From positions 637,483 to 701,482 of the forward strand of contig OY970216.1 in assembly GCA_963713955.1 (NCBI GenBank): DNA of 64,000 nucleotides. Reading direction: 5' to 3'. Positions 1 to 64,000 of this stretch are shown in pieces. Numbering within the stretch: position 1 is the stretch's first letter; every line of letters begins with the position of its first letter. The notes under the pieces were generated by a model, which saw nothing but the letters and a program-made list of their open reading frames with translations, was not told where the DNA came from and searched no databases. The stretch comes from an uncultured bacterium (GTDB lineage Bacteria; Patescibacteriota; Minisyncoccia; UBA6257; GWB1-50-10). The position numbers were made by a program, and so were the translations under genes.

Positions 1-945
1 GAGATACGGGAACGGCGTATCGGCGCACGCGAAGACGGCAACGATTTCCCCCTCCTCGTTCCTGAAGTTGTCGAGATCGCCCGCCCGCTTTCTCCCTTCA
101 AGAAATTTCAGGAGGCCGACCAGGGCGAACCCCGAACTCGGCCCGGCCATGAAACCACTCCGGATGAGAGACAGACTTTTTCGGTACGATTCGCCGGTCC
201 CCGCCTCGACCGTGAAATCAACCTCGGATTTCCAATCGAAGGAAATCATCTTCAGCCGTTCCGCCGTGCGGACGCCGGGAACGTCGCCGCCGGGTTCAAC
301 CACGACGCCCAAGACCGGCGCGCCGGATCTCATTTCCTTTAAATACTTCTTGACGCCGAGAATCATGCCTGTCGTCCCGAGCCCGGCGCAAAAGAGACTG
401 ATCCTCCCTTCCGTTTGCTTCCAAATCTGCTTACCCGTCCACCGGTAGTGGGCTTCAACGTTTGCCTGATTCTCATACTGGTCGAGGTTGAGAAAACCTT
501 CACTCTTCCCGGCTTCCCGGGCTTGCAGGGTCCCATCCTTCTCGCCGGGCCCAACTTTCCTCACCTCGGCGCCGGCCATCCGGAGCAATTTGAGCTTCCC
601 CTCTGCTATGTTCCCGGGCACGAACGTCACGACGTTCGCGATGCCGAACATTTTGCCGAGGATGGCAAGCGAAATCCCGGTATTGCCGGACGAGTTTTCG
701 ACAATCGTCTCGGTTCTCTCGAGACCGCCTTCGCGCTCCGCGTCGAGGAGCATGTTAAAAGCCATGACTGATTTGACGTTCAGGAGCGGCAAAAGATACA
801 TGAGCTTCGCGAATATCCTCACCTTCTCCCCGAGGAACGGGTTCAAATCCGATGGCAGCTCGACAAGCGGAATCATCGGATTCTCGTCCGGATTCATGAA
901 CGTCCTCACCGCATTTGGTCCCTTGAAAACGTTATTTTTTTCCAT
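1..945 (-). CDS. PLP-dependent cysteine synthase / cystathionine beta-synthase family enzyme (3' end runs off window)
   Basis: Reverse-strand reading from ATG at 943-945: MEKNNVFKGPNAVRTF..LNVKSVMAF..VENSSGNTGISLAILGKMFG..GAEVR; SGNTGI loop and PLP-lysine region typical of the CysK/CBS fold. Absent from the ORF track because it is edge-truncated. Confidence 0.7.
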   Translation of the reverse strand, partial: MEKNNVFKGPNAVRTFMNPDENPMIPLVELPSDLNPFLGEKVRIFAKLMYLLPLLNVKSVMAFNMLLDAEREGGLERTETIVENSSGNTGISLAILGKMFGIANVVTFVPGNIAEGKLKLLRMAGAEVRKVGPGEKDGTLQAREAGKSEGFLNLDQYENQANVEAHYRWTGKQIWKQTEGRISLFCAGLGTTGMILGVKKYLKEMRSGAPVLGVVVEPGGDVPGVRTAERLKMISFDWKSEVDFTVEAGTGESYRKSLSLIRSGFMAGPSSGFALVGLLKFLEGRKRAGDLDNFRNEEGEIVAVFACADTPFPYL

Positions 946-954
946 ATTTGATGA

Positions 955-2475
955 CTATACGAAACCCGGGAAAAAATCGCTTCTCACGTTCTTCTTCTCG
1001 ATGTCCATGCTCTCCAAAACTTCCTTGGAACCCTCGACCATGGAATGGGTCCCCGAAACGTAGAACAACCGCTCTTGGTAATCGGGGATTGCTTTTTCGA
1101 TCATTCGCTCGTCAATGCGCCCCCGTTCGCCGTCCCATCCCGCCGGCGCTTCTCCCGTCAGAGTGTAAACCGCTTTCACGCCCACCCTCCTCGCTTCGTC
1201 AAAAATGTCCCGGTACATGATTTCGTCGGCCGTCCGGTTGGAATATAAAAGAACGATGTCCCTCCGTTCGTTTCGATCTAAAAGATATTTCGCCATGCTG
1301 CGAAACGGCGTGATGCCGATCCCGCCCGCGATGAAAACGAGTTTCTTCCTCCTGTCTTTCGGCAAGACAAAATCTCCCGAGAGCTGTGAAGCGGTTATTT
1401 TTTCTCCTTCCTTGAGATACGCAAGTGCTTTCTTGAAAGAGCTGGGATTTTGATAAAACCGTACGCCCATCCGTATTCTCCCTTCGGTCGGCGAAGAAGC
1501 AATCGTGAAATATCTCCGGTTCCCCCTCGAATCCGGCCGCTTGTGCGGGAGCGTCCACTCCAAGTATTGCCCCGGCTTGAACCTCAGTTTCTCGTCAGAC
1601 CGGAAAACGAAATCGTAGAGGCCCGGCCCAATTCGTATTCGCTCCTCAAGCCTCAAGATGAGTTTCTTCTTGGAGCTCGCGAGGTACGAGAAAACGTTGC
1701 CGAGAAGAAGCGCGAGCTCCGGCGTGAAATAAAACGATCCCACGTGGACCTGCGGCGCGAAGAAAAAGCCGACGAGCGCACCGTAGACCATCCGGAGATT
1801 TTCGGTGGGCGGCGTGGTTAAGGGTTCCGTGAGCATGACGAACGCGAAGAAGAAAAGGGGCGAATCGAGAAAAGCCTGACTCGCAAGCCGCACGACGTCC
1901 TGGCCCCCAAAAAATCCGAAGGAGAACGTCGCGATGAGCGAAACTGCAAAGAAACTTATGACCAGATCGGATCGCAAAAGCTTCCTTGTCATCAAGAGCC
2001 CGCCGACGAGAACAAAAGGAAGCAGGGAAGCGGTTCCGACCCACCAGCTCGCCGATTGATTGATGGTGAGAGCGGTCAGGGCAACGCCGAACGCGGCAGG
2101 GTTGAAGACATGTTTCTTCTTGATGGCTAAGATGTATTTCGAAGCCATGGCCCAAACGGACGCCCAAACGGCGAGGGGAAAATACGAAGACGCACTCGAC
2201 GGAAAAAAGGGCGTTATGATGAGCGTGAGAATGAGCGCGGTGATGTAAACGGACTCAACGTTTGTCTGAGCCTCGAAGACGCGCGAGAAAAGGAGGTTCG
2301 TGAGCCAGCATACCGCCGTTATGAAAAATCCAGAGAACAGGAGCCCGCCCCACGAATAGGGAAGTATGTGGACGGCCGAAAAAACGACGGCGACGGCGAA
2401 AAGGCCGAGAAGGTAATAGAGCACCAGCCGGTACATTGTTATCCTGTTCAAAAAATTATCGATAAGATCAATCAT
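955..2475 (-). CDS. Fusion: RnfD/NqrB-like polytopic membrane domain + ferredoxin-NADP reductase-like FAD/NAD(P)-binding domain
   Basis: N-terminal ~250 aa are multi-TM with HVFNPAAFG and MLTEPLTTPP, matching RnfD FNPAM and LTDPVTASTT in order. C-terminal RRYFTIASSP (RxY[ST] FAD motif) and FIAGGIGITP (NAD(P) glycine loop), as in FNR/NqrF-type reductases. Confidence 0.7.
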   Translation of the reverse strand: MIDLIDNFLNRITMYRLVLYYLLGLFAVAVVFSAVHILPYSWGGLLFSGFFITAVCWLTNLLFSRVFEAQTNVESVYITALILTLIITPFFPSSASSYFPLAVWASVWAMASKYILAIKKKHVFNPAAFGVALTALTINQSASWWVGTASLLPFVLVGGLLMTRKLLRSDLVISFFAVSLIATFSFGFFGGQDVVRLASQAFLDSPLFFFAFVMLTEPLTTPPTENLRMVYGALVGFFFAPQVHVGSFYFTPELALLLGNVFSYLASSKKKLILRLEERIRIGPGLYDFVFRSDEKLRFKPGQYLEWTLPHKRPDSRGNRRYFTIASSPTEGRIRMGVRFYQNPSSFKKALAYLKEGEKITASQLSGDFVLPKDRRKKLVFIAGGIGITPFRSMAKYLLDRNERRDIVLLYSNRTADEIMYRDIFDEARRVGVKAVYTLTGEAPAGWDGERGRIDERMIEKAIPDYQERLFYVSGTHSMVEGSKEVLESMDIEKKNVRSDFFPGFV

Positions 2476-2635
2476 GGTTTTGTTCGGCTCATCCAGCCGA
2501 CTTACCGTGCGTCAACACGCGTCGGTCCGCCCCAGCCGGCGGACCGCGCTCGACCTCGTCCTCGCTCTTCTCGCTTCGCTCGAAACCATGCCCGCTCGGA
2601 CTCCGCACGGTTGACTTGACGATAAGTCGGCTGGA
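2476..2635 (-). promoter_or_regulatory. Structured leader / intercistronic element: 21-nt arms of a long inverted repeat enclosing a GC-rich hairpin, ending 15 nt before the start codon of the fusion gene
   Basis: atccagccgacttaccgtgcg (2486-2506) pairs with cgcacgg..taagtcggctggat (2603-2635); internal ggtccgcc..ggcggacc hairpin. Confidence 0.35.
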
Positions 2636-3382
2636 TTAAGTACAAACATATTTTTCAAAACCCGAAGTCATGGTTGCGACGCCCTTTTCATCGATCAGGT
2701 AGCCCTCCAGGCCCTCCCGTCGCTCTATGAAGAGTATGCCCTCCCGCCCCATCGCGAACGCAGCCGTCGCAAACCTGTCGGCTTCGTAGATATCGGGACC
2801 GATGACGCTTAAGCTCACGATTTCCGAAACCGGCTTGTTCCCTCCCCGGGGATTATAGATGTGTTTGCCCCGCTCGTACGTCCCCGAAGTGGCCATTCCC
2901 CCTCTTTTCAAAACGACGGTCTTCACGATTTCCGCGGTATTGAAGGGATTTCGGATGCCGATCCTCCACGCCCGCCCCTCGGCATTCGTCCCGCTAACCT
3001 CGATGTCTCCGCCGGCGTCAACGTAAAAGTTCTCAAAACCCCTTCCCCTTAAAATATCTGCGGCGTTCCGGATTGCCCACCCTTTCACCAACCCCGACGG
3101 GTCATACCCGCCGCCGGGAGCGACGATGTCGAAATAACCACTGGTTTCCTTTTTCGTTTCTTCCGCCAACCTGAAAATTTCTCTCATGTCGGAGCTTAAA
3201 CCCGACTCACCGATCTCTCCATTATTGATCCTCGTTATCTCGCTTGAATCTTTGTACGTGCTGAAAGTGTCATCAACGTATTCAAAATAGGAGAAGACTT
3301 CTTCAAGGTTCTCGGATGTGACATCGGCGTCGACAACCTCGACGGTCACCGGCATACCCATGAGTATTCGCGTCTCCTTCAT
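2636..3382 (-). CDS. apbE: FAD:protein FMN transferase (ApbE family flavin transferase)
   Basis: 248 aa; MKETRILMGMPVTVEV start (ApbE MGTxV-type), plus GWAIR.., DAGGDI, TSGTYERG motifs typical of ApbE. Confidence 0.8.
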   Translation of the reverse strand: MKETRILMGMPVTVEVVDADVTSENLEEVFSYFEYVDDTFSTYKDSSEITRINNGEIGESGLSSDMREIFRLAEETKKETSGYFDIVAPGGGYDPSGLVKGWAIRNAADILRGRGFENFYVDAGGDIEVSGTNAEGRAWRIGIRNPFNTAEIVKTVVLKRGGMATSGTYERGKHIYNPRGGNKPVSEIVSLSVIGPDIYEADRFATAAFAMGREGILFIERREGLEGYLIDEKGVATMTSGFEKYVCT

Positions 3383-3386
3383 GTCG

Positions 3387-3857
3387 TTAACTCGCTTTCG
3401 AGAGAGCGGAAGCTAAAGATTCCTGGAACGCCTGGCTCGTTTGCGTCGCTCCCGAAACGATGTCCACGTTCGAGCTTTGCGCTTGGATTGCTTCCCGAGT
3501 CAAAATGGGCATTGCCTTATTGCTCACGGAGCGGGAGTAAGATCGGTCGTTCGGATACTGGAGGAACGTGACGTCCGCGATTTTCCCCGACTTGATCGAA
3601 ACTTGCACCTCAACGTTCCCGAAAAAAGCGTTCGCGACATCGCCGATATACGCCCCATCTTTGTAGGCACCCGTCATACCGCCCATCGGCATAGAAGGAT
3701 TATTGCTTGATTGCTGCTGTGGCGGTGCTGACGCAGCCGGCGCCGGTGACACCAATGGAGACGTACTGGTCGAGCCGCTCCGGCCGCCGAGATGCTGTGC
3801 AATGACGTAAAAAACGAAAACGGCGACCACGGCCGAGGATAAGACTACTTTCTTCAT
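3387..3857 (-). CDS. Membrane-anchored FMN-binding domain protein (NqrC/RnfG-type FMN_bind) with SGAT flavinylation motif
   Basis: N-terminal TM helix, low-complexity Pro/Ser/Gln linker, then ..NVDIVSGATQTSQAF.. ([S/T]GAT[S/T] flavin-attachment motif). Confidence 0.65.
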   Translation of the reverse strand: MKKVVLSSAVVAVFVFYVIAQHLGGRSGSTSTSPLVSPAPAASAPPQQQSSNNPSMPMGGMTGAYKDGAYIGDVANAFFGNVEVQVSIKSGKIADVTFLQYPNDRSYSRSVSNKAMPILTREAIQAQSSNVDIVSGATQTSQAFQESLASALSKAS

Positions 3858-3899
3858 TGTTATGAATACGTTGTCTTCACCTTTTCTGTTTCATCATTA

Positions 3900-3930
3900 T
3901 ACAAGAAAAGAGGCCTTTAAAGGGCCTCCT
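3900..3930 (-). terminator. Rho-independent terminator after the Cys-rich gene, followed by a TATAAT box for the FMN-binding gene
   Basis: Minus-strand RNA GAGGCCCUUUAAAGGCCUC + UUUUCUUGUAUAAUG. Confidence 0.5.
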
Positions 3931-3955
3931 TTCCTTAATCCCGGTTCTCAATCGG

Positions 3956-4309
3956 CTATTGGCCGGTCGTGGTCGATCCCTGGGCACCGCTGTAATTCCC
4001 GTTCCAGCCGTACATCATGGGAACAGGGTATCTCGAACCGCCGCCACCCCGCATCATATAACGCACGGGCATTTCACGATACCCCCCGCCCCAAAACGAG
4101 AACATGGCGCCGAGTTTGAATCCGGCGCAGAAAACGATGGCGAGGACGATGATGCCGATGAGCCACCTGAGCCAGCGCCTCCGGCAGCCCCCGTGCATGA
4201 AGCAATGACACGAACCGCAGGCGCAACCGCCGCACGCTTCGCACTTGCCTCCGCTGCACATCGGACACTTGCATCCCTCGGGATGATCATTTTTTTGCTG
4301 CATCTCCAT
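3956..4309 (-). CDS. Small Cys-rich membrane protein (CxxC-rich N-terminus, one TM helix, Gly/Met/Tyr-rich C-terminus)
   Basis: 117 aa: GCKCPMCSGGKCEACGGCACGSCHCFMHGGC, then WLRWLIGIIVLAIVFCAGF TM, then GGGYREMPVRYMMRGGGGSRYPVPMMYGWNGNYSG. First gene of a same-strand tight cluster. The overlapping + ORF 3959..4462 is rejected. Confidence 0.55.
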   Translation of the reverse strand: MEMQQKNDHPEGCKCPMCSGGKCEACGGCACGSCHCFMHGGCRRRWLRWLIGIIVLAIVFCAGFKLGAMFSFWGGGYREMPVRYMMRGGGGSRYPVPMMYGWNGNYSGAQGSTTTGQ

Positions 4310-4371
4310 AAAATTATTTTTTACTTTAACATTAAACGACCTTTGTGCCTATTTTCATTATACTATAGTTG

Positions 4372-6801
4372 TCAAGACTTTTTCTTCGTCCCCTTTGTCC
4401 CGCCAGAAACGGAATGTCCGCCGAATTGGTTTCGGAGCGCGGAAAGAATGCGTCCCATATAACTCGGCGATTTTTTAGATCGCATGCGGAACTTGAAAGC
4501 ATCCTCAATGGCCGGCAACTTCATGTCCCGTTTGCGCGCCGTCAGGATCGTCCACTCGCCTTCTCCGGTCGCGACAACCGACCCCGAAATTCCTTTCAAA
4601 TCTTCACCGTGCGCGCGGAAGGCGTTCTCGAGCCACCCGACGAGCCTCGATTCGATGACGCTCCCCCGGTTGTAAACCGCCGCGACTTCTTTAAGATTCA
4701 ATTTGAAAGGAGATTTTTTCATGAGCGCGAAACCCTCCGCGAGCGATTGCATCATGCCGTACTCGATTCCGTTGTGCACCATTTTGACGAAATGCCCCGC
4801 GCCCGCTTCCCCGAAACGGGCATAGCCGCCGGGCACCGAGAGATCCGCGAAGAGTTTTCCAAGAGACTCAAACGTCTTCGGTTCCCCGCCTATCATGAGG
4901 GAACCGCCATGGCGCGCGCCGGAAGGCCCGCCCGAAAAACCGACGTCCATAAATCGTATGCCTCTTTTAGCGAGGAGTTTCGACCGACGGACCGTATCCT
5001 CGAAAAACGAGTTGCCGGCGTCGATGACGACGTCTCCTCTATCTAAAAACTTCGTCAAACCGCCTTTCCCGAAAAGAGCGTCATCCACTCCCTTTCCCGC
5101 CGTAATCATGAGCCACACAACCCTCGGGCGCTTGAGTTTCGATATGAGTTCCTCGATCGAGAAGGCCGTCTCGAAACCCTCCTCGCCGATCTCGTCCACG
5201 GGGCCCTGCGAGCGATTCGCCGCGACGACGCGCCATCCCTTGTCGCGAAGCTGGCGTGCGACGTTCCGACCCATCTTTCCCAGGCCGAAAATTCCTATCT
5301 CTCCCGCCGGGAGGCCGTTGAGAGAAACGCCGTTATCCAAAGCTTCCGCCTCGGCGGAAATCGAAGAGTTGTCCGGCCGGTAGTGCTTCAGAGGGACTGT
5401 GTTCTTCCGCCAGCCGGCGATTATGGAATCGATGAAGCGCCACATGGCGGATATTTCGGCGCTTGAGACGAAAAGCATCTGATTATCCGATATGCAATCG
5501 AGGAGGAGCTTTTCGTACTCTTCCGTATATTGCGTCCTCCGGCCAGTTTTCCGGAGATCGAAATCAAACGTTCGCTCTTCGAGCTCCATCGTGAGTCCCG
5601 GCTTCTTCGACCAAAAATGAATGGTAATACCCTCGGCGGGATCCTGTTTGAAAACAACGGAATTCCGGTAATGCTTGCCGGGCGGACAAAGGCAGGGCCG
5701 CGGATGCCTGAAAGTCACTTCTATTTCCGTTATCTCGCCGCGGGAGCCGGGATTCATGAGCCGTTTACCGGCTTCCATAATGAACGTCACGCCGCGCCAC
5801 CGGGGATGCGCAAGGGAAAATCTTGCCCTGAAGTAGGTCTCGGTATCGGAATCGGGACGCACGCCCTTCACGGAGCGGTACCCTTCGTACTGAGCCCGGA
5901 ATGTCTGTCGCTTGACTTCTTTAAAAGACAGAGGAACGAGCGTTTGGAGGATCGACGCGCGATTTTTCCTCACGGCGTCGGCTTCCAGGCTTTCCGGCTG
6001 ATCCATCGTGACCAAAGCCACCATCTGGAGAAGGTGGTTCTGGCCGACGTCCCGGAGCGCCCCCACCGCGTCGTAAAAGGGACCGCGGTCTTCCACCCCG
6101 ATGTTCTCGAATTCGCGGACGCGCACGCTCTCGATGAGTTCGTTCCCCCAATTGTCCTCGAAAAGATTGTTGAAGAACCGGAATGCCATCACGTTCTGGA
6201 ACGTTTCTTTGGCCAAGTAATGGTCAATCCGGTAAATCTGATCTTCGCTGAAAAGCTTGGCGAGTTCCGCGTCGAGTGCTTTTGCGCTCTTCTCGTCGCT
6301 GCCGAACGGTTTTTCCACGATTACCCTTGTCCATCCTTCTTCGGGTCCGCCGCACGGTTCGCTCAAGCCCGATGCCGAAATATTTTTCAGTATCTCCGGA
6401 TAAAAGCGCGGCGGCACCGCGAGGTACAAGAGTTTGTTCGAACACATACCCCAGCGACCGTCGACGGCTTTGAGCGCCTCGGAAAGCCTCGCGTAGTCGG
6501 CTTCGTTCTCAAACGTCCCCCGTTCGTAGGAGTAAAGCGAGAGGAATTTTTCAATGCGTTTCTTTTCGCGATTCACGTTTACATGTTTTTTGAGTATCTC
6601 CCTCACCCGTTCCCGGAAATCGCTGTCCGTTAGATCACGTCTCGCGAAACCGACGACGCGAAACATGCGCGGCAAAGAATCCTTCGCGAAAAGGTTATAG
6701 AGGGCCGGCACTATCTTCTTCGTCATGAGATCGCCGGTCGCTCCAATGATGACGACAATGGTCGGTATTCGAGGTTTTACGTCCTTCTTTTTTGCAGACA
6801 T
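4372..6801 (-). CDS. zwf: Bifunctional fusion: glucose-6-phosphate 1-dehydrogenase (Zwf) + short-form 6-phosphogluconate dehydrogenase (Gnd/YqeC-type)
   Basis: 809 aa. N-terminal part has IIGATGDLMTKKIVPALYNLF and RIDHYLAKE (G6PD signatures). C-terminal ~300 aa has IGIFGLGKMGRNVA, DAGNSFFEDT, GEAGAGHFVKMVHNGIEYGMMQ (6PGDH signatures). Confidence 0.85.
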   Translation of the reverse strand: MSAKKKDVKPRIPTIVVIIGATGDLMTKKIVPALYNLFAKDSLPRMFRVVGFARRDLTDSDFRERVREILKKHVNVNREKKRIEKFLSLYSYERGTFENEADYARLSEALKAVDGRWGMCSNKLLYLAVPPRFYPEILKNISASGLSEPCGGPEEGWTRVIVEKPFGSDEKSAKALDAELAKLFSEDQIYRIDHYLAKETFQNVMAFRFFNNLFEDNWGNELIESVRVREFENIGVEDRGPFYDAVGALRDVGQNHLLQMVALVTMDQPESLEADAVRKNRASILQTLVPLSFKEVKRQTFRAQYEGYRSVKGVRPDSDTETYFRARFSLAHPRWRGVTFIMEAGKRLMNPGSRGEITEIEVTFRHPRPCLCPPGKHYRNSVVFKQDPAEGITIHFWSKKPGLTMELEERTFDFDLRKTGRRTQYTEEYEKLLLDCISDNQMLFVSSAEISAMWRFIDSIIAGWRKNTVPLKHYRPDNSSISAEAEALDNGVSLNGLPAGEIGIFGLGKMGRNVARQLRDKGWRVVAANRSQGPVDEIGEEGFETAFSIEELISKLKRPRVVWLMITAGKGVDDALFGKGGLTKFLDRGDVVIDAGNSFFEDTVRRSKLLAKRGIRFMDVGFSGGPSGARHGGSLMIGGEPKTFESLGKLFADLSVPGGYARFGEAGAGHFVKMVHNGIEYGMMQSLAEGFALMKKSPFKLNLKEVAAVYNRGSVIESRLVGWLENAFRAHGEDLKGISGSVVATGEGEWTILTARKRDMKLPAIEDAFKFRMRSKKSPSYMGRILSALRNQFGGHSVSGGTKGTKKKS

Positions 6802-6844
6802 GTCTATCTATATACGCTTGGGAGACAATTTTGGTACAAAAAGT

Positions 6845-7936
6845 TCATTCGGCGAAATGCTTGGAAAGCTTCGCCTTCGATTGGAAAGAATAATTGGAGG
6901 TCCCAAGCGAATCGTAAAGGATCTCGGGGATTTCAGCCATCCGCTCAAACTTGATCTTCGCGATTGCCTGCTTGTTCCTGATAATCATATCCTCGAAAGG
7001 CCTCACTTCGAGCGTCGCGGGACGCCCTTTCCCCTCGCCTGCCTTGCCGTATCCCCATCCTGGATCGAAAAACCCCGCGTAGTGGGACCTAAATTCACCG
7101 CTCCGTTCATCCATCGGAGCGACTTCGAGCGCCATGGAGGGGGGGACCCGCACGGCCTCCTTGGTGGACAAAATGTAAAATCCTCCTTTCTTCAGGGAAA
7201 CGCTTTCTCCTTTCTTCATCAGCCTGAAAAAATCATCGGGATCGTAGAATTTCCTTTTTGAAAAATCCATCACCTTGTTCGATCCCAAGCATTCGTACCC
7301 GATTGCATCTTGATCGAGGTCTAATCTCAGGATCACCGAGCCGTCGCCGTCCCTTATTTTGATGTCTTCATAGCGTATCGGCTCTCCGTGGCTGTCGAAA
7401 ACGAGTGCTTCCTTGTCGAGGACGTCTTTGAGTTCATTTTCTGTAAGCCTCGTATCGCGGTTGAAAAACCGGACTTGCGTCAGCCGCTCGCCCGGAGAAA
7501 CCTTGATCGGATATGAACGCGGGTTCACAGCGAGCCACAGCGATCCCGCATACCCCCGAGGAATCGTATCATAGCGCGAAACCCCGTCCGCGAGCACGCG
7601 GACGTGAACGTCATTCCGGCCCGTCGAACTCTTCGGGTTACAATAGCCGTAGAGATCCGGCGGCAGAGCAATAACTTCATTGAGGCGCGCAAGATACGTT
7701 ACATCCCGTTCGAGCGGATTCTCGAAGTTGTGCTTCGAGTGTTCCGTTTTCTCCACGAGTTCTGCGATTGTTTCACCCGGACGCGGCAGAAATATTCCCT
7801 CCACCCGGTATATTTCTTCCGAAAGAGAGAGATCAATTGACGCGGGGTTCAGATTTTCATCGGCGGTGTTCTTAATCGACCCTCCCCGGATCAGTTCTTT
7901 CACCTCTTGATACGGCAAAGCTCCAAAGCCATCCAT
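6845..7936 (-). CDS. dUTPase-fold protein, long-form dCTP deaminase-like (DCD family-like)
   Basis: Start taken at internal Met (MDGFGALPYQEVKELIRGGSI), since the upstream 122 codons are antisense to a plausible + gene. NLNPASIDLSL and CNPKSSTGRNDVHV resemble Dcd motifs (ATVDVRLG, GRSSLARLG). 364 aa. Confidence 0.45.
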   Translation of the reverse strand: MDGFGALPYQEVKELIRGGSIKNTADENLNPASIDLSLSEEIYRVEGIFLPRPGETIAELVEKTEHSKHNFENPLERDVTYLARLNEVIALPPDLYGYCNPKSSTGRNDVHVRVLADGVSRYDTIPRGYAGSLWLAVNPRSYPIKVSPGERLTQVRFFNRDTRLTENELKDVLDKEALVFDSHGEPIRYEDIKIRDGDGSVILRLDLDQDAIGYECLGSNKVMDFSKRKFYDPDDFFRLMKKGESVSLKKGGFYILSTKEAVRVPPSMALEVAPMDERSGEFRSHYAGFFDPGWGYGKAGEGKGRPATLEVRPFEDMIIRNKQAIAKIKFERMAEIPEILYDSLGTSNYSFQSKAKLSKHFAE

Positions 7937-7954
7937 AGTATCATTAATGATATA

Positions 7955-8311
7955 ATGAATCCATCCATGGAAGCAATTTACTACCCATGCCGCTACTGCG
8001 GAAACCAAGTTCCTCCCGATGCTTATTTTTGCCCCGCGTGCGGAAAGCAGCTGAGAGAGAAGGAACTTTCGACTTCCGTCGCAAAGCAGATACTGATCTA
8101 CGCCGTGAGCTTCTTTTTGCCTCCTCTCGGACTCATGTGGACTTTCAAGTACCTGAAGCAGGAGAGCCAAAAAGCCAAAAATATCGGGATCATTTCTCTT
8201 GTCCTCACCGTTGTTGCCATAGCCGTCGCCGTCTGGGTCACGGCCGACATCGTGAACGGCCTGAACTCGTACCTCAACAATCAGCTTAACGGAAGTTTGC
8301 AACTGTACTAG
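7955..8311 (+). CDS. Zinc-ribbon (CxxC..CxxC) membrane protein, hypothetical
   Basis: MNPSMEAIYYPCRYCGNQVPPDAYFCPACGK, then two predicted TM helices. AT-rich upstream taatgatataatg. Confidence 0.5.
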   Translation: MNPSMEAIYYPCRYCGNQVPPDAYFCPACGKQLREKELSTSVAKQILIYAVSFFLPPLGLMWTFKYLKQESQKAKNIGIISLVLTVVAIAVAVWVTADIVNGLNSYLNNQLNGSLQLY

Positions 8312-8355
8312 GAACCCACTTCAAAATCCTTCATAAGGCGAAAGGATACTTAGAA

Positions 8356-8438
8356 GGGAGGCTCGGTGAGGCGAAAAAGTGGGTAAGACTTGGCCTAGCG
8401 GCCCGGAGCGCACACTTTTTCGGCTTGCCGGGCCTCCC
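8356..8438. repeat. Nested-palindrome intergenic repeat, family A copy 1 (MITE/REP-like)
   Basis: TIR-like arms gggaggc..gaggcgaaaaagtg / cactttttcgg..gcctccc. Core gaaaaagtgtgcgctccggg(c/g)cgctaggcca(a/ga)gtctt is shared, reverse-complemented, with 54925-55077. Confidence 0.6.
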
Positions 8439-8480
8439 GCTCCCGGTTGCTACTTTTGAAATAAATTCTAAAATAAATGT

Positions 8481-8738
8481 ATGGAAACTTACAACGAGAA
8501 TTGGGGCGACATGCCCAATGCCGTGAAGGACCTCGAGAGAGCCCGGCAGTCGCTCGTCGAGGAGCTTGAGGCAATTAATTGGTACGAGCAAAGGATCGAG
8601 GCGACGGACGACGGCGAACTGAGAAAGATCCTCACCCATAACAGGGATGAAGAAAAGGAGCACGCAGCTCTCCTCTTCGAATACATCAAAAAGCGCGACC
8701 CCGAGCAGGCGCGCGCCCTCGAGAAGTCAGACATCTAA
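8481..8738 (+). CDS. Encapsulated-ferritin-like (EncFtn-type) small ferritin-like protein
   Basis: 85 aa; VEELEAINWYEQRIEATDDGELRKILTHNRDEEKEHAALLFEYIKKRD closely resembles the EncFtn core (..EELEAVDWYDQR..NRDEEKEHAA..). No encapsulin shell gene nearby. Confidence 0.65.
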   Translation: METYNENWGDMPNAVKDLERARQSLVEELEAINWYEQRIEATDDGELRKILTHNRDEEKEHAALLFEYIKKRDPEQARALEKSDI

Positions 8739-8744
8739 GATTAT

Positions 8745-9539
8745 TTACCCAGCCACGGAATGTGCCGCGATGACGACGAGCTTGGAAAAGCCGAGGCCGC
8801 ACATGAGGGGTTTTCCTGCGCCTGTTTCTCTCTTCCAGAAATTCTCGTCCTCCAAGAGTTTGATGATCCACGGGAAATGCCCGTCTTGGGAAAGAATGAG
8901 GCCGCCCCGCGAGACCCGCGGATAGACGTACTTGACGCAATCCCTCGTCGATTCCGCGAGATCGGCGTTGATGCAGAGAACCGCGACTTTCCCTCTGAGA
9001 GGAGATAGCGTGTCTTTGAACCATCCCGGGAAAAACCGACACCGACTTATGACACCGTATTTGGCGACGTTCGCTTCGACTTCTTCAAGCCCCACGGCGT
9101 GGCTCCCTTTCGGGAAATGGTGCTCGCGGCCGAAGATGCTCCGGCCGTGCGCTTCGTTATTCTCCGGCATCCCCTCGAAAGAATCGAAAACCAAAAGATC
9201 CCGCTGGGCGAGCGCCGCGACGAGACTCAACTTTGCCGTGCTTCCTCCATGGAAAGCGCCGGCTTCCACGATCGCTCCTGGAACTCCCGGCCCGAGATCG
9301 AGAATCATGCGAGCTATCGAAAGAAGCTCGTGTTCGGTGTGCGGGCAGTCAACGCGGTACGAAATAGCGTAGAAACTTTTGACGGTGCACCACCGTTCCC
9401 GGAGCGTGGTTTTAGTCTCCAGCCGGCCGAAGAGGAAACGGACGGCGGCTACGAAGTCCTCCGGGAAATAATAAATCTTACGGTAGGTATAGAGGACCGG
9501 CCATGGCAGATGTCTTTTTATTTTGCTCCTCATGGACAT
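8745..9539 (-). CDS. Class I SAM-dependent O-methyltransferase, TylF/MycF (macrocin-O-MT) family-like
   Basis: GVPGAIVEAGAFHGGSTAKL and LLVFDSFEGMPE match the TylF-family GDxVExGVWRGGS / DSFEGxP motifs. Confidence 0.6.
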   Translation of the reverse strand: MSMRSKIKRHLPWPVLYTYRKIYYFPEDFVAAVRFLFGRLETKTTLRERWCTVKSFYAISYRVDCPHTEHELLSIARMILDLGPGVPGAIVEAGAFHGGSTAKLSLVAALAQRDLLVFDSFEGMPENNEAHGRSIFGREHHFPKGSHAVGLEEVEANVAKYGVISRCRFFPGWFKDTLSPLRGKVAVLCINADLAESTRDCVKYVYPRVSRGGLILSQDGHFPWIIKLLEDENFWKRETGAGKPLMCGLGFSKLVVIAAHSVAG

Positions 9540-9547
9540 CCATAAAA

Positions 9548-10267
9548 TTATACTCTTTTTCTCACGATGACGAAGGGGGTCATCTTGTTCCCCTGCCCCA
9601 GCGGATTGTCGAGGAGGACGAGTCGCGCGGTTTTCTTGTCGAGACCGACCCCTCTGCTCACGCCTAAAATCTTCACGTTAATGTAATTAGCGTCGGCCGT
9701 CACGGCAGGCATGCCGGTATTCTCTTCCACTTTATCGCAAACACCCTGCGGATCCGGCGGCGGCAAAACCGCCCACTCGGTGTAGGGATACATGTCTTCG
9801 GGTATGAATCCATCGATTTCGGAGACGCGATGGCCGGCGATAATCCAAAAAAGGCCGCGGATGCCGACGACCTTCCCGATGGCGCCCAAGATCATCGCCG
9901 GAATGATTCTCCACGCGCCAGCTTCTTCTATCGCAATCTGCACCTTTTCCGGCCTTGACCAGGCCGTCATGTTTTTATATTTCCTGACCCCCCTCGTCAC
10001 GATGCGCGCGAGGAATGTCACTTTGACCGTCGAAATGTGCCGCACGCGGTTCTCCGATATAGAAATTATCTTTTCCGATATCGCCACCCAGTCACCCTTC
10101 TTGAAATGCGGCTTCACGAACTCCCGGAGAACGTTTTCCAGATTTTCCCCGAACTTGATGAGGCACGGCACTTTGATGGGGTAGCGCTCATAAACGACTC
10201 CGCCGACCGTCTTCTCGATGGCCGGCTGCATTACCGATCCACTGGTTGTTCTTTCCGCCCTCGCCAT
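9548..10267 (-). CDS. CofE-like (F420-0:gamma-glutamyl ligase family) protein
   Basis: GDWVAISEKIISISENR and VLPPPDPQGVCDKVEENTG resemble CofE VVxSTVISKAEGR and LLPPLDPDGSAEKL..TG. Function here is uncertain. Confidence 0.4.
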   Translation of the reverse strand: MARAERTTSGSVMQPAIEKTVGGVVYERYPIKVPCLIKFGENLENVLREFVKPHFKKGDWVAISEKIISISENRVRHISTVKVTFLARIVTRGVRKYKNMTAWSRPEKVQIAIEEAGAWRIIPAMILGAIGKVVGIRGLFWIIAGHRVSEIDGFIPEDMYPYTEWAVLPPPDPQGVCDKVEENTGMPAVTADANYINVKILGVSRGVGLDKKTARLVLLDNPLGQGNKMTPFVIVRKRV

Positions 10268-10294
10268 GGAGTTTTTTGCAGACCAGGTCTTGTA

Positions 10295-10933
10295 TTATTC
10301 AAGTTCAATTCTGAAATTGCTCGGCTCGCCGCCGCAATATTTTTGGAATCCGGCCCACTCCACGTTCCCCGCCGCCGGCTGCTCCATCCGTCCTTGTTCA
10401 TCAATCATGCCGCCAAAGGAACTGCAGAACGACAGCGTATCGATCGGAACGTCATTCTTCTCGGCGCTTTCGAAGGCTTCGTTCACTTCCGACTTGAAAT
10501 CGTCATCCAAGTCGCGGACCACCGTCCCGTTCGTCGAGGAGGCCGAGAGCATTTCCTTCATCTCTTCGAGTCTCCGTTCGGCGAATTTCTGGTGGAGATA
10601 GGGCCTCTTCGCCGCCGGCGCGAGAACCAGCGTGACGTTTTCACCGAGGCGCTTGAATGAATAGAGAGGGTGCGTCGGACTCACGTTGCTCCCCTCCGCA
10701 AACGCCACGAGCGCGCCGTTCAGCGCCACGATGACGGCAAAGACGAGGGAATACTTGAAAAATTTGTTGAAACCTTTCCTCGCAAGTACGACCGCCCCCC
10801 GCGAAGCGGCGAGCGCGCCGAGAAAATCGGCCCGCGCTCTGTCAAGAAAACGCTTGTCGGGTTTCATCGCTCTCCTCACGAGCACAATCGCTCTCAGGAA
10901 GCACCATTTTGATTTGAACGGCCTAATTTTCAT
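10295..10933 (-). CDS. Putative membrane-spanning anti-sigma factor (start may be internal Met at 10867)
   Basis: Overlaps the stop of the upstream ECF sigma gene by 11 nt; single TM helix YSLVFAVIVALNGALVAFA; no other recognisable domain. Confidence 0.45.
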   Translation of the reverse strand: MKIRPFKSKWCFLRAIVLVRRAMKPDKRFLDRARADFLGALAASRGAVVLARKGFNKFFKYSLVFAVIVALNGALVAFAEGSNVSPTHPLYSFKRLGENVTLVLAPAAKRPYLHQKFAERRLEEMKEMLSASSTNGTVVRDLDDDFKSEVNEAFESAEKNDVPIDTLSFCSSFGGMIDEQGRMEQPAAGNVEWAGFQKYCGGEPSNFRIELE

Positions 10934-11471
10934 ATTGGTAGATTTCCTTTATTTTCTTTGCAATCCGGTGAGCCGAGACTCGGAGCGACACTTCCGTCTT
11001 CCCCGTGATCCCGGAAATCTCGCGGTACGACAAACCCTGAACGTACCGCAACGAAAAAAGCTCCTGCTCTTCTTCGGAAAATCCCCGGACGGTTCTCATG
11101 ATTTCCGCCAGGAATTCTTTCGTGTCGAGCGAATCGCTCGACACGAACTCGGCACCCTCCTCTTCGGTGAATTCCGAAAGCAAAACGTTCTTTCGTTCCC
11201 GGAAAAAATCATTGAGCGTATTCCTCGCGATCTGCCAGAACCAGGGAGTGAAATTGCCGAGCGACGGATCAAACGTATCGATCCGTGCCACCAGTTTCAC
11301 GAAAACGTCTTGGAGCAGATCTTCCGCCGTGCTCTTTGATCCGGTCCGCTGCATGAAAAACCTCAAAAACGAGGGGGCGAATTTGTTGAAAACCCTTTCC
11401 CCCGCTCTCACGTCTCCTCTTTTCAAATCCAAAGCCCACGAGTTGGTGTCGTCTCCCGAAGTTTTTCTCAT
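10923..11471 (-). CDS. ECF-type RNA polymerase sigma factor (sigma-70 regions 2 and 4)
   Basis: DLLQDVFVKLVARIDTFDP..FTPWFWQIARNTLNDFFRER (region 2) and LSYREISGITGKTEVSLRVSAHRIAKKI (region 4 HTH). Confidence 0.8.
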   Translation of the reverse strand: MRKTSGDDTNSWALDLKRGDVRAGERVFNKFAPSFLRFFMQRTGSKSTAEDLLQDVFVKLVARIDTFDPSLGNFTPWFWQIARNTLNDFFRERKNVLLSEFTEEEGAEFVSSDSLDTKEFLAEIMRTVRGFSEEEQELFSLRYVQGLSYREISGITGKTEVSLRVSAHRIAKKIKEIYQYEN

Positions 11472-11508
11472 AAAATATACGGACTATTTTGTCAATTGTT
11501 ACAGCCGG

Positions 11509-12414
11509 TCAGATGCTCAAATAGCGCCTCGTGGCTACGATACTGGAAACAATTCCGAGTCCCACCCCGAAGAGTACTTGATAAAGGAAGAGTGTCAGGA
11601 AGCCCGAGGAAAAATAAGAACCGAGATTCACTTCCGGTATGAAACTGTTCACATGGGGCGAGATGAACGTGATGACCGGTATCATAATGAGGAAGCTCAC
11701 GAGCGCCGAGATCAAGCCGTAGAGCGAACCCTCTACAACGTACGGACCCCTGATGAATTTGTTCGAAGCGCCGACGAGTCTCATGATCCCGATCTGCTCG
11801 CGGTTGGAAAAGATGGCGAGGCGTATGGTGTTGAACGTGACCGAGGCGGCGAGGAAGGCGAGGAAAATCGTCAGCACGAAACCGCCGGTCGTGAAATTGT
11901 CGACGATTGACACCAGCCGATTGATGACAACCTGGTTTTGGGCGTAGTTTACCTTATAGGTGATGTTCTGGAAATCGGGTTTTTCGAGGTACGCCGCGAT
12001 GGTGTCGTAATGGTGGATGTCTTTGGCCTTGATGTTGAGGGATGGCAGGAGTGGATTGGTGTCCAGCGTACTGAGCGTCTTCGTGATGGACTCGTCCCCC
12101 GCGTGGAGCGCTTTGAACGTAGCGAGCGCCTGTTCCTGTGAAACGTAGTCAACGTACTGGACCTCGTCCAGGCCTTCCAGCGATTTTTTGAGATTCAGGA
12201 TCGTATCTTCCGGAATATTGCTCTGGAAATAAACGGTGATGTCCACCTTGTTCTCGATGGTTTGCATGGCGCCTTTCGACACGACGTTGAAAAGGATGAG
12301 CCCTTCGAAAACGATGAGTGCCAAAATCATGATGGCGATCGTCGAAAACGAGAGCCACCCGTCCCGCAAAAAGTTCTGAATGCCGTATTTGAATATCCTG
12401 AAGAGGTTGATCAT
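11509..12414 (-). CDS. ftsX: Cell-division ABC transporter permease FtsX
   Basis: 301 aa, FtsX topology (N-terminal TM, periplasmic domain, three C-terminal TMs); immediately downstream of ftsE. Confidence 0.8.
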   Translation of the reverse strand: MINLFRIFKYGIQNFLRDGWLSFSTIAIMILALIVFEGLILFNVVSKGAMQTIENKVDITVYFQSNIPEDTILNLKKSLEGLDEVQYVDYVSQEQALATFKALHAGDESITKTLSTLDTNPLLPSLNIKAKDIHHYDTIAAYLEKPDFQNITYKVNYAQNQVVINRLVSIVDNFTTGGFVLTIFLAFLAASVTFNTIRLAIFSNREQIGIMRLVGASNKFIRGPYVVEGSLYGLISALVSFLIMIPVITFISPHVNSFIPEVNLGSYFSSGFLTLFLYQVLFGVGLGIVSSIVATRRYLSI

Positions 12415-12420
12415 ATGCTC

Positions 12421-13104
12421 CTAGTCTATTATAAACCTTCCGTGCGCTTCGTCCTTTATGACCTGCCCGTTTTCGAGGGTGATCACTCGCTCCCCGAGCG
12501 TATTCACGATCTCCTTGTCATGGGTCGCGAGAATCACGACGCTCCCCAGTTCGTTTATCTTCTTTAAAAGCTTTATCACTTCCCACGTGTTGAAAGGGTC
12601 GAGGTTGCCGGTCGGCTCATCCGCGATCAGGACGTCGGGCTGGTTTATCATGGCCCGCGCAATCGCGACTCGCTGTTTCTCGCCCCCCGAAAGTTCCGCC
12701 GGAAAGTTATGCACCTTGTCCTTGAGACCCACCATGTCGAGAACCTGTGGAACGAGTTCGTTTATTTCTTTTTGCGGTTTCCCCTCCACCTCGAGGGCAA
12801 AGGCAACGTTCTCGAACGCCGTTTTCTTGGGTAAGAGCCGAAAATCCTGGAATATGACGCCGATGTGCCTTCGGAACTCCGGCATCTCCCGCGGTTTCAA
12901 TTTCTCAACCTCGTAAGAGCCGAAAAAAATCTGCCCCTTCGTGGGCTTTTCCTCCCCGATCAAGAGCTTCACGACGGTTGACTTGCCTGCCCCCGATCTC
13001 CCAACGAGCGACACGAGCTCGTTGGGCTGTATCTTGAAACTCACTTTGTCGAGTGCGACGGTTCCGTGATTATAGGTTTTCGTTACATTTTGGAACGTTA
13101 TCAT
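12421..13104 (-). CDS. ftsE: Cell-division ATP-binding protein FtsE
   Basis: GRSGAGKST Walker [15 protein letters not shown] signature, [12 protein letters not shown] Walker B. Confidence 0.9.
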
Positions 13105-13178
13105 AATAAAAAACCCTGAGCGTAGGCTCCTAGTTTTGTTATTTCAATTATAAAACAAAAGAGCCTCAAGAACAACAG

Positions 13179-13907
13179 CTAGCTGCTTTTCATTTTCAAC
13201 AAATCGAGGTTCCCCTCCAGCACTTCCTCCACCTTCGTGATTTTAAGCCCCGTCCGGTGATCCTTCACCTGTTTGTACGGATGAAGAACGTAGGAGCGGA
13301 TCTCGTGTCCCCACTCCGGTTCCACCCTCACCCGCAAGTTTGTGATCTCCTTTTCGTGCTTTTCCTCCATGATTTTCGCGAGTTTCGATTTCAAAAGCAT
13401 CATGGCCTTTTCCCGGTTCTGCGATTGGGATCGCTCGGCCTGCGATGAAACGGCGATGCCCGTCGGGAGATGTACAATCCTGACGGCAGTCTCAACCTTG
13501 TTCACGTTTTGCCCTCCGGGCCCTGAAGATCTTGCAAACTCAATTTTCAAATCCTTCTCGGGGATGGCAATATCCTCCGCTCCCACCTTCCGGAAAGCGG
13601 GCAGAACTTCCACCAAGGCAAAAGAAGTATGCCGCAGTTTCTTGGCGTCAAAAGGCGAAATCCTCACGAGCCGGTGCACGCCCGCCTCATCTTTCAAAAT
13701 CTCATAGAGATTTTGTCCTGAGCTTGTCGAAGGACTACCTTTTATTTCGAGCGTACTGTCGTTCACGAAAGATTTTTTCCACCCTTTCCGCGTCGCGTAC
13801 TTTTCGTACATCGAAAGGAGGATACGCGCCCAATCCTTCGCATCTTCACCTCCCGCCCCCGGAAAAACGGACACATACACGATCCCCGTGTCGAAATGAG
13901 AGTCCAT
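13179..13907 (-). CDS. prfB: Class I peptide chain release factor, RF2-like but lacking N-terminal domain 1
   Basis: 242 aa starting MDSHFDTGIVYVSVFPGAGGEDAKDW (equivalent to E. coli RF2 residue ~125). Has SPFDAKKLRHTSF (SPF) and SSGPGGQNVNK (GGQ). In-frame TAA 21 nt upstream of the ATG; no CTT-TGA-C frameshift site. Confidence 0.75.
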   Translation of the reverse strand: MDSHFDTGIVYVSVFPGAGGEDAKDWARILLSMYEKYATRKGWKKSFVNDSTLEIKGSPSTSSGQNLYEILKDEAGVHRLVRISPFDAKKLRHTSFALVEVLPAFRKVGAEDIAIPEKDLKIEFARSSGPGGQNVNKVETAVRIVHLPTGIAVSSQAERSQSQNREKAMMLLKSKLAKIMEEKHEKEITNLRVRVEPEWGHEIRSYVLHPYKQVKDHRTGLKITKVEEVLEGNLDLLKMKSS

Positions 13908-13928
13908 ACCCTGTAGTACAACTTCGAA

Positions 13929-14216
13929 TTACTTTTTGCTTTCGTAGTAGACCTTTAATCTCTTGGCTAAAAACCTTGACCCGCCTGTAGTTTTCAAATA
14001 GTTCTCTCTCCTTCTGGCATCTTCCTCCATGAGACAACCCTCAAGGTAAATCAACTTCAGTGGCCTGCGATACCGAGTTGAAAAAACTCTCCCTTCCCGA
14101 TGTTCCTTGAGCCTCCGATTGATATTATCCGTGGAACCGATATATCTTTTCCCATCTTTCAAGCTTTCCAACACGTATGCCCAGAAGATGCCATTCGAAG
14201 TTGTCCTACGGGGCAT
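13929..14216 (-). CDS. GIY-YIG nuclease-domain protein (small, stand-alone)
   Basis: GIFWAYVLESLKDGKRYIGSTDNINRRLKEHREG is a canonical GIY-YIG module; 95 aa. Confidence 0.8.
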   Translation of the reverse strand: MPRRTTSNGIFWAYVLESLKDGKRYIGSTDNINRRLKEHREGRVFSTRYRRPLKLIYLEGCLMEEDARRRENYLKTTGGSRFLAKRLKVYYESKK

Positions 14217-14264
14217 GATTCATTAACTTTAGCAAAACGAGTTCTCCCCCGCAACGTGAGCGTT

Positions 14265-14780
14265 CTACGGATACGTTATTTTCCTGTTCTTCATTCTCAA
14301 AAATGGCGTTATTTTGTGGAGCTTCGCCGTTATCCGACTTGAAATGTGATATACCTTCCATCCTTTCTTTGTCATCGCATCAGCAATGAGCGATCGGTGA
14401 CACCGCCAGGGCACCGCCTCCGCGCACATGATGGCCGTGTTTTTCTTTTGTGCGATCGCCTGGAGTTTTTTCAATCCCTCTTCGAACTTGGATGTTTGCA
14501 TGTAATCGGCAAACCCGCGGAACGACAAGTTCTCCCAGCCGGTATTCTTCGAATCCTTCTTCGCGTGCCGGAGTCCCCCCAGCTCTTCCCCTAGCCACTT
14601 ATACCCTATGCCCTGCTTCCTGAGAAAAATTCCTAAATTTCCTCTCCCGAACTGCGGATTATGCCGCGACTTCGGAATCGTCCGGACATCCACCAGTTCT
14701 TTCACGCCGTGGGCTTGAAGCATCGAGACGAAATATTCAACCGTCCGCGTCGAATGCCCGATGCTAAAAAGCCTCTTCAT
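14265..14780 (-). CDS. DUF488 family protein
   Basis: AIMCAEAVPWRCHRSLIAD matches the DUF488 CAE..P..CHR signature. Confidence 0.6.
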   Translation of the reverse strand: MKRLFSIGHSTRTVEYFVSMLQAHGVKELVDVRTIPKSRHNPQFGRGNLGIFLRKQGIGYKWLGEELGGLRHAKKDSKNTGWENLSFRGFADYMQTSKFEEGLKKLQAIAQKKNTAIMCAEAVPWRCHRSLIADAMTKKGWKVYHISSRITAKLHKITPFLRMKNRKITYP

Positions 14781-15559
14781 GAGAAACTCACGACGAGCGG
14801 CAGATGATCCGAAACCTCGATCTCGGGAACAATAAAGAATTTTACCTCGATATCCGGCGAAACGAAGAAGTAGTCCGAAATGCGATCTTCCACTGCCTGA
14901 CCCCGATACTTTTCCCGGTTCAAATCGCTTCTCGTTGTCTCAATATGAAATTCACTTATGAGATTTCTCATGTCATGTCCCAAAAGAGCAATACTCTTGG
15001 TATCGGGATTTAGGTTGAAATCCCCGCACAATATCTTCGATCCTTCGATGCCGGAGAAAAACTCCTTCACTTTCCTGGACTGCTCCAATCTGGCCGTCGT
15101 GTCGTCCTTGGACCAAGCCGCAATGCCGTGCAAATTGCCAACAGCCAAAATCCGCTCCCCCGCCTTGAATTTACCGTACTGGAAAATGCCTACATCTTGG
15201 TTGTCTTCTTCGTGAAACTCCCGGAGAGCGCCGGCGGTGTAGAAACTTCCATTGTCGATTGGAATCAAGTTCTTTTTGTAGAATATAGCCGGTCCGTATT
15301 CTGCCTCTAAAGCCGCTCCGGCCGCGAAATCGTTAGCCTTGAATTCGGGAACGAAGTAATGATTGAAATCCGGCAGGATCGCCGTGAGTTCATTCAGGAG
15401 ATTGAAATGAGTACCGTCGTTCCCCACCCGCAAACACTCTTTAGAATCGTAGACTTCCTGAAAACAAAAAACATCCGTCTCGCCTGACACTTCTTTGAAA
15501 AATTTCGAGAGGGCATCGAATTCCCTTCCTCCCCAGACATTCAGAGAAACCAGTTGCAT
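14777..15559 (-). CDS. Endonuclease/exonuclease/phosphatase (EEP) family protein
   Basis: 260 aa; VFCFQEV.., ..ILCGDFNLNPD.., ..SDHLPLVVSF resemble EEP catalytic motifs. 4-nt overlap with the downstream gene. Confidence 0.65.
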   Translation of the reverse strand: MQLVSLNVWGGREFDALSKFFKEVSGETDVFCFQEVYDSKECLRVGNDGTHFNLLNELTAILPDFNHYFVPEFKANDFAAGAALEAEYGPAIFYKKNLIPIDNGSFYTAGALREFHEEDNQDVGIFQYGKFKAGERILAVGNLHGIAAWSKDDTTARLEQSRKVKEFFSGIEGSKILCGDFNLNPDTKSIALLGHDMRNLISEFHIETTRSDLNREKYRGQAVEDRISDYFFVSPDIEVKFFIVPEIEVSDHLPLVVSFS

Positions 15560-15583
15560 ACTTCCAATTCTAACATAAATCCC

Positions 15584-16270
15584 CTAAAGCCTGTCCGGAA
15601 AGTTGCTGAAAATGCCGTCGACGCCCATGGACTTGAATCGGGCGATTGCGGCTGCTCCGTCGACTGTCCAGACGAGGAGTTTCAATCCCTTCTCGTGAGC
15701 TTCCTTAATAAACTTCTCCTCGACGGTACTTGCCCGTGCCCCGATCCCCCATACCCGGAGATTGAGAGCCGTCGCAATGGACCGGCGAGAGTCTTCCCCC
15801 CACACCAATAGGATCCTTTTAAAATCCATGAGCCTGCCGGCCTCGGCAAGTTCATTCTCGGAAAAAGACGAAATGACGAAATCGTCGCTCTTCGCGCCGC
15901 CACTGAGACGCGAATTCAGGATGTCCGCTACTTCCCTGCTCAAGCCCTCGTCTTTTATCTCGATGTCAATGGGTACGCGGCCTGCGACCATGCCTAGAAC
16001 TTCGTCGAGCATCGGTATTCTCTCGCCCTGGCCGGCGTCGAGTGCTTGAATCTCGGCAAGCGTCAGGTCACTCACCCTTCCTTTCCCGTTCGTTGTCCGG
16101 TCAACCGTATCGTCGTGGATCACGACGACTTTTCCGTCCTTCGTTCCATGGACATCGAGTTCAATCACGTCGACGCCGAGCTCAAGCGCCCGCTTAAAAG
16201 AACGCAAGGTGTTTTCCGGTTCGTATCCCGCCGCCCCTCTATGACCTATACGTAAAAACATTTTTATCAT
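15584..16270 (-). CDS. Glycerophosphodiester phosphodiesterase (GDPD/UgpQ-like)
   Basis: Start at internal Met (MIKMFLRIGHRGAAGYEPENTLRSFKRALELGVDVIELDVHGTKDGKVVVIHD). The upstream 32 codons of the track ORF are a read-through of a hairpin repeat. Confidence 0.85.
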   Translation of the reverse strand: MIKMFLRIGHRGAAGYEPENTLRSFKRALELGVDVIELDVHGTKDGKVVVIHDDTVDRTTNGKGRVSDLTLAEIQALDAGQGERIPMLDEVLGMVAGRVPIDIEIKDEGLSREVADILNSRLSGGAKSDDFVISSFSENELAEAGRLMDFKRILLVWGEDSRRSIATALNLRVWGIGARASTVEEKFIKEAHEKGLKLLVWTVDGAAAIARFKSMGVDGIFSNFPDRL

Positions 16271-16272
16271 AC

Positions 16273-16301
16273 GGCTCCCGGTGCGAAGCCCCCCGGGAGC
16301 C
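16273..16301. repeat. GC hairpin repeat ggctcccggtgcgaagccccccgggagcc (family C hairpin module)
   Basis: Perfect 9-bp stem; the same module occurs at 21390-21420, 24375-24394 (partial) and 33153-33184 (inverted). Confidence 0.6.
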
Positions 16302-16316
16302 CAAAGTTGATTTCTA

Positions 16317-16769
16317 TTATCGCATTCCCCCGTATACCAAGAGAGAAACCACGACGAGAACGACATAGATGAACGCGGTGTGGAAATAGAACATGCTCCG
16401 GAAGGTCTCGCCGATCCGGTTTTCGTGCGTCGGCGGATGGGGAGAAGAAAAATCCTCCGGAAGATTTCCCCTTTCGAAGAACTCGCGGAGAGCCGCTGCC
16501 ACCCGGTCCCGCCGCGCCTTGTAATCCTGACGGAAGGATTTGCTGAGGCCGTCCAGAATCCAAAACATAACGATCGCTATCGATACCAGGAGCACGATAC
16601 CCTTGCTCTTGGTCTCGAACGACCATCCCATAGCCGCGACCCACAAAGTGATTGCCCAGCTTTTCACACGGTCGAGCGACCGGTCATATTTGTCCATCTG
16701 CCCCTGACAGAGTTCGAATTCCGATTCCACGATGTTTATCTTATCGTTCTCGTTTGCCATTTCTCTCAT
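16317..16769 (-). CDS. Hypothetical small membrane protein (two TM helices)
   Basis: 150 aa; architecture shared with 16796..17293 and 32487..32783. Confidence 0.45.
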   Translation of the reverse strand: MREMANENDKINIVESEFELCQGQMDKYDRSLDRVKSWAITLWVAAMGWSFETKSKGIVLLVSIAIVMFWILDGLSKSFRQDYKARRDRVAAALREFFERGNLPEDFSSPHPPTHENRIGETFRSMFYFHTAFIYVVLVVVSLLVYGGMR

Positions 16770-16795
16770 TCTATCATAACGCCATCTCCTATACC

Positions 16796-17293
16796 CTATC
16801 CCAAGTTTCCCGGTATAAACTTCTTGAAGACATCGCCGAGCTTTTCCACGATCCCCACTTTCACGTCTTCCTCATCCTTCAGCGGATGCTTCGAGATCGC
16901 CTCCCGCGGCGACGTATAGAGGATACCAATTGTGTTAATCATGAAATCCAGATATTTTTTCTGCTCGTCCGCCTTCGCGTGATTCACCTCTTTCTTCAAG
17001 AGATTAAGGTATCCGTCCATCGACCGCGCGACGAGCGACTTGAACGAATATTCCTCCAGATATTCCCGCGCCCCGGAGTACTGGGCATGAAAGAAAATTG
17101 CCGAGTAGACCAAAGGCAGCGCGACCGCGAATTCGAGCCACGTCGCCTTGCCGAAGCCGGCACTCGCCATCGGTCCGAAGAAAATGAGAATCGCGAGGAT
17201 GAAGAGCACCAGAATATTCACGATAAACCACTTCATCCACTTTGTCCTCGTCTCGTCGAGTTCCGCCTTCCGTTCCTCAAATAAATTTTCCAT
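16796..17293 (-). CDS. Hypothetical small membrane protein (paralog family MENxFEER...)
   Basis: Start taken at MENLFEERKAELDETRTKWMKWFIVNILVLFIL; paralogous to the 32487..32783 product (MENFEERVQRIEERNKK..). Confidence 0.5.
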   Translation of the reverse strand: MENLFEERKAELDETRTKWMKWFIVNILVLFILAILIFFGPMASAGFGKATWLEFAVALPLVYSAIFFHAQYSGAREYLEEYSFKSLVARSMDGYLNLLKKEVNHAKADEQKKYLDFMINTIGILYTSPREAISKHPLKDEEDVKVGIVEKLGDVFKKFIPGNLG

Positions 17294-17376
17294 ATTTTCC
17301 CCCTGCTTTTTCGACCTTTCGCGGCCGGGCACCGGGAAGCTCGCAGGTTCCCGGCGCCCCCAAATCAACAATCATT

Positions 17377-17925
17377 TTACTTCACCTCGAACGGCAATAC
17401 AGCAACTAAGACGTTTTCAATGTAAAGCTTGTACTCGTACTTTCCGGCTGATTGGGTTAAATTCTCACAACCCCCGCTGCCGCCGGCTTTGAGCTCCATC
17501 GGGAAAACCGTCTTCGGCTCACTATAACTCTTCGCCACTGTGTCGTATATCGCCGTTGCAATGCTCCCGGACGGAATCGTCTTCTTGAGTTGCATCATCG
17601 TGCAGAATTGATCCGCTCCACTCGTAAACGCGTTAGTTTCCACGGGGAAACCATCAGCACCGATTTTCTTGCCTACCGCCATCTTCCCCAGATAGATGCT
17701 GCTCAGATATTCGTCGAACTTCGCCTGATTTGGCTGCTCCGAGAGCGGTTCGTTGGCGGCCGCAGGTGCAGGCGTGGTCGCACTCGGAGTCGAAACTTCC
17801 GGCGTTTGGCCGATATTCTGCTCCGTAGACGGGCCTCCCTTGCTTCCCATGAAATAAGCCACCATCGCCACAATCACAACGACGAGGATTACAATGACTA
17901 TGTAGAGAACTTTCTTATTATTCAT
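17377..17925 (-). CDS. Hypothetical membrane-anchored extracytoplasmic protein
   Basis: N-terminal TM helix VLYIVIVILVVVIVAMVAYF, Pro/Thr/Ala linker, ~120-aa C-terminal domain. Confidence 0.5.
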   Translation of the reverse strand: MNNKKVLYIVIVILVVVIVAMVAYFMGSKGGPSTEQNIGQTPEVSTPSATTPAPAAANEPLSEQPNQAKFDEYLSSIYLGKMAVGKKIGADGFPVETNAFTSGADQFCTMMQLKKTIPSGSIATAIYDTVAKSYSEPKTVFPMELKAGGSGGCENLTQSAGKYEYKLYIENVLVAVLPFEVK

Positions 17926-17958
17926 ATTGACCCCCTCTTCAATCGGCCTTTTTGATAA

Positions 17959-18357
17959 TTATACCACTATTTTCCTCAATATTTTCCTGTCGTATTCGTT
18001 GGAAAGTTGACCCTCACTGTCGACCCACATGATGCCTTCTGCCTCAAGCGGTTTCGGCTCGCTGTTCCACTCTTTCACGAGATACACGAAAGATGAACAC
18101 CCGTCGTCATATAAAAACTCCCCGATGAAAATCGGGTTTTTCACTTTGACTCCCAGCTCTTCTTCCATTTCCCTCACAAGAGTCACCTCGGGAATTTCTC
18201 CTTTTTCAATCAATCCACCGGGGAACGTGACAAGCCCGGCGAAATGATCTTCCTGGATTCCGCGCTTCTCCGCCAGAAACTTCCCGTTCCTGCTCAAAAC
18301 CCCTACCGCGAATTTCTTTACTTCCAACACTTCGAATTTATTATAGCAAAGTCCCAC
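17959..18357 (-). CDS. NUDIX hydrolase
   Basis: Nudix box GGLIEKGEIPEVTLVREMEEELGV. Confidence 0.85.
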   Translation of the reverse strand: MGLCYNKFEVLEVKKFAVGVLSRNGKFLAEKRGIQEDHFAGLVTFPGGLIEKGEIPEVTLVREMEEELGVKVKNPIFIGEFLYDDGCSSFVYLVKEWNSEPKPLEAEGIMWVDSEGQLSNEYDRKILRKIVV

Positions 18358-18408
18358 CGATATCCGTTATTCGGTGGGACGCAACTTTGCACAAGATCAC
18401 CCCATAGG

Positions 18409-18585
18409 TTAAGGAGTTTCCTCTTTGGCCTTCGCCTCAGCCTCATCCAAGAGCTTATTCAGATAATCCCTGAGATCCCTTAGATTCTCGACCGTGTTCT
18501 CGCACGGTCTTTCGGCTTGGCCACGGATCCCCACGTCTTCTACCTCGAACCCCTTACCCCCATCCTGAGTTATAAGTATTCTCAT
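18409..18585 (-). CDS. Possible small protein (58 aa), below the ORF-track cutoff
   Basis: MRILITQDGGKGFEVEDVGIRGQAERPCENTVENLRDLRDYLNKLLDEAEAKAKEETP, with AAGGAG 7 nt upstream of the ATG. Confidence 0.3.
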   Translation of the reverse strand: MRILITQDGGKGFEVEDVGIRGQAERPCENTVENLRDLRDYLNKLLDEAEAKAKEETP

Positions 18586-18886
18586 CTCTTCTTTCTCCTT
18601 ATGCTTTTATCAACGGTTTTGTTTTACAGAAACCAGCGCTATCCTCGTGCTTTGGTTATAAGTCACACTCTCCCATTAGTCAACACGGTGACTGATAACT
18701 TCAAGCAACCTCCGCGTTGTAGCATTCCTCGCAGTACACAATCTCCTTCCTGTCGGGAGCGTATGTCGTCTCGAAGATGACTCACAATTTTGGCAAATTT
18801 TTTGCTCGGCGGCCATGTAAAGATTATACCCCTTATGAAAGAGCGAAGTCGTCGATGTCATCGGCGACTTGTGAAACAATGAAGAT

Positions 18887-19004
18887 CCCTTGGGAGCCGA
18901 TTCTCCTCTTACTCCGGCAACATTAAGAGTAAGGGAGATCGGCTTTCCGAACCAGGAAGGCGGTAGGGTGATCGGCTGTCCACCCTCCCAATTCCATCCA
19001 AGGG
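18887..19004. ncRNA. Candidate structured RNA / nested-palindrome element of unknown class inside a 550-nt non-coding gap
   Basis: Closing helix cccttgg...ccaaggg; internal 17-20-bp hairpin gccgattctcctcttactc/gagtaagggagatcggc; second hairpin agggtg..caccct. Confidence 0.3.
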
Positions 19005-19070
19005 TACAAAAAAGGCACATGTGAAAAGAACGTCTTTCCATAGTGCCATGATCGACAAAGCACTGTCAAC

Positions 19071-19129
19071 AAAAAGGGCTCTCGGTACTAAAAGTTCACC
19101 TGCCGATGAGGTAGGTCCCTCAGGAGCCC
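19071..19129 (-). terminator. Possible terminator downstream of tspO (GGGCUC..GAGCCC + U5)
   Basis: Minus-strand stem with a long loop followed by UUUUU. Confidence 0.3.
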
Positions 19130-19134
19130 AAATA

Positions 19135-19605
19135 TTAGTTCAAAAGCCAAATTGAAAGGTTCAAATAAGCCGCGAACGTCACCCAGAGGAGATACGGGAG
19201 GAGAGCCCACATCGCAGCGTGCGAGATTTTCCCGAACGCCATAATCGTTGCGACAATCGCGATCCAGAGAGCAATGACCGCGATGAAAGCGGCGAGAGGT
19301 GCATGGAGACCAAAGAAAATAACGGACCACAATATATTGAGAACGAGCTGGATTACGAAAACGCCGACGGCTTCTTTGACGCCCGCCGTTTTCCATCCCC
19401 TCCTCCAGACAAGGAAGAGTGCAATACCCATCAGAAAATATAAGAACGTCCAGACCGGACCAAAAAGCCACGCGGGCGGCATGAGCACGGGCTTCGTGAG
19501 AGAAGCATACCAGCCGGCAATGTTCGGCGTCGTGAAGATCGCACCGATTACCCCCGCGAGCTCGGAGATTCCCACATATACCACGAGCCCAATAATATTT
19601 TTCAT
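19135..19605 (-). CDS. tspO: TspO/MBR family tryptophan-rich sensory protein
   Basis: Start at MKNIIGL; PPAWLFGPVWTFLYFLMGIALFLVWRR and LLPYLLWVTFAAYLN are TspO hallmarks. Confidence 0.8.
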   Translation of the reverse strand: MKNIIGLVVYVGISELAGVIGAIFTTPNIAGWYASLTKPVLMPPAWLFGPVWTFLYFLMGIALFLVWRRGWKTAGVKEAVGVFVIQLVLNILWSVIFFGLHAPLAAFIAVIALWIAIVATIMAFGKISHAAMWALLPYLLWVTFAAYLNLSIWLLN

Positions 19606-19687
19606 CGTCTTATCCTTAATCATCAGTCTTATTATATCTAAAAAGTTGAAAGGATTCTTCGGACAAACCTGAAGAACTCTTTCATTT

Positions 19688-20029
19688 TCAAACTGCATGG
19701 GACTGATTATTTTCCTCTCCTAGCCCAAGTTTCCTATCATCCCTCAAGAGGAACATTGCCATCGGCCCAAATGTAGCTGCGAGTACAACCCCCATCACCA
19801 CACGTGACAGAACCTTCTCCATAGATCCGTAGGAGGACCTTTCCTCCTTTAGCGCCTTTACAAATCCCCTCATCACAACGAACGCGGCATAGATCGATCC
19901 GACAGACCAGTAGATCGCCAATCCATAAAGAAACGGATTCTTAGAGAGGAAATTAAGGTGAAAAGGAATCAGGGTGAAAACCACAGCCGCCAGCAGGGCC
20001 ACCAGGTTAAATTTTTTCCAGTGCACCAT
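19688..20029 (-). CDS. Hypothetical small membrane protein (113 aa)
   Basis: Start at [23 protein letters not shown]. The upstream part of the track ORF is antisense to ybjQ-like and rejected. Confidence 0.45.
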
Positions 20030-20215
20030 TTCTTGACTCCCTTCTTTTTTTGTTTGTGTGCTTGCAAAAATAATGACACGCCCTATACCATTTGTCAAAG
20101 CGCAAGCGCCAGCCCTCGGGGCACGCGAACGCGCCCCGAGGGCCCAAAACCAATCGACCCTCAAGGACTCAAGTGCTACAATAACGGTATGGACAAAAGG
20201 ACAATAGACCATTCC

Positions 20216-20536
20216 ATGGTCACAACGGCTTTTGAACTCCCCAACTACCGCATTGTGAAAAACCTCGGCGTCGCGCGGGGCATCGTCGTCCGGTCGCGTT
20301 CGATCATCGGATCGATTGGCGCCGGCCTCCAGACGATCGTCGGCGGCAACATAACGCTGTTCAGCAAGCTCTGTGAACGGACCCGCGAGGATTCCTTCGA
20401 TATCATGCTGGATCACGCAGCTGCGATGGGAGCGAACGCCGTGATCGGTTTCCGTTACGACGCCACGCAGATCGGCGGCGGCATCACCGAGGTCCTCGCC
20501 TACGGCACCGCCGTCCTCGTGGAACCAAAAGCGTAA
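20216..20536 (+). CDS. YbjQ/UPF0145 family protein
   Basis: [60 protein letters not shown] matches the YbjQ consensus (MIVTTT..GYEI..LG.V.G..V). Alternative start at 20189. Confidence 0.8.
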
Positions 20537-20544
20537 AAAAGGCT

Positions 20545-20584
20545 GGCCCTCGGGAGTCCTACGGATTCCCGAGGGCCTTTTATT
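20545..20584 (+). terminator. Rho-independent terminator after the ybjQ-like gene
   Basis: GGCCCUCGGGAGUCCUACGGAUUCCCGAGGGCC + UUUUAUU. Confidence 0.6.
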
Positions 20585-20639
20585 GATTTCCACACCCTGC
20601 ACCCCTGCCTCCTGCACGCGGAGACATGGCGCAGGCAGG

Positions 20640-21029
20640 TTATCCCCTCGTCACGACAACCCTCCTCTCCCGCGGCCCGTCGAACTCGATGAGCACCACT
20701 CGCTGCCACGTTCCCAAAACCAGCTTCCCGTTTTCGACCGGGAGCGTGAGCGACGTCCCGATGAGGGAGGAAAGAATGTGGTCCGGCACGTGCGCCGGAT
20801 TGTGCGGATGCCGGTAGTTCAGTTTCGGAATTAACTTCTCGAACGCATCCAGCATGTCGAGGTCCGTCCCCGGATCCAAATCAGCCGTCGTCAAAGCTGC
20901 CGTTGTGTGCGTGACAAAAACGTTCACCAAACCATCTTTCATTTTTTCCCCTCCTACGATTTCCTCCACCTGCCCCGTGATATCCACCACCTCCCGCTTC
21001 TTCTTCGTTTTGACGATCAATTCTTCCAT
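20640..21029 (-). CDS. YjbQ/UPF0047 family protein (secondary thiamine-phosphate synthase-like)
   Basis: Start at MEELIVKTKKK; VFVTHTTAALTTADLDPGTDLDMLDAFEKL..HNPAHVPDHILSSLIGTSLTLPVENGKLVLGTWQRVVLIEFDGPRERRVVV matches YjbQ. Confidence 0.8.
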   Translation of the reverse strand: MEELIVKTKKKREVVDITGQVEEIVGGEKMKDGLVNVFVTHTTAALTTADLDPGTDLDMLDAFEKLIPKLNYRHPHNPAHVPDHILSSLIGTSLTLPVENGKLVLGTWQRVVLIEFDGPRERRVVVTRG

Positions 21030-21033
21030 CTTT

Positions 21034-21309
21034 TTATTTCTTCTCGAGCTGGATGATCCAAAAGCCTTTTTCCTTGACGTCCTCGACGCTGTAGAACTGC
21101 AAGGGATTCCGGGCTGAGTGTTCAACTTTCTTGCATCCGAATTCCGCTGTGCGCCCCGTGTATTTTCCTGTCGCCGGATCGTACTCTTCAAAAACCAGCG
21201 TATCGCCGCTCTTCAAATCGAAATCCGCCAGTCTCAACTCGAACGTCCGGTCTCCCGAAACGAATTTCTCGAAGAACTCCGGCCAGCATTTTTTCTTTAT
21301 CGTCGCCAT
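21034..21309 (-). CDS. Hypothetical small protein (possibly ASCH/PUA-like)
   Basis: 91 aa beta-rich ORF; no firm motif. Confidence 0.4.
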   Translation of the reverse strand: MATIKKKCWPEFFEKFVSGDRTFELRLADFDLKSGDTLVFEEYDPATGKYTGRTAEFGCKKVEHSARNPLQFYSVEDVKEKGFWIIQLEKK

Positions 21310-21335
21310 GTTTTTATTCTATCACTCGCCGCCGA

Positions 21336-21420
21336 GTTATCCACAGATTTATGGAGAGCGGGAGGCCATATATTGGGAGATAACTCCGTTGCGGCTCCCG
21401 GTGCAAAGCCCCCGGGAGCC
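21336..21420. repeat. Intergenic repeat, family C copy 1 (gttatccacagatttatggagagcgggaggccatata..gataactccgttgcggctcccggtgc..cccgggagcc)
   Basis: Near-identical to 24298-24394; its 5' part recurs inverted at 31166-31196; the 3' hairpin recurs at 16273-16301 and 33153-33184. Confidence 0.65.
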
Positions 21421-21426
21421 CCAGAA

Positions 21427-22026
21427 TTAATTGAAATCAATCTTCTTGATTATTTTGTCCACCTGCCACCGCTTATTAACCCGGCAAAGATACATTTCCT
21501 TCGCGATGAACGAAAACCCAACGCCCTTCGTTCTTTCCCGAACCTCTAGGGCATCTCTGGGATTTTTCAAATACCCCATGCTGAAATGCGGGCTGAAACC
21601 GGTGGGACGGCCGTATTTCCCGAACTCCCGCAAGTCCTTTGCCGTCCAAGTTTTAAACGTGAGAAGCGGCATCGTCCCGGTTCTCAGCGGATGGATCCTT
21701 TCGAATACTTTCCTCTGCAAGGAAACCAGTGATCTCGTCCTTGCCACGGAAAATCCGACCGTCATTCCCCTCTTGACTTGAGAAGCGTGGAAATCGGCGA
21801 CGTTCACCGTGAAAGGTCTCAAATCCTCAGCTATCTTTTCGAGTTCTTCGGCTATTTTATTGATTCTCCCTCCGGCGGTATTGAGATGCCACAGGGAAAG
21901 ATGCGGAATCAGTTTAACGTTGTCGACCACGAACTCGGCCGGACACCCGGCGGTTTCTTTCCTCATCCTCCGGCCGATTTTCTCCCGCAACCCCGCCGGT
22001 GGCAATATGACCACATCCAGAAGCAT
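21427..22026 (-). CDS. 2H phosphoesterase superfamily protein (LigT-like RNA 2',3'-cyclic phosphodiesterase)
   Basis: Two H-x-[ST]-x motifs: PHLSLWHL and PHFSMGYL. Confidence 0.7.
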   Translation of the reverse strand: MLLDVVILPPAGLREKIGRRMRKETAGCPAEFVVDNVKLIPHLSLWHLNTAGGRINKIAEELEKIAEDLRPFTVNVADFHASQVKRGMTVGFSVARTRSLVSLQRKVFERIHPLRTGTMPLLTFKTWTAKDLREFGKYGRPTGFSPHFSMGYLKNPRDALEVRERTKGVGFSFIAKEMYLCRVNKRWQVDKIIKKIDFN

Positions 22027-22113
22027 ATTTTATCTTATCACAATCTCCCCGATTCCTTTCTCTTATTCGCTTATTCGCACGAATTAGAGATATGAGTGCG
22101 CGGGGGATTATTG

Positions 22114-22374
22114 TTATAAAAGCTCGATGATACGGCGGGCGGGCAATTTTTGAATCGATACCAACCGGTAGAACATCTGCAAGCTTCTTTGGTCCTTTTC
22201 GACCATATCCGCCGCCGACAGAATCCCGAGATGTTTGGATGTCGCCTTGAATGACAATTTGATCTCATGCGCGATTTCGCCGACGGGTGCTTCCTTGTTC
22301 TGCTTCAAATATTGCAGAATAGCCAACCGCCGCCGATTGGCCAACGCCTTCAATGTCCTCTCTAATTCCTTCAT
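22114..22374 (-). CDS. ArsR/SmtB family transcriptional regulator
   Basis: 86 aa; ANRRRLAILQYL..PVGEIAHEIKLSFKATSKHLGILSAADMV winged-helix signature. Confidence 0.8.
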   Translation of the reverse strand: MKELERTLKALANRRRLAILQYLKQNKEAPVGEIAHEIKLSFKATSKHLGILSAADMVEKDQRSLQMFYRLVSIQKLPARRIIELL

Positions 22375-22411
22375 CCCCTCTTACCCTTTTATTATATCAT
22401 CTTCCTCATCT

Positions 22412-22433
22412 AATTCTCTCATTCGCGCGAATT
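22412..22433. promoter_or_regulatory. Candidate ArsR operator (palindrome core ATTCGCGCGAAT); related half-palindrome at 22066-22087
   Basis: tctcattcgcgcgaattagaga between arsR and the divergent zinc-ribbon gene; ttattcgcacgaattagaga upstream of the LigT-like gene. Confidence 0.3.
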
Positions 22434-22545
22434 AGAGAACTTAAGAATGGACAAGGAGACCGCTAGCGTGGAAAAATGGACAAAAACCACGGCTCGTGGT
22501 AATACAAAACTAAATAAACAGCAATATTAAAAAGGAGAATAAGGT

Positions 22546-22797
22546 ATGAACTACTCAGCCAGAGGTCCGGAGCATATCCTCTATTGCGACGACTGCAACG
22601 AACCCCTCCGAATGATGGACCGCAGGGGGATCTACTGCCCCAAGTGCAAAGTAAGCGATTCCGGACGGAGTCCGAAATTCATTATGTCCTGCGTGGATTG
22701 CAATAAACCTCTGCAAGTCACAGAGGGCGGAGGGCTGTATTGCGAGCACTGCCTTTTCTATCCCAGCCTGCAGGATGTAGCACTCGAAGAGTGTTGA
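22546..22797 (+). CDS. Small protein with two tandem zinc-ribbon (CxxC..CxxC) modules
   Basis: YCDDCNEPL..GIYCPKCK and MSCVDCNKPL..GLYCEHC; AAAGGAG 8 nt upstream of the ATG; divergent from arsR. Confidence 0.55.
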   Translation: MNYSARGPEHILYCDDCNEPLRMMDRRGIYCPKCKVSDSGRSPKFIMSCVDCNKPLQVTEGGGLYCEHCLFYPSLQDVALEEC

Positions 22798-22820
22798 ACA
22801 TCCAGCCAGTATTCGCAACG

Positions 22821-22851
22821 AATACCCAACATCTGTTGGGTATTTTATTTT
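22821..22851 (+). terminator. Rho-independent terminator (possibly bidirectional) between the zinc-ribbon gene and pilin-like gene 1
   Basis: AAUACCCAACAUCUGUUGGGUAUU + UUAUUUU. Confidence 0.6.
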
Positions 22852-22978
22852 AGCTATTTCCTATCCCCTAAGCCCTAACTTCCACCTTCCCGCCGCCGCC
22901 CGCATAGGTTTTAGTTCTTGCTTTCAACAAAAATTTTTCGATTTCGGTTTTGGGCATTTTCTTATCCGCCTAAGTGCA

Positions 22979-24244
22979 CTACTTTTGAGCATTGTACATA
23001 GCCTGGATCTCAGCCGCAGACAATGCTCGATTATAGATGCGGACGTCGTCAAAAAGGCCATCCATCATCCATCCCGAAACACTTGAAATGCTGATGTTAT
23101 CCGAAGACAAAACATTCCCCGTCACCGAAGATATATTCACAGACCCTGATTGCTTTACTCCGTTCACGTAGACATATGCGAATCCCGCGGAACGATCGAA
23201 GACGATGGCGATATGAGCCCAGGTATTCTGAAGATCTGATGGCCGATACCCAGCGTCACATGCAACAAGTCCTGTCACTAAATTGGTACCATCATTGAAG
23301 TGGATGTTTATTCCTGTTGCACTATAGCTAGAATTGTCGATTGAATATCCAGGATGACCAGATTGATAAGAGTTACTGTTACCAATTGGGAAAAAGGCTC
23401 TTGGATAAACATAACTTCGGTGATAACCCCATCCCACGATCGTCAAACTTCCGGTTTGGGGATATAGGCTTGCATTGTTTCCAACGATCACATTATCATC
23501 CGTCCCATTGAAGTTCCCAGCGTATTGTCCCACCTTGCCTTGAGTATAGTAGGAACCATTGGTTATGGAACCAGACCACGTCCCCTGATTCCCATTCCCA
23601 CTCATATCATTAGGGTTTCCATCGAGGGGCCAGTAACCAACCAATCCATTCGTATTGAATAAGGGATTCAGGGAAAGGTTTGATCCATAAGCTATGACTC
23701 CAGGAATCATAGGAACCATAGGACTTCCTTCAATCTGAGACTTGTATTTCTGTGACTCAGGGAGACCGGTAAGTTCAAAGGAACCTCCCATGGTGTAGGT
23801 ATAGTAGAGGCCCGAACTCGTGGTGTTTATGGGATCAATAGGGAGCTTTGACAAAGGAGAACCTGATGAAATGAGGGTTAGATTGACGGGAATCCAGCCT
23901 GTTCCGTCTACCTTGGTTGAGGAAGAGCTTGGAACACAGTGATAACTCCAGCCTGTGGGAGGGGTAGGGAGACCCAAGGAGCCGCAGGTCGAAGAAGCGT
24001 TGTCGGGAACTGAGAGATAGAGGGTATTTGGAGTCCCTAAAGATTGACTCCACTCATCTGCCTGGAAGAGAGATAAAGCACTGTTTAAAGCTGCCAAGTC
24101 AGACAAACGAGTGGAATCTCTTCCCTGGGCCAGAAGCTGGGCAGGATTCAGGACGAGGACGACTGCGGTTGCGAGGACAGCAAGGATTGCTATCACAACC
24201 AGGAGCTCAATCAATGTAAAAGATTCTCTACTTCGCAGATTCAT
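22979..24244 (-). CDS. Prepilin-type N-terminal cleavage/methylation domain protein with C-terminal LamG (concanavalin A-like) domain, paralog 1
   Basis: Start at MNLRSRES|FTLIELLVVIAILAVLA (type IV pilin class III signal, Glu+5); C-terminal GLFDDVRIYNRALSAAEIQAMYNAQK (Laminin_G_3-type motif). The 51 upstream codons of the track ORF read through repeat C and are rejected. Confidence 0.8.
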   Translation of the reverse strand: MNLRSRESFTLIELLVVIAILAVLATAVVLVLNPAQLLAQGRDSTRLSDLAALNSALSLFQADEWSQSLGTPNTLYLSVPDNASSTCGSLGLPTPPTGWSYHCVPSSSSTKVDGTGWIPVNLTLISSGSPLSKLPIDPINTTSSGLYYTYTMGGSFELTGLPESQKYKSQIEGSPMVPMIPGVIAYGSNLSLNPLFNTNGLVGYWPLDGNPNDMSGNGNQGTWSGSITNGSYYTQGKVGQYAGNFNGTDDNVIVGNNASLYPQTGSLTIVGWGYHRSYVYPRAFFPIGNSNSYQSGHPGYSIDNSSYSATGINIHFNDGTNLVTGLVACDAGYRPSDLQNTWAHIAIVFDRSAGFAYVYVNGVKQSGSVNISSVTGNVLSSDNISISSVSGWMMDGLFDDVRIYNRALSAAEIQAMYNAQK

Positions 24245-24297
24245 TAGTTCAATTATAGCAGGAAAACGTCCTGCCTTTTTGTTCTGGGAGGAGAGTG

Positions 24298-24394
24298 TAG
24301 TTATCCACAGATTTATGGAGAGCGGGAAGCCATAATGAGAGCGGGAGGCCATATAATTGGGGGATAACTCCGTTGCGGCTCCCGGTGCGGAGTC
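24298..24394. repeat. Intergenic repeat, family C copy 2 (with an internal 20-nt duplication), just upstream of pilin-like gene 1
   Basis: agttatccacagatttatggagagcgggaagccataatgagagcgggaggccatataattgggggataactccgttgcggctcccggtgcggagtcc. Confidence 0.65.
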
Positions 24395-24463
24395 CAAATT
24401 TCTATTCCCTATCCCTCTAACCCGTCCGAGCCTTGAGGAGAAATCGAGTTAATGCATCTCTGT

Positions 24464-25255
24464 TCATAATTTGAATAACTTCTTCGCGTTTTTCCAGAAG
24501 ATCCTCTCCTTATCTCTCCCAGGGATCTTCAGCGAATTGATGAGATCGATATGTTCCTGGAAGCCGCATATAGCGTAGTCCGTTCCGAACAAGACGCTTT
24601 CCGGGTTGTCCCTCACGGTCCGTTCCAGAACATCCCTTATCTTATTCAGGCCGATTCTCCTCACCACTTCTTCGTCAGCGAGCCCGGAAGTGTCGAAATG
24701 GATATTCCTGAAACCTCTCGTCATGTCGTAGCAGTAGTCAACTTCCGGATAGAAATAGTGGGCGATGACGATCTTGAGATCCGGAAATTGTTTCGCGACT
24801 TCGACGATATGCTTCGGGTCGTTGTACTCCGCGGCCTCCGGGTGGTTCGGGTTCGAGCCGGTATGGATCACGATAGGGCGACCGTATTTCACGCAGAGTT
24901 TGTAAACGGGCATTAATCTCTCGTCCGTCGGATAGATCGGGTCGTGTCCCGGGAATATCTTGATGCCTCTTATCTTATCCTCCCTGAAAAGCCGGTCCAG
25001 CTTACCCATCCATTCCTTCCCGTCACTCCTCACGTCTATCGTTCCCAGGAGAAAAATATTTTTCTCGCTTTCGGTCAGCCTAAGGCATATATCCAGATCC
25101 CCTATTCCCGAACCGCGTATATTGTCGGGAATCATCACCGCGGCATCGATACCGCCATCCTTCATGTCGGAAAGAAGTTTCTTCTTTGCAACCTCGAAAT
25201 CAAAGCCCGAGCCGCTCTTCACAACAGGTAAGTGAACGTGTGCGTCTATTATCAT
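24464..25255 (-). CDS. Amidohydrolase-2 family metal-dependent hydrolase (TIM barrel)
   Basis: Start at MIIDAHVHLP (classic amidohydrolase HxH); ..VIHTGS.., ..IAHY.. further metal-ligand positions. Confidence 0.75.
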   Translation of the reverse strand: MIIDAHVHLPVVKSGSGFDFEVAKKKLLSDMKDGGIDAAVMIPDNIRGSGIGDLDICLRLTESEKNIFLLGTIDVRSDGKEWMGKLDRLFREDKIRGIKIFPGHDPIYPTDERLMPVYKLCVKYGRPIVIHTGSNPNHPEAAEYNDPKHIVEVAKQFPDLKIVIAHYFYPEVDYCYDMTRGFRNIHFDTSGLADEEVVRRIGLNKIRDVLERTVRDNPESVLFGTDYAICGFQEHIDLINSLKIPGRDKERIFWKNAKKLFKL

Positions 25256-25340
25256 ATTTTCATCCGGGCTTTCGATAAAAATTTTTCCAGTTCGGTTTTT
25301 ACAGCTGGAGGAGACATTTGTTCTAACTTTACTACTCCTG

Positions 25341-25613
25341 TTACTGCACCTCATTCTGAACTTCTTCAGACCCGACCGGAGCGGCAGGCACCTGTAGCGA
25401 TGATAGTTTTGTTCGTATAGACCCTAAAAGTGTATTGGTAACCTTGGAGATGTCACCTATTTCCTCCAGCAAGTTAACTATTTTATTTATTTTCCAATAC
25501 CAACAGAAAAACTCGCGCAAAATAATGAAAAGACATATCGCTATCACTATCCATGCTATAAAAACCAACGCGTTGGAACTGCTCACCAGTTGCCCAAAAA
25601 TAAATTGATTCAT
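25341..25613 (-). CDS. Hypothetical small membrane protein (island)
   Basis: 90 aa, one TM helix, AT-rich coding. Confidence 0.4.
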   Translation of the reverse strand: MNQFIFGQLVSSSNALVFIAWIVIAICLFIILREFFCWYWKINKIVNLLEEIGDISKVTNTLLGSIRTKLSSLQVPAAPVGSEEVQNEVQ

Positions 25614-25656
25614 ATTCAGTTTTTACCCCCTAACTTCCTCGACCTTTCAAAAACTA

Positions 25657-25992
25657 CTACTTCTTGGAGAAATTTTTATAAACCTTATTTATGAAGTAAG
25701 CAATGGCACCTAAAGAAATTACCTCTACCACTAACCCGGCCACAGGATTGATGCCACTAAGGAAAATGGATATAACTAATTGAATAATAGCTATTATCAA
25801 AAGAGCAATTGTAACAAACGTTAAAACCCTACTCCACCTTGTAGTATTTCCATCAAACTTCTCGATAGAATCCTTCAATCGTCGCATCATTTCAACTTGA
25901 GCACCTTGAGACTTGAGACCACTTGTTGTACCTATAACTGTCTCACTAGCCAAGTTTACCAATTCTTCGTCTTTTTTATTTTTAAATTCCAT
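25657..25992 (-). CDS. Hypothetical small membrane protein (island)
   Basis: 111 aa, two C-terminal TM helices. Confidence 0.4.
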   Translation of the reverse strand: MEFKNKKDEELVNLASETVIGTTSGLKSQGAQVEMMRRLKDSIEKFDGNTTRWSRVLTFVTIALLIIAIIQLVISIFLSGINPVAGLVVEVISLGAIAYFINKVYKNFSKK

Positions 25993-26151
25993 AATTTATC
26001 TCAATTATTTCTACAACTTCTATTGTTCTAGCTCCAATCTAACCACATTTCAAGGAAAAGCTGGGCCCGGGTCCTGCTTCCTGCCTGGGGCAACGTCTTC
26101 GCGGCCAACAATATTACCTAAGGTAAACTATTATGTTCTCGTTCCATAGTT

Positions 26152-26772
26152 CTATTTATTCCAACCAAAAAGGTAAACGAGATAAGCAATGACTAGGCCT
26201 ATAATAACTGTAGATATGATCTTATTTTTCTTAATCCAACGCCAGGCATTACCAAAAACAAGTCTCCAATACGCACGATGCGGATTTTTAACATCCTTAA
26301 TGGTAATTCCTTCTGGCGTGAATTCTTTCCCTACCTGGACAAAAGACACTGAACCACCAGCACCACCATCGCCGCCCTTGCTACCATTGAATCCATGACC
26401 ACCGTGACCGCCAGAAGCCTCAATTTTAGGTCCGGAGCTCTTCGGCTCGAACAATGACTTGAATTCCTCTTCGCCCATACTTTCTAGTTTCCCGTGTATA
26501 TAATTCAGATCCTGTATCACAGCATCAATATCATCGAGAATTTCCACATTGTTTGAAAAGGCAGAAAGATACACATCACTATTCTTGCTTAACGCGTTAA
26601 TATACTTCTCATACTTGCCGTAGGCCTGAGTCAATCCGGCCCGATGTATCAATAATGTCCGTTCCCGTGAGTCGGAAGATAACGAATAATCGGCGTTCAC
26701 AAAGGTTCGCCGGTAATTTTCAACCTGAGAACGAAAGACTGAAACTTGTGTTTTTAAATCATTAATTGTCAT
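26152..26772 (-). CDS. Hypothetical protein with Gly-rich segment and C-terminal TM anchor (island)
   Basis: Start at MTINDLKT; SGGHGGHGFNGSKGGDGGAGGS; C-terminal IISTVIIGLVIAYLVYLFGW. Confidence 0.4.
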   Translation of the reverse strand: MTINDLKTQVSVFRSQVENYRRTFVNADYSLSSDSRERTLLIHRAGLTQAYGKYEKYINALSKNSDVYLSAFSNNVEILDDIDAVIQDLNYIHGKLESMGEEEFKSLFEPKSSGPKIEASGGHGGHGFNGSKGGDGGAGGSVSFVQVGKEFTPEGITIKDVKNPHRAYWRLVFGNAWRWIKKNKIISTVIIGLVIAYLVYLFGWNK

Positions 26773-26798
26773 TACTCTCTGGCACACCTACTCATCTG

Positions 26799-26850
26799 GC
26801 AGTTCACTAACAATCCAAGCCGGGCGATGCCCGGCTTGGAAGTGATTGAC
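26799..26850 (-). terminator. Hairpin terminator downstream of the R-M pair
   Basis: CCAAGCCGGGCAUCGCCCGGCUUGG on the minus strand followed by AUUGUUAG. Confidence 0.4.
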
Positions 26851-26967
26851 TTTCGAGTCGGGGCTCTTTCTCTCTATTCCCCGCCTGCTCTTTATTCGAT
26901 TACCTTAATTTTAACCCTCTTAAATTAGAACACAAAGAAGTTGTCCACCTTGCCTCCAGAGCTTGGA

Positions 26968-27765
26968 TCAGATGATTGTCGTCACTTTTTCGTACAACAT
27001 TGGCAAACAATCCTGCCTCATGCGGAATTTTGTCCCATGATTGTGGCCAGTGCGGGCATCGAAATCAACAAGCACATTGCCCTTTTCTAAAGCCTTCAAG
27101 AATCCTTCGAAGCTAAATTTCTGCAACATCATCACTTTTGTATATTTGTAATATTCTTTTCCACGTTCTACCTTCGATTCCGCTTGAACATAGAAAGCAT
27201 TAAGTAATTTCGTACCAGCCTTATGTTCTAGATCATCAAATCCCCAATACGGTTGCGGATCAAGTTCACCTAACCCGGTTCGTTTCTTGACTAGCTTAAG
27301 CCAATCCTTGTGTCTAGGATCAACACTTTTGGCATTAAACGAAACTAAGACCTTCTCTTCCTTACGATCTATGGTAACTTTAAAACCACGATCGCTTCGT
27401 GACTTACCATGAATAGTTTGACGAAAACTCATCTCGCCTTTCCTATACAGCTTCCCCGCTTCCTCATGGGGCCATCCGTATAGAGGAAGTAAAACCTGGG
27501 GCACGAATCTTATAGCACGGGGCGACGGTTCAGTATGAAATAGTGTGGTTAGCGAGGTGGTGTTTGTCCTCTGCGCCTTCAATTCCCACTCCGCCGCGTT
27601 CGGGATTGGTAGGTTATTCTCTTTAATACCAAGCAGATCCTCAAGTGTATTACCTACGCCGCCAGTATTACCCCTCCGTGCGTTTGGGATCCACCCCATC
27701 GCAGAAATTTTTCTCAGTTTTGCTATCAATGCTGGTTTTGTATAGATTACTGGTCTCTTCTTCAT
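26968..27765 (-). CDS. Type II restriction endonuclease, MvaI/BcnI family-like
   Basis: N-terminal LRKISAMGWIPNARRGNTGGVGNTLEDLLGIKENNLPIPNAAEWELK resembles the MvaI/BcnI catalytic N-terminus; 3 nt downstream of an N4/N6 MTase. Confidence 0.6.
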   Translation of the reverse strand: MKKRPVIYTKPALIAKLRKISAMGWIPNARRGNTGGVGNTLEDLLGIKENNLPIPNAAEWELKAQRTNTTSLTTLFHTEPSPRAIRFVPQVLLPLYGWPHEEAGKLYRKGEMSFRQTIHGKSRSDRGFKVTIDRKEEKVLVSFNAKSVDPRHKDWLKLVKKRTGLGELDPQPYWGFDDLEHKAGTKLLNAFYVQAESKVERGKEYYKYTKVMMLQKFSFEGFLKALEKGNVLVDFDARTGHNHGTKFRMRQDCLPMLYEKVTTII

Positions 27766-27767
27766 AG

Positions 27768-28577
27768 TTATAAGAGCTTTGACTGGTGTTTATACTCTTT
27801 AATTCTCTTTTCTGCCATCTCACAATATTCTGGTGAGACATCTATTCCTATATAGTTTCGCTTATTGTTCATCGCAGCAATTGCTGTAGTACCAGAACCC
27901 ATAAATGGATCCAAGATCATCTTGGCATTCGTCGCGGAAACAATCCGGTCAATTAAATTAACCGGAAAGGCAGCGGGATGTTCATTATTCATTTCTTGAG
28001 TAAATTCCCAAACATCGCCACGAGCATTAGCTTTTGGCGAAAGTTTGAACTTAGGCTTGGCAATCAGATAGATTACCTCGTAAGTTGGAAGGAAATAACC
28101 CGGGTTGAAATTCAATCCCCCTTTTCGCTTCCAGATAATAATCTGGCGAATTGGAAAACCACTGACGATATCCTGACGATCTTGCAGTAAACCACCCTGC
28201 ACGCGCCACTTGTGGTTGTAAAAAATTGCACCATCATCTGGTATAACTCGCATCATCTCTGTCAGGCAATCTCTTTGCCACTTAACATATTCTTCGTGTG
28301 GCATACAGTCATCATGGTTCGCATACCCTTTTTGAAGTGCGGCATTGGCCCATTTGCCACCTCGACCATCTTTCATTCCATTGCCAGTAGAATTCTTCAA
28401 GTTATAGGGCGGCGAAGTGACCACCAGATCAACCGCCCCATCCGGTATCTGTCTCATTACATCAACTGCATCACCACAAATGATCTTGTTTATAAAATCT
28501 TTGGGAAATCTAATGTCTTTTGAGATTTGTTTATTCGGAGTAATAGTTCCTCTTTTTAATACTGTTGATGGTTTCAT
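27768..28577 (-). CDS. DNA methyltransferase, beta-class N4-cytosine/N6-adenine (SPPY motif)
   Basis: DLVVTSPPYNL (motif IV) and LDPFMGSGTTAIAA (FxGxG SAM-binding motif I) in circularly permuted beta order, as in M.MvaI/M.BcnI-type m4C MTases. Confidence 0.85.
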   Translation of the reverse strand: MKPSTVLKRGTITPNKQISKDIRFPKDFINKIICGDAVDVMRQIPDGAVDLVVTSPPYNLKNSTGNGMKDGRGGKWANAALQKGYANHDDCMPHEEYVKWQRDCLTEMMRVIPDDGAIFYNHKWRVQGGLLQDRQDIVSGFPIRQIIIWKRKGGLNFNPGYFLPTYEVIYLIAKPKFKLSPKANARGDVWEFTQEMNNEHPAAFPVNLIDRIVSATNAKMILDPFMGSGTTAIAAMNNKRNYIGIDVSPEYCEMAEKRIKEYKHQSKLL

Positions 28578-28722
28578 GATGGGAAGGATATAAGCTAATA
28601 TTACCCCATTTTTCTGTATTTTTCATCATCGAATATTATACGCAGCCGTGTTTAGTCATTTATTTAGATCCTTCCTTTTTCCCTTTTCTCCAACCACCAT
28701 TTCTTGAAAAACGGCATAAAAA

Positions 28723-29082
28723 TCAGAGCTCCGTATACTTTCTATGGCTCCCCCACGCTTTCTTGACGGGGTATTTTTTCTCGTTCTTCTCCATCTTCTT
28801 CTCCAAAGCTTTCTTAATGTCTATATCCAAATCGTGGCTCATAAGGAGCACCCAGTAGAGCACATCGGCCAGTTCTTCACCTATGTGCTCCTTGTGGGTT
28901 TTGATGTATTTTTTAATTTCCTCGCCATTCTTCCACTGGAAGTGCTCCAAGACTTCAGCGGCTTCCAAGGAAAGAGAAATGGCCACATCCTTCGGATTGT
29001 GAAACTGCTTCCAATTCCTGGCGTTCCTGAACTTTAAAATCCTGTTGGTTAGCGCTTTTATGTCGGACATGGTATCCCTCAA
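28723..29082 (-). CDS. MazG-like nucleotide pyrophosphohydrolase (all-alpha NTP-PPase)
   Basis: LSLEAAEVLEHFQW..EELADVLYWVLLMSHDL EExxE/D motifs. Confidence 0.7.
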   Translation of the reverse strand: MRDTMSDIKALTNRILKFRNARNWKQFHNPKDVAISLSLEAAEVLEHFQWKNGEEIKKYIKTHKEHIGEELADVLYWVLLMSHDLDIDIKKALEKKMEKNEKKYPVKKAWGSHRKYTEL

Positions 29083-29188
29083 ATTCTACCCCTTCCGCCT
29101 CTCCATAATCCGCCAGCCGGCGGATGTGGATAACCATCCCCCACCCCGCCGAAAAGCAGAAAGGCGCCATCTGAGTTAGAATATACCT

Positions 29189-29884
29189 ATGGACCTCAAT
29201 GGCAAAATCGTTGTTATTACAGGTGGCAGCAAAGGTTTAGGTAGATCTCTGGCTGAACTTTTGTCAAAAGAAGGTGCGAAACTGGCTATCTGTTCTCCCG
29301 AGGAGGAGGAAATTCTTGCGGTTGCGAAGGAGATTGGTTGCTTGGGAATACGAGCCGATGTACGCCGCGAAGAAGAAGTTAAAAAACTTGCTGAACTTAC
29401 GGAGCGGGAATTTGGAAGAATTGACATATGGATAAACAATGCCGGCATCCGGATTCCGAGAGTTCCACTCGAGGATACAGACATGAAAAGAGTGCACGAG
29501 ATGGTGGAAGTGAATCTTTTCGGGACAATGTACGGTTCCAAGGCGGCGATGATCCAAATGAAAAAACGAAAAGAAGGTACAATCGTAAACATACTTTCGA
29601 CAAGTGCACTTGAGGGAGCGAAATATTCCACCGGATACGGAGCCAGCAAGGGCGGAGCCATAGCTTTTACGAAATCGCTCAGAGTAGAACTTTCACCCTT
29701 TGGAATAAGTGTCATCGGTGTTTATCCCAAGGGAATGAGAACGGAGTTTTTCCGCGAGAATAAGCCAGCTGATTATGAAAAATACATGGACCCAAGAGAA
29801 GTAGCACGGCAAATCGTGAACAATCTCAAGAAAAACAAACCGGAAGAAGAATTCTTCATCAAAACTGATCCGTCTGCTCCTTAA
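29189..29884 (+). CDS. Short-chain dehydrogenase/reductase (SDR) family oxidoreductase
   Basis: ITGGSKGLG (TGxxxGxG), NNAG, YGASKGG (YxxxK). Confidence 0.85.
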   Translation: MDLNGKIVVITGGSKGLGRSLAELLSKEGAKLAICSPEEEEILAVAKEIGCLGIRADVRREEEVKKLAELTEREFGRIDIWINNAGIRIPRVPLEDTDMKRVHEMVEVNLFGTMYGSKAAMIQMKKRKEGTIVNILSTSALEGAKYSTGYGASKGGAIAFTKSLRVELSPFGISVIGVYPKGMRTEFFRENKPADYEKYMDPREVARQIVNNLKKNKPEEEFFIKTDPSAP

Positions 29885-29937
29885 GTTCTCCTCCCACAAA
29901 CAAAAAAGCATGGCGTTTTCCTGCTATAATTGAACTA

Positions 29938-31157
29938 ATGAACTTTCGTTTCAGAGAATCTTTTACCTTAATTGAGCTTCTTGTAGTCATAGCCATCCTT
30001 GCCGTCTTAGCAACCGCCGTCATCCTAATCCTGAATCCTGCCCAGCTCTTAGCCCAAGGAAGAGACTCCACCAGACTCTCTGATCTTGCAGCTCTGAATA
30101 GTGCTCTCTCCCTCTTCCAGGCTGATCAATGGAGTCAATCCATGGGATTAGCTTCCACCACCTATATCTCAGTCCCTGATCATCATCCACCTGTGGTAAT
30201 CTAGGCCTCCCTGCCTTACCTTCAGGCTATTCCTATCACTGTGTCCCCAGTGCTTCCTCCACGAGAATAGATGGTACCGGCTGGATTCCCGTCAATCTAA
30301 CCCTCATATCATCAGGATCTCCTCTTTCGAAGCTCCCCCTAGACCCCCTGAACACTACCTCGAGTGGAGAATACTATACCTATACGCCAGGAGGATCCTT
30401 TGAACTCACGGCCATACCCGAGTCCCAGAAGTACCGCGCTCAGTATCAAACCATTCCTCCCCTTCAGAACATTCCTGGAGTTATAGCCTATGGATCGAAT
30501 CTTTCCCTCTCTCCCCTCTTCAATACCCAAGGGTTAGTGGGGTATTGGCCGCTGGATGGAAACTCTAATGATATGTCTGGGAATGGGAATAATGGGAGTT
30601 TAACGGCGGGGGTAGGATGGGGAAACGGTAAAATTGGTTCAGCGTTGAGTTTAAATGGTAGTGGTAATGATTACGCTCGGGTTTCTCGTGTGGTGGCCAA
30701 TGATTTTTCAATTTGTTTATATGTTAAGGCATTGAGTGATTCTACGTCGGGATCGCAATGGTACCATGGACAGGGACTTTTTGATTCAGAGGTTAGTGGT
30801 GTCGTGAACGACTACGGCGTAGCATATCTTAATAACAAGGCTGCGTTTGGTACGGGGAACCCCGACACAACTATCCAGAGCACCCAATTCATAAACGATG
30901 GAATATGGCATCAAGTATGTGCTACCAGGATACAAAGTAGCGGAAGCATTTTTTTGTACGTAGACAGCAATTTACAGGCGAGTACAACTGAGGCGAATAC
31001 CGCATCTCTCACGGCACCGACATATTCTTATATGGGCAGCTCAAATGGAGGTGTCGGAAATCACGGGATCATTAATGGCCTCATCGACGACGTTCGCGTC
31101 TACAACAGGGCTTTGTCAGCAGCAGAGATTGCGGCTATATACAACGCCCAGAAATAA
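29938..31157 (+). pseudogene. Prepilin::LamG paralog 2, disrupted by a frameshift (4-nt deficit relative to paralog 3 near 30170-30200)
   Basis: Frame A 29938..30204 (MNFRFRES|FTLIELLVVIAILAVLA...SVPDHHPPVVI*); frame B continues ..SSSTCGNLGLPALPSGYSYHCVPSASSTRIDGTGWIPVNLT.. through 30537..31157 (..GLIDDVRVYNRALSAAEIAAIYNAQK). Confidence 0.6.
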
Positions 31158-31165
31158 ATACTCAA

Positions 31166-31196
31166 CCTCCCGCTCTCCATAAATCTGTGGATAACT
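31166..31196. repeat. Family C repeat, 5' module in inverted orientation, between paralogs 2 and 3
   Basis: cctcccgctctccataaatctgtggataact is the reverse complement of agttatccacagatttatggagagcgggagg. Confidence 0.6.
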
Positions 31197-31251
31197 ATCT
31201 CCTCCTTTCAAAAACAAAAAGCCAGGACATTTTCCTGCTATAATTAAACAA

Positions 31252-32478
31252 ATGAACTTTCGTTCCCGAAGCAGCTTCACTTTGATCGAGCTCCTTGTCG
31301 TGATCGCGATCCTGGCTGTCCTAGCCACAGCAGTCGTCCTAGTCTTAAACCCCTCCCAGCTCCTTGCTCAGGGAAGGGATTCCACCCGTCTCTCAGACCT
31401 GGCAGCTCTGAATAGCGCTTTATCCTTGTTCCAGGCTGATGCCTATACCCAGTCATTGGGGACTCCCAATACCCTCTACATCTCAGTCCCTGACAATGCC
31501 TCCTCCACCTGTGGATCCCTGGGTCTTCCCACCCCTCCCACAGGCTATTCCTATCACTGTGTCCCCAGTGCTTCCTCCACGAGAATAGATGGTACCGGCT
31601 GGATTCCCGTCAATCTAACCCTCATATCATCAGGATCTCCTCTTTCGAAGCTCCCTATTGATCCCATAAACACTACCTCATCTGGTCTCTACTACACCTA
31701 TGTCTCAGGAGGATCATATGAATTGACCGGTCTACCTGAATCACAGAAGTACAAGGCACAGATTGAAGGCAACCCAATGATTCCCATGATTCCCGGAGTC
31801 ATAGCCTATGGTTCCAACCTTACCTTATCTCCCTTGTTCAGTACCCAGGGGTTAGTGGGCTATTGGCCTCTCGATGAAGGGTCCGGCTCAACAGCCAATG
31901 ATATGAGTGGGAATGGGAATAATGGGACGTGGAATGGAAGTGGAACGCATTATGCTCAGGGTAAGGTTGGGGGGTTCGCTGGGCAATTCAATGGGACAAG
32001 CACACAAGATTACACTAGCGCTCCTTATAACACTTCACTCAATGTAACGAGTCTTACTATAACCGCCTGGGTCAAAAACTCGGCAACGGGAGAGAGGGTT
32101 GTCGCCTCAAAATTTGGTTCATCACCTTATCAAGGTTATTGGTTTGGCGAAGACAGTGGTGGTGGATTGCGGGTTTGCTTAGGTACAGGTGGTCAGACAT
32201 GTATTAATAAGGGACTTTTTCCTACCGATAATACCTGGCATTTTATTTCTTTTACTTATGACAATACGACCGGTACTTGGAATTTCTATATTGATGCTTC
32301 TACAACTGGTTCATCTACGGCAGTTACCGCTATAGCACCGGTTAATACGGATTTTCGGATCGGAGTCGGCCAGTGGAGTTCAAGCGACTATTTTCAGGGA
32401 CTAATCGACGATGTTCGTATCTACAACCGAGCGTTGTCCGCAGCGGAGATAGCTGCTATCTATAACGCACAGAAGTAA
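31252..32478 (+). CDS. Prepilin::LamG paralog 3
   Basis: MNFRSRSS|FTLIELLVVIAILAVLA..; C-terminal GLIDDVRIYNRALSAAEIAAIYNAQK. Confidence 0.8.
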   Translation: MNFRSRSSFTLIELLVVIAILAVLATAVVLVLNPSQLLAQGRDSTRLSDLAALNSALSLFQADAYTQSLGTPNTLYISVPDNASSTCGSLGLPTPPTGYSYHCVPSASSTRIDGTGWIPVNLTLISSGSPLSKLPIDPINTTSSGLYYTYVSGGSYELTGLPESQKYKAQIEGNPMIPMIPGVIAYGSNLTLSPLFSTQGLVGYWPLDEGSGSTANDMSGNGNNGTWNGSGTHYAQGKVGGFAGQFNGTSTQDYTSAPYNTSLNVTSLTITAWVKNSATGERVVASKFGSSPYQGYWFGEDSGGGLRVCLGTGGQTCINKGLFPTDNTWHFISFTYDNTTGTWNFYIDASTTGSSTAVTAIAPVNTDFRIGVGQWSSSDYFQGLIDDVRIYNRALSAAEIAAIYNAQK

Positions 32479-32486
32479 TTCCGTTT

Positions 32487-32783
32487 TTATTTATCTTTTT
32501 CCTTTTTTGAAAGCCCCCACGACCTATGCGTAGGTGTGCGGGTTAACCACCACTTCTTGAAGAAGGGCATCGTGAGCGTGGAAAGCATGAAGGCGACTGC
32601 CGGGACGACGGCATTCAGCCACGGGTTCGGAATCCTGATCGCCCACATATAGACGCCAAGCGCGAGGTACGTGAAGACTGTGAGGAGCCCGCGCCTCGTC
32701 CAACTCTTCTCCCACGCCTTGTCCCCCTCGACTTTTTTGTTTCTCTCCTCGATCCTTTGAACTCTCTCCTCGAAATTCTCCAT
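32487..32783 (-). CDS. Hypothetical small membrane protein (paralog of 16796..17293)
   Basis: Start at MENFEERVQRIEERNKK; two TM helices. Confidence 0.45.
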   Translation of the reverse strand: MENFEERVQRIEERNKKVEGDKAWEKSWTRRGLLTVFTYLALGVYMWAIRIPNPWLNAVVPAVAFMLSTLTMPFFKKWWLTRTPTHRSWGLSKKEKDK

Positions 32784-32787
32784 AGCT

Positions 32788-33108
32788 TTATTTCTTCTTT
32801 CTTTTCCCTCCCTGCTGCCCGGGTTTCGCATTCTTCACCGGAAGCTGCTTTTTGTTCTTCTTGACGATCTTCTCGATCACCTCTTCGAAGACGGCGCCGT
32901 TCCCGTTCGCGAGAAGCGCGAGGACCCAGTAGACGTCGTCGATATTATCTTCCACCTCTTCCCAGTCGTACTTCAGGAATTTCTTCAGAATCTCCGCATC
33001 CTCCTCCAATTTGACGGCATTCCGGAGCTCGCCGATCCCCGCGACGACGTTCAAAAGGAGATCCTTGGGATTCGAAATCTTGCCAGCCGGTATTTTGGTG
33101 TCAGACAT
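32788..33108 (-). CDS. MazG-like nucleotide pyrophosphohydrolase, second paralog
   Basis: 106 aa; ELRNAVKLEEDAEILKKFL..DDVYWVLALLA; Lys-rich C-terminus. Confidence 0.6.
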   Translation of the reverse strand: MSDTKIPAGKISNPKDLLLNVVAGIGELRNAVKLEEDAEILKKFLKYDWEEVEDNIDDVYWVLALLANGNGAVFEEVIEKIVKKNKKQLPVKNAKPGQQGGKRKKK

Positions 33109-33152
33109 GGTATTACCTGAATTCTAGCGCTTTTCCAAGACCACGACAATTT

Positions 33153-33184
33153 GGGGACTCCCGGGGACTTCGCACCGGGAGGCC
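33153..33184. repeat. Family C hairpin module (inverted): ggggactcccggggacttcgcaccgggaggcc
   Basis: Reverse complement ggcctcccggtgcgaagtccccgggagtcccc matches 16273-16301. Confidence 0.55.
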
Positions 33185-33211
33185 ATAGATCCTGGGGATA
33201 AACTGCAGTCA

Positions 33212-34450
33212 CTATCTTGAAAACCTTCGGGGAGATTCTCCTCTCCTCCCGAACCGCGAAGTGCGATAAGGGACATGCCGCCTCTCAAATCGCTTCGGTT
33301 CAAGCTTCAAGTGCAACGGATGAGGAGAAGGCAAAACAGGAAGCTTCGAAACGGGCAACACGGCTCGGATGAGACGCTCAATTGCGCGCACGTCTTGGCG
33401 CTGATTCGGGCGCGCGAAGGAGATCGCATGACCCGACGAGCCCGCGCGTCCCGTGCGGCCGATCCGATGCACGTAATCCCCCGGGTTTTCCGGAAGATCA
33501 TAGTTCACAACAAGCTCGATATTATTCACATCGATGCCGCGGGAAGCGATGTCCGTCGCGACGAGCACGCGATATCTCCCCCGTTTGAATCCCTCGAGCG
33601 CTTCCTGCCGCTGGCGGAGCGACCGATTCGAATGGATCTCGGCGGCGGTATGCCCGAGCCCGCGGAGCAGGGCGGCTATTTTTCTCGCGCCGTACTTCGT
33701 CCGCGAAAAAACCAGGACGGATCCCAAGTAGTCCTGCATCACTTTTTCCAAAAGGCGCGGCTTGTCTTCCTGCGGCACGAAAAATATCTCATGCGTCACG
33801 TCTTTTGCGGTTGTCCCCGACTTCGCGATCTCGACGCGGATCGGAAGCTTCATGTACGCGCGGGCTATCTTGACGATTTCGTCCGGCATCGTCGCCGAAA
33901 AAAGCATCGTCTGTCGCTCATGCGGAAGCACCGCGAGAATCTGTTTCAACTGCGGAGCGAAACCCATGTCGAGCATGCGATCGGCCTCATCGAGCACGAG
34001 TATCTCCGTTTTTTGAAGCGACACGGTTTTCTGTCTCATGTGATCTAAAATTCTTCCCGGAGTTCCGATGATAATCTGGGGATTGCGCTCGAGGTCGCGA
34101 CGCTGGCGCCATATCGGCTCGCCGCCGATCAGGGTCGCGGTTTTGAGTCCGAGCGAACCTCCGATTTTCCCCAAGGTCTCACTGATCTGGATCGCAAGTT
34201 CGCGGGTGGGCGCAATGACGAGACCCAGGGAATCGTTTTTCAAAATACGCTGGAGAAGCGGGACGCCGAACGCGAGCGTCTTTCCCGTTCCCGTCTGCGC
34301 AATACCCATGACGTCTTTCCCTTCCACGCCGACGGGAATCGCCTGCTCCTGAATGGGGGTAGGAACGGTAAAATGAAGTTTCGTCAGGATTTCCAGAATG
34401 CCGGGCGCGATGCCGAGGCCGTAAAAATTCTTTTTATCGAGGATTGCCAT
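33212..34450 (-). CDS. DEAD-box ATP-dependent RNA helicase
   Basis: Q-motif region, AQTGTGKT (motif I), VLDEADRMLDMGF (motif II), SAT, HRIGRTGRAG (motif VI); basic C-terminal tail. Confidence 0.85.
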   Translation of the reverse strand: MAILDKKNFYGLGIAPGILEILTKLHFTVPTPIQEQAIPVGVEGKDVMGIAQTGTGKTLAFGVPLLQRILKNDSLGLVIAPTRELAIQISETLGKIGGSLGLKTATLIGGEPIWRQRRDLERNPQIIIGTPGRILDHMRQKTVSLQKTEILVLDEADRMLDMGFAPQLKQILAVLPHERQTMLFSATMPDEIVKIARAYMKLPIRVEIAKSGTTAKDVTHEIFFVPQEDKPRLLEKVMQDYLGSVLVFSRTKYGARKIAALLRGLGHTAAEIHSNRSLRQRQEALEGFKRGRYRVLVATDIASRGIDVNNIELVVNYDLPENPGDYVHRIGRTGRAGSSGHAISFARPNQRQDVRAIERLIRAVLPVSKLPVLPSPHPLHLKLEPKRFERRHVPYRTSRFGRRGESPRRFSR

Positions 34451-34457
34451 CGCATTT

Positions 34458-35396
34458 TTATTTCCAGGGGAAGTCGCGGCCGAAATGGCCCCACGCGGCC
34501 GTGTCGGCCCATTTTACAGTATCGAGTTTCAGGAACTCGTAAATTCCTCTGGGCGAGAGATCATATCCCGCGATCTCCATCTCTTTCCCGTCAATCTCGG
34601 CGACAGCCATGACCGGATCCTTTTTCCCGATCGCGTAGGCAAGTTTTACTCGCACATTCTCCGCTCCATATTTCTCGAGATAGTCTACGGCAATCCGCCG
34701 CGCCATGTAGGCGCCGCTCCGGTCCACTTTCGTGTAATCCTTGCCCGAGAACGAACCGCCGCCGACGCCGATTTCCGGACCGTAGTTGTCAATCACAATC
34801 TTTCTTCCCGAAAGGCCCGAGTCAGCGTCGAATCCGCCGACCGGCCACTCTCCCGTCGGGTTTATCAAATACTTATCAGCTTGTATTATTTCCCGAGCCA
34901 GTTTCTCGAGATCCGGCGTTTTTGTGGTCTGGAAACTCGCGACGACAGTTTTTGCTCTGCCGTCTTCCACCGTCACCTGCGTCTTGCCATCAAAAGGATA
35001 TTTTTCATAGATCTTCCGACAGACATCACGCGCAAGCTCATATTCCAGAGGCATGTAGTTCTTGGTCTCGCGGGTCGCATACCCGATCATAATTCCCTGA
35101 TCGCCGGCGCCTCCGGCATCGACGCCCTGCCCGATGTACTGGCTCTGTTTCACGACGAACGTCCGAACCTCGAAACTCGGACCGACGAGATTCTTCACAA
35201 TCCCCACGATATCAACGTTCGCACCACTCGTGACTTCACCGGAAACAGTTATCTGACCGTGGCCGCCGACCGCTTCCAAGGCGACGCGGCTTTTCGGATC
35301 TCCCTTCATAAATTCATCGAGGAGGGTATCCACGATGACGTCGCACATCTTGTCGGGATGCTTCGGCGATACGAATTCTGCTGTTTTTATGTTCAT
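34458..35396 (-). CDS. metK: S-adenosylmethionine synthetase (compact, 312 aa)
   Basis: SPKHPDKMCD, GAGDQG, GGGSFSGKD, DRSGAY signatures. Confidence 0.85.
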   Translation of the reverse strand: MNIKTAEFVSPKHPDKMCDVIVDTLLDEFMKGDPKSRVALEAVGGHGQITVSGEVTSGANVDIVGIVKNLVGPSFEVRTFVVKQSQYIGQGVDAGGAGDQGIMIGYATRETKNYMPLEYELARDVCRKIYEKYPFDGKTQVTVEDGRAKTVVASFQTTKTPDLEKLAREIIQADKYLINPTGEWPVGGFDADSGLSGRKIVIDNYGPEIGVGGGSFSGKDYTKVDRSGAYMARRIAVDYLEKYGAENVRVKLAYAIGKKDPVMAVAEIDGKEMEIAGYDLSPRGIYEFLKLDTVKWADTAAWGHFGRDFPWK

Positions 35397-35418
35397 TGGT
35401 TTTTTTTAACTAAATACG

Positions 35419-37242
35419 CTACCAGCTGCCGCCGCCTCCCCCGCCGAAGCCGCCTCCGGAGAATCCCCCGGCGCCGAAGCCGCTCGTCGCGGGAGCCGAG
35501 GCAATCGAGAACGCCTGGTTGAACGAGGTGTTGAAAAACGCCAGATTCGCGACGAGGAGCGATCCGTTGAACGCGGTCATCGTCGGGTCCTCGTACCACG
35601 CAGGCATCGCGGTATAAATGCCTTCGAATTTTTTGGCCCATTCGTTTTCCACTCCGAGAACCATCGCGTACGGCAGGAATTTCTCGAATGTTTCCGGCTT
35701 CAGTTCCGGCGCATCCATCATCTTGAGCCTGTCCTCCTCGGTGTATCGCAAGAACTCCCGGAAGCCGAGAATTTGCTGGAGCGCCGCGACGCCCTTCGGG
35801 GTGAGCTCAGGAGTCGACGAGCGCCCAAATTCAATCACGGTAAGAACGACAGCCGCGAGCGCGATAAAGATCATGAGACCCGGATCCCCGCCGAAAAAGA
35901 TTCCCGCGAGGAGCAGGAGAAGCAAAACGAACATGCCGCCGCCGAAATACATCCTTGACTTGTCGCGCTTGGTCCGGGCGGCCGCGTCGAAGTATCCCTC
36001 GGCGTATATATCATCGTCCGTCACCTTCCCGACGTTTTTCAGAGTCTCAAAAAGGACTGCCCGCGAACCTTGGAGATCGCTCAGGGAAACGCTGCCCCGG
36101 GCGGTGAAGAGGAGATTGAAAATAATCTTTTCGGCCGGATGAACGAGATCGGAACCGTCCTTGAGCTTCACAAGCTCGAAATCTTTCTTGTCGGGCCAGA
36201 ACTTAATCTGCCGCACCGTATAGCGGATTTTGAGGTAGCCCCTCACGGCAAGATCCATGATGACCGACGAAACGTCAGCCATGTCAACTCGCCGGTCGAT
36301 GATCGTCCCCACGTCTATGGGCCGGAGATTGTCCGGCGGACCGTACGCGACGACAACCGGCTGATTCTTGAGTTCCTTCGGTATCACGGGTTTCGATTTC
36401 ATCCTGAGACTCACGCCCCCGAAGCCGCTACGACGGCGCCAGAGAGACGTCCTCACCGCAAAAACAATAAAAACAAAGAAGAAGATGAAACCTGGAATCA
36501 GAGAAAGATTCCCTCCCGAGCCACCACTTCCGGACGGGGCCGAACTCTCGGGAACAACGACCGCCGGAGAAACAGTGAGATGGCCCAGGGGAATCCCCAA
36601 AACGATCGACAACCCCTCGCCGGCATTCAAGGTTCTCGTCGCGGAATAGTTCACGCCCCCGGAAGCTTCACTGAAATTGCAGTCGGTTCCCTTCGCTCCG
36701 GCCGGACCGGTGTAGCACGCCATGGCAAGGCCACTCACCTCTTCCGGGAGTGCAACCGAAGCCGAAACGTTGCCGAGGGGCACGTTCCAGCCGTTGCCGG
36801 TCACGTTCCAGTACACTTCGTCGTGGTCGCTGAACTCGCGAACGGCGTTATGGACGACATAATTTATGACGTACGTCTCGACGCCGCTCACCGAAACGTT
36901 CGGATCTCCTATTTTCACGTCCAGCGTGTTGCCGGACACCGAATCGGAATACGGATAGCTCCTCCCTTGTCCGTCGTCCACGCCCGTAACGTCGACAACG
37001 AGATTGGGACCGTTCGGCGAGGCGAGGGGGATGTCGCGAAGAATGCCGTGCCGTTCGTTCGAATCAAAGTCGTATGTTATCGTCTCCGCGACGGAGAGCG
37101 TCCCGTCGCGTTCCAGAATGATCCGGGAGTTAAAACCGCTCACGGTTTCCGCGTCCGCGCGGACGGCGCGGGCCAAACCGAAAGCCAAGACGGAAAAACT
37201 CACCGCAGCGACGAAACCGAGAACGTATCTCTTAGTGATCAT
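35419..37242 (-). CDS. DUF2207-type membrane protein (signal peptide, extracytoplasmic domain, TM segments, Gly-rich C-terminus)
   Basis: 607 aa; architecture and pairing with the downstream LemA gene are typical of DUF2207. Confidence 0.7.
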   Translation of the reverse strand: MITKRYVLGFVAAVSFSVLAFGLARAVRADAETVSGFNSRIILERDGTLSVAETITYDFDSNERHGILRDIPLASPNGPNLVVDVTGVDDGQGRSYPYSDSVSGNTLDVKIGDPNVSVSGVETYVINYVVHNAVREFSDHDEVYWNVTGNGWNVPLGNVSASVALPEEVSGLAMACYTGPAGAKGTDCNFSEASGGVNYSATRTLNAGEGLSIVLGIPLGHLTVSPAVVVPESSAPSGSGGSGGNLSLIPGFIFFFVFIVFAVRTSLWRRRSGFGGVSLRMKSKPVIPKELKNQPVVVAYGPPDNLRPIDVGTIIDRRVDMADVSSVIMDLAVRGYLKIRYTVRQIKFWPDKKDFELVKLKDGSDLVHPAEKIIFNLLFTARGSVSLSDLQGSRAVLFETLKNVGKVTDDDIYAEGYFDAAARTKRDKSRMYFGGGMFVLLLLLLAGIFFGGDPGLMIFIALAAVVLTVIEFGRSSTPELTPKGVAALQQILGFREFLRYTEEDRLKMMDAPELKPETFEKFLPYAMVLGVENEWAKKFEGIYTAMPAWYEDPTMTAFNGSLLVANLAFFNTSFNQAFSIASAPATSGFGAGGFSGGGFGGGGGGSW

Positions 37243-37251
37243 GAATCTAAT

Positions 37252-37797
37252 TTAAAAGGAAACTTTCACGGCTTCCCGCTCGTTTTCCTCCGCACCGAAA
37301 AACTCGGTTTGCTTAAAACCGAGAATCCCCGCCACTAAATTGGCCGGGAAAACCTGGATAGCGTTGTCGAACTCCCGCACGGCGGCGTTGTAGAAACGGC
37401 GGGCGGACTGGATATCGTCTTCGAGCGACGAGAGTTCGTCCTGGAGTTTCTGGAAGTTCGCGGAAGCCTTGAGATCCGGATAATTTTCCGCGACGGCGAA
37501 GAGACTCTTCAAGGCGCCGCTCAATTGATTCTCCGCTTGGGCCTTGGCCGCTCCCCCGCCTGATACGTTCATCGCGCTCGTCCTCGCCTCCGTGACTTCT
37601 TGAAGAACCGACGCTTCGTAGTTCTTGTAACCCTTGACCGTCTCAACCAAGTTGGGAACCAAATCGTACCGCCGCTTCAACTGCACGTCGACGTCCGACC
37701 AGGCGTTCTGCATCATGTTCCTCTTTCTCACCAGCGAATTGAAAAGGAAAACGGCCCAAACGAGGATTATTCCTATGACTATCAATACGATGATCAT
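37252..37797 (-). CDS. lemA: LemA family protein
   Basis: N-terminal TM helix + NAWSDVDVQLKRRYDLVPNLVETVKGY..RRFYNAAVREFN LemA signature. Confidence 0.85.
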   Translation of the reverse strand: MIIVLIVIGIILVWAVFLFNSLVRKRNMMQNAWSDVDVQLKRRYDLVPNLVETVKGYKNYEASVLQEVTEARTSAMNVSGGGAAKAQAENQLSGALKSLFAVAENYPDLKASANFQKLQDELSSLEDDIQSARRFYNAAVREFDNAIQVFPANLVAGILGFKQTEFFGAEENEREAVKVSF

Positions 37798-37837
37798 GTT
37801 TTTTAAATTTTATTTATCGACCCTCTTTTCGTTTCTG

Positions 37838-37909
37838 AGCCGGAGGCGAGATTCGAACTCGCGACTTGCTGTTTACGAAACAGCTACTCTACCACTGAGT
37901 TACTCCGGC
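37838..37909 (-). tRNA. tRNA-Thr (anticodon CGU)
   Basis: GCCGGAGUAACUCAGUGGUAGAGUAGCUGUUUCGUAAACAGCAAGUCGCGAGUUCGAAUCUCGCCUCCGGCU folds as a cloverleaf: 7-bp acceptor stem, 4-bp D stem, anticodon loop UUCGUAA, 5-bp T stem with UUCGAAU loop. CCA not encoded. Confidence 0.85.
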
Positions 37910-37994
37910 AACGCTATGAATAAATGTAGCTAAAATAGGTGTTTTTGTAAACTCTGGCTTGAAAAAATCAATAAGATGGCATATACTTCAACCA

Positions 37995-38559
37995 GAGCAT
38001 ATCAAGCGACAGCCCGCCTGTATCCGTAAGGTTACGGCGGGAGGAAAGTCGGGACACCCTCGTTCGCTTCGCTCACAGCTTACGAAAGTACCAAAACATA
38101 CGAAATTACGAAACGGCAGATTTCGTACTTTCGTAGATATTCGTAACTTGCGAGCGGAGCGAGCGGAAACGTAGCGGCTAACAGCCGTCGTTCGGAAGAA
38201 TAGAGGTACGAGCAGTGACGTCTTTCGGCGAAAGCCGGAGGAAGACCCAATCCCAAGCTTGCTGGTCTAACTCCGCCATAGGGACAACAAAGCGGAGATG
38301 AAACGGCTAAATCCTTACGGGGTGCAAGGCCGTGCTCGCCAACAGCTACGCAGTTGCTGGCGAGAGCGCCGCCAGAGCCCGAGAGTAATTGAAGGCCCAG
38401 ACAGATTGTCGCGCCGGTTTTGTCTACCGCAGGTAGATACAAAACCGAGCGTCCTGAGTTTTTCGAAGGACATAAATCCCTCGACCCTGCTCGGGATTCT
38501 CGATTTTGCACCACCTCCGGTGGGCAAAATCGGAACAGAATCCCGCTTATGATATGCTC
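37995..38559 (+). ncRNA. rnpB: RNase P RNA (bacterial, unusually long at ~565 nt)
   Basis: P4 5' strand CGGGAGGAAAGUCGGGAC (universal GGAAAGUC); P4 3' strand ACAGAAUCCCGCUUAU near the 3' end; P1 GAGCAUAUCAAGCG pairs with CGCUUAUGAUAUGCUC. Track ORFs in this span (38080..38571 etc.) are rejected. Confidence 0.8.
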
Positions 38560-38564
38560 AAAAA

Positions 38565-38596
38565 GCCGCAACTTCAGTTGCGGCTTTCAGTCTCTT
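38565..38596 (+). terminator. Rho-independent terminator after RNase P RNA
   Basis: GCCGCAACUUCAGUUGCGGC + UUUCAGUCUCUU. Confidence 0.5.
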
Positions 38597-38757
38597 GAAC
38601 TTTCCTGCGGTAAAGCCATAACCCTATTCTCCTTCGCCCTGGATACCTCATCGCTTGCGATGAGGATGAAGGGCGAGGAGAACCCTTCCGTAGCCTTGGC
38701 GAAGGAGGGTTGGCTTCGGATGAATTCCGATACCGCACTGCTTGCAGTGCGGTATCT

Positions 38758-39378
38758 TCATTGTATAAAGTTTTTGCAAAAAGAGCGGCGGTGCACTTCC
38801 GAAAGACCGTGTTTCTTGATGGCCGCGATGTGCGCGCGCGTCCCGTAACCCATATGTCTCTCGAATCCGTACGCCGGATACCTCGCGGAAAGTTTCTTCA
38901 TATACCGATCTCGCTTCACTTTGGCCAGAATGGACGCCGCCTTCACGGCGTTTATCTTCTGGTCGGCCCTCACGACCGTATTCCCTCCCTCGACGTAAAG
39001 TCCACCGTCCAAAAAGACAACCGACCGTTCCCGCGGGATACCCTTTCGGGAAACCAAACGATCGAGCGATCGCTTCACGGCGAGATTCGCGGTATTTGCA
39101 ATGTTTATCTTGTCTATGACGGCCGGCGAAACGCTCGCGATCGCAAAGACAACTCCCTTTTCTTTCAATCTCCTCGACCACGCTTCCCGGGATTTCGCGG
39201 TCAATTTTTTCGAATCGTTTAACCTGACACCGTTCCCGAGCGGAGCGAATTTCATTCCCCTCCGGACGGCCGCGGCGCACACGGTGACGGGCCCGGCAAG
39301 GGGCCCCCGCCCGACTTCATCTATACCGATAGTAAACAAAAGCCTTTTTCGGTGTTGTTTTTCTCTGGTTACTCCCAT
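38758..39378 (-). CDS. rnhB: Ribonuclease HII
   Basis: GIDEVGRGPLAGPV, LNDSKKLT, AASILAKVKRDR signatures. Confidence 0.85.
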   Translation of the reverse strand: MGVTREKQHRKRLLFTIGIDEVGRGPLAGPVTVCAAAVRRGMKFAPLGNGVRLNDSKKLTAKSREAWSRRLKEKGVVFAIASVSPAVIDKINIANTANLAVKRSLDRLVSRKGIPRERSVVFLDGGLYVEGGNTVVRADQKINAVKAASILAKVKRDRYMKKLSARYPAYGFERHMGYGTRAHIAAIKKHGLSEVHRRSFCKNFIQ

Positions 39379-39409
39379 AGAATGAGAACGTCATTATCAT
39401 TGTAGTGTC

Positions 39410-42400
39410 ATGACCAAGTTTGTCCACTTACATACCCATTCCCATTTCTCATTGCTCGACGGACTTTCGAAAATAGACGGCATCGTGGACAAAGCCAAGA
39501 GTTACGGTATGGACGCGGTTGCCGTGACCGATCACGGCAATCTCTACGGCGCCGTGGAGTTCTATAAAAAAGCGAAAAAAGAGGGAATAAAACCGATCAT
39601 CGGCGTCGAGGCTTACCTCGCACCCTACGGACGCCTCAATAAGCGTCCCAAGGTGGACGAAACGAGGTATCATTTGATCCTCCTCGCCAAAAACGAAGCA
39701 GGCTGGAAAAATCTCATTCAACTCGTCACGTCGTCGCAAACCGAAGGATTCTACTACAAACCCCGCATAGACAAAGAGATCCTCGAAAAACGGAGCGAAG
39801 GTTTGATTTGCCTCTCCGGATGTTCTTCCGGGGAAATCTCGCGGCTCCTTGAAACCAACAAACTCGCGGAAGCAGAGGAGGCAGCTCGGTGGTACCGGAA
39901 AATATTCGGCGACGATTTTTACATCGAACTTCAGCCGCACACGCCGGAGCTAAACAAAAAAGCCGCGGCGCTCGCCCGGAAAACGGGCATCGCGGTCGTC
40001 GCGACCCAGGACAGCCATTACCTCGACATACCCGACCGGACCGAACACGAAATCCTCCTCGCGGTCCAGACGAACAACAGGGTGACCAACGACGAGCGAA
40101 TGAGCCTGAAAAATTACGATCTGCATTTTCGGAGCGGCGACGAGATGGCCGAACTCTTCAAGGACACCCCTGAAGCTTTGGAAAACACTCTGAAGATCGC
40201 CGACAAATGCAATTGGGAACTCGAGCTCGGCAAAATACACCTGCCGAGGTTCCCCGTGCCGGACGAGAAAACCGCGATGGGATACCTGAATGAACTCGTT
40301 GAAGAAAGGATAACGAAAAGATACGAGCGGGTAACCAAAGAGATACGAGAACGCGTCGAGCAGGAGCTCGCGGTTATAGAAAAAACCGGCTTCGCCGATT
40401 ACTTCCTCATCGTTCAAGATTACGTAAACTGGGCCAAGGATCACGGAATCGTCGTGGGGCCGGGCCGCGGCTCGGTCGCGGGGAGCATCGTTTCCTATAT
40501 TCTCGGCATCACAAGCCTCGATCCCCTCGCCTATGACCTCCTCTTCGAACGCTTCCTGAATCCCGACCGGATCCAGGCGCCGGATATCGACATCGATTTC
40601 ACCGACCTTAGGCGGGACGAGGTTTTGTCTTACGTCAAGGAAAAATACGGCGAAGATCGCGTTGCCCAGATCATCACCTTCGGCATGATGATGTCAAAAG
40701 CAGCGGTGCGGGACGTAACGCGCGCCCTCGGATTCCCCTATAGCTTGGGCGATCAGATAGCGAAACTCATACCGTTCGCCATGAATCTGAAGCAATCCTT
40801 GGAAACGATCCCCGAACTCAAGGCCATCTACGACGGGAACCCCGACGCCCGGAAGATCATCGCGTCCGCCATCAAACTCGAAGGAACGGCGAGACACGCC
40901 TCGGTCCACGCCTGCGGGGTCGTCATCGCGCCGGAACCCCTGACGAATTTCATGCCGCTCCAGCGGGCGCCCCAAGGAGAAAATTCCGTGATAACCCAGT
41001 TCGAGATGCACAGCGTCGAAGACCTGGGTCTCCTCAAAATGGATTTCCTGGGACTCCGGAACCTCTCCGTCATCGAAGAGACGCTCCGCGTCATCAAGGA
41101 AATGCACGGCACGACGATTGACATCGAGCGCCTGCCGCTCGACGACCGGAAAACGTTCGAGCTCCTCCAGACCGCCGAGACGACTGGCGTCTTCCAACTC
41201 GAGTCCTCGGGCATGCGGAGATATTTGAAGGATCTGAAGCCGACTTCCCTCGAAGACATCATCGTCATGATTTCGCTCTATCGCCCCGGGCCGATGGAAC
41301 TGATCCCCACGTACATAAAGAGGAAATTCGGCAAAGAAGAAGTTTCCTACCTTCACCCCAAGCTCGAGCCGATCCTCAAGACCACGTACGGCGTCGGCAT
41401 CTACCAGGAACAGATGATGAGAATCGCGCGGGATCTCGCTGGGTACACCTTGGCCGAAGCTGATACGCTCCGCAAGGCCATCGGCAAGAAGATCAAGAAG
41501 CTCTTGGACGAGCAGAAGGAAAAACTCGTGAACGGGATGGTCGCGAACGGCATCGACAAGAAGACGGCCAAGGAGATCTGGGAACTCTTCCCGCCCTTCG
41601 CGCGGTACGGATTTAACAGAAGTCACGGGGCCTGCTACGCGATGATCAGCTACGAAACGGCGTACCTTAAGGCCCACTACCCCGTCGAATTCACGGCGAG
41701 CCTCCTCAACATCTCCGGTACGGACATCGAGCGAATCAACTTCCTGGTCGGCGAGGCAAAACGTCTCGGCATCGTGGTCTTGCCGCCGGACATCAACCTG
41801 AGTTTCAAAACGTTCACCGTGGATACTTCGACAAGCTCGACCGGAGGCGGCAACATCAGATTTGGTCTCGCAGCCATCAAAAACATAGGAACCCACATCG
41901 TGGAAAAGATAATAGAGGAACGGACACTCGGGGGACCGTTCGAGGATTTGAGCGATTTTCTCTCGAGGATCCAAGACCGGGATCTGAACAAAAAATCGCT
42001 GGAAAGTCTCGTGAAGGCGGGAGCGTTGGATTCCCTCGGTTCCGAACGCGGACAACTCCTTGAAAGCATCGACGATCTCTTGGCTTGGAACGTCGCCGCT
42101 AAGAAGAATGCGTCAAGCAACCAATCTTCCCTCTTCGCCGGGGAAAAGCAATTCGGCAAACTTAAACTGAAACCGGCGAAGCCGGCGGACAAAAGATCGA
42201 TCATGGCGTGGGAAAAGGAGCTTTTGGGTCTCTATCTTACCGATCACCCCGTGAACGGACGCGCGGCAAAACTGGGAGGGAATGGAATGGTCAAGAACGT
42301 GCGATACGCTCTCGATCTTCCGAAGAACGGCGATCGATCATCCAAGATAATCCTCGCCGGTGTCATCGCGAAAACCCAGAAAATCGTGACCAAGAACGGC

Positions 42401-42583
42401 CAGCCGATGATGTTCGTAACCCTGGAGGACACGGCGGACTCGATCGAACTTTTGGTCTTCAACGATCTTCTGAAAGAGAGTCTGAATGCCTGGCAGGAAA
42501 ACAACGTGATCCTGGTGGAAGGGTGCGTCTCGTGGAAAAACGGCGATACGAAATTCATTTGCGATCGCGTGAAGGAACTATGA
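39410..42583 (+). CDS. dnaE: DNA polymerase III alpha subunit
   Basis: 1057 aa; PHP domain HLHTHSHFSLLDG; polymerase core and HhH regions. Confidence 0.9.
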   Translation: MTKFVHLHTHSHFSLLDGLSKIDGIVDKAKSYGMDAVAVTDHGNLYGAVEFYKKAKKEGIKPIIGVEAYLAPYGRLNKRPKVDETRYHLILLAKNEAGWKNLIQLVTSSQTEGFYYKPRIDKEILEKRSEGLICLSGCSSGEISRLLETNKLAEAEEAARWYRKIFGDDFYIELQPHTPELNKKAAALARKTGIAVVATQDSHYLDIPDRTEHEILLAVQTNNRVTNDERMSLKNYDLHFRSGDEMAELFKDTPEALENTLKIADKCNWELELGKIHLPRFPVPDEKTAMGYLNELVEERITKRYERVTKEIRERVEQELAVIEKTGFADYFLIVQDYVNWAKDHGIVVGPGRGSVAGSIVSYILGITSLDPLAYDLLFERFLNPDRIQAPDIDIDFTDLRRDEVLSYVKEKYGEDRVAQIITFGMMMSKAAVRDVTRALGFPYSLGDQIAKLIPFAMNLKQSLETIPELKAIYDGNPDARKIIASAIKLEGTARHASVHACGVVIAPEPLTNFMPLQRAPQGENSVITQFEMHSVEDLGLLKMDFLGLRNLSVIEETLRVIKEMHGTTIDIERLPLDDRKTFELLQTAETTGVFQLESSGMRRYLKDLKPTSLEDIIVMISLYRPGPMELIPTYIKRKFGKEEVSYLHPKLEPILKTTYGVGIYQEQMMRIARDLAGYTLAEADTLRKAIGKKIKKLLDEQKEKLVNGMVANGIDKKTAKEIWELFPPFARYGFNRSHGACYAMISYETAYLKAHYPVEFTASLLNISGTDIERINFLVGEAKRLGIVVLPPDINLSFKTFTVDTSTSSTGGGNIRFGLAAIKNIGTHIVEKIIEERTLGGPFEDLSDFLSRIQDRDLNKKSLESLVKAGALDSLGSERGQLLESIDDLLAWNVAAKKNASSNQSSLFAGEKQFGKLKLKPAKPADKRSIMAWEKELLGLYLTDHPVNGRAAKLGGNGMVKNVRYALDLPKNGDRSSKIILAGVIAKTQKIVTKNGQPMMFVTLEDTADSIELLVFNDLLKESLNAWQENNVILVEGCVSWKNGDTKFICDRVKEL

Positions 42584-42745
42584 GGCGGGAATAAATTCCT
42601 GCCATTTTTGTTTTCTGTCCATAAGAGGTAGATCTCTCTCCTCGAAGAAATCTCTCGCAGCGAGGTTATAGCTTCGCAAGCGAAGACGACCCTGAGATCG
42701 TCCGGGGATAAATTCGCGCCGATTTTTTCCTTGACCTCCCCCATT

Positions 42746-42779
42746 CCAAGTTAAAAAAGCCATGGCTTTTTTAACTTGG
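42746..42779. terminator. Bidirectional rho-independent terminator between convergent dnaE and a hypothetical gene
   Basis: Perfect 34-nt palindrome ccaagttaaaaaagccatggcttttttaacttgg with A/U runs on both strands. Confidence 0.6.
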
Positions 42780-42856
42780 AAAACAAAAGGACTCCTTCAA
42801 CAATTGTCGAAGGAGTCAAAGATACGAAAATATGAGGATTTCGAGGAGCCGAGATT

Positions 42857-43330
42857 TCAACTTCTGGACTCCTTACCGGAATGACCGACCCGGTGATACG
42901 AAGAGAAGTTACTATCGATCCAAGGCCATCGCAGAACCCAGAGTAAGCCATGCCCATCGAGACACGGGAAACGCCGGCTGTCACCGTCGTTCAAAACCAT
43001 TAACCCGGGTAAATCAATATAGATTTTACCGCGCATTTTCTGGAAGTTGGGGTACACAAGTTGATTCTTCGCAAGATACAAGCCCTGTTGGTAACCAAAC
43101 TTTCCCTCAACGGAACGTAGTCTGTATTCGTACTCTCTTCCGTTTATGGAATTTTCATCAGAACGAAAAACCGTTCCCAAGACCAGTGTGACTGGCTCGG
43201 TTGGGGAATTGTCAAACTCGATGGCTTTTATCCAAGAATACTTTCTTTGGAGTTCTTCAAGTGTTGGCCGGGGAATGGCAGGGATTTGAATCTTTAATTC
43301 ACCGGTTTCTCTAAAATAATCACCAACCAT
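42857..43330 (-). CDS. Hypothetical protein (157 aa)
   Basis: GGGAGG 9 nt upstream of the ATG; no recognisable motif. Confidence 0.5.
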   Translation of the reverse strand: MVGDYFRETGELKIQIPAIPRPTLEELQRKYSWIKAIEFDNSPTEPVTLVLGTVFRSDENSINGREYEYRLRSVEGKFGYQQGLYLAKNQLVYPNFQKMRGKIYIDLPGLMVLNDGDSRRFPCLDGHGLLWVLRWPWIDSNFSSYHRVGHSGKESRS

Positions 43331-43489
43331 ACTTAGTCGCCTCCCACTCTATAGCTTCCACCATCCGATCGTTTGTTCATGGACAGCAAAAACTGTTTAT
43401 GATGATGAACTTAGAGTTTACACAATACCACAAATCAATAGCGTGGTCAATGTGCGCAAAATGCCGGATTCAAATATAATAAATTCACT

Positions 43490-45235
43490 ATGGCGAAACT
43501 GGAGAAAGTAGAAGAAATCAGGCATTCCCTGGCGCACCTCCTCGCAGCCTCAGTTTTGAAAAAGTTTCCGAAGGCGAAATTGGGGATAGGACCGGTCATC
43601 GAGAACGGTTTTTATTACGATTTCAAGCTCCCCCGCCCCTTGACGCCGGACGATTTGAAAGAACTGGAACACACGATGCGTGCCCTCGTTATGGAAAAGC
43701 TCCCCTTCAAGGGAGAAAAGCTGACTCCGCTTAAGGCCAGGAAAGCGTTCAAGGATCAACCGTTCAAGCTGGATTTGATAAAGGAGTTCGTGAAAGGAAA
43801 GAAACCCCTCACGATCTATAACACCGGCGATGTTTTTTTCGATCTCTGCCGCGGGGGGCACGTAAAAAACACGTCGGAGATAAACACCGACAGTTTCAAA
43901 CTCACCTCGATTGCCGGCGCCTACTGGCGGGGCAACGAGAAGAATCCCCAACTCCAAAGAATCTACGGCGTCGCGTTCGAAACCAAAAAGGAACTGGACG
44001 ATTATCTCGCGATGCTCGAAGAAGCCAAGCGACGCGATCACAAGAAGCTCGGAGTTGAACTCGATCTTTTCACCTTCTCCGACCTCGTGGGCGGTGGCCT
44101 TCCCCTCTGGACGCCCAAGGGAACGCTCGTCCGAAATCTCCTCGACGACTTCGTTTGGGAACTCAGAAAAAAAGCCGGCTATGAACAAGTGGACATTCCG
44201 CACATAACCAAAAAGGAGCTGTATGAAACGAGCGGCCACTGGGAAAAATTCAAAGACGATCTTTTCAAAATCCAGACGCGCGAGGGACATCTCTTTGCGA
44301 TGAAACCCATGAACTGTCCCCACCACACGCAGATCTACGCGCGGCGTCCCTGGAGCTACCGTGATCTTCCTCAGCGATATGCCACGACGACGAAGGTGTA
44401 CCGCGACGAGCAAACCGGCGAACTTTCGGGCCTCTCGCGCGTCCGGGCAATCACTCAGGATGACGCCCATGTCTTTTGCCGTCTTTCCCAAACCAAAGAA
44501 GAATTCCTGAAAATTTGGGATATCGTCCAGACGTTTTATAAGCCGTTCGGCTTCAAGCTCCAAATAAGAGTTTCCACTCATGATCCAAAACACCCCGAAA
44601 AATATCTCGGAGACAAGAAGAAATGGAAATTTGCCGAAGAGATGCTCCAAGAGATCGCCGAAAGCAAAAAAGCTGATACGTTCGAGGGTATCGGCGAAGC
44701 CGCTTTCTACGGCCCGAAACTCGATTTCATGGGAAGGGATTCTCTCGGCCGCGAATGGCAGGTTGCAACCATCCAGCTCGACGTCGTGATGCCCGAACGG
44801 TTCAACTTGACTTGCATCAACGAGGAGGGCAAACCGGAACGGATTGTCATGATCCACGCCGCGATCATGGGATCCATCGAGCGGTTCCTTGCGATTATCA
44901 TCGAACACCTGGCCGGCGATTTCCCCGTGTGGCTCTCGCCCGTCCAGGCGCGCGTGATCCCTATATCAGACCGGCACCGCGAATACGCGGAAAAAGTTTT
45001 GAAAATGCTGAAGGACAACAACGTGCGGGCCGACGTCGCGTCAAGCGGCGAGACGCTCGGGAAAAACATCAGGCAAGGAGAACTAGAAAAAATCCCCTAT
45101 CTCCTCATCGTGGGAGATAAAGAAATCGAGAGCCGATCAGTCAACGTCCGGGAACGGCATAAAAAAGAAACATCCACGGTGTCCGTGGAAAAATTCATAG
45201 AGAGAATAAAGAAAGAAGACGAAGAGAAAAGATGA
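43490..45235 (+). CDS. thrS: Threonyl-tRNA synthetase (no N-terminal TGS domain)
   Basis: Starts in the second N-terminal (editing) domain (RHSLAHLLAASV); class II motifs including MKPMNCPHHTQIY; anticodon-binding C-terminus. Confidence 0.9.
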   Translation: MAKLEKVEEIRHSLAHLLAASVLKKFPKAKLGIGPVIENGFYYDFKLPRPLTPDDLKELEHTMRALVMEKLPFKGEKLTPLKARKAFKDQPFKLDLIKEFVKGKKPLTIYNTGDVFFDLCRGGHVKNTSEINTDSFKLTSIAGAYWRGNEKNPQLQRIYGVAFETKKELDDYLAMLEEAKRRDHKKLGVELDLFTFSDLVGGGLPLWTPKGTLVRNLLDDFVWELRKKAGYEQVDIPHITKKELYETSGHWEKFKDDLFKIQTREGHLFAMKPMNCPHHTQIYARRPWSYRDLPQRYATTTKVYRDEQTGELSGLSRVRAITQDDAHVFCRLSQTKEEFLKIWDIVQTFYKPFGFKLQIRVSTHDPKHPEKYLGDKKKWKFAEEMLQEIAESKKADTFEGIGEAAFYGPKLDFMGRDSLGREWQVATIQLDVVMPERFNLTCINEEGKPERIVMIHAAIMGSIERFLAIIIEHLAGDFPVWLSPVQARVIPISDRHREYAEKVLKMLKDNNVRADVASSGETLGKNIRQGELEKIPYLLIVGDKEIESRSVNVRERHKKETSTVSVEKFIERIKKEDEEKR

Positions 45236-46149
45236 GGAGGAAGAAACTCCTGGTGATCGTGGGGCCGACGGCTTCGGGCAAAAGCGCCTTGGCCATCAAA
45301 CTTGCTGAAAAGCTCAACGGCGAGATTGTATCTGCCGATTCGAGGCAAATATACAAAGGACTGGAGATAGGGTCGAATCACCCCTCAAAACGGGAATTAA
45401 AAGCCGTCCCCCATCACCTGATAGGTCTCATGGACCCGAAGAAAACTTTCACGGTTGCGGAATACCAAAAAAAAGCTCGAAAGATAATCGCCGACATCTG
45501 GAAACGCGGGAAGCTTCCGATACTTTGCGGCGGAACGGGGTTCTACATACAATCCGTTGTCAACGGGACCGTCATGCCGGAAGTGCCACCTCAAGAAACA
45601 TTGCGAAAGGAGCTCGAGAGGAAAACGACCGAGGAGCTGGCAGAAATCCTGAAAGAGAAAGATGCGACAAGATGGAAAACAATCGACCGCAAGAACAAAA
45701 GACGACTCATACGGGCGATCGAGATAGCGGCGGTACTCGGCAAAGTCCCGAAAATAAAAACGGATCCCCTGAAAGCCGAGGTGCTCGCGATCGGACTGAA
45801 TCCGGACAAAAAAATTCTCGAAGCGTCGATAAAGAAAAGATCGCGGGTGATGATGGAACGCGGTTTCATTAATGAAACCAAGACACTCCTCAAAAATGGA
45901 GTCAAAGAAGAAAAAATAGGAGAGCTTGGCTTCGAATATCAAAATGCCCTCAAATATATCCGCGGAGAAATCAAATCCAAAAGGGAGCTTGCCGACATCA
46001 TCTCGCAAGCGACCATGAAGTACGCGAAGCGGCAGATGACGTGGTTCAAAAGAGACAAGAAAATCCGCTGGTTCAAGAATGAGGAGGAAGCGGTGAAAGC
46101 GCTTCAATTGATCGAAGCGGTGAAATTCCAAGATTCAAATTCCAAATAA
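45232..46149 (+). CDS. miaA: tRNA dimethylallyltransferase
   Basis: VGPTASGKSALAI P-loop and DSRQIYKGLEIGS; overlaps the thrS stop (ATGA). Confidence 0.85.
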   Translation: MRRKKLLVIVGPTASGKSALAIKLAEKLNGEIVSADSRQIYKGLEIGSNHPSKRELKAVPHHLIGLMDPKKTFTVAEYQKKARKIIADIWKRGKLPILCGGTGFYIQSVVNGTVMPEVPPQETLRKELERKTTEELAEILKEKDATRWKTIDRKNKRRLIRAIEIAAVLGKVPKIKTDPLKAEVLAIGLNPDKKILEASIKKRSRVMMERGFINETKTLLKNGVKEEKIGELGFEYQNALKYIRGEIKSKRELADIISQATMKYAKRQMTWFKRDKKIRWFKNEEEAVKALQLIEAVKFQDSNSK

Positions 46150-46227
46150 CAAATAAATGCTCAAATTCGAAATTCGGAAATTGAATATTGTTTGAAATTT
46201 GGTGCTTGGGATTTAGTGCTTTACCTT

Positions 46228-47436
46228 CTATTTCTGCGCGTTATAGATAGCTTGAATCTCCGCTGCCGATAATGCTCGGTTATAGATGCGGACATCGTCA
46301 ATTAAACCGCTGAATTTAGAAAGAGTGCCCATATTAGGTGGACAGGGATAGTTATTTCCTCCTCCTATAATGGTACAACTGCCCCCGCCATTTACATTGA
46401 CCCCTGAAACTCCATTGCCGTTTTGAACGGCCAAACCGTCGATGTAGAGGTAGTAATTATCGCCTTGCCTAGTACCTACAATAAAGTGCCATTGGCTATC
46501 TGAAAAAACTGTTGTAGATAGTGTATGGTAAATCCCATCCGTACCACGAAGCGTATAGGCACCGTTATTCAACACAAACTCGGGTGTCCAGGAATAATTA
46601 CTCAATATTATATTCGAAGAACCAACACCAGATTTGAACCAACTGGATAGAGTTAAACTCCCCATGCCGAGGTTATCCATCCAAGTTCCGATGTTTATAT
46701 AGTCATCCGTCCCATTGAAGTTCCCAGCCTGGTTGATCTTCCCTCCTGTATAATAGGAACCATTGGTCATGGAACCATACCAGGTACCACTATTGTTGTT
46801 TCCACTCCTGTCCCCCGGGTCTCCATCGAGGGGCCACCATCCTACTAATCCCTCACTCCTTCCAATAAGGGAAAGGTCAGAACCGATCTCATACTTCCCA
46901 GGATCATAGCCTTGGTCCTGGGATGCAGTAGAACTGAGGTATTTCTGTGATTCCAAGGCACTGGATAAGGCATAGGAGCCTCCTGATACGTAGGTATAGT
47001 AGAGTCCAGTGCTTGTGGTATTCGTAGGGTCTATCGGGAGCTTGGATAAAGGGGATCCTGATGATAGGAGGGTAAGATTCACGGGAATCCAGCCTGTTCC
47101 GTCTACTCTTGTTGAGGAAGAGCTTGGAACACAGTGATAGGCCCATCCTATAGGAGGAGAAGACAGTCCCAGATTGGCACAGGTGGATGTGGTATCGGGG
47201 ACTGATACGTAGAGGGTATTCGGAGTCCCTAAGGACTGGGTATATTGATCTGCTTGGAAGAGGGATAAGGCACTATTCAGGGCTGAAAGATCAGAGAGCC
47301 TGGTTGAATCTCTTCCTTGAGCTAAGAGCTGGGCGGGATTCAAGACCAAGACGACGGCGGTTGCAAGGACGGCTAAGATCGCGATGACTACTAATAACTC
47401 AATGAGGGTGAAAGATTCTCTACCTCTGAGATTCAT
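46228..47436 (-). CDS. Prepilin::LamG paralog 4
   Basis: MNLRGRES|FTLIELLVVIAILAVLA..; C-terminal GLIDDVRIYNRALSAAEIQAIYNAQK; divergent LamG core. Confidence 0.8.
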   Translation of the reverse strand: MNLRGRESFTLIELLVVIAILAVLATAVVLVLNPAQLLAQGRDSTRLSDLSALNSALSLFQADQYTQSLGTPNTLYVSVPDTTSTCANLGLSSPPIGWAYHCVPSSSSTRVDGTGWIPVNLTLLSSGSPLSKLPIDPTNTTSTGLYYTYVSGGSYALSSALESQKYLSSTASQDQGYDPGKYEIGSDLSLIGRSEGLVGWWPLDGDPGDRSGNNNSGTWYGSMTNGSYYTGGKINQAGNFNGTDDYINIGTWMDNLGMGSLTLSSWFKSGVGSSNIILSNYSWTPEFVLNNGAYTLRGTDGIYHTLSTTVFSDSQWHFIVGTRQGDNYYLYIDGLAVQNGNGVSGVNVNGGGSCTIIGGGNNYPCPPNMGTLSKFSGLIDDVRIYNRALSAAEIQAIYNAQK

Positions 47437-47452
47437 ATGGATATATGTACAT

Positions 47453-48220
47453 CTATTTATCTCCGTCTGTATCTATTATTCTCTGTATTATCTTTTTCGT
47501 CTCTTTCGGGCCAGATACCTGGATAGCCTCCACACCCGCTTCTTTCGCTGGATAATCATTACCGCCCGGGAAGAGAGCATCGCCCACATAAAGCATTTCC
47601 GATCTCGGTATTTCCAAGTACTTCTCCATCTGCTTTATTCCGTACGCCTTGTCGATCCCCTTCCGCGTGACGTCAACCGAGGTCATACCCCCGATCTTCG
47701 CATCGAACCCGGGGATGCGCTCATTGAGGCGCTTTATGATCTCGTCGCGTTTCTTGTGATCTGGATCCCAAACGGCCTTCGCCGAGACCGGCGCCTGCTG
47801 GCCCAAAGCCGAAAAGGTTATTTGGGTATTCCTGTCCTCAATCTGCTCACCATAGAGTTTCTCCGGCTTATCGAAGCCAAGTTCGGCGACAGTCTCCTGC
47901 ATCGCCTTCGTAATTTCCTTCCTTTCCTCGATTGTGAGTTTTTCTTCATAGACATTCACCCATCCCCCTCCGCCATAGCGGTAAAACGCCGTGGCGTCGG
48001 TCGGAAAGAGATAGAGATTCCCCGCTTCCGCACCGGAAGAAAACCTGCTGACGAACTGCTCGTTGAATTTCTGCCATGAGCCGCCGCCGATGATTGCGAC
48101 CCTTTTCTTTCCCAAGAGTTCGCGGAGGAGTTCCGCCACCTCCAAATCCATCGGCTGCTTGCTCTCCGTAAGCGTCCCATCCAAATCGAAAACAATCAAT
48201 TTTTTGCTCTGGTAAGCCAT
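47453..48220 (-). CDS. HAD-IIB family hydrolase, phosphomannomutase-like
   Basis: Start at MAYQSKKLIVFDLDGTLT (HAD motif I); GGGSWQKF, ..VGDALFPGGNDY (motif IV-like). Confidence 0.6.
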   Translation of the reverse strand: MAYQSKKLIVFDLDGTLTESKQPMDLEVAELLRELLGKKRVAIIGGGSWQKFNEQFVSRFSSGAEAGNLYLFPTDATAFYRYGGGGWVNVYEEKLTIEERKEITKAMQETVAELGFDKPEKLYGEQIEDRNTQITFSALGQQAPVSAKAVWDPDHKKRDEIIKRLNERIPGFDAKIGGMTSVDVTRKGIDKAYGIKQMEKYLEIPRSEMLYVGDALFPGGNDYPAKEAGVEAIQVSGPKETKKIIQRIIDTDGDK

Positions 48221-48232
48221 TTCCCTCCGCAT

Positions 48233-49054
48233 CTACAACGCCACAGTTAAAGCGTTCACTTCGTCCATCACCGCGCGCACTTTCTTTTCTTTGAGACCCA
48301 GAGAAAAAAGCGCATCCGCGTTGACCTCTTTCGCGAGCACCAACCCCTTCTCCAAAAGGGTCCTTTTTGCCCACCCATCGAGCGTGAGGAGACTAGTCAG
48401 CGGATGAAGGTGCGACTGTTCTATCAAACGCTGCAAACTTCTCTCATGCGGATAATTCCAAGCGATGGCGGTGAGTCCGACGCAGGCGCTATATTCCCGC
48501 GCGTCGCCGGTCAACTTCGTATTCGTGACGAGCCATGCCTCGTCCCATCGGTCGACGCTCTTGATGTCCTCAAATCGCGAATGGACGTACATTGCGATTT
48601 TCACGTCGCTTTTGATACCCGGTTCGTTGTGATACTTGGCCTCGACCATAATTTGCCTCCCCTCTTTCTTCGCGACGACGTCCACTTCATGCGTGACGCA
48701 TTTGCCGCGAATCATGAGATTCGTCTCAGCCTCGTACCCCTCCGCCTTGAGAACCCACGCGACCAGCTTCTCGAACGGATGGCCAGTGGGACCGAGTTCC
48801 ATGATGGCTCGCTTCAGGCGGTATCGCGCCGCGAAGGGGCCTTCTTCTTTCCTTAAAAGTTCGAACGCTTGGTCGTGGATCTCGGAAGTTCTGGTTCTGT
48901 CCTTTACCTTTTGTTTTATTTTGCCGGCTATCCACTTGCTCAAGATGTCGCTCGCCCCCGCTCTCGCAAGAGATTGTCGCAATTTTTCTTCGGAAAAGGG
49001 CTCAATCTCGCCCGACGCCTTGAGGACGCTTATGGTTCCATTCATTTCATCCAT
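48233..49054 (-). CDS. ATP-cone domain fused to Mrr-like restriction-endonuclease-fold domain
   Basis: Start at MDEMNGTISVLKASGEIEPFSEEKLRQSL (ATP-cone). FEKLVAWVLKAEGYEAETNLMIRGKCVTHEVDVVAKKEGRQIMVEAKY matches the Mrr_cat D-(D/E)xK core. Confidence 0.55.
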   Translation of the reverse strand: MDEMNGTISVLKASGEIEPFSEEKLRQSLARAGASDILSKWIAGKIKQKVKDRTRTSEIHDQAFELLRKEEGPFAARYRLKRAIMELGPTGHPFEKLVAWVLKAEGYEAETNLMIRGKCVTHEVDVVAKKEGRQIMVEAKYHNEPGIKSDVKIAMYVHSRFEDIKSVDRWDEAWLVTNTKLTGDAREYSACVGLTAIAWNYPHERSLQRLIEQSHLHPLTSLLTLDGWAKRTLLEKGLVLAKEVNADALFSLGLKEKKVRAVMDEVNALTVAL

Positions 49055-49078
49055 TATAACAGAAAACCCCGGGTTTTC
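49052..49078 (-). terminator. Hairpin + U-run downstream of eno
   Basis: GAAAACCCGGGGUUUUC + UGUUAUAAUG on the minus strand. Confidence 0.5.
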
Positions 49079-49197
49079 ACCCGGAGTTATAAGAAAAAGA
49101 GGGGGTGTGGCCCTTTTTAGCCCTTGAGACCCGGCCACGGGGTTTCTTCTCTCAGGGGCGTTGAGGTATACGACCGACGGGGCCGTTTCGTTTCAAA

Positions 49198-50397
49198 TCA
49201 GCCGGAAATGCGGAGAAGTTCATTAAACTTGAATATTCGTTCCCGCGCCGGGGCTCCGATCTTGACGCCATAGGCGCCGGCCGCCTTCGCCAAATGAATA
49301 ATGAAAACATCGTCGGTTTCCCCCGACCGGTGGGAAACGACGGCTTTTATTCCTTCCTTATGAGCGGCACCGAGAGCCGCAGCGGTCTCGGTTACCGTTC
49401 CCGCTTGATTCGGCTTTATGATAACACCGTTTATGAGACCCTCTGAGGCGTACTTTTCAATGTAATCTTTGCTCGTGACCGTGAGATCGTCGCCCACCAC
49501 TATTTTACTTTTCAACTTCCCGGAAAGGAGTGAAAAGCCGGTTGTGTCGTTTTCCGAGAACGGATCCTCCAGCGAAAGCAGCGCCGGGATTTTTTTGAAA
49601 TAGCTCTCATATATGCCGGCGAGCTTCTCCGTAGTCACTTTTTTGCCGTCGAACGAGTATGCGCCGCGGGAGAAAAATCCGTTCGCGGCCGCGTCCATTC
49701 CTAAACGAGAACTGCCCGTGAGTCCGTTTTCCTTTATGAGATCCGAAAGGATGGCAAGCGGTTCAAGATTGTTCTTGAAGTCCAGCGAGTACCCTCCTTC
49801 GTCACCAATCGGTATGTTTGAAACGTGTTTCAGCTTGCCAAGTCTTTCGCCAAGCCCCCGGTAGAAGGAGATGAGTTTCCTCACGGCATTTTTCACGCCG
49901 CCCCTCGTTTCGACGAGGATCAGGTATTCTTGGATGTCGAGATTATTCCGGGCGTGCTCGCCTCCGTTTATGAGATTCGAGAAGATCACCGGCTCCCACA
50001 CCCGAATCGACCCCCTGAAAAACTCTTCTCGCAAAAATTCCCAGAGTTCCATCCCCCGCTCCGCCGCCAGGCCCCTAGCGAAAGACATGGAAAGGCCGAG
50101 CATGACATTCCCGCCGATTTTCCGTTTATTCGTCGTACCGTCGAGCTTGATAAGAAACTCATCGAACGACCGCTGAGTCGCAAAATCCTTGTCTTTTATG
50201 AAAGCGAGTTTTCTCATATTCTTTGCACTCGACGCTTCGGCAAAGCTCAAAACCGCGGCCTCCTTGGATCCGCGGCTTTTGCCGGCCGGGAGCGACGAGG
50301 AAAACGCGGAGCCGTTCCCGACGACGATCTTGACCTCAATCGTGGAATTTCCCCTCGAATCGAAAATCTCGTTGATCGCAAAATCCTTTATTCTCAT
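49198..50397 (-). CDS. eno: Enolase
   Basis: IKDFAINEIFDSRGNSTIEV.., SHRSGETDD. Confidence 0.9.
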   Translation of the reverse strand: MRIKDFAINEIFDSRGNSTIEVKIVVGNGSAFSSSLPAGKSRGSKEAAVLSFAEASSAKNMRKLAFIKDKDFATQRSFDEFLIKLDGTTNKRKIGGNVMLGLSMSFARGLAAERGMELWEFLREEFFRGSIRVWEPVIFSNLINGGEHARNNLDIQEYLILVETRGGVKNAVRKLISFYRGLGERLGKLKHVSNIPIGDEGGYSLDFKNNLEPLAILSDLIKENGLTGSSRLGMDAAANGFFSRGAYSFDGKKVTTEKLAGIYESYFKKIPALLSLEDPFSENDTTGFSLLSGKLKSKIVVGDDLTVTSKDYIEKYASEGLINGVIIKPNQAGTVTETAAALGAAHKEGIKAVVSHRSGETDDVFIIHLAKAAGAYGVKIGAPARERIFKFNELLRISG

Positions 50398-51401
50398 CCT
50401 TTCACCACGTTCGTCGGCGCTCCCGCGACGAACGATTTAATGTTTCCAATGGTCGTTGCCAAAATCCTTTGCAAGGCCTCCTTGGTATTGAACGCGTTGT
50501 GGGGGGTGATGAGAACGTTCGGGTGCTTCATGAGAACGTGGTTTTCGAGGACGGTTTTCAAATTAGCTTCCTTGGCCGCCGGATTGCTCAAAAACTCGAG
50601 TTCGTCTTTCGTTTCGCCTTCTTCCTCCAAGACATCCAAGCCGACCCCTGCGAAAATTCCTCCTTTCAATCCAAGGACGATCGCATCGGTGTCGACGATC
50701 CCTCCCCGGGCGGTATTCACGAGGTATACTCCCTTTTTGAAAAGAGTCACGTTTTTCTTGTTGATCAGGTGTTCCGTTTGCGGCGTCAAAGGGCAATGGA
50801 TGGTAACCGCATCGGCGCTTCTCAGGAGCTCTTCGAGCGACACGTACTTGACGCCGAACGCTTGCGCGAAATTGTAATCCGGGTACGGATCATAGGCATA
50901 GATCACCATGCCGAAACCACGGGCGATCCGGATCGCCTCCTTGCCAATCCGGCCCGTCCCCACGACGCCCATGATTTTCCCCTTGAGATCTATCCCCTCC
51001 AAACCCGCGAGCGAGAACGATTCTGTTTCTTTTATTTGGTCGATCGCGCGGTAGATTTTCCTCGTGAGGTTCAAGAGGAGGCCAAATGCGTACTCGGCGA
51101 CGGTGTTGTCGCCGTACCCCGGCACGTACGAGACCACGATGTTCTTCGATTTGCAGAACTCGAGATCGATGTGATCGAATCCCGTCGAACGCGTCGTCAG
51201 GAGCTTCAAATTCGGGAAATTTCCCAGGAGCTCACCGTCAATCTTCGAGCCAATGAACGTGGAGATAACGTCAAAATCTTTCTCCATCGGCAGATTCTCG
51301 ACGGCAAGCTTATCTTTTGACAGATACATTTCATCCCCGGGGAAAGATTGCTTTATCGTTTCGTCTTCCCATCCTTCGAGGTCAAAAAAAGCTATCCGCA
51401 T
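50394..51401 (-). CDS. D-isomer-specific 2-hydroxyacid dehydrogenase (NAD-dependent)
   Basis: GVVGTGRIGKEAIRIARGFGMVIYAYD Rossmann motif; 4-nt overlap with eno. Confidence 0.8.
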   Translation of the reverse strand: MRIAFFDLEGWEDETIKQSFPGDEMYLSKDKLAVENLPMEKDFDVISTFIGSKIDGELLGNFPNLKLLTTRSTGFDHIDLEFCKSKNIVVSYVPGYGDNTVAEYAFGLLLNLTRKIYRAIDQIKETESFSLAGLEGIDLKGKIMGVVGTGRIGKEAIRIARGFGMVIYAYDPYPDYNFAQAFGVKYVSLEELLRSADAVTIHCPLTPQTEHLINKKNVTLFKKGVYLVNTARGGIVDTDAIVLGLKGGIFAGVGLDVLEEEGETKDELEFLSNPAAKEANLKTVLENHVLMKHPNVLITPHNAFNTKEALQRILATTIGNIKSFVAGAPTNVVKG

Positions 51402-51458
51402 ATAGTCTCATTATAGCATACGTTGAAACAATCTCGCGCCAGACTATAATGAAAGAGA

Positions 51459-52184
51459 ATGATGAATTCCTATAGATCAAAACTCATCAAGAAGGAAGAG
51501 ATTGCGAAGGGTACCATGGCTTTCCACTTCGAAAAGCCGGACGGCTTCTCTTTCGTGCCCGGCCAGTACGCGGATCTTACCATGGTGAATCCGAAGGAAA
51601 CGGATGAGGAGGGCAACATCAGAACCTTCACGATCGCGAGCGCCCCCCTCGAAAAAGATCTCATCTTCGCGACCCGGATGCGCGACACGGCCTTCAAGCG
51701 CGAGCTTGGCAAAATGCCGGAAGGAGCGGAAATCGAGATTGATGGGCCATTCGGCTCCTTTACGCTCCATACCAAAAGAGAGAAACCCGCCGCCTTCATC
51801 GCCGGCGGCATCGGCATCACACCGTTCTTGAGCATTCTGAAAACCGCGGCCGAAGAAAAACCCGACCGGAAATTCTATTTGTTTTATTCCAACCGGACCG
51901 AGGATGATGCTCCATTCCTCCGCGACCTTTCCAGCCTGACAAAAGGAACTCCCGGTTTCACGTTCGTGCCAACGATGTCCAACCTCCCGCCGGGAGAAAA
52001 CGGGTGGAAGGGGGAAACCGGTTACATCAACGGCGACATGATAAAGAAACATCTTCCCACGATCGACGGCCCGATATACTACCTCGCAGGGCCTCCGCAA
52101 ATGGTCGCTGCCATGAGGAAAATGCTTTCCGAGATGGGAGTATCCGAGGATGACATTCGCTTCGAGGAATTTTCAGGCTACTAG
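51459..52184 (+). CDS. Stand-alone ferredoxin-NADP reductase-like FAD/NAD(P)-binding oxidoreductase
   Basis: RTFTIASAP (RxY[ST]-type) and FIAGGIGITPF; paralogous to the C-terminal domain of 955..2475. Confidence 0.75.
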   Translation: MMNSYRSKLIKKEEIAKGTMAFHFEKPDGFSFVPGQYADLTMVNPKETDEEGNIRTFTIASAPLEKDLIFATRMRDTAFKRELGKMPEGAEIEIDGPFGSFTLHTKREKPAAFIAGGIGITPFLSILKTAAEEKPDRKFYLFYSNRTEDDAPFLRDLSSLTKGTPGFTFVPTMSNLPPGENGWKGETGYINGDMIKKHLPTIDGPIYYLAGPPQMVAAMRKMLSEMGVSEDDIRFEEFSGY

Positions 52185-52202
52185 CCCCATATCCTTACCG
52201 CA

Positions 52203-52868
52203 ATGACTACCGAGCAATTAAAAACAAGAAAGGCTAGAGCCAAGAAAATCGTCGCTGCTCTCAACAAGCTTTTTCCGAAAGCCGGCATCGCCCTCAAATA
52301 CAGAAACAACTGGGAGCTTCTGGTCGCCGTCGTCCTTTCAGCCCAATGCACGGACAAGAAAGTCAATGAAGTGACGGAAGAACTCTTTAAAAAGTATAAG
52401 AAATTGGACGATTATGTGAACGCGAAGCAGGCCGAATTTGAAAAAGACATCCGCCCAACCGGTTTCTACCGGAATAAAGCGAAGAACATCCTCGCGGCGG
52501 CGAAGATGGTGAAGGAAAAATTCCACGGTAAAATTCCCCGCACGATGGAAGAGATATTGACAATCCCCGGCGTCGCGCGGAAAACCGCGAATGTCGTCCT
52601 CGGGAACGCATACGGCATTGTGGAAGGCATTGCTGTCGACACGCACGTCAGGCGTCTCGCGATGAAACTCGGACTCACGAATCACGACAATCCGGTGAAA
52701 ATCGAGCGTGACCTCATGGAAATATTTCCGAAGAAAGACTGGTTCACGGTGACTTACAAACTCATCGAATACGGCAGGCACGTCTGCTCCGCTCGGCCGC
52801 ACGACTGCGCGAATCATCCGCTCACGAAAATCTACCCTCCGGCTGCGAACATTTGGCCAAAACACTAG
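52203..52868 (+). CDS. nth: Endonuclease III-like DNA glycosylase (HhH-GPD); FeS-cluster cysteines not conserved
   Basis: LLVAVVLSAQCTD, HhH PGVARKTANVVL, catalytic D (AVDTHV). C-terminus CSARPHDCANHPL has 2 Cys instead of Cx6Cx2Cx5C. Confidence 0.75.
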   Translation: MTTEQLKTRKARAKKIVAALNKLFPKAGIALKYRNNWELLVAVVLSAQCTDKKVNEVTEELFKKYKKLDDYVNAKQAEFEKDIRPTGFYRNKAKNILAAAKMVKEKFHGKIPRTMEEILTIPGVARKTANVVLGNAYGIVEGIAVDTHVRRLAMKLGLTNHDNPVKIERDLMEIFPKKDWFTVTYKLIEYGRHVCSARPHDCANHPLTKIYPPAANIWPKH

Positions 52869-52870
52869 GG

Positions 52871-52957
52871 CTTGCCATCCACCCCTCGCTCAGGCTGTCT
52901 CCGGGGCGACGCCCAAGTCTTAGCCTTCGCAAGGGATGGATGGCTCGCTTTTTTCGG
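52871..52957. repeat. Nested-palindrome repeat family B copy 1, acting as a terminator between convergent nth and pilin-like gene 5
   Basis: gccatccacccctcgc..cctcgctcaggctgtctccggggcgacgcccaagtcttagccttcgc..gcaagggatggatggc + ttttttcgg; the core recurs inverted at 55848-55894. Confidence 0.6.
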
Positions 52958-52961
52958 AAGG

Positions 52962-54149
52962 TTACTTTTCTGCGTTGTACATCGCTTGAATCTCGGCTGC
53001 GGAAAGTGGACGGTTGTAGATACGAACATCATCGATCAAGCCGTTGAAATAACCGTTACCGGCACCAATGACTGGATTTCCAGAAATCGAGGTTATGCTC
53101 CCGGGAACGTATGTCTTGGAACTCACCATAACGCCGTTTATGTAAAGCTTTGTCACTCCCGAGATGGCATCGCCGGTACCCGCCGCATAATACCATGTAC
53201 CATAAGAGGGAATTACATAACGCGGAGTTGCATCCTCTCTAGTACTATTCACGTTAATCTCTCCGACTATTTGTCCGTTGCCATCTATCCAGACACCATT
53301 CATGTATCCCCAACCTACAACTTGCGTACTTATCTGGCTGTTTGGCCTAACCCATGCCGAAAAAGAAACTTGGTTCGAGGTGGTGATGAGCGAATTCAGG
53401 GCAGCACTCAAATTCACGGAAGCGTTGCTACTCGTCCCGTTGAAACTTAAGCACCCTCCAACCTTACAGCCTGAAGTCCACATGGGGCTGTTCACTAATG
53501 TCCCATTATTCCCATTCCCACTCATATCACTCGCATTCCCATCCAGCGGCCAGTACCCCACGAGCCCACTTGCATTGAATAAGGGAGAAAGATTGAGGTT
53601 GGAACCATAGGCAATGACTCCAGGAATCATCTGGATCATAGGATTTGTCTCAATCTGGGCTTTGTACTTCTGTGACTCAGGGATAGCGGTAAGCTCAAAG
53701 GAGCCTCCTGGCGTATAGGTATAGTAGAGTCCTGAGGACGTAGTATTCACGGGATCAATCGGGAGCTTGGATAATGGGGATCCTGATGAAATGAGGGTGA
53801 GATTGACGGGAATCCAGCCAGAACCATCTGTTCTTGTGGAAGAAGCAGCTGGAACACAGGCATAGGAGTAACCTCCTGGAAGGGCAGGGAGCCCCAGGTT
53901 GCCACAGGTACTTGAGGAGTCAGGGATAGAGACATAGGTAGTGGAGGCATTTCCTAAGGGTTGGTTCCATTGATCGGTCTGGAAGAGGGATAAGGCACTA
54001 TTCAGAGCTGAGAGATCAGAGAGTCTCGTGGAATCCCTTCCTTGAGCGAGAAGCTGGGAAGGGTTCAAGACCAAGACGACGGCGGTTGCGAGGACCGCAA
54101 GGATCGCAATCACGACCAGGAGCTCGATCAGGGTGAAGGATTCCCTCAT
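52962..54149 (-). CDS. Prepilin::LamG paralog 5
   Basis: MRES|FTLIELLVVIAILAVLA..; C-terminal GLIDDVRIYNRPLSAAEIQAMYNAEK. Confidence 0.8.
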   Translation of the reverse strand: MRESFTLIELLVVIAILAVLATAVVLVLNPSQLLAQGRDSTRLSDLSALNSALSLFQTDQWNQPLGNASTTYVSIPDSSSTCGNLGLPALPGGYSYACVPAASSTRTDGSGWIPVNLTLISSGSPLSKLPIDPVNTTSSGLYYTYTPGGSFELTAIPESQKYKAQIETNPMIQMIPGVIAYGSNLNLSPLFNASGLVGYWPLDGNASDMSGNGNNGTLVNSPMWTSGCKVGGCLSFNGTSSNASVNLSAALNSLITTSNQVSFSAWVRPNSQISTQVVGWGYMNGVWIDGNGQIVGEINVNSTREDATPRYVIPSYGTWYYAAGTGDAISGVTKLYINGVMVSSKTYVPGSITSISGNPVIGAGNGYFNGLIDDVRIYNRPLSAAEIQAMYNAEK

Positions 54150-54267
54150 ATTGCTTTCATTGTAACATAGTTTTCCTTCTTGATTACTTGTTACTCGTTA
54201 CTGATTATCTTTTTAATTTGACTTCCTTCGGAAATAACATATAATAATGAGGCTAAATTGAACTACT

Positions 54268-54462
54268 ATGGGTGGAGTACCTACCAAACATCATTCAAAA
54301 TCGAAAGTCGGCAGACGTCGTTCCCAGCTGGCTCTCAAAAAAGTTAACGTGATCCCCTGCCCCCAGTGTGGAGGTCCGGCGCTTCCCCACCGAATTTGTC
54401 CTCAGTGCGGAACCTACGTCAAGCAGAATTCCAAGCACCAAGCATCAAATCACAAACAATAA
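54268..54462 (+). CDS. rpmF: 50S ribosomal protein L32 (zinc-ribbon type)
   Basis: HHSKSKVGRRRS..CPQCGGPALPHRICPQCGTY. Confidence 0.85.
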   Translation: MGGVPTKHHSKSKVGRRRSQLALKKVNVIPCPQCGGPALPHRICPQCGTYVKQNSKHQASNHKQ

Positions 54463-54489
54463 CAAAATATCAATGACCGAAACAAGCAC

Positions 54490-54924
54490 ATGGCCACTCG
54501 CCATTTGATCAGATCGATAGTTCTTCAGTCACTCTATGAGTGGGACTTCTACAACAAGAAGACCGATCTCACGGCGATCATGCAAAGGAATCTCGAGGAG
54601 TTCGGGCCGGGAATCGACGAGCCGGAATTTGCCTGGCGGCTCCTCAAGGGCATCATCGACCATCTCCCTCAGATAGACGAACTTATAAAAACGTACGCGA
54701 GCGAATGGCCAATAGACCAAATAGCCATCGTGGATCGAAATATATTGAGAATCGGGCTTTACGAACTACTCTACGCCAATAAAGAAGAGGTGCCGCCGAA
54801 GGTAGCCATCAATGAGGCCATCGAAGTAGCCAAAAACTACAGCGGGCAGAACTCGCCGCGTTTCATCAACGGCGTTTTGGGAACCGTTTACAAGGAACTG
54901 GAGGAAGGAAAGATATCCAGATAA
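54490..54924 (+). CDS. nusB: Transcription antitermination factor NusB
   Basis: [13 protein letters not shown].., ..[25 protein letters not shown]. Confidence 0.8.
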
Positions 54925-55077
54925 GATTCGGTAAGTCGAAAAAGTGTGCGCTCCGGGGCGCTAGGCCAGAGTCTTCTTTTGGCGAGCGAGGAGCAAAACG
55001 AGAGTTTCTTACTATCGCTTTGTCCGAGCGATGGCAAAAAGAGCGAAGCTCTACCCACTTTTTCGCCTTCCCGAATC
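54925..55077. repeat. Nested-palindrome repeat family A copy 2 (MITE-like, 24-nt TIRs, ~80-nt internal insertion relative to copy 1), overlapping the 3' end of tmk
   Basis: gattcggtaagtcgaaaaagtgtgcgctccggggcgctaggccagagtctt...cccactttttcgccttcccgaatc. Confidence 0.6.
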
Positions 55078-55773
55078 TTTTCTTAAGAGGCGGAGTTGTA
55101 CTTTTTCCCACACGAGTTCGTGTATTTCGGGGACAGTCATAAGCCGCCCCTTTTTGACACATTCTATCAAAGTAAAATCCTTCGGGAACATTTTTACCAT
55201 TTCGAGGTACGTACGTTCGGCCTGCCTTAAGTGGGAGATATCTTTTTCGTGGATATCCCTCATTTTGCCGCCCAAATACTCACGGGATCTTTTCCTGCCA
55301 ATGAGATCGTAGGCGATCTCGGCCGGCACGTGAAGTATGATCGAGAGATCGGGCTTCGGGATGCCCATGATCCCGTATTCGAAATCGTAAACCCAGTGCA
55401 GAAATCTTTTTCTCTCCACCCTGTTCCCTACCTTGGCGCCTTGGTGGCCCATGTTAGAAGGAACATATCGGTTGGAAACGACGACGTGGCCGGACGAGAC
55501 CCATTTTCTTATTTTTGGTCCGACGTCGAATCGATCGAGGCCGTAAAAAATAGATGCCCGATAGGGGCCGACATCGCGCCAACCTCCATAGGAGCCGTTC
55601 AGATACCGTTCCACGAAAAAAGCCGACGGTTTCCCGTACTGCGGAAAGTCGAATGTCGCCGTCTTGAAACCTTCGGATTTAAGCCTTTTCAAGAGGAGGT
55701 CAAATTGTTTGCTTTTGCCGGAGCCATCGATGCCCTCGAGAACTAAAAACTTTCCTCTTCGCATGGCCTTCAT
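55051..55773 (-). CDS. tmk: Thymidylate kinase
   Basis: Start at MKAMRRGKFLVLEGIDGSGKS (P-loop); the last ~9 codons lie inside repeat A. Confidence 0.75.
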   Translation of the reverse strand: MKAMRRGKFLVLEGIDGSGKSKQFDLLLKRLKSEGFKTATFDFPQYGKPSAFFVERYLNGSYGGWRDVGPYRASIFYGLDRFDVGPKIRKWVSSGHVVVSNRYVPSNMGHQGAKVGNRVERKRFLHWVYDFEYGIMGIPKPDLSIILHVPAEIAYDLIGRKRSREYLGGKMRDIHEKDISHLRQAERTYLEMVKMFPKDFTLIECVKKGRLMTVPEIHELVWEKVQLRLLRKDSGRRKSG

Positions 55774-55833
55774 TATAGCACAAGAAGAGAGACTCCCGAG
55801 CGCCTTCAATGCTCAGGAGTCATAGAAATAAAC

Positions 55834-55921
55834 GAGCTCAGTAATCCCGCGAAGGCTAAGACTTGGGCGTCGCCCCGGAGACTGCCTGAGCGGGAATACT
55901 GAGCGAGTTGATTTAATCAAC
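55834..55921. repeat. Repeat family B copy 2 (inverted) plus gttgatttaatcaac palindrome overlapping the rplK stop; terminator-like
   Basis: gagctcagtaatcccgcgaaggctaagacttgggcgtcgccccggagactgcctgagcgggaatactgagcgag. Confidence 0.55.
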
Positions 55922-56338
55922 TACCTCTATACCCATGTTCTTCGCGGTGCCGGCAATAATCTTTATCGCAGCCTCAATATTGTTGGCGTTCAGATCAATC
56001 ATCTTTTTCTCGGCGATCTTTTTCAAATCTTCGCGTGTCACTTTCCCAACCGACTTGCGGCCGGGTTCCGCAGAAGCCTTATCGATGCCCGCAGCTTTTT
56101 TGAGAAGCGCGGAAGCCGGCGGCGTCTTTAGCTTGAATTCAAAAGACCGGTCCTCGTAGATTGTGATCTCCGCAGGAATCACGTCCCCCTTCATGTCCTT
56201 CGTCGCTTCGTTGAACTGCTGGCAAAAAGCTCCAATATTCACGCCGTGTTGTCCCAAGGCCGGTCCTATGGGAGGCGACGGATTCGCTTCTCCAGCCTTT
56301 ATTTGAAGTTTCAAGACTGTTTTTATCGGTTTCGCCAT
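55913..56338 (-). CDS. rplK: 50S ribosomal protein L11
   Basis: [35 protein letters not shown]. Confidence 0.9.
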
Positions 56339-56346
56339 AGTATAGC

Positions 56347-56901
56347 TTATAGTTTCCTTACCTGGAGCGAGTCCAACTCGACGACCGTGTCCCTCCCGAA
56401 TATCGGCACGAGGACTTTGATTCTCCCCCGTTCTTCGTCTATTTCCGAAATTTTTCCTTCTTGATCCTTGAATGGACCGTCTGTAATTTTTACCATTTCA
56501 TCAACCTTAAAGTCAACCTTAAATTTCGGCTCTTGGCCGCCCATTCTCAGCATGAGTTCGGCAACCTCATCCTTGGAGAGGGGCGTCGGCTTGGTCGAGT
56601 CTGCACCCACAAACCCGGTAACGCGCGGTGTGTTCCTGACCACGTACCAGGAATCGTTGTCGAGAGTCATATGCACAAGAACGTAACCCGGATAGATTTT
56701 TTCCTCAGTCTTTTGCCTCTTTCCATTTTTCACTTTTATTTTAACTTCCTTCGGGACCACAACGTCGAAAATCTTGTCGTTCATGCCGAGCGAAGATATT
56801 CTCTGTTTCAGATACTTGGCCACCGCATCTTCATAACCGGAATAGGTATGCACTGCGTACCACGCCTTGGTTTTTTTGGTTGTTTCTCTTTCTTGTTCCA
56901 T
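56347..56901 (-). CDS. nusG: Transcription termination/antitermination factor NusG
   Basis: [17 protein letters not shown] domain + C-terminal KOW. Confidence 0.9.
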
Positions 56902-56961
56902 GAACTTCTCTACGAAGTCAGTTTTCGTATATTCGTATTGTTTCGTATTTCGTAGCCATAA

Positions 56962-57147
56962 TTAAAACACTATCCTCTGCAAAACCTGCAAAAATACAAA
57001 ATCCAAAATACCCAGAAAAACAGAAAGGCCCACCGACAAACCTATGACGAAGAGAGTGTACCGGACGGTCTCTTCTCTCGTGGGCCAATTCACTTTTTTC
57101 AGTTCCTGCCTGGATTCCCTGAGAAAATTGGCTACCTTTTCGAACAT
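56962..57147 (-). CDS. secE: Preprotein translocase subunit SecE
   Basis: 61 aa; VNWPTREETVRYTLFVIGLSV single TM helix. Confidence 0.8.
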   Translation of the reverse strand: MFEKVANFLRESRQELKKVNWPTREETVRYTLFVIGLSVGLSVFLGILDFVFLQVLQRIVF

Positions 57148-57746
57148 GACAATACGTATAAATTACCACGAAAAGCGCCTTCGCGCAACACCCGGGGCTT
57201 TCCGCCAACGAGCGAAATGAGCGTCGATGATTTAGATACCAAATCGCCAACAGAAACGTAAAAATCGACGCCGTCGCCGAAATATTCTTTCGCCTCGCGC
57301 ACATTCTTCGCCGGCTTTTTGCCCTCCACATTGGCGCTCGGCGCAACGAGCGGCCCGGACCTCTTGAGCAGATTTCTCAACCAAACGGATCCCGGCATCC
57401 TGAACGCAAGAGTACTCCCACCTCTTTTCAGATAATCGAATTTCCCCGATTTCGATCTTAAAACGACACTCACGGGGCCCGGCCAAAGCTTTTTCAAAAT
57501 ATCTCCCTCCCGAACGCCGAGGCGAACGCCAAAAATCTTGAGATCGCCGAGGGAAGAAATAAGTATGATGAAAGGTTTGTCCGGTCTCCTCTTTCGGAGG
57601 ACGTAGATTCGCTCCACTGATCTTTCGAGGAACGCGGAACCTACAATCCCGTAGAGCGTGTCGGTGGGCAAAACGCCCACCGCCCCGCCCTTGAGGGAAA
57701 GTGCCAGATTAAGCGCGAGCTTCCTCGGTAAGCGGAGGTTTTTCAT
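57132..57746 (-). CDS. tsaC: L-threonylcarbamoyladenylate synthase (TsaC/YrdC/Sua5 family)
   Basis: GGAVGVLPTDTLYGIV, ..PGPVSVVL.., ..SANVEGKKPA. Confidence 0.8.
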   Translation of the reverse strand: MKNLRLPRKLALNLALSLKGGAVGVLPTDTLYGIVGSAFLERSVERIYVLRKRRPDKPFIILISSLGDLKIFGVRLGVREGDILKKLWPGPVSVVLRSKSGKFDYLKRGGSTLAFRMPGSVWLRNLLKRSGPLVAPSANVEGKKPAKNVREAKEYFGDGVDFYVSVGDLVSKSSTLISLVGGKPRVLREGAFRGNLYVLSCSKR

Positions 57747-58260
57747 TGTTCTTCTTCAAGAACAGAAACTTAAAAACCCAGAAAGTCAAAAATCCGACGA
57801 GAATGCCCGCAAGGATATCCGATGGCCAGCTCACCCCCACAAAGACATCCGCGATACTGCTCATGGAAGAGAAGATCAAAAACCATATGCCCCACTTCCT
57901 ATTGAGCGCAAGGAGAATCAGCGAAACGGCGAAGAAAAATGCGGCATGGCCGGAGGGAAATGAAAATCCGCCCCTCCCGACGAGCGGCGAAAAGCCAAGG
58001 GAGACAAAAGGTCTTGCCCGTGGTACGAAAAACTTCAAAACGGAAACGAGGACGTATCGCGAGACGATACCGGCAAAAACGAGATAAAGAAAAGCCGAAA
58101 CTTTTTCCTTCAAACCTTTCCTTTTGAAAATGAAAACCAGAAGGGCCGCTCCCAAAAGATACGGCAGATATTCCGCCATAAAAACCCCCGCGAAATCCAA
58201 TATGCCGGATATCCCCGCCGTCCCGTGTATGACATTGAAAAGTCCGGTGTCGAGGGGCAT
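57709..58260 (-). CDS. PAP2-family phosphatase (undecaprenyl-diphosphatase-like)
   Basis: SFPSGHAAF and SRVYLGVHWP-like VGVSWPSDILAG motifs; multi-TM. Confidence 0.75.
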   Translation of the reverse strand: MPLDTGLFNVIHGTAGISGILDFAGVFMAEYLPYLLGAALLVFIFKRKGLKEKVSAFLYLVFAGIVSRYVLVSVLKFFVPRARPFVSLGFSPLVGRGGFSFPSGHAAFFFAVSLILLALNRKWGIWFLIFSSMSSIADVFVGVSWPSDILAGILVGFLTFWVFKFLFLKKNNEKPPLTEEARA

Positions 58261-58266
58261 GTTCGC

Positions 58267-58476
58267 TTATTTTCTGACGAAGGGCATGAGACCCATCGCC
58301 CGCGCTTGCTTTATAGCCTTCGCGAGTCTCCGTTGGTGCTTGGCACAAACGCTCGTATGCCTTGGATCTATAATTTTGAGCTGGCTCGAAACGAACTTTC
58401 GGAGCGTCTCAACGTCCCGGTAATCTATGATTCGGGAATTTTGAGAACAAAAAAAACACTGTTTTTGCTGTTTCAT
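58267..58476 (-). CDS. rpsR: 30S ribosomal protein S18
   Basis: CFFCSQNSRIIDYRDVETLRKFVS..KIIDPRHTSVCAKHQRRLAKAIKQAR. Confidence 0.85.
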   Translation of the reverse strand: MKQQKQCFFCSQNSRIIDYRDVETLRKFVSSQLKIIDPRHTSVCAKHQRRLAKAIKQARAMGLMPFVRK

Positions 58477-58543
58477 CCTCTTGGAAAATTAAAACTTTTC
58501 GACAGTATACCTCCCCCGCGGCAAAAACTCAAGACAGAACTTC

Positions 58544-58996
58544 TTAAAACGGAATATCTTCAGTTTTTATCTCAGAATCCTCCAGATTGATCTCCGGCAA
58601 CTCCTCCTCTTTTACTTCATCGCTCGTGGAAGAATCACCGCGGCTCTCCGGCGCGGCAGCCCCGAAATTGGTCCGTTGCCCGAGTTGCATCCTCTCGGCG
58701 ATTATTTCCGTCGTCTTATGCTGAATTCCCTGCTTATCCTGCCAAGAACGCGTTTGGAGCCTTCCCTCAATCAAAACAGAACTGCCTTTTCTCAAAAACT
58801 GGTTAGCCACTTCGGCCTGTCTCCCCCAGAGCACGACGTTGTGAAACTCGGTCCTCTTCTGCTTCTGCCCGGATCGGTCTGAAAAGAAACTGTTGGTCGC
58901 GACTCCAAACGAGCAAACCGACTGCCCGCCGGGCGTTTGCCTGAGCTCAGGGTCCCTCGTCAGGTTCCCGAGAATGAACACTTTATTGAGATTCAT
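58544..58996 (-). CDS. ssb: Single-stranded DNA-binding protein
   Basis: MNLNKVFILGNLTRDPELRQTPGGQSVCSFGVATN OB fold; acidic C-terminus ending ..DIPF. Confidence 0.9.
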   Translation of the reverse strand: MNLNKVFILGNLTRDPELRQTPGGQSVCSFGVATNSFFSDRSGQKQKRTEFHNVVLWGRQAEVANQFLRKGSSVLIEGRLQTRSWQDKQGIQHKTTEIIAERMQLGQRTNFGAAAPESRGDSSTSDEVKEEELPEINLEDSEIKTEDIPF

Positions 58997-59107
58997 CCCG
59001 TTAGAAAATTAAACCGAATACATTTATCGATGCGACCTTCTTTCCCATTATAGCACTCCCGGGAAAACGATGAAATGCTCATAATTTTCCAACGGGATGA
59101 ACGGGTT

Positions 59108-59542
59108 TTAATTCAAAATTTCCTCGATCTTCTTTTCGAGGCTCTCATTGGTCAAAACGTCTTCTTCCTTTTTGCGAGCCGGCGACGGATAGGCAGCTCT
59201 CTCCCGGAACGATGAAAAGCCGCTTCTCGCGTTGTCGACGGTTTCCCTCGGGGGTGCCGCTTTCCTTTCATCCATACCCGTCACGGCGTATCGGAGAACC
59301 ATGTGATCAAGGTTCAGGGAATCCCCGATCTTCCGCACCGCTTCCGGACGGGAGGCAAAGGTCACATTCCCCAGAAAAGCGAAGCGTTCCTTTTTAATCG
59401 GGTAGGCGAGCTGCATCTTATGGATTTCTTTCTCCTCCAGAACGTCACATCCGTTCGCGCGGAGCACGTCCTTCACGGGTGCGCCGTTTTCTTCCTTCAG
59501 CCAGAAGGTTATTTCATATTTTTTCTTCTCGGTTTCTTCCAT
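59108..59542 (-). CDS. rpsF: 30S ribosomal protein S6 (with C-terminal extension)
   Basis: KKYEITFWLKEE..KEIHKMQLAYPIKK; sits in an rpsF-ssb-rpsR arrangement. Confidence 0.8.
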   Translation of the reverse strand: MEETEKKKYEITFWLKEENGAPVKDVLRANGCDVLEEKEIHKMQLAYPIKKERFAFLGNVTFASRPEAVRKIGDSLNLDHMVLRYAVTGMDERKAAPPRETVDNARSGFSSFRERAAYPSPARKKEEDVLTNESLEKKIEEILN

Positions 59543-59544
59543 AA

Positions 59545-61125
59545 TTATTTTTGAGGTTCTTCTTTGACTTCGCCACCTTGACCCCCTTCTTTCACGGTTA
59601 CGGTATCAGAAAGAGTAGGACCTGTCAATTGAATCCTTAATTCCTCAAGCTCTTCGGCGGGTATCTTCCGCACCCCCGTGCCGGCTGGTATCAACCTTCC
59701 AATGATCACGTTTTCTTTCAAGCCTCTCAAGTTATCCACTTTGCCGGAGACAGAGGCTTCAACTAAAACTCTCGCCGTTTCCTGGAAAGAGGCTGCGGAA
59801 AGGAAACTCTCCGTCCCAAGAGCGATTCTCGTTATGCCGAAAATTTTCTGCACTGCCCGCGGGGGTCTCTTTTTCGTTTTCTTCATCGCCCGCACGGCGC
59901 CGATGAACCGGGGTTTGCCGACTATTTCCCCCATCATGAACTCGGAATCGCCCGGATCCTTGACCACGACTTTGGAAAGCATTTGCTTCATCATTATTTC
60001 GACGTGCTTGTCGTTGATGACCGAACCCTGGGAAACATATATTTTCTGCACTTCGTTTATGACGTAATGGATCAAAGCATCGAGTCCCCGATAAGCCAGA
60101 ATCTCCCGTAAATCAAGCGGACCCTCATATATCTGATCTCCTTTTTTGACTGCATCCCCGACTTTGACCCTGATCCCGGCCCGCGGAGGAACCAGATATT
60201 CGTAAACGTTCGCATCTTTGGAGGAAGATTTCCTGCCTCTCCTCTTTGGTTTTGACGGTTTATTTTCCGAAACGGATATGACGGTCGAGAGCCCTCGCTC
60301 CGCTATGTCGGTTACCACCCCTTCCGCCCTCACGAGCGCAGCTTTGCCTTTCGGGACTCTCGCTTCAAAGACCTCTTCTATCCTCGGCAAGCCGTGGGTG
60401 ATGTCCGCACCCGCGATGCCGCCGATGTGGAACGTCCGGAGTGTAAGTTGGGTCCCCGGCTCGCCGATGGATTGGGCGGCTATCACACCGACCGCCTCAC
60501 CGATCTCAACTTTTTTGTTTCTGCCCAGATCCACGCCATAGCACGTAGCACAAACCCCGGAAAGAGATTTGCAGGTTATGGGCGATCTTACTTTGACCAA
60601 TTCCAGCTTGGAGTTGTGTATCTCCTTGGCCGCCTCCCTCGTAATCGACTCATTTGCTTTGACGACGACGCGCCGATCAATCCTTATATCTTCCAGCGCC
60701 GTCCTCGAAAAAATCCTCTCGGCAAAAGAATAACCGTACTCGTCGCCCTCGCTCCTCAAGATCTCGATGCCGCCCTTAGAGCCGCAATCATCCTCTCTCA
60801 CGAAAACATCCTGAGCAACGTCGACCAGCCTCCTCGTGAGATAGCCAGCCGCGGCGGTCTTCAAAGCCGTGTCAGTGGAGCCCTTTCTGGCTCCATGGGC
60901 ACTTATGAAATATTCAAGGACACTCAATCCTTCTTTGTACGAAGACTTAGCCGGCAACTCGATGGTTTCCCCGCGGACGTCTTGTATCAAACCTTTCATC
61001 CCGATCATCTGGATCATCTGCGACCAGCCGCCGCGGGATTTCGAATCCAGGATGAGATACAGAGGATTGTCTTCTTTCAAGGTAGCCGGCAAAACTTTGG
61101 CTATCCTCTCTCTGCATCGGTCCAA
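59545..61125 (-). CDS. rpoC: RNA polymerase beta' subunit, C-terminal segment (frame shifted relative to the upstream segment)
   Basis: ..GLSVLEYFISAHGARKGSTDTALKTAAAGYLTRRLVDVAQD.. The track ORF starts at a TTG inside the overlap. Confidence 0.85.
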   Translation of the reverse strand: MDRCRERIAKVLPATLKEDNPLYLILDSKSRGGWSQMIQMIGMKGLIQDVRGETIELPAKSSYKEGLSVLEYFISAHGARKGSTDTALKTAAAGYLTRRLVDVAQDVFVREDDCGSKGGIEILRSEGDEYGYSFAERIFSRTALEDIRIDRRVVVKANESITREAAKEIHNSKLELVKVRSPITCKSLSGVCATCYGVDLGRNKKVEIGEAVGVIAAQSIGEPGTQLTLRTFHIGGIAGADITHGLPRIEEVFEARVPKGKAALVRAEGVVTDIAERGLSTVISVSENKPSKPKRRGRKSSSKDANVYEYLVPPRAGIRVKVGDAVKKGDQIYEGPLDLREILAYRGLDALIHYVINEVQKIYVSQGSVINDKHVEIMMKQMLSKVVVKDPGDSEFMMGEIVGKPRFIGAVRAMKKTKKRPPRAVQKIFGITRIALGTESFLSAASFQETARVLVEASVSGKVDNLRGLKENVIIGRLIPAGTGVRKIPAEELEELRIQLTGPTLSDTVTVKEGGQGGEVKEEPQK

Positions 61126-63248
61126 ATGGTTATGATCCTGCTCTTCCGTTCCTCGAAGGTCAAAAGCCCTTCGTTGTACTGTTCTTCAACCACGCCAACT
61201 TTTTCCTCAGCTTCACTCAAGATCGTCTTTTTCTCTTCCGGCAAAATGGTATCAAGCATCCCCCACGTGACCGATGAAAGCGTCGAGTATTGGAAGCCGA
61301 GATCTTTTATCCTGTCGACGTATAACCTGCTTTCGTCGACGCTGTAGCGTTCTATGATCTTGCCGACGAGGCCTTTTAATCCCCCCTTATCGAGAACGGT
61401 ATTCACGAAACCGAAATCCGGAGGCAAGATAGCGTTGAAAATCAAGCGGCCATAGGATGTCTCGACAGGCTCGTTTTCCACCCGAATTTTAACCAGCGCG
61501 TTGATATCAACGATGCTGTTTTCATAAGCAAGTTCCAGCTCTCTGAAATCTGCGAAGATTTTCCCCTCTCCCTTGGCTCCCCTTTTTACGCGGGTCAGGA
61601 AGTAAATGCCCAAAATGACGTCGTTCGTCGGCGTCACAATGGGACCTCCATCGGCCGGCTTCAGGAGATTGTGGCCGGCATCCATGAGTTCCTTGGCTTC
61701 ATACTGAGCTTCAGCGGTCAAAGGCAAATGGACAGCCATTTGATCGCCGTCGAAATCGGCGTTGAACGCGGCGCAAACGAGGGGCGGAATCCTAATGGCC
61801 AAATCTTCTATGAGAAGCGGCTTGAAAGCTTGAATCCCCAGACGATGGAGTGTCGGCGCTCTGTTTAAGAGCACTCTCCTCGATTGAATCACCTCTTCGA
61901 GGATCGCCCACACCTCCGGAGGCCCCTGCTCGATGAGACGGTTCGCCTGTTTTATGTTAAACGCCAGACCCCGTTCTATTATCTTATTGATAATGAAGGG
62001 GCGGAAGAGTTCGATGGCCATGTTTTTGGGAAGACCGCACTCGTTGAGTTTCAGTTCGGGGCCGACCACGATGACCGATCTTCCAGAGTAGTCAACACGC
62101 TTGCCCAAGAGATTTTGGCGGAACCTGCCCTGTTTGCCCTTCAGCATGTCTGCCAGCGATTTGAGAGGCCTTCGCCGCGAAGACAAAAGCTGGCTTCCCA
62201 GCCTCGCCGTGTTGTCTATGAGAGCGTCGACCGCTTCCTGAAGCATCCTCTTTTCATTGACGATAATGACTTCGGGCGATTTGAGCTCCATGAGCTTTTT
62301 CAACCTGTTGTTCCTGTTGATGACGCGTCCATAGAGATCGTTCAAATCCGCCGTGGCGTAAAAACCGCCGTCCAAGACCACCATGGGCCGGAGTTCTGGC
62401 GGCAATACCGGCAAGACCGTCATCACCATCCATTCAGGCCTCACGTTCGCTTTCATCATCGAGCGCGCGAGTTTCAGGCGGAGTAGTATTTTTTTCTGTT
62501 TCAAGACATCGCCGGCTTCTTGAAGTTCCTTCTGGAGTTCTCTCGACAAAACCTTGAGATCCACCGTCTCCAAAATTTTCCGCACGGCTTCGGCTCCCTG
62601 CCCCGCTTCGAACACGTCGCCGAATTTATCCACCAGATTGTAATACTCATCCTGACTCAAGATGAGGCCGACTTTCAAAAGTGAAATGATTTCCTTCACT
62701 TCACTTTGCTTTTTCTTGAGTTCTTCCGTCTTAAAACCTTCGCCCTTCAGCTCCTTGAATTCCTTGGTAAGGCTGTCAAGAGCCCGCTTCTTGTTTTCCT
62801 CGTTGACTCTCGTCACGATGTACGCCGCGTAGTAAATCACCTTCTCAAGTTTCGGCTCGGAAATGTTCAAAACAAGGCTGAGCCGCGAGGGAACCGTTTT
62901 CAAAAACCATATGTGAGTCGTAGGCGTTGCGAGCTTGATGTGTCCCATTCGTTCCCGCCGAACCGACGAGTGGGTTACCTCGACTCCGCACTTCTCACAG
63001 ACGATGCCCTTGAACTTCACTTTCTTGTACTTGCCGCAGTAACATTCATAATCCCTCGTCGGCCCGAAGATTCTCTCCGAGAACAAACCGTCTTTCTCCG
63101 GACGTTGCGTCCGGTAGTTCAGGGTTTCTGGTTTGGTAACCTCTCCGTACACCGTGGAACCATCCGACCCCCGGTGAGCTGACCACTCGAGTATTCCCTC
63201 CGGCGAAGCCAGCTTGATGCCTATTCTTTTGATGTCATCTCTCGTCAT
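61101..63248 (-). CDS. rpoC: RNA polymerase beta' subunit, N-terminal segment (ends at a TAG created by a +1 frame shift in a GAGAGAG run)
   Basis: Zn-binding CYCGKYKKVKFKGIVCEKCGVEV, NADFDGDQMAVHLP catalytic motif; ends ..IWTDAERG* where homologs continue ..DR[VS]KAMM.. Confidence 0.85.
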   Translation of the reverse strand: MTRDDIKRIGIKLASPEGILEWSAHRGSDGSTVYGEVTKPETLNYRTQRPEKDGLFSERIFGPTRDYECYCGKYKKVKFKGIVCEKCGVEVTHSSVRRERMGHIKLATPTTHIWFLKTVPSRLSLVLNISEPKLEKVIYYAAYIVTRVNEENKKRALDSLTKEFKELKGEGFKTEELKKKQSEVKEIISLLKVGLILSQDEYYNLVDKFGDVFEAGQGAEAVRKILETVDLKVLSRELQKELQEAGDVLKQKKILLRLKLARSMMKANVRPEWMVMTVLPVLPPELRPMVVLDGGFYATADLNDLYGRVINRNNRLKKLMELKSPEVIIVNEKRMLQEAVDALIDNTARLGSQLLSSRRRPLKSLADMLKGKQGRFRQNLLGKRVDYSGRSVIVVGPELKLNECGLPKNMAIELFRPFIINKIIERGLAFNIKQANRLIEQGPPEVWAILEEVIQSRRVLLNRAPTLHRLGIQAFKPLLIEDLAIRIPPLVCAAFNADFDGDQMAVHLPLTAEAQYEAKELMDAGHNLLKPADGGPIVTPTNDVILGIYFLTRVKRGAKGEGKIFADFRELELAYENSIVDINALVKIRVENEPVETSYGRLIFNAILPPDFGFVNTVLDKGGLKGLVGKIIERYSVDESRLYVDRIKDLGFQYSTLSSVTWGMLDTILPEEKKTILSEAEEKVGVVEEQYNEGLLTFEERKSRIITIWTDAERG

Positions 63249-63257
63249 GGGTTTAAA

Positions 63258-64000
63258 TTATCTTTCACTCTCCCGTTCCCCTTCATCTTCGCGGCCTTTT
63301 TCATATTCATAGTTGACTTCGAGTCCCAGCGATTTCATCTCGCTGACCAGTACGTTGAACGAGGCAGGAACGTTGGGTTTCTTGATTTCCTGCCCCCGGA
63401 TAATCGCTTCAAAAGCGGCCGATCGGCCCAAAACGTCGTCGGATTTTATGGTCAGCATCTCCTGGAGCGTGTGGGCGGCTCCGTACCCTTCGAGCGCCCA
63501 AACCTCCATTTCCCCGAAACGCTGGCCGCCGAGATTCGCTTTCCCGCCCAAGGGCTGCTGGGTAATAAGGGAATAAGGCCCCGTCGATCTCACGTGCATC
63601 TTGTCTTCAACCAAGTGGTTCAGCTTCATGATATACATGTAGCCGACGGTCACGGGCTCCGAGAAAGCTTGACCCGTGAGGCCGTTATAAACCGTCATCT
63701 TGCCGGTCGGTGAATACCCCGCGGCCGTAAGTTCATCTTTCACGTCTTCCTCGGAGGCGCCCACAAAACCGTGGACGACGGCCCGATAGCCCTGCTTCTT
63801 GGCGGCAAGGCCCAAACTCACTTCCATGATTTGTCCCAGGTTCATGCGGGTCACGACGCCCAAGGGATTCAAAACGATGTCAACCGGCGTACCGTCTTCG
63901 AGATACGGCATGTCTTCGACTTTCCGGATCTGGGAAATCACACCCTTGTTCCCGTAACGCCCCGCCAATTTATCGCCGGCTTTTATCTTCCGGAGTTGCG
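63258..64000 (-). CDS. rpoB: RNA polymerase beta subunit, C-terminal part (5' end outside the window)
   Basis: ..[57 protein letters not shown].. Confidence 0.9.

What the first reader, a model, noticed from the sequence alone, without database searches (positions are those of the whole stretch)
54925..55077. MITE-like nested-palindrome repeats (families A and B), one copy overlapping the 3' end of tmk
Family A lies at 8356-8438 and 54925-55077. Both copies have ~24-nt terminal inverted repeats around a shared core gaaaaagtgtgcgctccggg.cgctaggcca.gtctt. Copy 2 carries an ~80-nt insertion, and its 3' TIR supplies the last codons and stop of tmk. Family B (core cctcgctcagg..gtctccggggcgacgcccaagtcttagccttcgc) is a related nested hairpin at 52884-52930 and, inverted, 55848-55894. 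Both B copies act as terminators at gene ends. Together they look like a family of small non-autonomous mobile or REP elements.
Basis: seen in the sequence. Interest (0 to 1): 0.5.

Follow-up and report, generated by a model that had tools for sequence, protein, structure and literature searches.

The report
Conserved-tip hairpin repeats of Patescibacteria
The four repeats are real copies of a hairpin-shaped, apparently mobile DNA element with an invariant 24-base tip and a freely varying stem; it is spread through the ultra-small Patescibacteria (and a few Bifidobacterium), sits between genes and in-frame inside essential genes, and matched no described family in the resources I could search.

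Summary
All four loci exist as described, and tmk takes its last 8 codons and stop from copy A2.

Families A and B are two subfamilies of one superfamily. All share the core CTCCGGGNCG-N2-3-GSCC-N1-2-AGTCTT at the tip of a ~20-25 bp hairpin. A truncated scan of one genome per species found the core in 117 loci. About 110 carry the hairpin, from 81 assemblies: 78 Patescibacteria and 3 Bifidobacterium.

Stems differ between copies but stay paired (14/14 stem pairs covary). Stem mismatches are G:U on one strand 55 times against 10 on the other.

A2 is absent from three relatives, where nusB and tmk overlap. B2 is replaced there by an ordinary terminator. About a quarter of copies lie in-frame inside housekeeping genes (queA, tgt, tsaD, aaRS, uvrC).

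A2's "80-nt insertion" is a conserved nested second hairpin.

I found no conserved terminal repeats, target duplications, linked transposase or Rfam match, so the element is not a classical MITE or REP. The closest analogue is the Rickettsia palindromic elements.

Most likely it is a selfish hairpin element copied through a single-stranded intermediate, with some copies reused as terminators. The copying mechanism is inferred, not shown.

The parts
8356..8438 (+). Copy A1, a canonical short element. It is an 83-nt hairpin with its core at 8385-8408. The structure-bearing (F) strand is +. It lies in the spacer between two + strand ORFs (7907-8311 and 8481-8738).
   Evidence: RNA fold -56.6 kcal/mol on + against -45.9 on -. 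CM E=3.9e-17.
52874..52944 (-). Copy B1, subfamily B. Its core is at 52899-52921 with a 3-nt tip loop, and its F strand is -. It lies between the convergent stops of nth (52868, +) and a pilin/LamG-like paralogue (52962, -). On the + strand it is followed by TCGCTTTTTT.
   Evidence: Fold -53.0 kcal/mol (-) against -45.4 (+). CM E=5e-6.
54923..55079 (-). Copy A2, the long form of subfamily A. Its core is at 54951-54975 and its F strand is -. It is inserted between the convergent ends of nusB and tmk.
   Evidence: It is absent from the orthologous nusB/tmk junction in L118, L120/L121 and L122. Its arms are nearly identical to those of a copy at an unrelated locus in L047.
54976..55052 (+). A 77-nt nested module inside A2, directly after AGTCTT. 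It is a second hairpin that folds best on the opposite strand, with a double tandem G.A base (GGC-GA-GC-GA-GG / CC-GA-GC-GA-TGGC), plus a small 3' hairpin (AGAGC-GAA-GCTCT).
   Evidence: The same module lies at the same junction in L096 (6995-7150, 84% identity) and L014 (about 2190-2300), with compensatory changes in its helices.
55051..55077 (-). The last 8 codons and the stop codon of tmk (DSGRRKSG*), supplied by the right arm of A2.
   Evidence: tmk is 226-228 aa in two relatives (249 aa in L122) against 252 aa here. The gene call in L126 ends at the same base.
55836..55904 (+). Copy B2, subfamily B. Its core is at 55858-55880 and its F strand is +. It lies 9-20 nt downstream of the rplK stop (55913, minus strand) and upstream of the tmk start. 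On the minus strand it is followed by TCGTTTATTTCT.
   Evidence: CM E=1.9e-5. L118 and L122 have an ordinary GC hairpin plus T-run at this place. L062 (Brennerbacteria) has a B-like copy at the same place in the same orientation.

Best explanation
The four loci are copies of a selfish, non-autonomous hairpin element that is copied as a whole hairpin.

Anatomy. Each copy is one imperfect palindrome, about 70-110 nt long (about 155 nt when a second element is nested inside). Its tip carries an invariant, asymmetric motif. On the strand I call F this reads 5'-U AAGACUY GGSC NARC GSCC CGGAG CG-3'. The 20-25 bp stem is free to change as long as it stays paired.

Proposed mechanism. New copies arise through a step in which the F strand alone must fold, as single-stranded DNA or as RNA. 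The conserved tip is the handle recognised by a trans-acting protein that is encoded elsewhere.

Fate of copies. They survive where they do little harm: in spacers, at gene 3' ends (here rewriting the C-terminus of tmk), and in-frame in tolerant loops of housekeeping proteins. Some, such as B1 and B2, now sit where a terminator is needed and probably serve as one.

Shown: the repeat family, its anatomy, its covariation, its strand asymmetry, an insertion polymorphism and in-frame genic copies.

Inferred: that spread is by transposition-like copying, that the intermediate is single-stranded, that the tip is a protein recognition site, and that B1 and B2 terminate transcription.
For: Distribution. 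About 110 of these carry the hairpin. They come from 81 assemblies, with several copies per genome and up to 3 in 3.5 kb.

Whole hairpin as the copied unit. A2 and a copy in L047 share their arms although they lie at unrelated loci.

Insertion polymorphism:
- A2 is absent from three relatives, in which nusB and tmk overlap.
- The queA copy in L009 is absent from L016 and L031.

Copies inside genes. About a quarter of copies are stop-free inside long ORFs. All 10 tested lie in genuine housekeeping genes with Pfam matches on both sides of the insert.

Structure under constraint:
- All 14 stem pairs show changes on both sides.
- 85.6% of cells are paired, against 60% in shuffles and at most 54% in slid controls.
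- The tip pair is CG in 59 copies and GC in 39, and never unpaired, although that position was free in the search pattern.
- Orthologous in-gene copies in L054 and L071 carry compensated double changes.

One strand matters:
- Isolated stem mismatches are G:U on F 55 times against 10 on the other strand (p=1e-8).
- This holds whatever the direction of the neighbouring genes.
- F folds better in 107 of 126 copies.
- Internal loops are tandem G.A on F, and U21.G36 is invariant.

No self-contained function:
- No promoter lies at a fixed distance.
- Orientation relative to genes is not fixed: 35 against 15.
- No protein recurs nearby.

Nesting at one fixed junction. The second module always sits right after AGTCTT. 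This is typical of mobile repeats that insert into each other.
Against: - No mobilising enzyme, target motif or target duplication was found, so the copying mechanism is unknown.
- No filled/empty pair at strain-level identity was available. The closest relatives have 85-88% identical NusB, so the junctions cannot be read exactly.
- Compensated changes in orthologous copies, and retention at the same site in distant lineages (L062 against B2, L045 against L090), point to constraint in place. That fits a host function as well as, or better than, selfish DNA.
- The invariant U.G pair and the tandem G.A loops are more typical of RNA than of DNA recognition.
- Extreme conservation of the 24-nt tip across phyla needs either a very widely conserved partner or repeated horizontal transfer.
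Confidence: 0.55

Rival explanations
1. The element is a host-functional structured RNA module. The F-strand hairpin with its conserved tip is made as RNA and bound by a conserved RNA-binding protein or nuclease. It might act as a processing or stability element, as an antisense RNA, or as a precursor of small duplex RNA. In this view copies are kept because they work where they are.
For: - There is strong covariation, G:U tolerance on one strand only, an invariant U.G pair and tandem G.A loops.
- Orthologous copies carry compensated changes.
- Copies are kept at the same site in distant lineages.
- The stem length is narrow, with a median of about 24 bp.
Against: - In about 70% of one-directional contexts the F strand is antisense to the neighbouring genes, and both orientations occur.
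- No promoter-like signal lies at a fixed distance on either side.
- A quarter of copies are translated parts of essential genes.
- A2 changed a protein's C-terminus.
- Close relatives do without any copy across 20 kb of the same region.
- No Rfam family matches.
Confidence: 0.25
2. The element is a classical MITE or REP: a deletion derivative of an insertion sequence, or a RAYT/IS200-type palindrome. In this view it is moved by a cognate transposase that recognises the element's ends.
For: - It is small, palindromic and multi-copy, and it shows insertion polymorphism.
- Strand-specific hairpins are used by IS200/IS605 and RAYT enzymes. This last point is from my own knowledge.
Against: - The ends are not conserved between copies. 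Only the tip is.
- There is no target-site duplication beyond background.
- No transposase or any other protein recurs in 117 loci.
- Copies are not restricted to extragenic space.
- No GTAG or CGTC tag was noticed at the foot of the hairpin by eye in the flank listings. I did not search for it.
Confidence: 0.07
3. The loci are ordinary intrinsic terminators that look alike because of local duplication or convergence.
For: B1 and B2 lie just after stop codons and are followed by T-rich runs. Relatives have a plain terminator at the place of B2.
Against: - An identical 23-24-nt asymmetric core in more than 100 hairpins across phyla cannot be convergence.
- Copies occur inside ORFs and in divergent promoter spacers.
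- The stems carry C.A mismatches on the strand that would be the terminator RNA.
- The T count after the hairpin is barely above background: 3.4 against 2.7 in 10 nt.
Confidence: 0.03

Closest known systems
Rickettsia palindromic elements (RPE; Ogata et al. 2000, Claverie and Ogata 2003; recalled from my own knowledge. The term appears in papers listed, which I did not read.)
   Same: - Both are short palindromic repeats of roughly 100-150 nt in a reduced-genome, host-dependent bacterium.
- Both are found in spacers and in-frame inside housekeeping genes, where they are translated.
- Neither has a linked transposase or classical transposon ends.
- In both, hairpin potential is kept by compensatory change.
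   Different: - There is no sequence relationship. This was not tested, because I held no RPE sequences.
- Here the conserved part is a 24-nt asymmetric tip shared across a whole superphylum and Bifidobacterium, while the stems are hypervariable.
- A clear single-strand (G:U) asymmetry is shown here.
REP / REPIN elements mobilised by RAYT, and IS200/IS605-derived palindrome-associated elements (from my own knowledge, plus the title and abstract of PMC3733652 as listed)
   Same: Both are multi-copy hairpins. Both show strand-specific folding, with a probable single-stranded intermediate. Both often lie at gene 3' ends, where they can act as terminators or stabilisers.
   Different: - REPs are 20-40 nt, have a conserved stem sequence and a GTAG/CGTC tag at one end, are extragenic, and co-occur with a RAYT gene.
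- The conserved stem sequence, the extragenic restriction and a nearby transposase were tested and not found. Neither the tag nor RAYT co-occurrence across genomes was tested.
Bacterial MITEs (for example Correia/NEMIS, ERIC, RUP, BOX; from my own knowledge. The review PMC10969869 was listed but I did not read it.)
   Same: Both are small, non-autonomous and dispersed. Both can supply terminators or promoters, or change coding ends.
   Different: MITEs are defined by conserved terminal inverted repeats and target-site duplications. Both were tested here and not met.
Integron attC sites (from my own knowledge)
   Same: Both are recognised as a folded single strand. Both have a variable stem sequence with conserved structure, and in both only one strand is active.
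   Different: - attC conservation is at the foot of the hairpin (the R and L boxes), and the tip is variable. Here it is the opposite.
- attC sites flank cassettes in arrays next to an integrase. These copies are solitary.
Coding palindromes and hairpin elements in mitochondrial genomes (Nematomorpha, PMC6649704: title and start of the abstract as listed, paper not read; yeast GC clusters, from my own knowledge)
   Same: Both are inverted repeats embedded in-frame in protein genes, with both arms translated.
   Different: They occur in a different genetic system, have no shared conserved tip motif, and are not known from free-standing bacterial genomes.

Membership tests
MITE | Terminal inverted repeats whose sequence is conserved among the copies of a family | tested here: not met
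   In about 120 copies the outer arms differ from copy to copy. Conservation rises towards the tip, not towards the ends.
MITE | Target-site duplication of fixed length flanking each copy | tested here: not met
   The longest flanking direct repeat averages 2.95 nt, against 2.44 nt in mismatched-flank controls. The small excess at 5 nt comes from the CTCGC stem-base motif.
MITE | A related autonomous insertion sequence with the same ends | tested here: not met
   All-against-all clustering of 1870 ORFs from 117 loci found no family in more than 7 loci, and those few were housekeeping genes. There were no hits in phage, plasmid or viral collections.
MITE | Small size, many copies and insertion polymorphism | tested here: met
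   Copies are 70-155 nt. There are at least 120 copies in 81 assemblies. A2 and the queA copy are absent from relatives.
REP/REPIN | A 20-40 nt palindrome with conserved stem sequence and a GTAG or CGTC tag at one end | tested here: not met
   Size and stem conservation were tested: the hairpins are 70-110 nt and the stems are not conserved. The tag itself was not searched for. None was noticed by eye in the flank listing.
REP/REPIN | Restricted to extragenic space | tested here: not met
   29-32 copies lie stop-free inside long ORFs. All 10 checked are genuine genes.
REP/REPIN | Co-occurrence with a RAYT (IS200-like Y1) gene in the genome | not tested
   Only 8-kb loci were held, and no such gene recurred in them. 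Whole genomes could not be fetched.
Rickettsia palindromic elements (RPE) | A palindromic repeat inserted in-frame and translated within housekeeping genes | tested here: met
   Copies lie within QueA, Tgt, TsaD, class-I aaRS, CysRS, UvrC, Wzy_C and aminotransferase genes, with Pfam matches on both sides of the insert. Translation itself is inferred from the open reading frames.
Rickettsia palindromic elements (RPE) | Sequence homology to the RPE-1 to RPE-10 consensus sequences | not testable with these tools
Homology is not expected, given the unrelated phylum. I claim an analogy, not membership.
Intrinsic terminator | A G+C-rich hairpin followed directly by a U-run, at the 3' end of a transcription unit | tested here: inconclusive
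   B1 and B2 fit by position and T-rich tail. The consensus scanner does not call them, probably because its loop limit is exceeded. Across the family the T count after the hairpin is near background.
Any Rfam RNA family | A match to a curated covariance model | tested here: not met
   At gathering threshold on the window only a tRNA matched. E-value scans over all four copies returned only chance hairpin matches.
TIGR-Tas stem-loop arrays | Tandem arrays of units with two variable spacers between box C/D-like motifs, next to a Tas (Nop-domain) gene | tested here: not met
   The copies are solitary, the tip is invariant and has no spacers, and no gene recurs nearby. TIGR features were taken from PMC12045711.

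The most novel reading that the evidence does not exclude
The conserved tip may not be a mere transposase handle. It could be the active part of a new class of structured RNA shared by Patescibacteria and some Actinobacteria.

One possibility is a hairpin RNA that is bound or processed by a universal factor, with each copy contributing its own about 22-bp duplex, like a bacterial pre-miRNA or guide precursor. Another is a hairpin that spreads through an RNA intermediate, as a retro-hairpin. Under either reading, dozens of antisense-oriented copies per tiny genome would form a regulatory or defence layer.
Probability: 0.18. Interest if true: 0.85.

Novelty: new variant of a known kind. Interest (0 to 1): 0.62.

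Why it matters
Patescibacteria have some of the smallest and most streamlined bacterial genomes. Even so, they carry a hairpin repeat that has entered essential genes (tRNA-modification enzymes, aminoacyl-tRNA synthetases, UvrC) and rewritten gene ends. Until now this kind of intrusion was best known from Rickettsia.

- **A route to the missing enzyme.** The invariant 24-nt tip gives a concrete handle for finding the unknown factor that copies such transposase-less palindromes. That question has stayed open for the Rickettsia elements for 25 years (from my own knowledge).
- **Possible gene flow.** The same tip occurs in Bifidobacterium, a genus of Actinobacteria. That phylum includes the known hosts of Saccharibacteria (from my own knowledge), which hints at transfer between epibiont and host lineages.
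- **Practical consequences.** The element distorts gene calls, producing C-terminal extensions and 30-40 aa inserts. Its copies could also serve as strain markers.

Tried and rejected
- **Known RNA families.** Rfam at gathering threshold on the window, and E-value scans over all four copies, gave nothing.
- **A piece of rRNA or another conserved RNA gene.** I suspected this when Saccharibacteria copies fell in conserved blocks. Rfam found none there, and the blocks proved to be protein genes.
- **TIGR-Tas arrays.** The architecture is different.
- **Origin in phages, plasmids or viruses.** There were no real hits. The three viral matches lack a hairpin.
- **A linked transposase or reverse transcriptase.** None recurs near the copies.
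- **Target-site duplication.** None was found.
- **An own promoter.** There is no positional signal.
- **Core-only insertion into pre-existing terminator loops, or inverted duplication of the target.** I rejected these as the general rule. Arms travel with the element (L047 against A2), and arms within a subfamily are homologous along their length.
- **Transcription-linked mutation bias as the cause of the G:U asymmetry.** The bias does not depend on gene direction.
- **A replication-strand rule.** Both orientations occur within 3 kb.
- **A fifth copy at 32005-32070** (CM E=0.1). It has no hairpin and lies inside a pilin-like gene.
- **Strain-level empty sites.** Exact-protein look-ups of L11 and L32 found nothing on record.
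- **Literature.** Searches by topic and by the motif sequence itself found no description.
- **Gene context.** My gene calling in the 117 loci was crude (longest ORFs), so context counts are approximate.

Full report
**1.

The repeat finder returns the two pairs: I19 for family A (40 nt, 93%) and I16 for family B (44 nt, 98%).

Each locus is a long imperfect palindrome:
- A1: 8356-8438
- B1: 52874-52944
- A2: 54923-55079
- B2: 55836-55904

All four fold far better than shuffled sequence (z -3.8 to -7.4).

The tmk ORF (55051-55809, minus strand) runs into the right arm of A2. It takes eight codons and its stop from the element. An independent gene call on another assembly of the same genome ends at the same base.

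**2. A and B are one thing**

Both families carry the same core, CTCCGGG-N-CG-N2-3-G-S-CC-N1-2-AGTCTT, at the tip of the hairpin. It occurs exactly four times in the window.

I scanned one genome for each of about 186,000 species for this pattern. Seven hits, from other phyla, have no hairpin and are chance matches.

The other 110 loci come from 81 assemblies:
- 78 are Patescibacteria: Saccharibacteria, Paceibacterota/Parcubacteria, Kaiser-, Jorgensen- and Brennerbacteria, Minisyncoccia, and Peregrini-/Peribacteria.
- 3 are Bifidobacterium species, one of them on a 1.67-Mb chromosome contig.

Many genomes have several copies, with up to three in 3.5 kb.

**3. Anatomy**

In every real copy the core sits on top of a stem with a median of about 24 Watson-Crick pairs. 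The stem sequence differs from copy to copy.

Conservation is layered:
- The 24-nt tip is universal.
- The next 10-15 bp define subfamilies. The window's A is gaaaaagtgtgcg / acccactttttc. Its B is cgctcaggctgt / agccttcgc. At least three further subfamilies exist elsewhere.
- The outer stem is nearly copy-specific, yet still recognisably homologous within a subfamily.

On a gap-free alignment of 98 copies:
- All 14 stem pairs show changes on both sides.
- 85.6% of cells are paired, against 60% after shuffling and at most 54% when partners are slid.
- The tip pair is C-G in 59 copies and G-C in 39, and never unpaired, although one of its two positions was unconstrained in my search pattern.
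- A U.G pair in the core is invariant.

About a fifth of copies also carry CTCGC on both sides at the hairpin foot.

**4. One strand matters**

Isolated stem mismatches are C:A on the strand that reads CTCCGG...AGTCTT. On the complementary strand (F) these are G:U. The count is 55 G:U on F against 10 on the other strand (p=1e-8).

The F strand folds better in 107 of 126 copies. On F the internal loops, including the CTCGC foot motif, become tandem G.A pairs.

The asymmetry holds whether the neighbouring genes run with or against F. It therefore belongs to the element and not to transcription of its surroundings.

Orientation relative to genes is only mildly biased, 35 against 15, with F more often antisense. 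Both orientations occur within 3 kb in the window, so a replication-strand rule is also out.

**5. It has moved**

Three relatives (NusB 85-88% identical) keep the gene order rpmF-nusB-tmk-rplK-nusG-secE. In them nusB and tmk overlap by about 10 nt, and tmk is 226-249 aa against 252 aa here. None of them has any copy in 13-20 kb of the region.

A2 is therefore an insertion in the window's lineage.

At the place of B2, two of the relatives have an ordinary GC hairpin with a T-run. A distant Brennerbacteria genome has a B-like copy at the same spot in the same orientation.

The arms of A2 recur almost unchanged in L047, between prfB and a peptidase gene. This means the whole hairpin, not just the tip, is what gets copied.

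**6. Copies inside genes**

In Saccharibacteria a copy lies in-frame inside queA in L009. It is absent from L016 and L031. L031 keeps an 11-nt stretch identical to the start of the element's arm, which may be a footprint.

Overall 29-32 copies are stop-free within long ORFs. All ten that I tested are real genes with Pfam matches on both sides of the insert: QueA, Tgt, TsaD, two class-I aaRS, CysRS, UvrC, two Wzy_C proteins and a class-V aminotransferase.

Orthologous in-gene copies in tsaD of L054 and L071 differ by compensated double substitutions and share an old G:U pair.

**7. The 'insertion' in A2**

The 77 nt at 54976-55052 recur in L096 (inside a family-A hairpin) and in L014 (inside a family-C hairpin). 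In each case they sit directly after AGTCTT, at 84% identity, with compensatory changes in their own helices.

The module folds best on the opposite strand, with a double tandem-G.A foot. I read it as a second hairpin element nested in the single-stranded junction of the first.

**8. What it is not**

- There is no Rfam match.
- It is not part of an rRNA.
- It is not a TIGR array.
- There are no phage, plasmid or viral copies.
- No protein recurs nearby.
- There is no target duplication.
- There is no promoter at a fixed distance.
- There are no conserved termini, so the defining features of MITEs and REPs are not met.

I found no description in the searchable literature, either by topic or by the motif sequence. 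That library is incomplete, so 'undescribed' is provisional.

**9. Interpretation**

The best fit is a selfish palindromic element of the kind known from Rickettsia (RPE; from my own knowledge). It is copied as a whole hairpin through a step in which one strand folds. The invariant tip would be the recognition site for an unlinked factor.

Copies persist in spacers, at gene ends and in tolerant protein loops. B1 and B2 probably double as terminators, but this rests on position and T-rich tails only and was not tested.

The main rival is a host-functional RNA hairpin. In-place compensation, the invariant U.G pair and site retention speak for it. Against it are the antisense bias, the lack of a promoter, the translated genic copies and the free absence of the element in relatives.

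I give the selfish-element reading 0.55 and the host-RNA reading 0.25.

**10. Verdict**

The element is a new variant of a known kind: palindromic mobile repeats without a transposase. Its unusual architecture, a conserved tip on a hypervariable stem, its superphylum-wide spread and its presence in essential genes make it worth follow-up.

Noticed in passing
window 16272-16312, 21392-21432, 24376-24395, 33147-33181 (inverted): A second, unrelated repeated hairpin, CGGCTCCCGG-TGCGAAGCCCC-CCGGGAGCC, occurs in four copies. The copies at 21392 and 24376 lie just downstream of the TTATCCACA block noted in the next item.
   Followed up: no
window 21335-21370, 24299-24334, 31166-31196 (inverted): A 31-36 nt block, AGTTATCCACAGATTTATGGAGAGCGGGAGG, is 97-100% identical between copies. 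It contains a perfect DnaA-box-like TTATCCACA. I guess it is a shared promoter or 5' leader of the paralogues, but I did not test this.
   Followed up: no
window 23.5-24.3 kb, 29.9-30.6 kb, 31.2-31.9 kb, 46.2-47.4 kb, 52.96-54.15 kb: At least five paralogous genes share 63-81% nucleotide identity. The only one I translated (52962-54149, 395 aa) starts with a type IV pilin-like signal (FTLIELLVV). They lie on both strands.
   Followed up: no
window 4372-6801 (-): An 809-aa ORF looks by eye like a fusion. It has a glucose-6-phosphate dehydrogenase-like N-terminal part and a 6-phosphogluconate dehydrogenase-like C-terminal part. I did not check it against a domain library.
   Followed up: no
L031 about 5020-5040 (queA): A genome that lacks the queA copy still has GCGGGTGGCCG, with three extra codons, at the insertion point. 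This stretch is identical to the first 11 nt of the element's arm in L020. It may be an excision footprint.
   Followed up: partly
L002 1036-1140, 1540-1650, 2240-2350: Three copies lie within 1.3 kb. Two have perfect 38-41 bp stems. One fills almost the whole spacer between two divergently transcribed genes, so their promoters must overlap the palindrome. The third has a variant core, CTCTGG...AGCCTTT.
   Followed up: partly
L009 3190-3285 against L016 3848-3902 and L031 5858-5912 (tgt): Three Saccharibacteria carry copies at the same place in tgt, but with the core in opposite orientations. The L009 copy has a variant core (UAAGCCUGGGCGAGCGCCCCUGAGCG), and I did not confirm that any frame stays open through it. 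This suggests either repeated insertion at a hot spot or flipping of the tip between the arms.
   Followed up: partly
L080 about 2060-2290 (queA): A 230-nt in-frame insert has arms like those of the queA element. Its interior is different and GA-rich (GGCGAGGAG, GGAGCGAGCGA), and it lacks the canonical core. It may be another composite or long form.
   Followed up: no
L013, L019, L026, L058: Bifidobacterium hapali, B. panos (two copies sharing their inner stems) and Bifidobacterium sp. ESL0763 carry bona fide copies with 19-28 bp stems. These are the only hits outside Patescibacteria that have a hairpin.
   Followed up: partly

What the first reader, a model, noticed from the sequence alone, without database searches (positions are those of the whole stretch)
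61095..61130. rpoC is split by a +1 frame change within a (GA)n run
Two ORFs overlap by 25 nt. The upstream frame ends ..IWTDAERG-TAG, while the downstream frame reads ..DRCRERIAKVLPATLKED. Homologs are continuous (..IW..DR.SKAMMDNL..). Removing one base from gcagagagagg restores ..IWTDAERIAKVLPATLKED... So this is an indel error, a recent frameshift, or a programmed +1 event in an essential gene. It does not resemble the cyanobacterial rpoC1/rpoC2 split position.
Basis: seen in the sequence. Interest (0 to 1): 0.55.

Follow-up and report, generated by a model that had tools for sequence, protein, structure and literature searches.

The report
Sequencing indel splits the rpoC gene
The RNA polymerase beta-prime gene looks cut in two here only because one base is missing next to a short GA repeat. 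Other assemblies of the very same strain carry the intact gene, so this is almost certainly a sequencing or assembly error and not biology.

Summary
The split is really in the sequence. ORF-N, 61101..63248(-), is 715 aa. ORF-C, 59545..61125(-), overlaps it by 25 nt. Together they cover one rpoC profile end to end (positions 2-665 and 667-1144).

ORF-C lies in the -1 (=+2) frame. The lesion is one MISSING base, the third position of an Ala codon (GAT GC_ AGA GAG AGG ATA), between window 61113 and 61114. Adding a G gives one 1234-aa ORF reading TDARERIAK, exactly as in the five closest relatives.

The decisive evidence comes from same-strain contigs from other datasets, which show 0 substitutions over 5.8-11.9 kb. 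At this site two of them are intact ((GA)4), the window is -1 nt, and a fourth is -2 nt. One of the intact contigs carries a different 1-nt G-run indel elsewhere in rpoC.

All 120 protein homologues listed and all 80 genome loci are continuous across the site. There is no slippery heptamer and no downstream structure (z = -0.02). The position matches neither the cyanobacterial nor the archaeal split. No other gene in the window shows a frame break.

Verdict: consensus indel artefact at a low-complexity run. Low interest.

The parts
61101..63248 (-). ORF-N: N-terminal 713 residues of RNA polymerase beta' (rpoC), followed by the out-of-frame residues E-R-G and TAG
   Evidence: NCBIfam rpoC_TIGR profile 2-665/1147, 942.5 bits. 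Identical to P0123, called on a contig of 804,691 bp.
59545..61125 (-). ORF-C: C-terminal part of rpoC in the -1 frame. Homologous coding resumes at AGA 61113..61111. The first possible start is TTG at 61125. The source's gene caller used the TTG at 61082-61080 (P0126, 511 aa).
   Evidence: rpoC_TIGR profile 667-1144/1147, 572.7 bits. P0126.
61113..61114 (-). Lesion: one base (G on the coding strand, C on the + strand) is missing between these two positions. It is the third base of the Ala codon whose first two bases are 61115-61114.
   Evidence: Alignment to relatives L001-L006 and to same-strain contigs L007 and L009, which read GATGC-G-AGAGAGAGG. Inserting G gives one ORF of 1234 aa.
61106..61113 (-). 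GA/AG run (+ strand CTCTCTCT). It is 9 nt of alternating bases in the intact allele, 8 in the window and 7 in L008. Among same-strain assemblies it is an indel hotspot.
61101..61188 (-). The 88-nt zone in which both frames are open, so the only place any recoding could occur. It holds no X XXY YYZ heptamer, and its longest homopolymer is T4.
   Evidence: The 103 nt downstream (61010..61112) fold no better than shuffles (z = -0.02).

Best explanation
The organism, an uncultured Patescibacteria (CPR) bacterium, has an ordinary single-piece rpoC of 1234 codons. In the assembly this window comes from, the consensus lost one G at the boundary between GATGC and a (GA)4 run (GAT GCG AGA GAG AGG became GAT GC- AGA GAG AGG). 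Gene callers therefore see a 715-aa and a 511/526-aa fragment. The split is a consensus or base-calling indel at a short low-complexity run, not a property of the genome.

Shown: the missing base, the intact allele in the same strain, and the absence of recoding signals.

Inferred: that the cause is sequencing or assembly error. This fits a long-read origin, given the 804,691-bp contig and the Flye-style contig name of a sister assembly.
For: (1) Contigs from other datasets that carry the identical S6 protein match the window with 0 substitutions over 11,913 bp (L007), 8,069 bp (L008) and 5,840 bp (L009). The only differences are indels.

(2) At the junction, L007 and L009 read GATGCGAGAGAGAGG, which is intact (TDARERIAK). 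The window lacks 1 nt. L008 lacks 2 nt. That is three length states at one 9-nt run.

(3) L007 has a further G4/G5 indel in rpoC at window 60558, which splits its gene into 914 + 329 aa. So three of the four assemblies break rpoC, with three different lesions at two low-complexity sites.

(4) Two more contigs from the L008 dataset (L010, 6,251 bp; L011, 4,110 bp) are 100% identical to the window. The strain is therefore clonal across these data and differs only at this run.

(5) Inserting the G gives one 1234-aa ORF. The five nearest relatives (83-85% identical) all have a base at that position (C/G/A/C/T) and read TDARE[RK]IAK.

(6) All 120 homologues listed are 1193-1252 aa, and 80 genome loci match across the junction in one segment.

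(7) Both halves are conserved right up to the lesion, and the profile positions abut (665|667), so nothing has decayed.

(8) Published background: long-read consensus indels in low-complexity sequence commonly cause false frameshifts in MAGs (PMC9262707). Indels dominate nanopore errors in 2-bp repeats, with deletions more common than insertions (PMC11912559).
Against: No reads were available, so the error is inferred and not observed. The sequencing platform of each dataset is unknown.

The window is otherwise clean. About 60 ORFs have complete domain matches and none shows a frame break; the one incomplete match, an RF2 lacking domain 1, has no sign of a frameshift. The window also agrees perfectly with 18.4 kb of contigs from ERR10755942, including many 5-8-nt homopolymers. 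The problem is therefore strikingly site-specific and not general noise. A (GA)4 run is short for a systematic error. If ERR10755942 is short-read data, its -2 allele would be hard to explain as error.
Confidence: 0.85

Rival explanations
1. This is a genuine, recent 1-nt deletion in rpoC. It would be carried by the sampled population or a sub-population (a null allele, perhaps sheltered by polyploidy or by co-existing intact genomes) and was captured in the consensus.
For: The break is site-specific in an otherwise clean 64-kb window that is identical to other contigs elsewhere. A second frameshift allele (-2, one GA unit, the classic slippage product) occurs at the same run in another dataset. 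Perfect conservation up to the lesion fits a very recent event.
Against: rpoC is single-copy and essential, so a null allele should not reach consensus frequency. It would have had to happen twice independently at the same 9-nt run, with no substitution anywhere in 22 kb of compared sequence. Intact alleles exist in the same clone (L007, L009). The -1 lesion is not a repeat-unit slip. Another assembly shows an unrelated homopolymer indel in the same gene, which points to error and not to mutation.
Confidence: 0.09
2. The frameshifted gene is functional. Either the ribosome recodes at the GA run (a -1 shift, or a +2 re-pairing of tRNA-Glu from GAG to the GAG two bases on, giving TDAERIAK), or beta' works as two polypeptides, with ORF-C re-initiated at TTG 61125 (AGGA lies 9 nt upstream) by translational coupling.
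For: The 25-nt overlap has a possible TTG start and an AGGA upstream. GAG-AGA-GG geometrically allows GAG-to-GAG re-pairing at +2 (sequence). Natural split beta' subunits exist in cyanobacteria and archaea (one search matches; established knowledge).
Against: There is no X XXY YYZ heptamer in the 88-nt permissive zone. tRNA-Ala on GCA cannot re-pair on UGC. There is no downstream structure (z = -0.02). The break is absent from the same strain in two assemblies and from all relatives, whereas programmed events are conserved. The position matches neither natural split: cyanobacterial about 100 aa upstream, archaeal about 150-200 aa downstream. The sequence on both sides is still in perfect register with an uninterrupted gene.
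Confidence: 0.04

Closest known systems
False frameshifts from consensus indels in long-read or metagenome assemblies (the problem measured by IDEEL-type tests; PMC9262707)
   Same: There is a single-base length error in a low-complexity run. The gene is split into two abutting ORFs. The allele differs between assemblies of the same strain. No substitutions accompany it.
   Different: The run is a short dinucleotide repeat boundary ((GA)4 next to GATGC), not a long homopolymer. The rest of the window shows no other such error. The platform was not verified.
Cyanobacterial/plastid split of beta' into rpoC1 (gamma) and rpoC2
   Same: Beta' is encoded as two adjacent ORFs.
   Different: That split maps to ORF-N residue about 600-613 (rpoC1_cyan ends at residue 595; rpoC2_cyan profile 2 aligns to residue 614). 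This is about 100 residues upstream of the break here. It is a clean gene boundary conserved across a phylum, not a frame break unique to one assembly.
Archaeal split of the largest subunit into A' (Rpo1N) and A'' (Rpo1C)
   Same: The largest RNAP subunit is made as two polypeptides.
   Different: The A' profile end (785-839/883, the bridge-helix region) aligns to ORF-C residues 60-114, and A'' starts near ORF-C residues 165-200. That split therefore lies more than 150 residues downstream of this break.
Programmed ribosomal frameshifts in bacterial genes (dnaX -1 at A AAA AAG; prfB +1 at CUU UGA C)
   Same: There are two overlapping frames within one essential gene.
   Different: There is no slippery motif, no stimulatory structure, no conservation, and the direction is not +1.

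Membership tests
Bacterial RNA polymerase beta' (rpoC, TIGR02386) | Full-length match to the rpoC profile | tested here: met
   ORF-N covers profile 2-665 and ORF-C covers 667-1144 of 1147. Pfam Rpb1 domains 1-5 are found in homologues. The repaired ORF is 1234 aa and 83-85% identical to P0001-P0005.
Bacterial RNA polymerase beta' (rpoC, TIGR02386) | Encoded as one uninterrupted ORF | tested here: not met
   Not met in the window. Met across this site in same-strain contigs L007 and L009.
Cyanobacterial-type rpoC1/rpoC2 split | Break at the gamma/beta' boundary | tested here: not met
   rpoC1_cyan aligns to ORF-N 9-595, and rpoC2_cyan profile 2-100 aligns to ORF-N 614-712. PDB cyanobacterial beta' chains 8gzg_Z and 8h3v_B begin about 100 residues before the junction.
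Cyanobacterial-type rpoC1/rpoC2 split | Split conserved in relatives | tested here: not met
   120 homologues of 1193-1252 aa. 80 genome loci are continuous. Two same-strain contigs are intact at the site.
Archaeal A'/A'' split | Break after the bridge helix, before the trigger loop | tested here: not met
   A' profile 785-839 aligns inside ORF-C (residues 60-114), and A'' profile 38-91 aligns to ORF-C 203-256.
Programmed -1 ribosomal frameshift | Slippery heptamer X XXY YYZ in the zero frame within the overlap | tested here: not met
   None in the 88-nt zone 61101..61188.
Programmed -1 ribosomal frameshift | Stimulatory downstream stem-loop or pseudoknot | tested here: not met
   61010..61112(-) folds at -26.9 kcal/mol against a shuffle mean of -26.8; z = -0.02. 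Pseudoknots were not modelled.
Programmed -1 ribosomal frameshift | Frameshift site conserved among relatives | tested here: not met
Programmed +1 frameshift (prfB-like) | Downstream ORF in the +1 frame | tested here: not met
   ORF-C is at offset 2 (= -1) from ORF-N: (63248-61125) mod 3 = 2.
Assembly/sequencing indel artefact | Allele differs between independent assemblies of the same strain, with no accompanying substitutions | tested here: met
   0 substitutions in 36.2 kb of pairwise alignment. There are four indel differences, three at this run and one in a G-run.
Assembly/sequencing indel artefact | Lesion lies in a homopolymer or short tandem repeat | tested here: met
   It lies at the boundary of the (GA)4 run, the only dinucleotide run of at least 8 nt in the compared regions.
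Assembly/sequencing indel artefact | Raw reads disagree with the consensus or are strand-biased at the site | not testable with these tools
   No read data are accessible. The accessions ERR10755942, ERR12035932 and ERZ25039477 were not found in the literature library.

The most novel reading that the evidence does not exclude
The (GA)n run in rpoC is a truly hypervariable site in this Patescibacteria population. Frameshift alleles (-1 and -2) reach high frequency because they are tolerated. Tolerance could come from two beta' fragments split between conserved regions E and F assembling into active polymerase (a third, independent natural split position), or from slippage on the GA run restoring the frame.
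Probability: 0.04. Interest if true: 0.7.

Novelty: not a real feature. Interest (0 to 1): 0.07.

Why it matters
The biological importance is small: the organism almost certainly has a normal rpoC. The practical importance is for annotation. The deposited 804,691-bp contig carries a falsely split essential gene (715 + 511 aa), and the only versions of this strain's beta' in the protein collection are three different broken ones. Marker-gene phylogenies, completeness estimates and pseudogene counts that use rpoC from this genome would be affected. The case also shows that a short dinucleotide-run boundary can be a recurrent indel site in otherwise near-perfect metagenome assemblies. If the small-probability alternative were true (a tolerated split or a hypervariable site in rpoC), it would be a new natural split position of the largest RNAP subunit.

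Tried and rejected
(1) Exact look-ups of ORF-N and ORF-C with the look-up of encoding contigs found nothing. The cluster look-up later showed ORF-N is in the collection as P0123. The way in was the neighbouring S6 protein.

(2) Scans of GTDB representative genomes and JGI metagenomes for this strain's junction, allowing any run length, found nothing. No further independent alleles could be obtained.

(3) A methylation-motif explanation was considered: GCATC/GATGC abuts the lesion, and an MvaI/BcnI-type R-M system lies at 26968..28577. GCATC occurs 134 times against 127 expected, so it is uninformative. There is no CCWGG or CCSGG at the site. I dropped the idea as untestable without reads.

(4) General noisiness of the assembly: Pfam and NCBIfam scans of about 50 further ORFs, plus domain annotations on matching contigs, found no other interrupted gene. 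An RF2 lacking domain 1 is not evidently a frameshift. The suspicious small overlapping ORFs at 16.5-17.4 kb and 32.5-33.2 kb resolved into ordinary separate minus-strand genes.

(5) A literature search for a programmed frameshift in rpoC returned three papers. In the one I read (PMC3750655), the two terms occur in unrelated passages. The sample accessions appear in no paper held.

Full report
**What is in the sequence**

On the minus strand, ORF-N (61101..63248, 715 aa) ends ..ITIWTDAERG-TAG. ORF-C (first start TTG at 61125, stop at 59545) reads ..DRCRERIAKVLPATLKED.. The two overlap by 25 nt. Both are pieces of one RNA polymerase beta' gene. ORF-N matches NCBIfam rpoC (TIGR02386) profile positions 2-665 and ORF-C matches 667-1144 of 1147. 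Nothing is lost or duplicated at the break. rpoB lies directly upstream (63258..), and rpsF, ssb, secE, nusG and rplK lie downstream, as in relatives. The lineage is Patescibacteria (CPR). The best hits are unnamed MAG proteins 83-85% identical, and the named ones are Jorgensenbacteria, Brennerbacteria or 'Patescibacteria group'.

**Correcting the frame arithmetic**

(63248-61125) mod 3 = 2, so ORF-C is in the -1 (equivalently +2) frame relative to ORF-N, not +1.
- Deleting one base from the GA run does not join the frames.
- Adding one base gives TDARERIAK.

The five closest relatives read TDARERIAK (four of them) or TDAREKIAK. The codon-level alignment shows that the window lacks exactly the third base of the Ala codon. 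Relatives have GAT/GAC GC[C/G/A/C/T] followed by AGA, AGG or CGG. The window has GAT GC- AGA GAG AGG ATA. The lesion lies between window 61113 and 61114, at the edge of the run CTCTCTCT (61106..61113, + strand) and next to GCATC (61114..61118).

**Same-strain evidence**

The neighbouring S6 protein is found, identical, on three other contigs:
- L007 (ENA assembly ERZ25039477, 'contig_64616', 49.5 kb)
- L008 (Logan assembly of ERR10755942)
- L009 (Logan assembly of ERR12035932)

They align to the window over 11,913, 8,069 and 5,840 bp with zero substitutions. The only differences are indels.

At the junction:
- L007 and L009 read GATGCGAGAGAGAGG. This is intact: GCG Ala followed by a (GA)4 run.
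- The window reads GATGC-AGAGAGAGG (-1 nt).
- L008 reads GATGCGAGAGAGG (-2 nt, one GA unit). Its rpoC is called as 766 + 487 aa.

L007, intact here, has an extra G in a G4 run at window 60558, and its rpoC is called as 914 + 329 aa. Two further contigs of ERR10755942 (L010, 6,251 bp; L011, 4,110 bp) are 100% identical to the window.

In 36.2 kb of pairwise comparison there are no substitutions and four length differences. All four lie in low-complexity runs of rpoC, and three of them lie at this one run. Inserting the G of L007/L009 into the window gives a single ORF of 1234 codons.

The cluster look-up shows the window's two fragments (P0123, 715 aa; P0126, 511 aa) on one NCBI/ENA contig of 804,691 bp. 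The only versions of this strain's beta' in the protein collection are the three differently broken ones.

**Tests for a programmed or functional split**

The zone where both frames are open is 88 nt (61101..61188). It contains no X XXY YYZ heptamer and no homopolymer longer than T4. The 103 nt downstream fold no better than shuffled sequence (z = -0.02). To yield the conserved protein, a -1 shift would have to occur with tRNA-Ala on GCA re-pairing on UGC, which cannot pair (inference from the sequence). A +2 re-pairing of GAG on GAG is geometrically possible but gives a protein one residue short of all close relatives.

No relative shares the break:
- 120 listed homologues are 1193-1252 aa.
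- 80 representative-genome loci match across the junction in one tblastn segment.
- Six fetched loci have a base at the site.

The position is not a known natural split. The cyanobacterial gamma/beta' boundary maps to ORF-N residue about 600-613, roughly 100 residues upstream. The archaeal A'/A'' boundary maps more than 150 residues downstream, after the bridge helix.

**Quality of the rest of the window**

Pfam and NCBIfam scans of about 50 other ORFs, and the domain annotations on matching contigs, show complete domain matches and no other interrupted gene. The one oddity is a release factor 2 that lacks domain 1, described below. The error is therefore site-specific and not part of general noise. 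This is the main point against a simple 'noisy assembly' story, and I could not explain it. A modified base near GCATC, or a base-caller weakness at the repeat boundary, is possible but untestable here.

**Interpretation**

The most likely explanation (about 0.85) is a consensus or base-calling indel at the boundary of a short GA run in a long-read-type metagenome assembly, with an intact true gene. This is a well-described failure mode. Indels in low-complexity sequence cause false frameshifts in MAGs (PMC9262707). In nanopore data, indels make up most errors in 2-bp repeats, with deletions predominating (PMC11912559). The platform of these datasets is inferred only from contig size and naming.

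A genuine recent null mutation (about 0.09) would require two independent frameshifts at one 9-nt run of an essential single-copy gene to reach consensus frequency in a clone with no other variation.

A tolerated split or recoding (about 0.04) has no supporting signal.

**Verdict**

The interpretation as a '+1 programmed event' is not supported. The 'indel error' option is supported, with the correction that a base is missing and not extra. Novelty: not a real feature. Interest: low.

Noticed in passing
window 13179..13907(-), with 13929..14216(-) upstream: A release factor 2 of only 242 aa. It matches prfB profile 112-346/353 (295.9 bits, below the 370 cut-off) and PCRF profile 98-194 plus a full RF-1 domain, and it has an SPF motif. 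The whole N-terminal domain 1 is absent. A 95-aa GIY-YIG protein ends 21 nt upstream, leaving no room for the missing part. ftsE and ftsX follow. It could be a lineage-specific short RF2 or a truncation.
   Followed up: partly
window 22000..30000, especially 26968..28577(-): A low-GC island (43-46% against about 52% elsewhere). It carries an MvaI/BcnI-family restriction endonuclease (full profile, 3e-67) next to an N4/N6 DNA methylase, plus a MazG-like gene and several ORFs with no family match. It is probably horizontally acquired.
   Followed up: partly
window 22979..24397(-), 30537..31157(+), 31252..32478(+), 46228..47436(-), 52962..54149(-): Five paralogous pilin-like proteins with a Laminin_G_3 domain (concanavalin-like lectin fold) are scattered through the window. 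Four also have an N-terminal methylation motif. The copy at 30537..31157 lacks that motif.
   Followed up: no
window 4372..6801(-): A single 809-aa ORF fuses glucose-6-phosphate dehydrogenase (G6PD_N + G6PD_C) to a 6-phosphogluconate dehydrogenase-like module (NAD_binding_2 + the first 115 of 290 positions of the 6PGD C-domain).
   Followed up: no
window 955..3857(-): A cluster of an unusual 506-aa protein (partial NQR2/RnfD match + C-terminal NAD_binding_1 domain), ApbE flavin transferase and an FMN_bind protein. It may be a reduced Rnf/Nqr-like redox module.
   Followed up: no
L007 position 6984 (= window 60558): In the sister assembly ERZ25039477, rpoC is intact at the GA run but has G5 instead of G4 here. 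That splits the gene into 914 + 329 aa. The window, L008 and L009 agree on G4.
   Followed up: yes
L001 13350..14031: In the closest relative MAG (GCA_027423825.1), thymidylate kinase is called as two overlapping fragments (68 + 176 aa), whereas the window and other relatives have 228-252 aa. It is probably another assembly frameshift.
   Followed up: no
window 55932; window 42744..42773: The Logan contigs from two different runs (L008, L009) both stop at exactly window 55932, inside or near rplK. L011 begins with a 30-nt self-reverse-complement match at 42744..42773. These are likely de Bruijn-graph break points (a shared k-mer or a palindrome) and not biological boundaries.
   Followed up: no
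window 48233..49138(-): A 301-aa protein combines an ATP-cone domain with an Mrr-type restriction endonuclease catalytic domain. This is an uncommon pairing.
   Followed up: no
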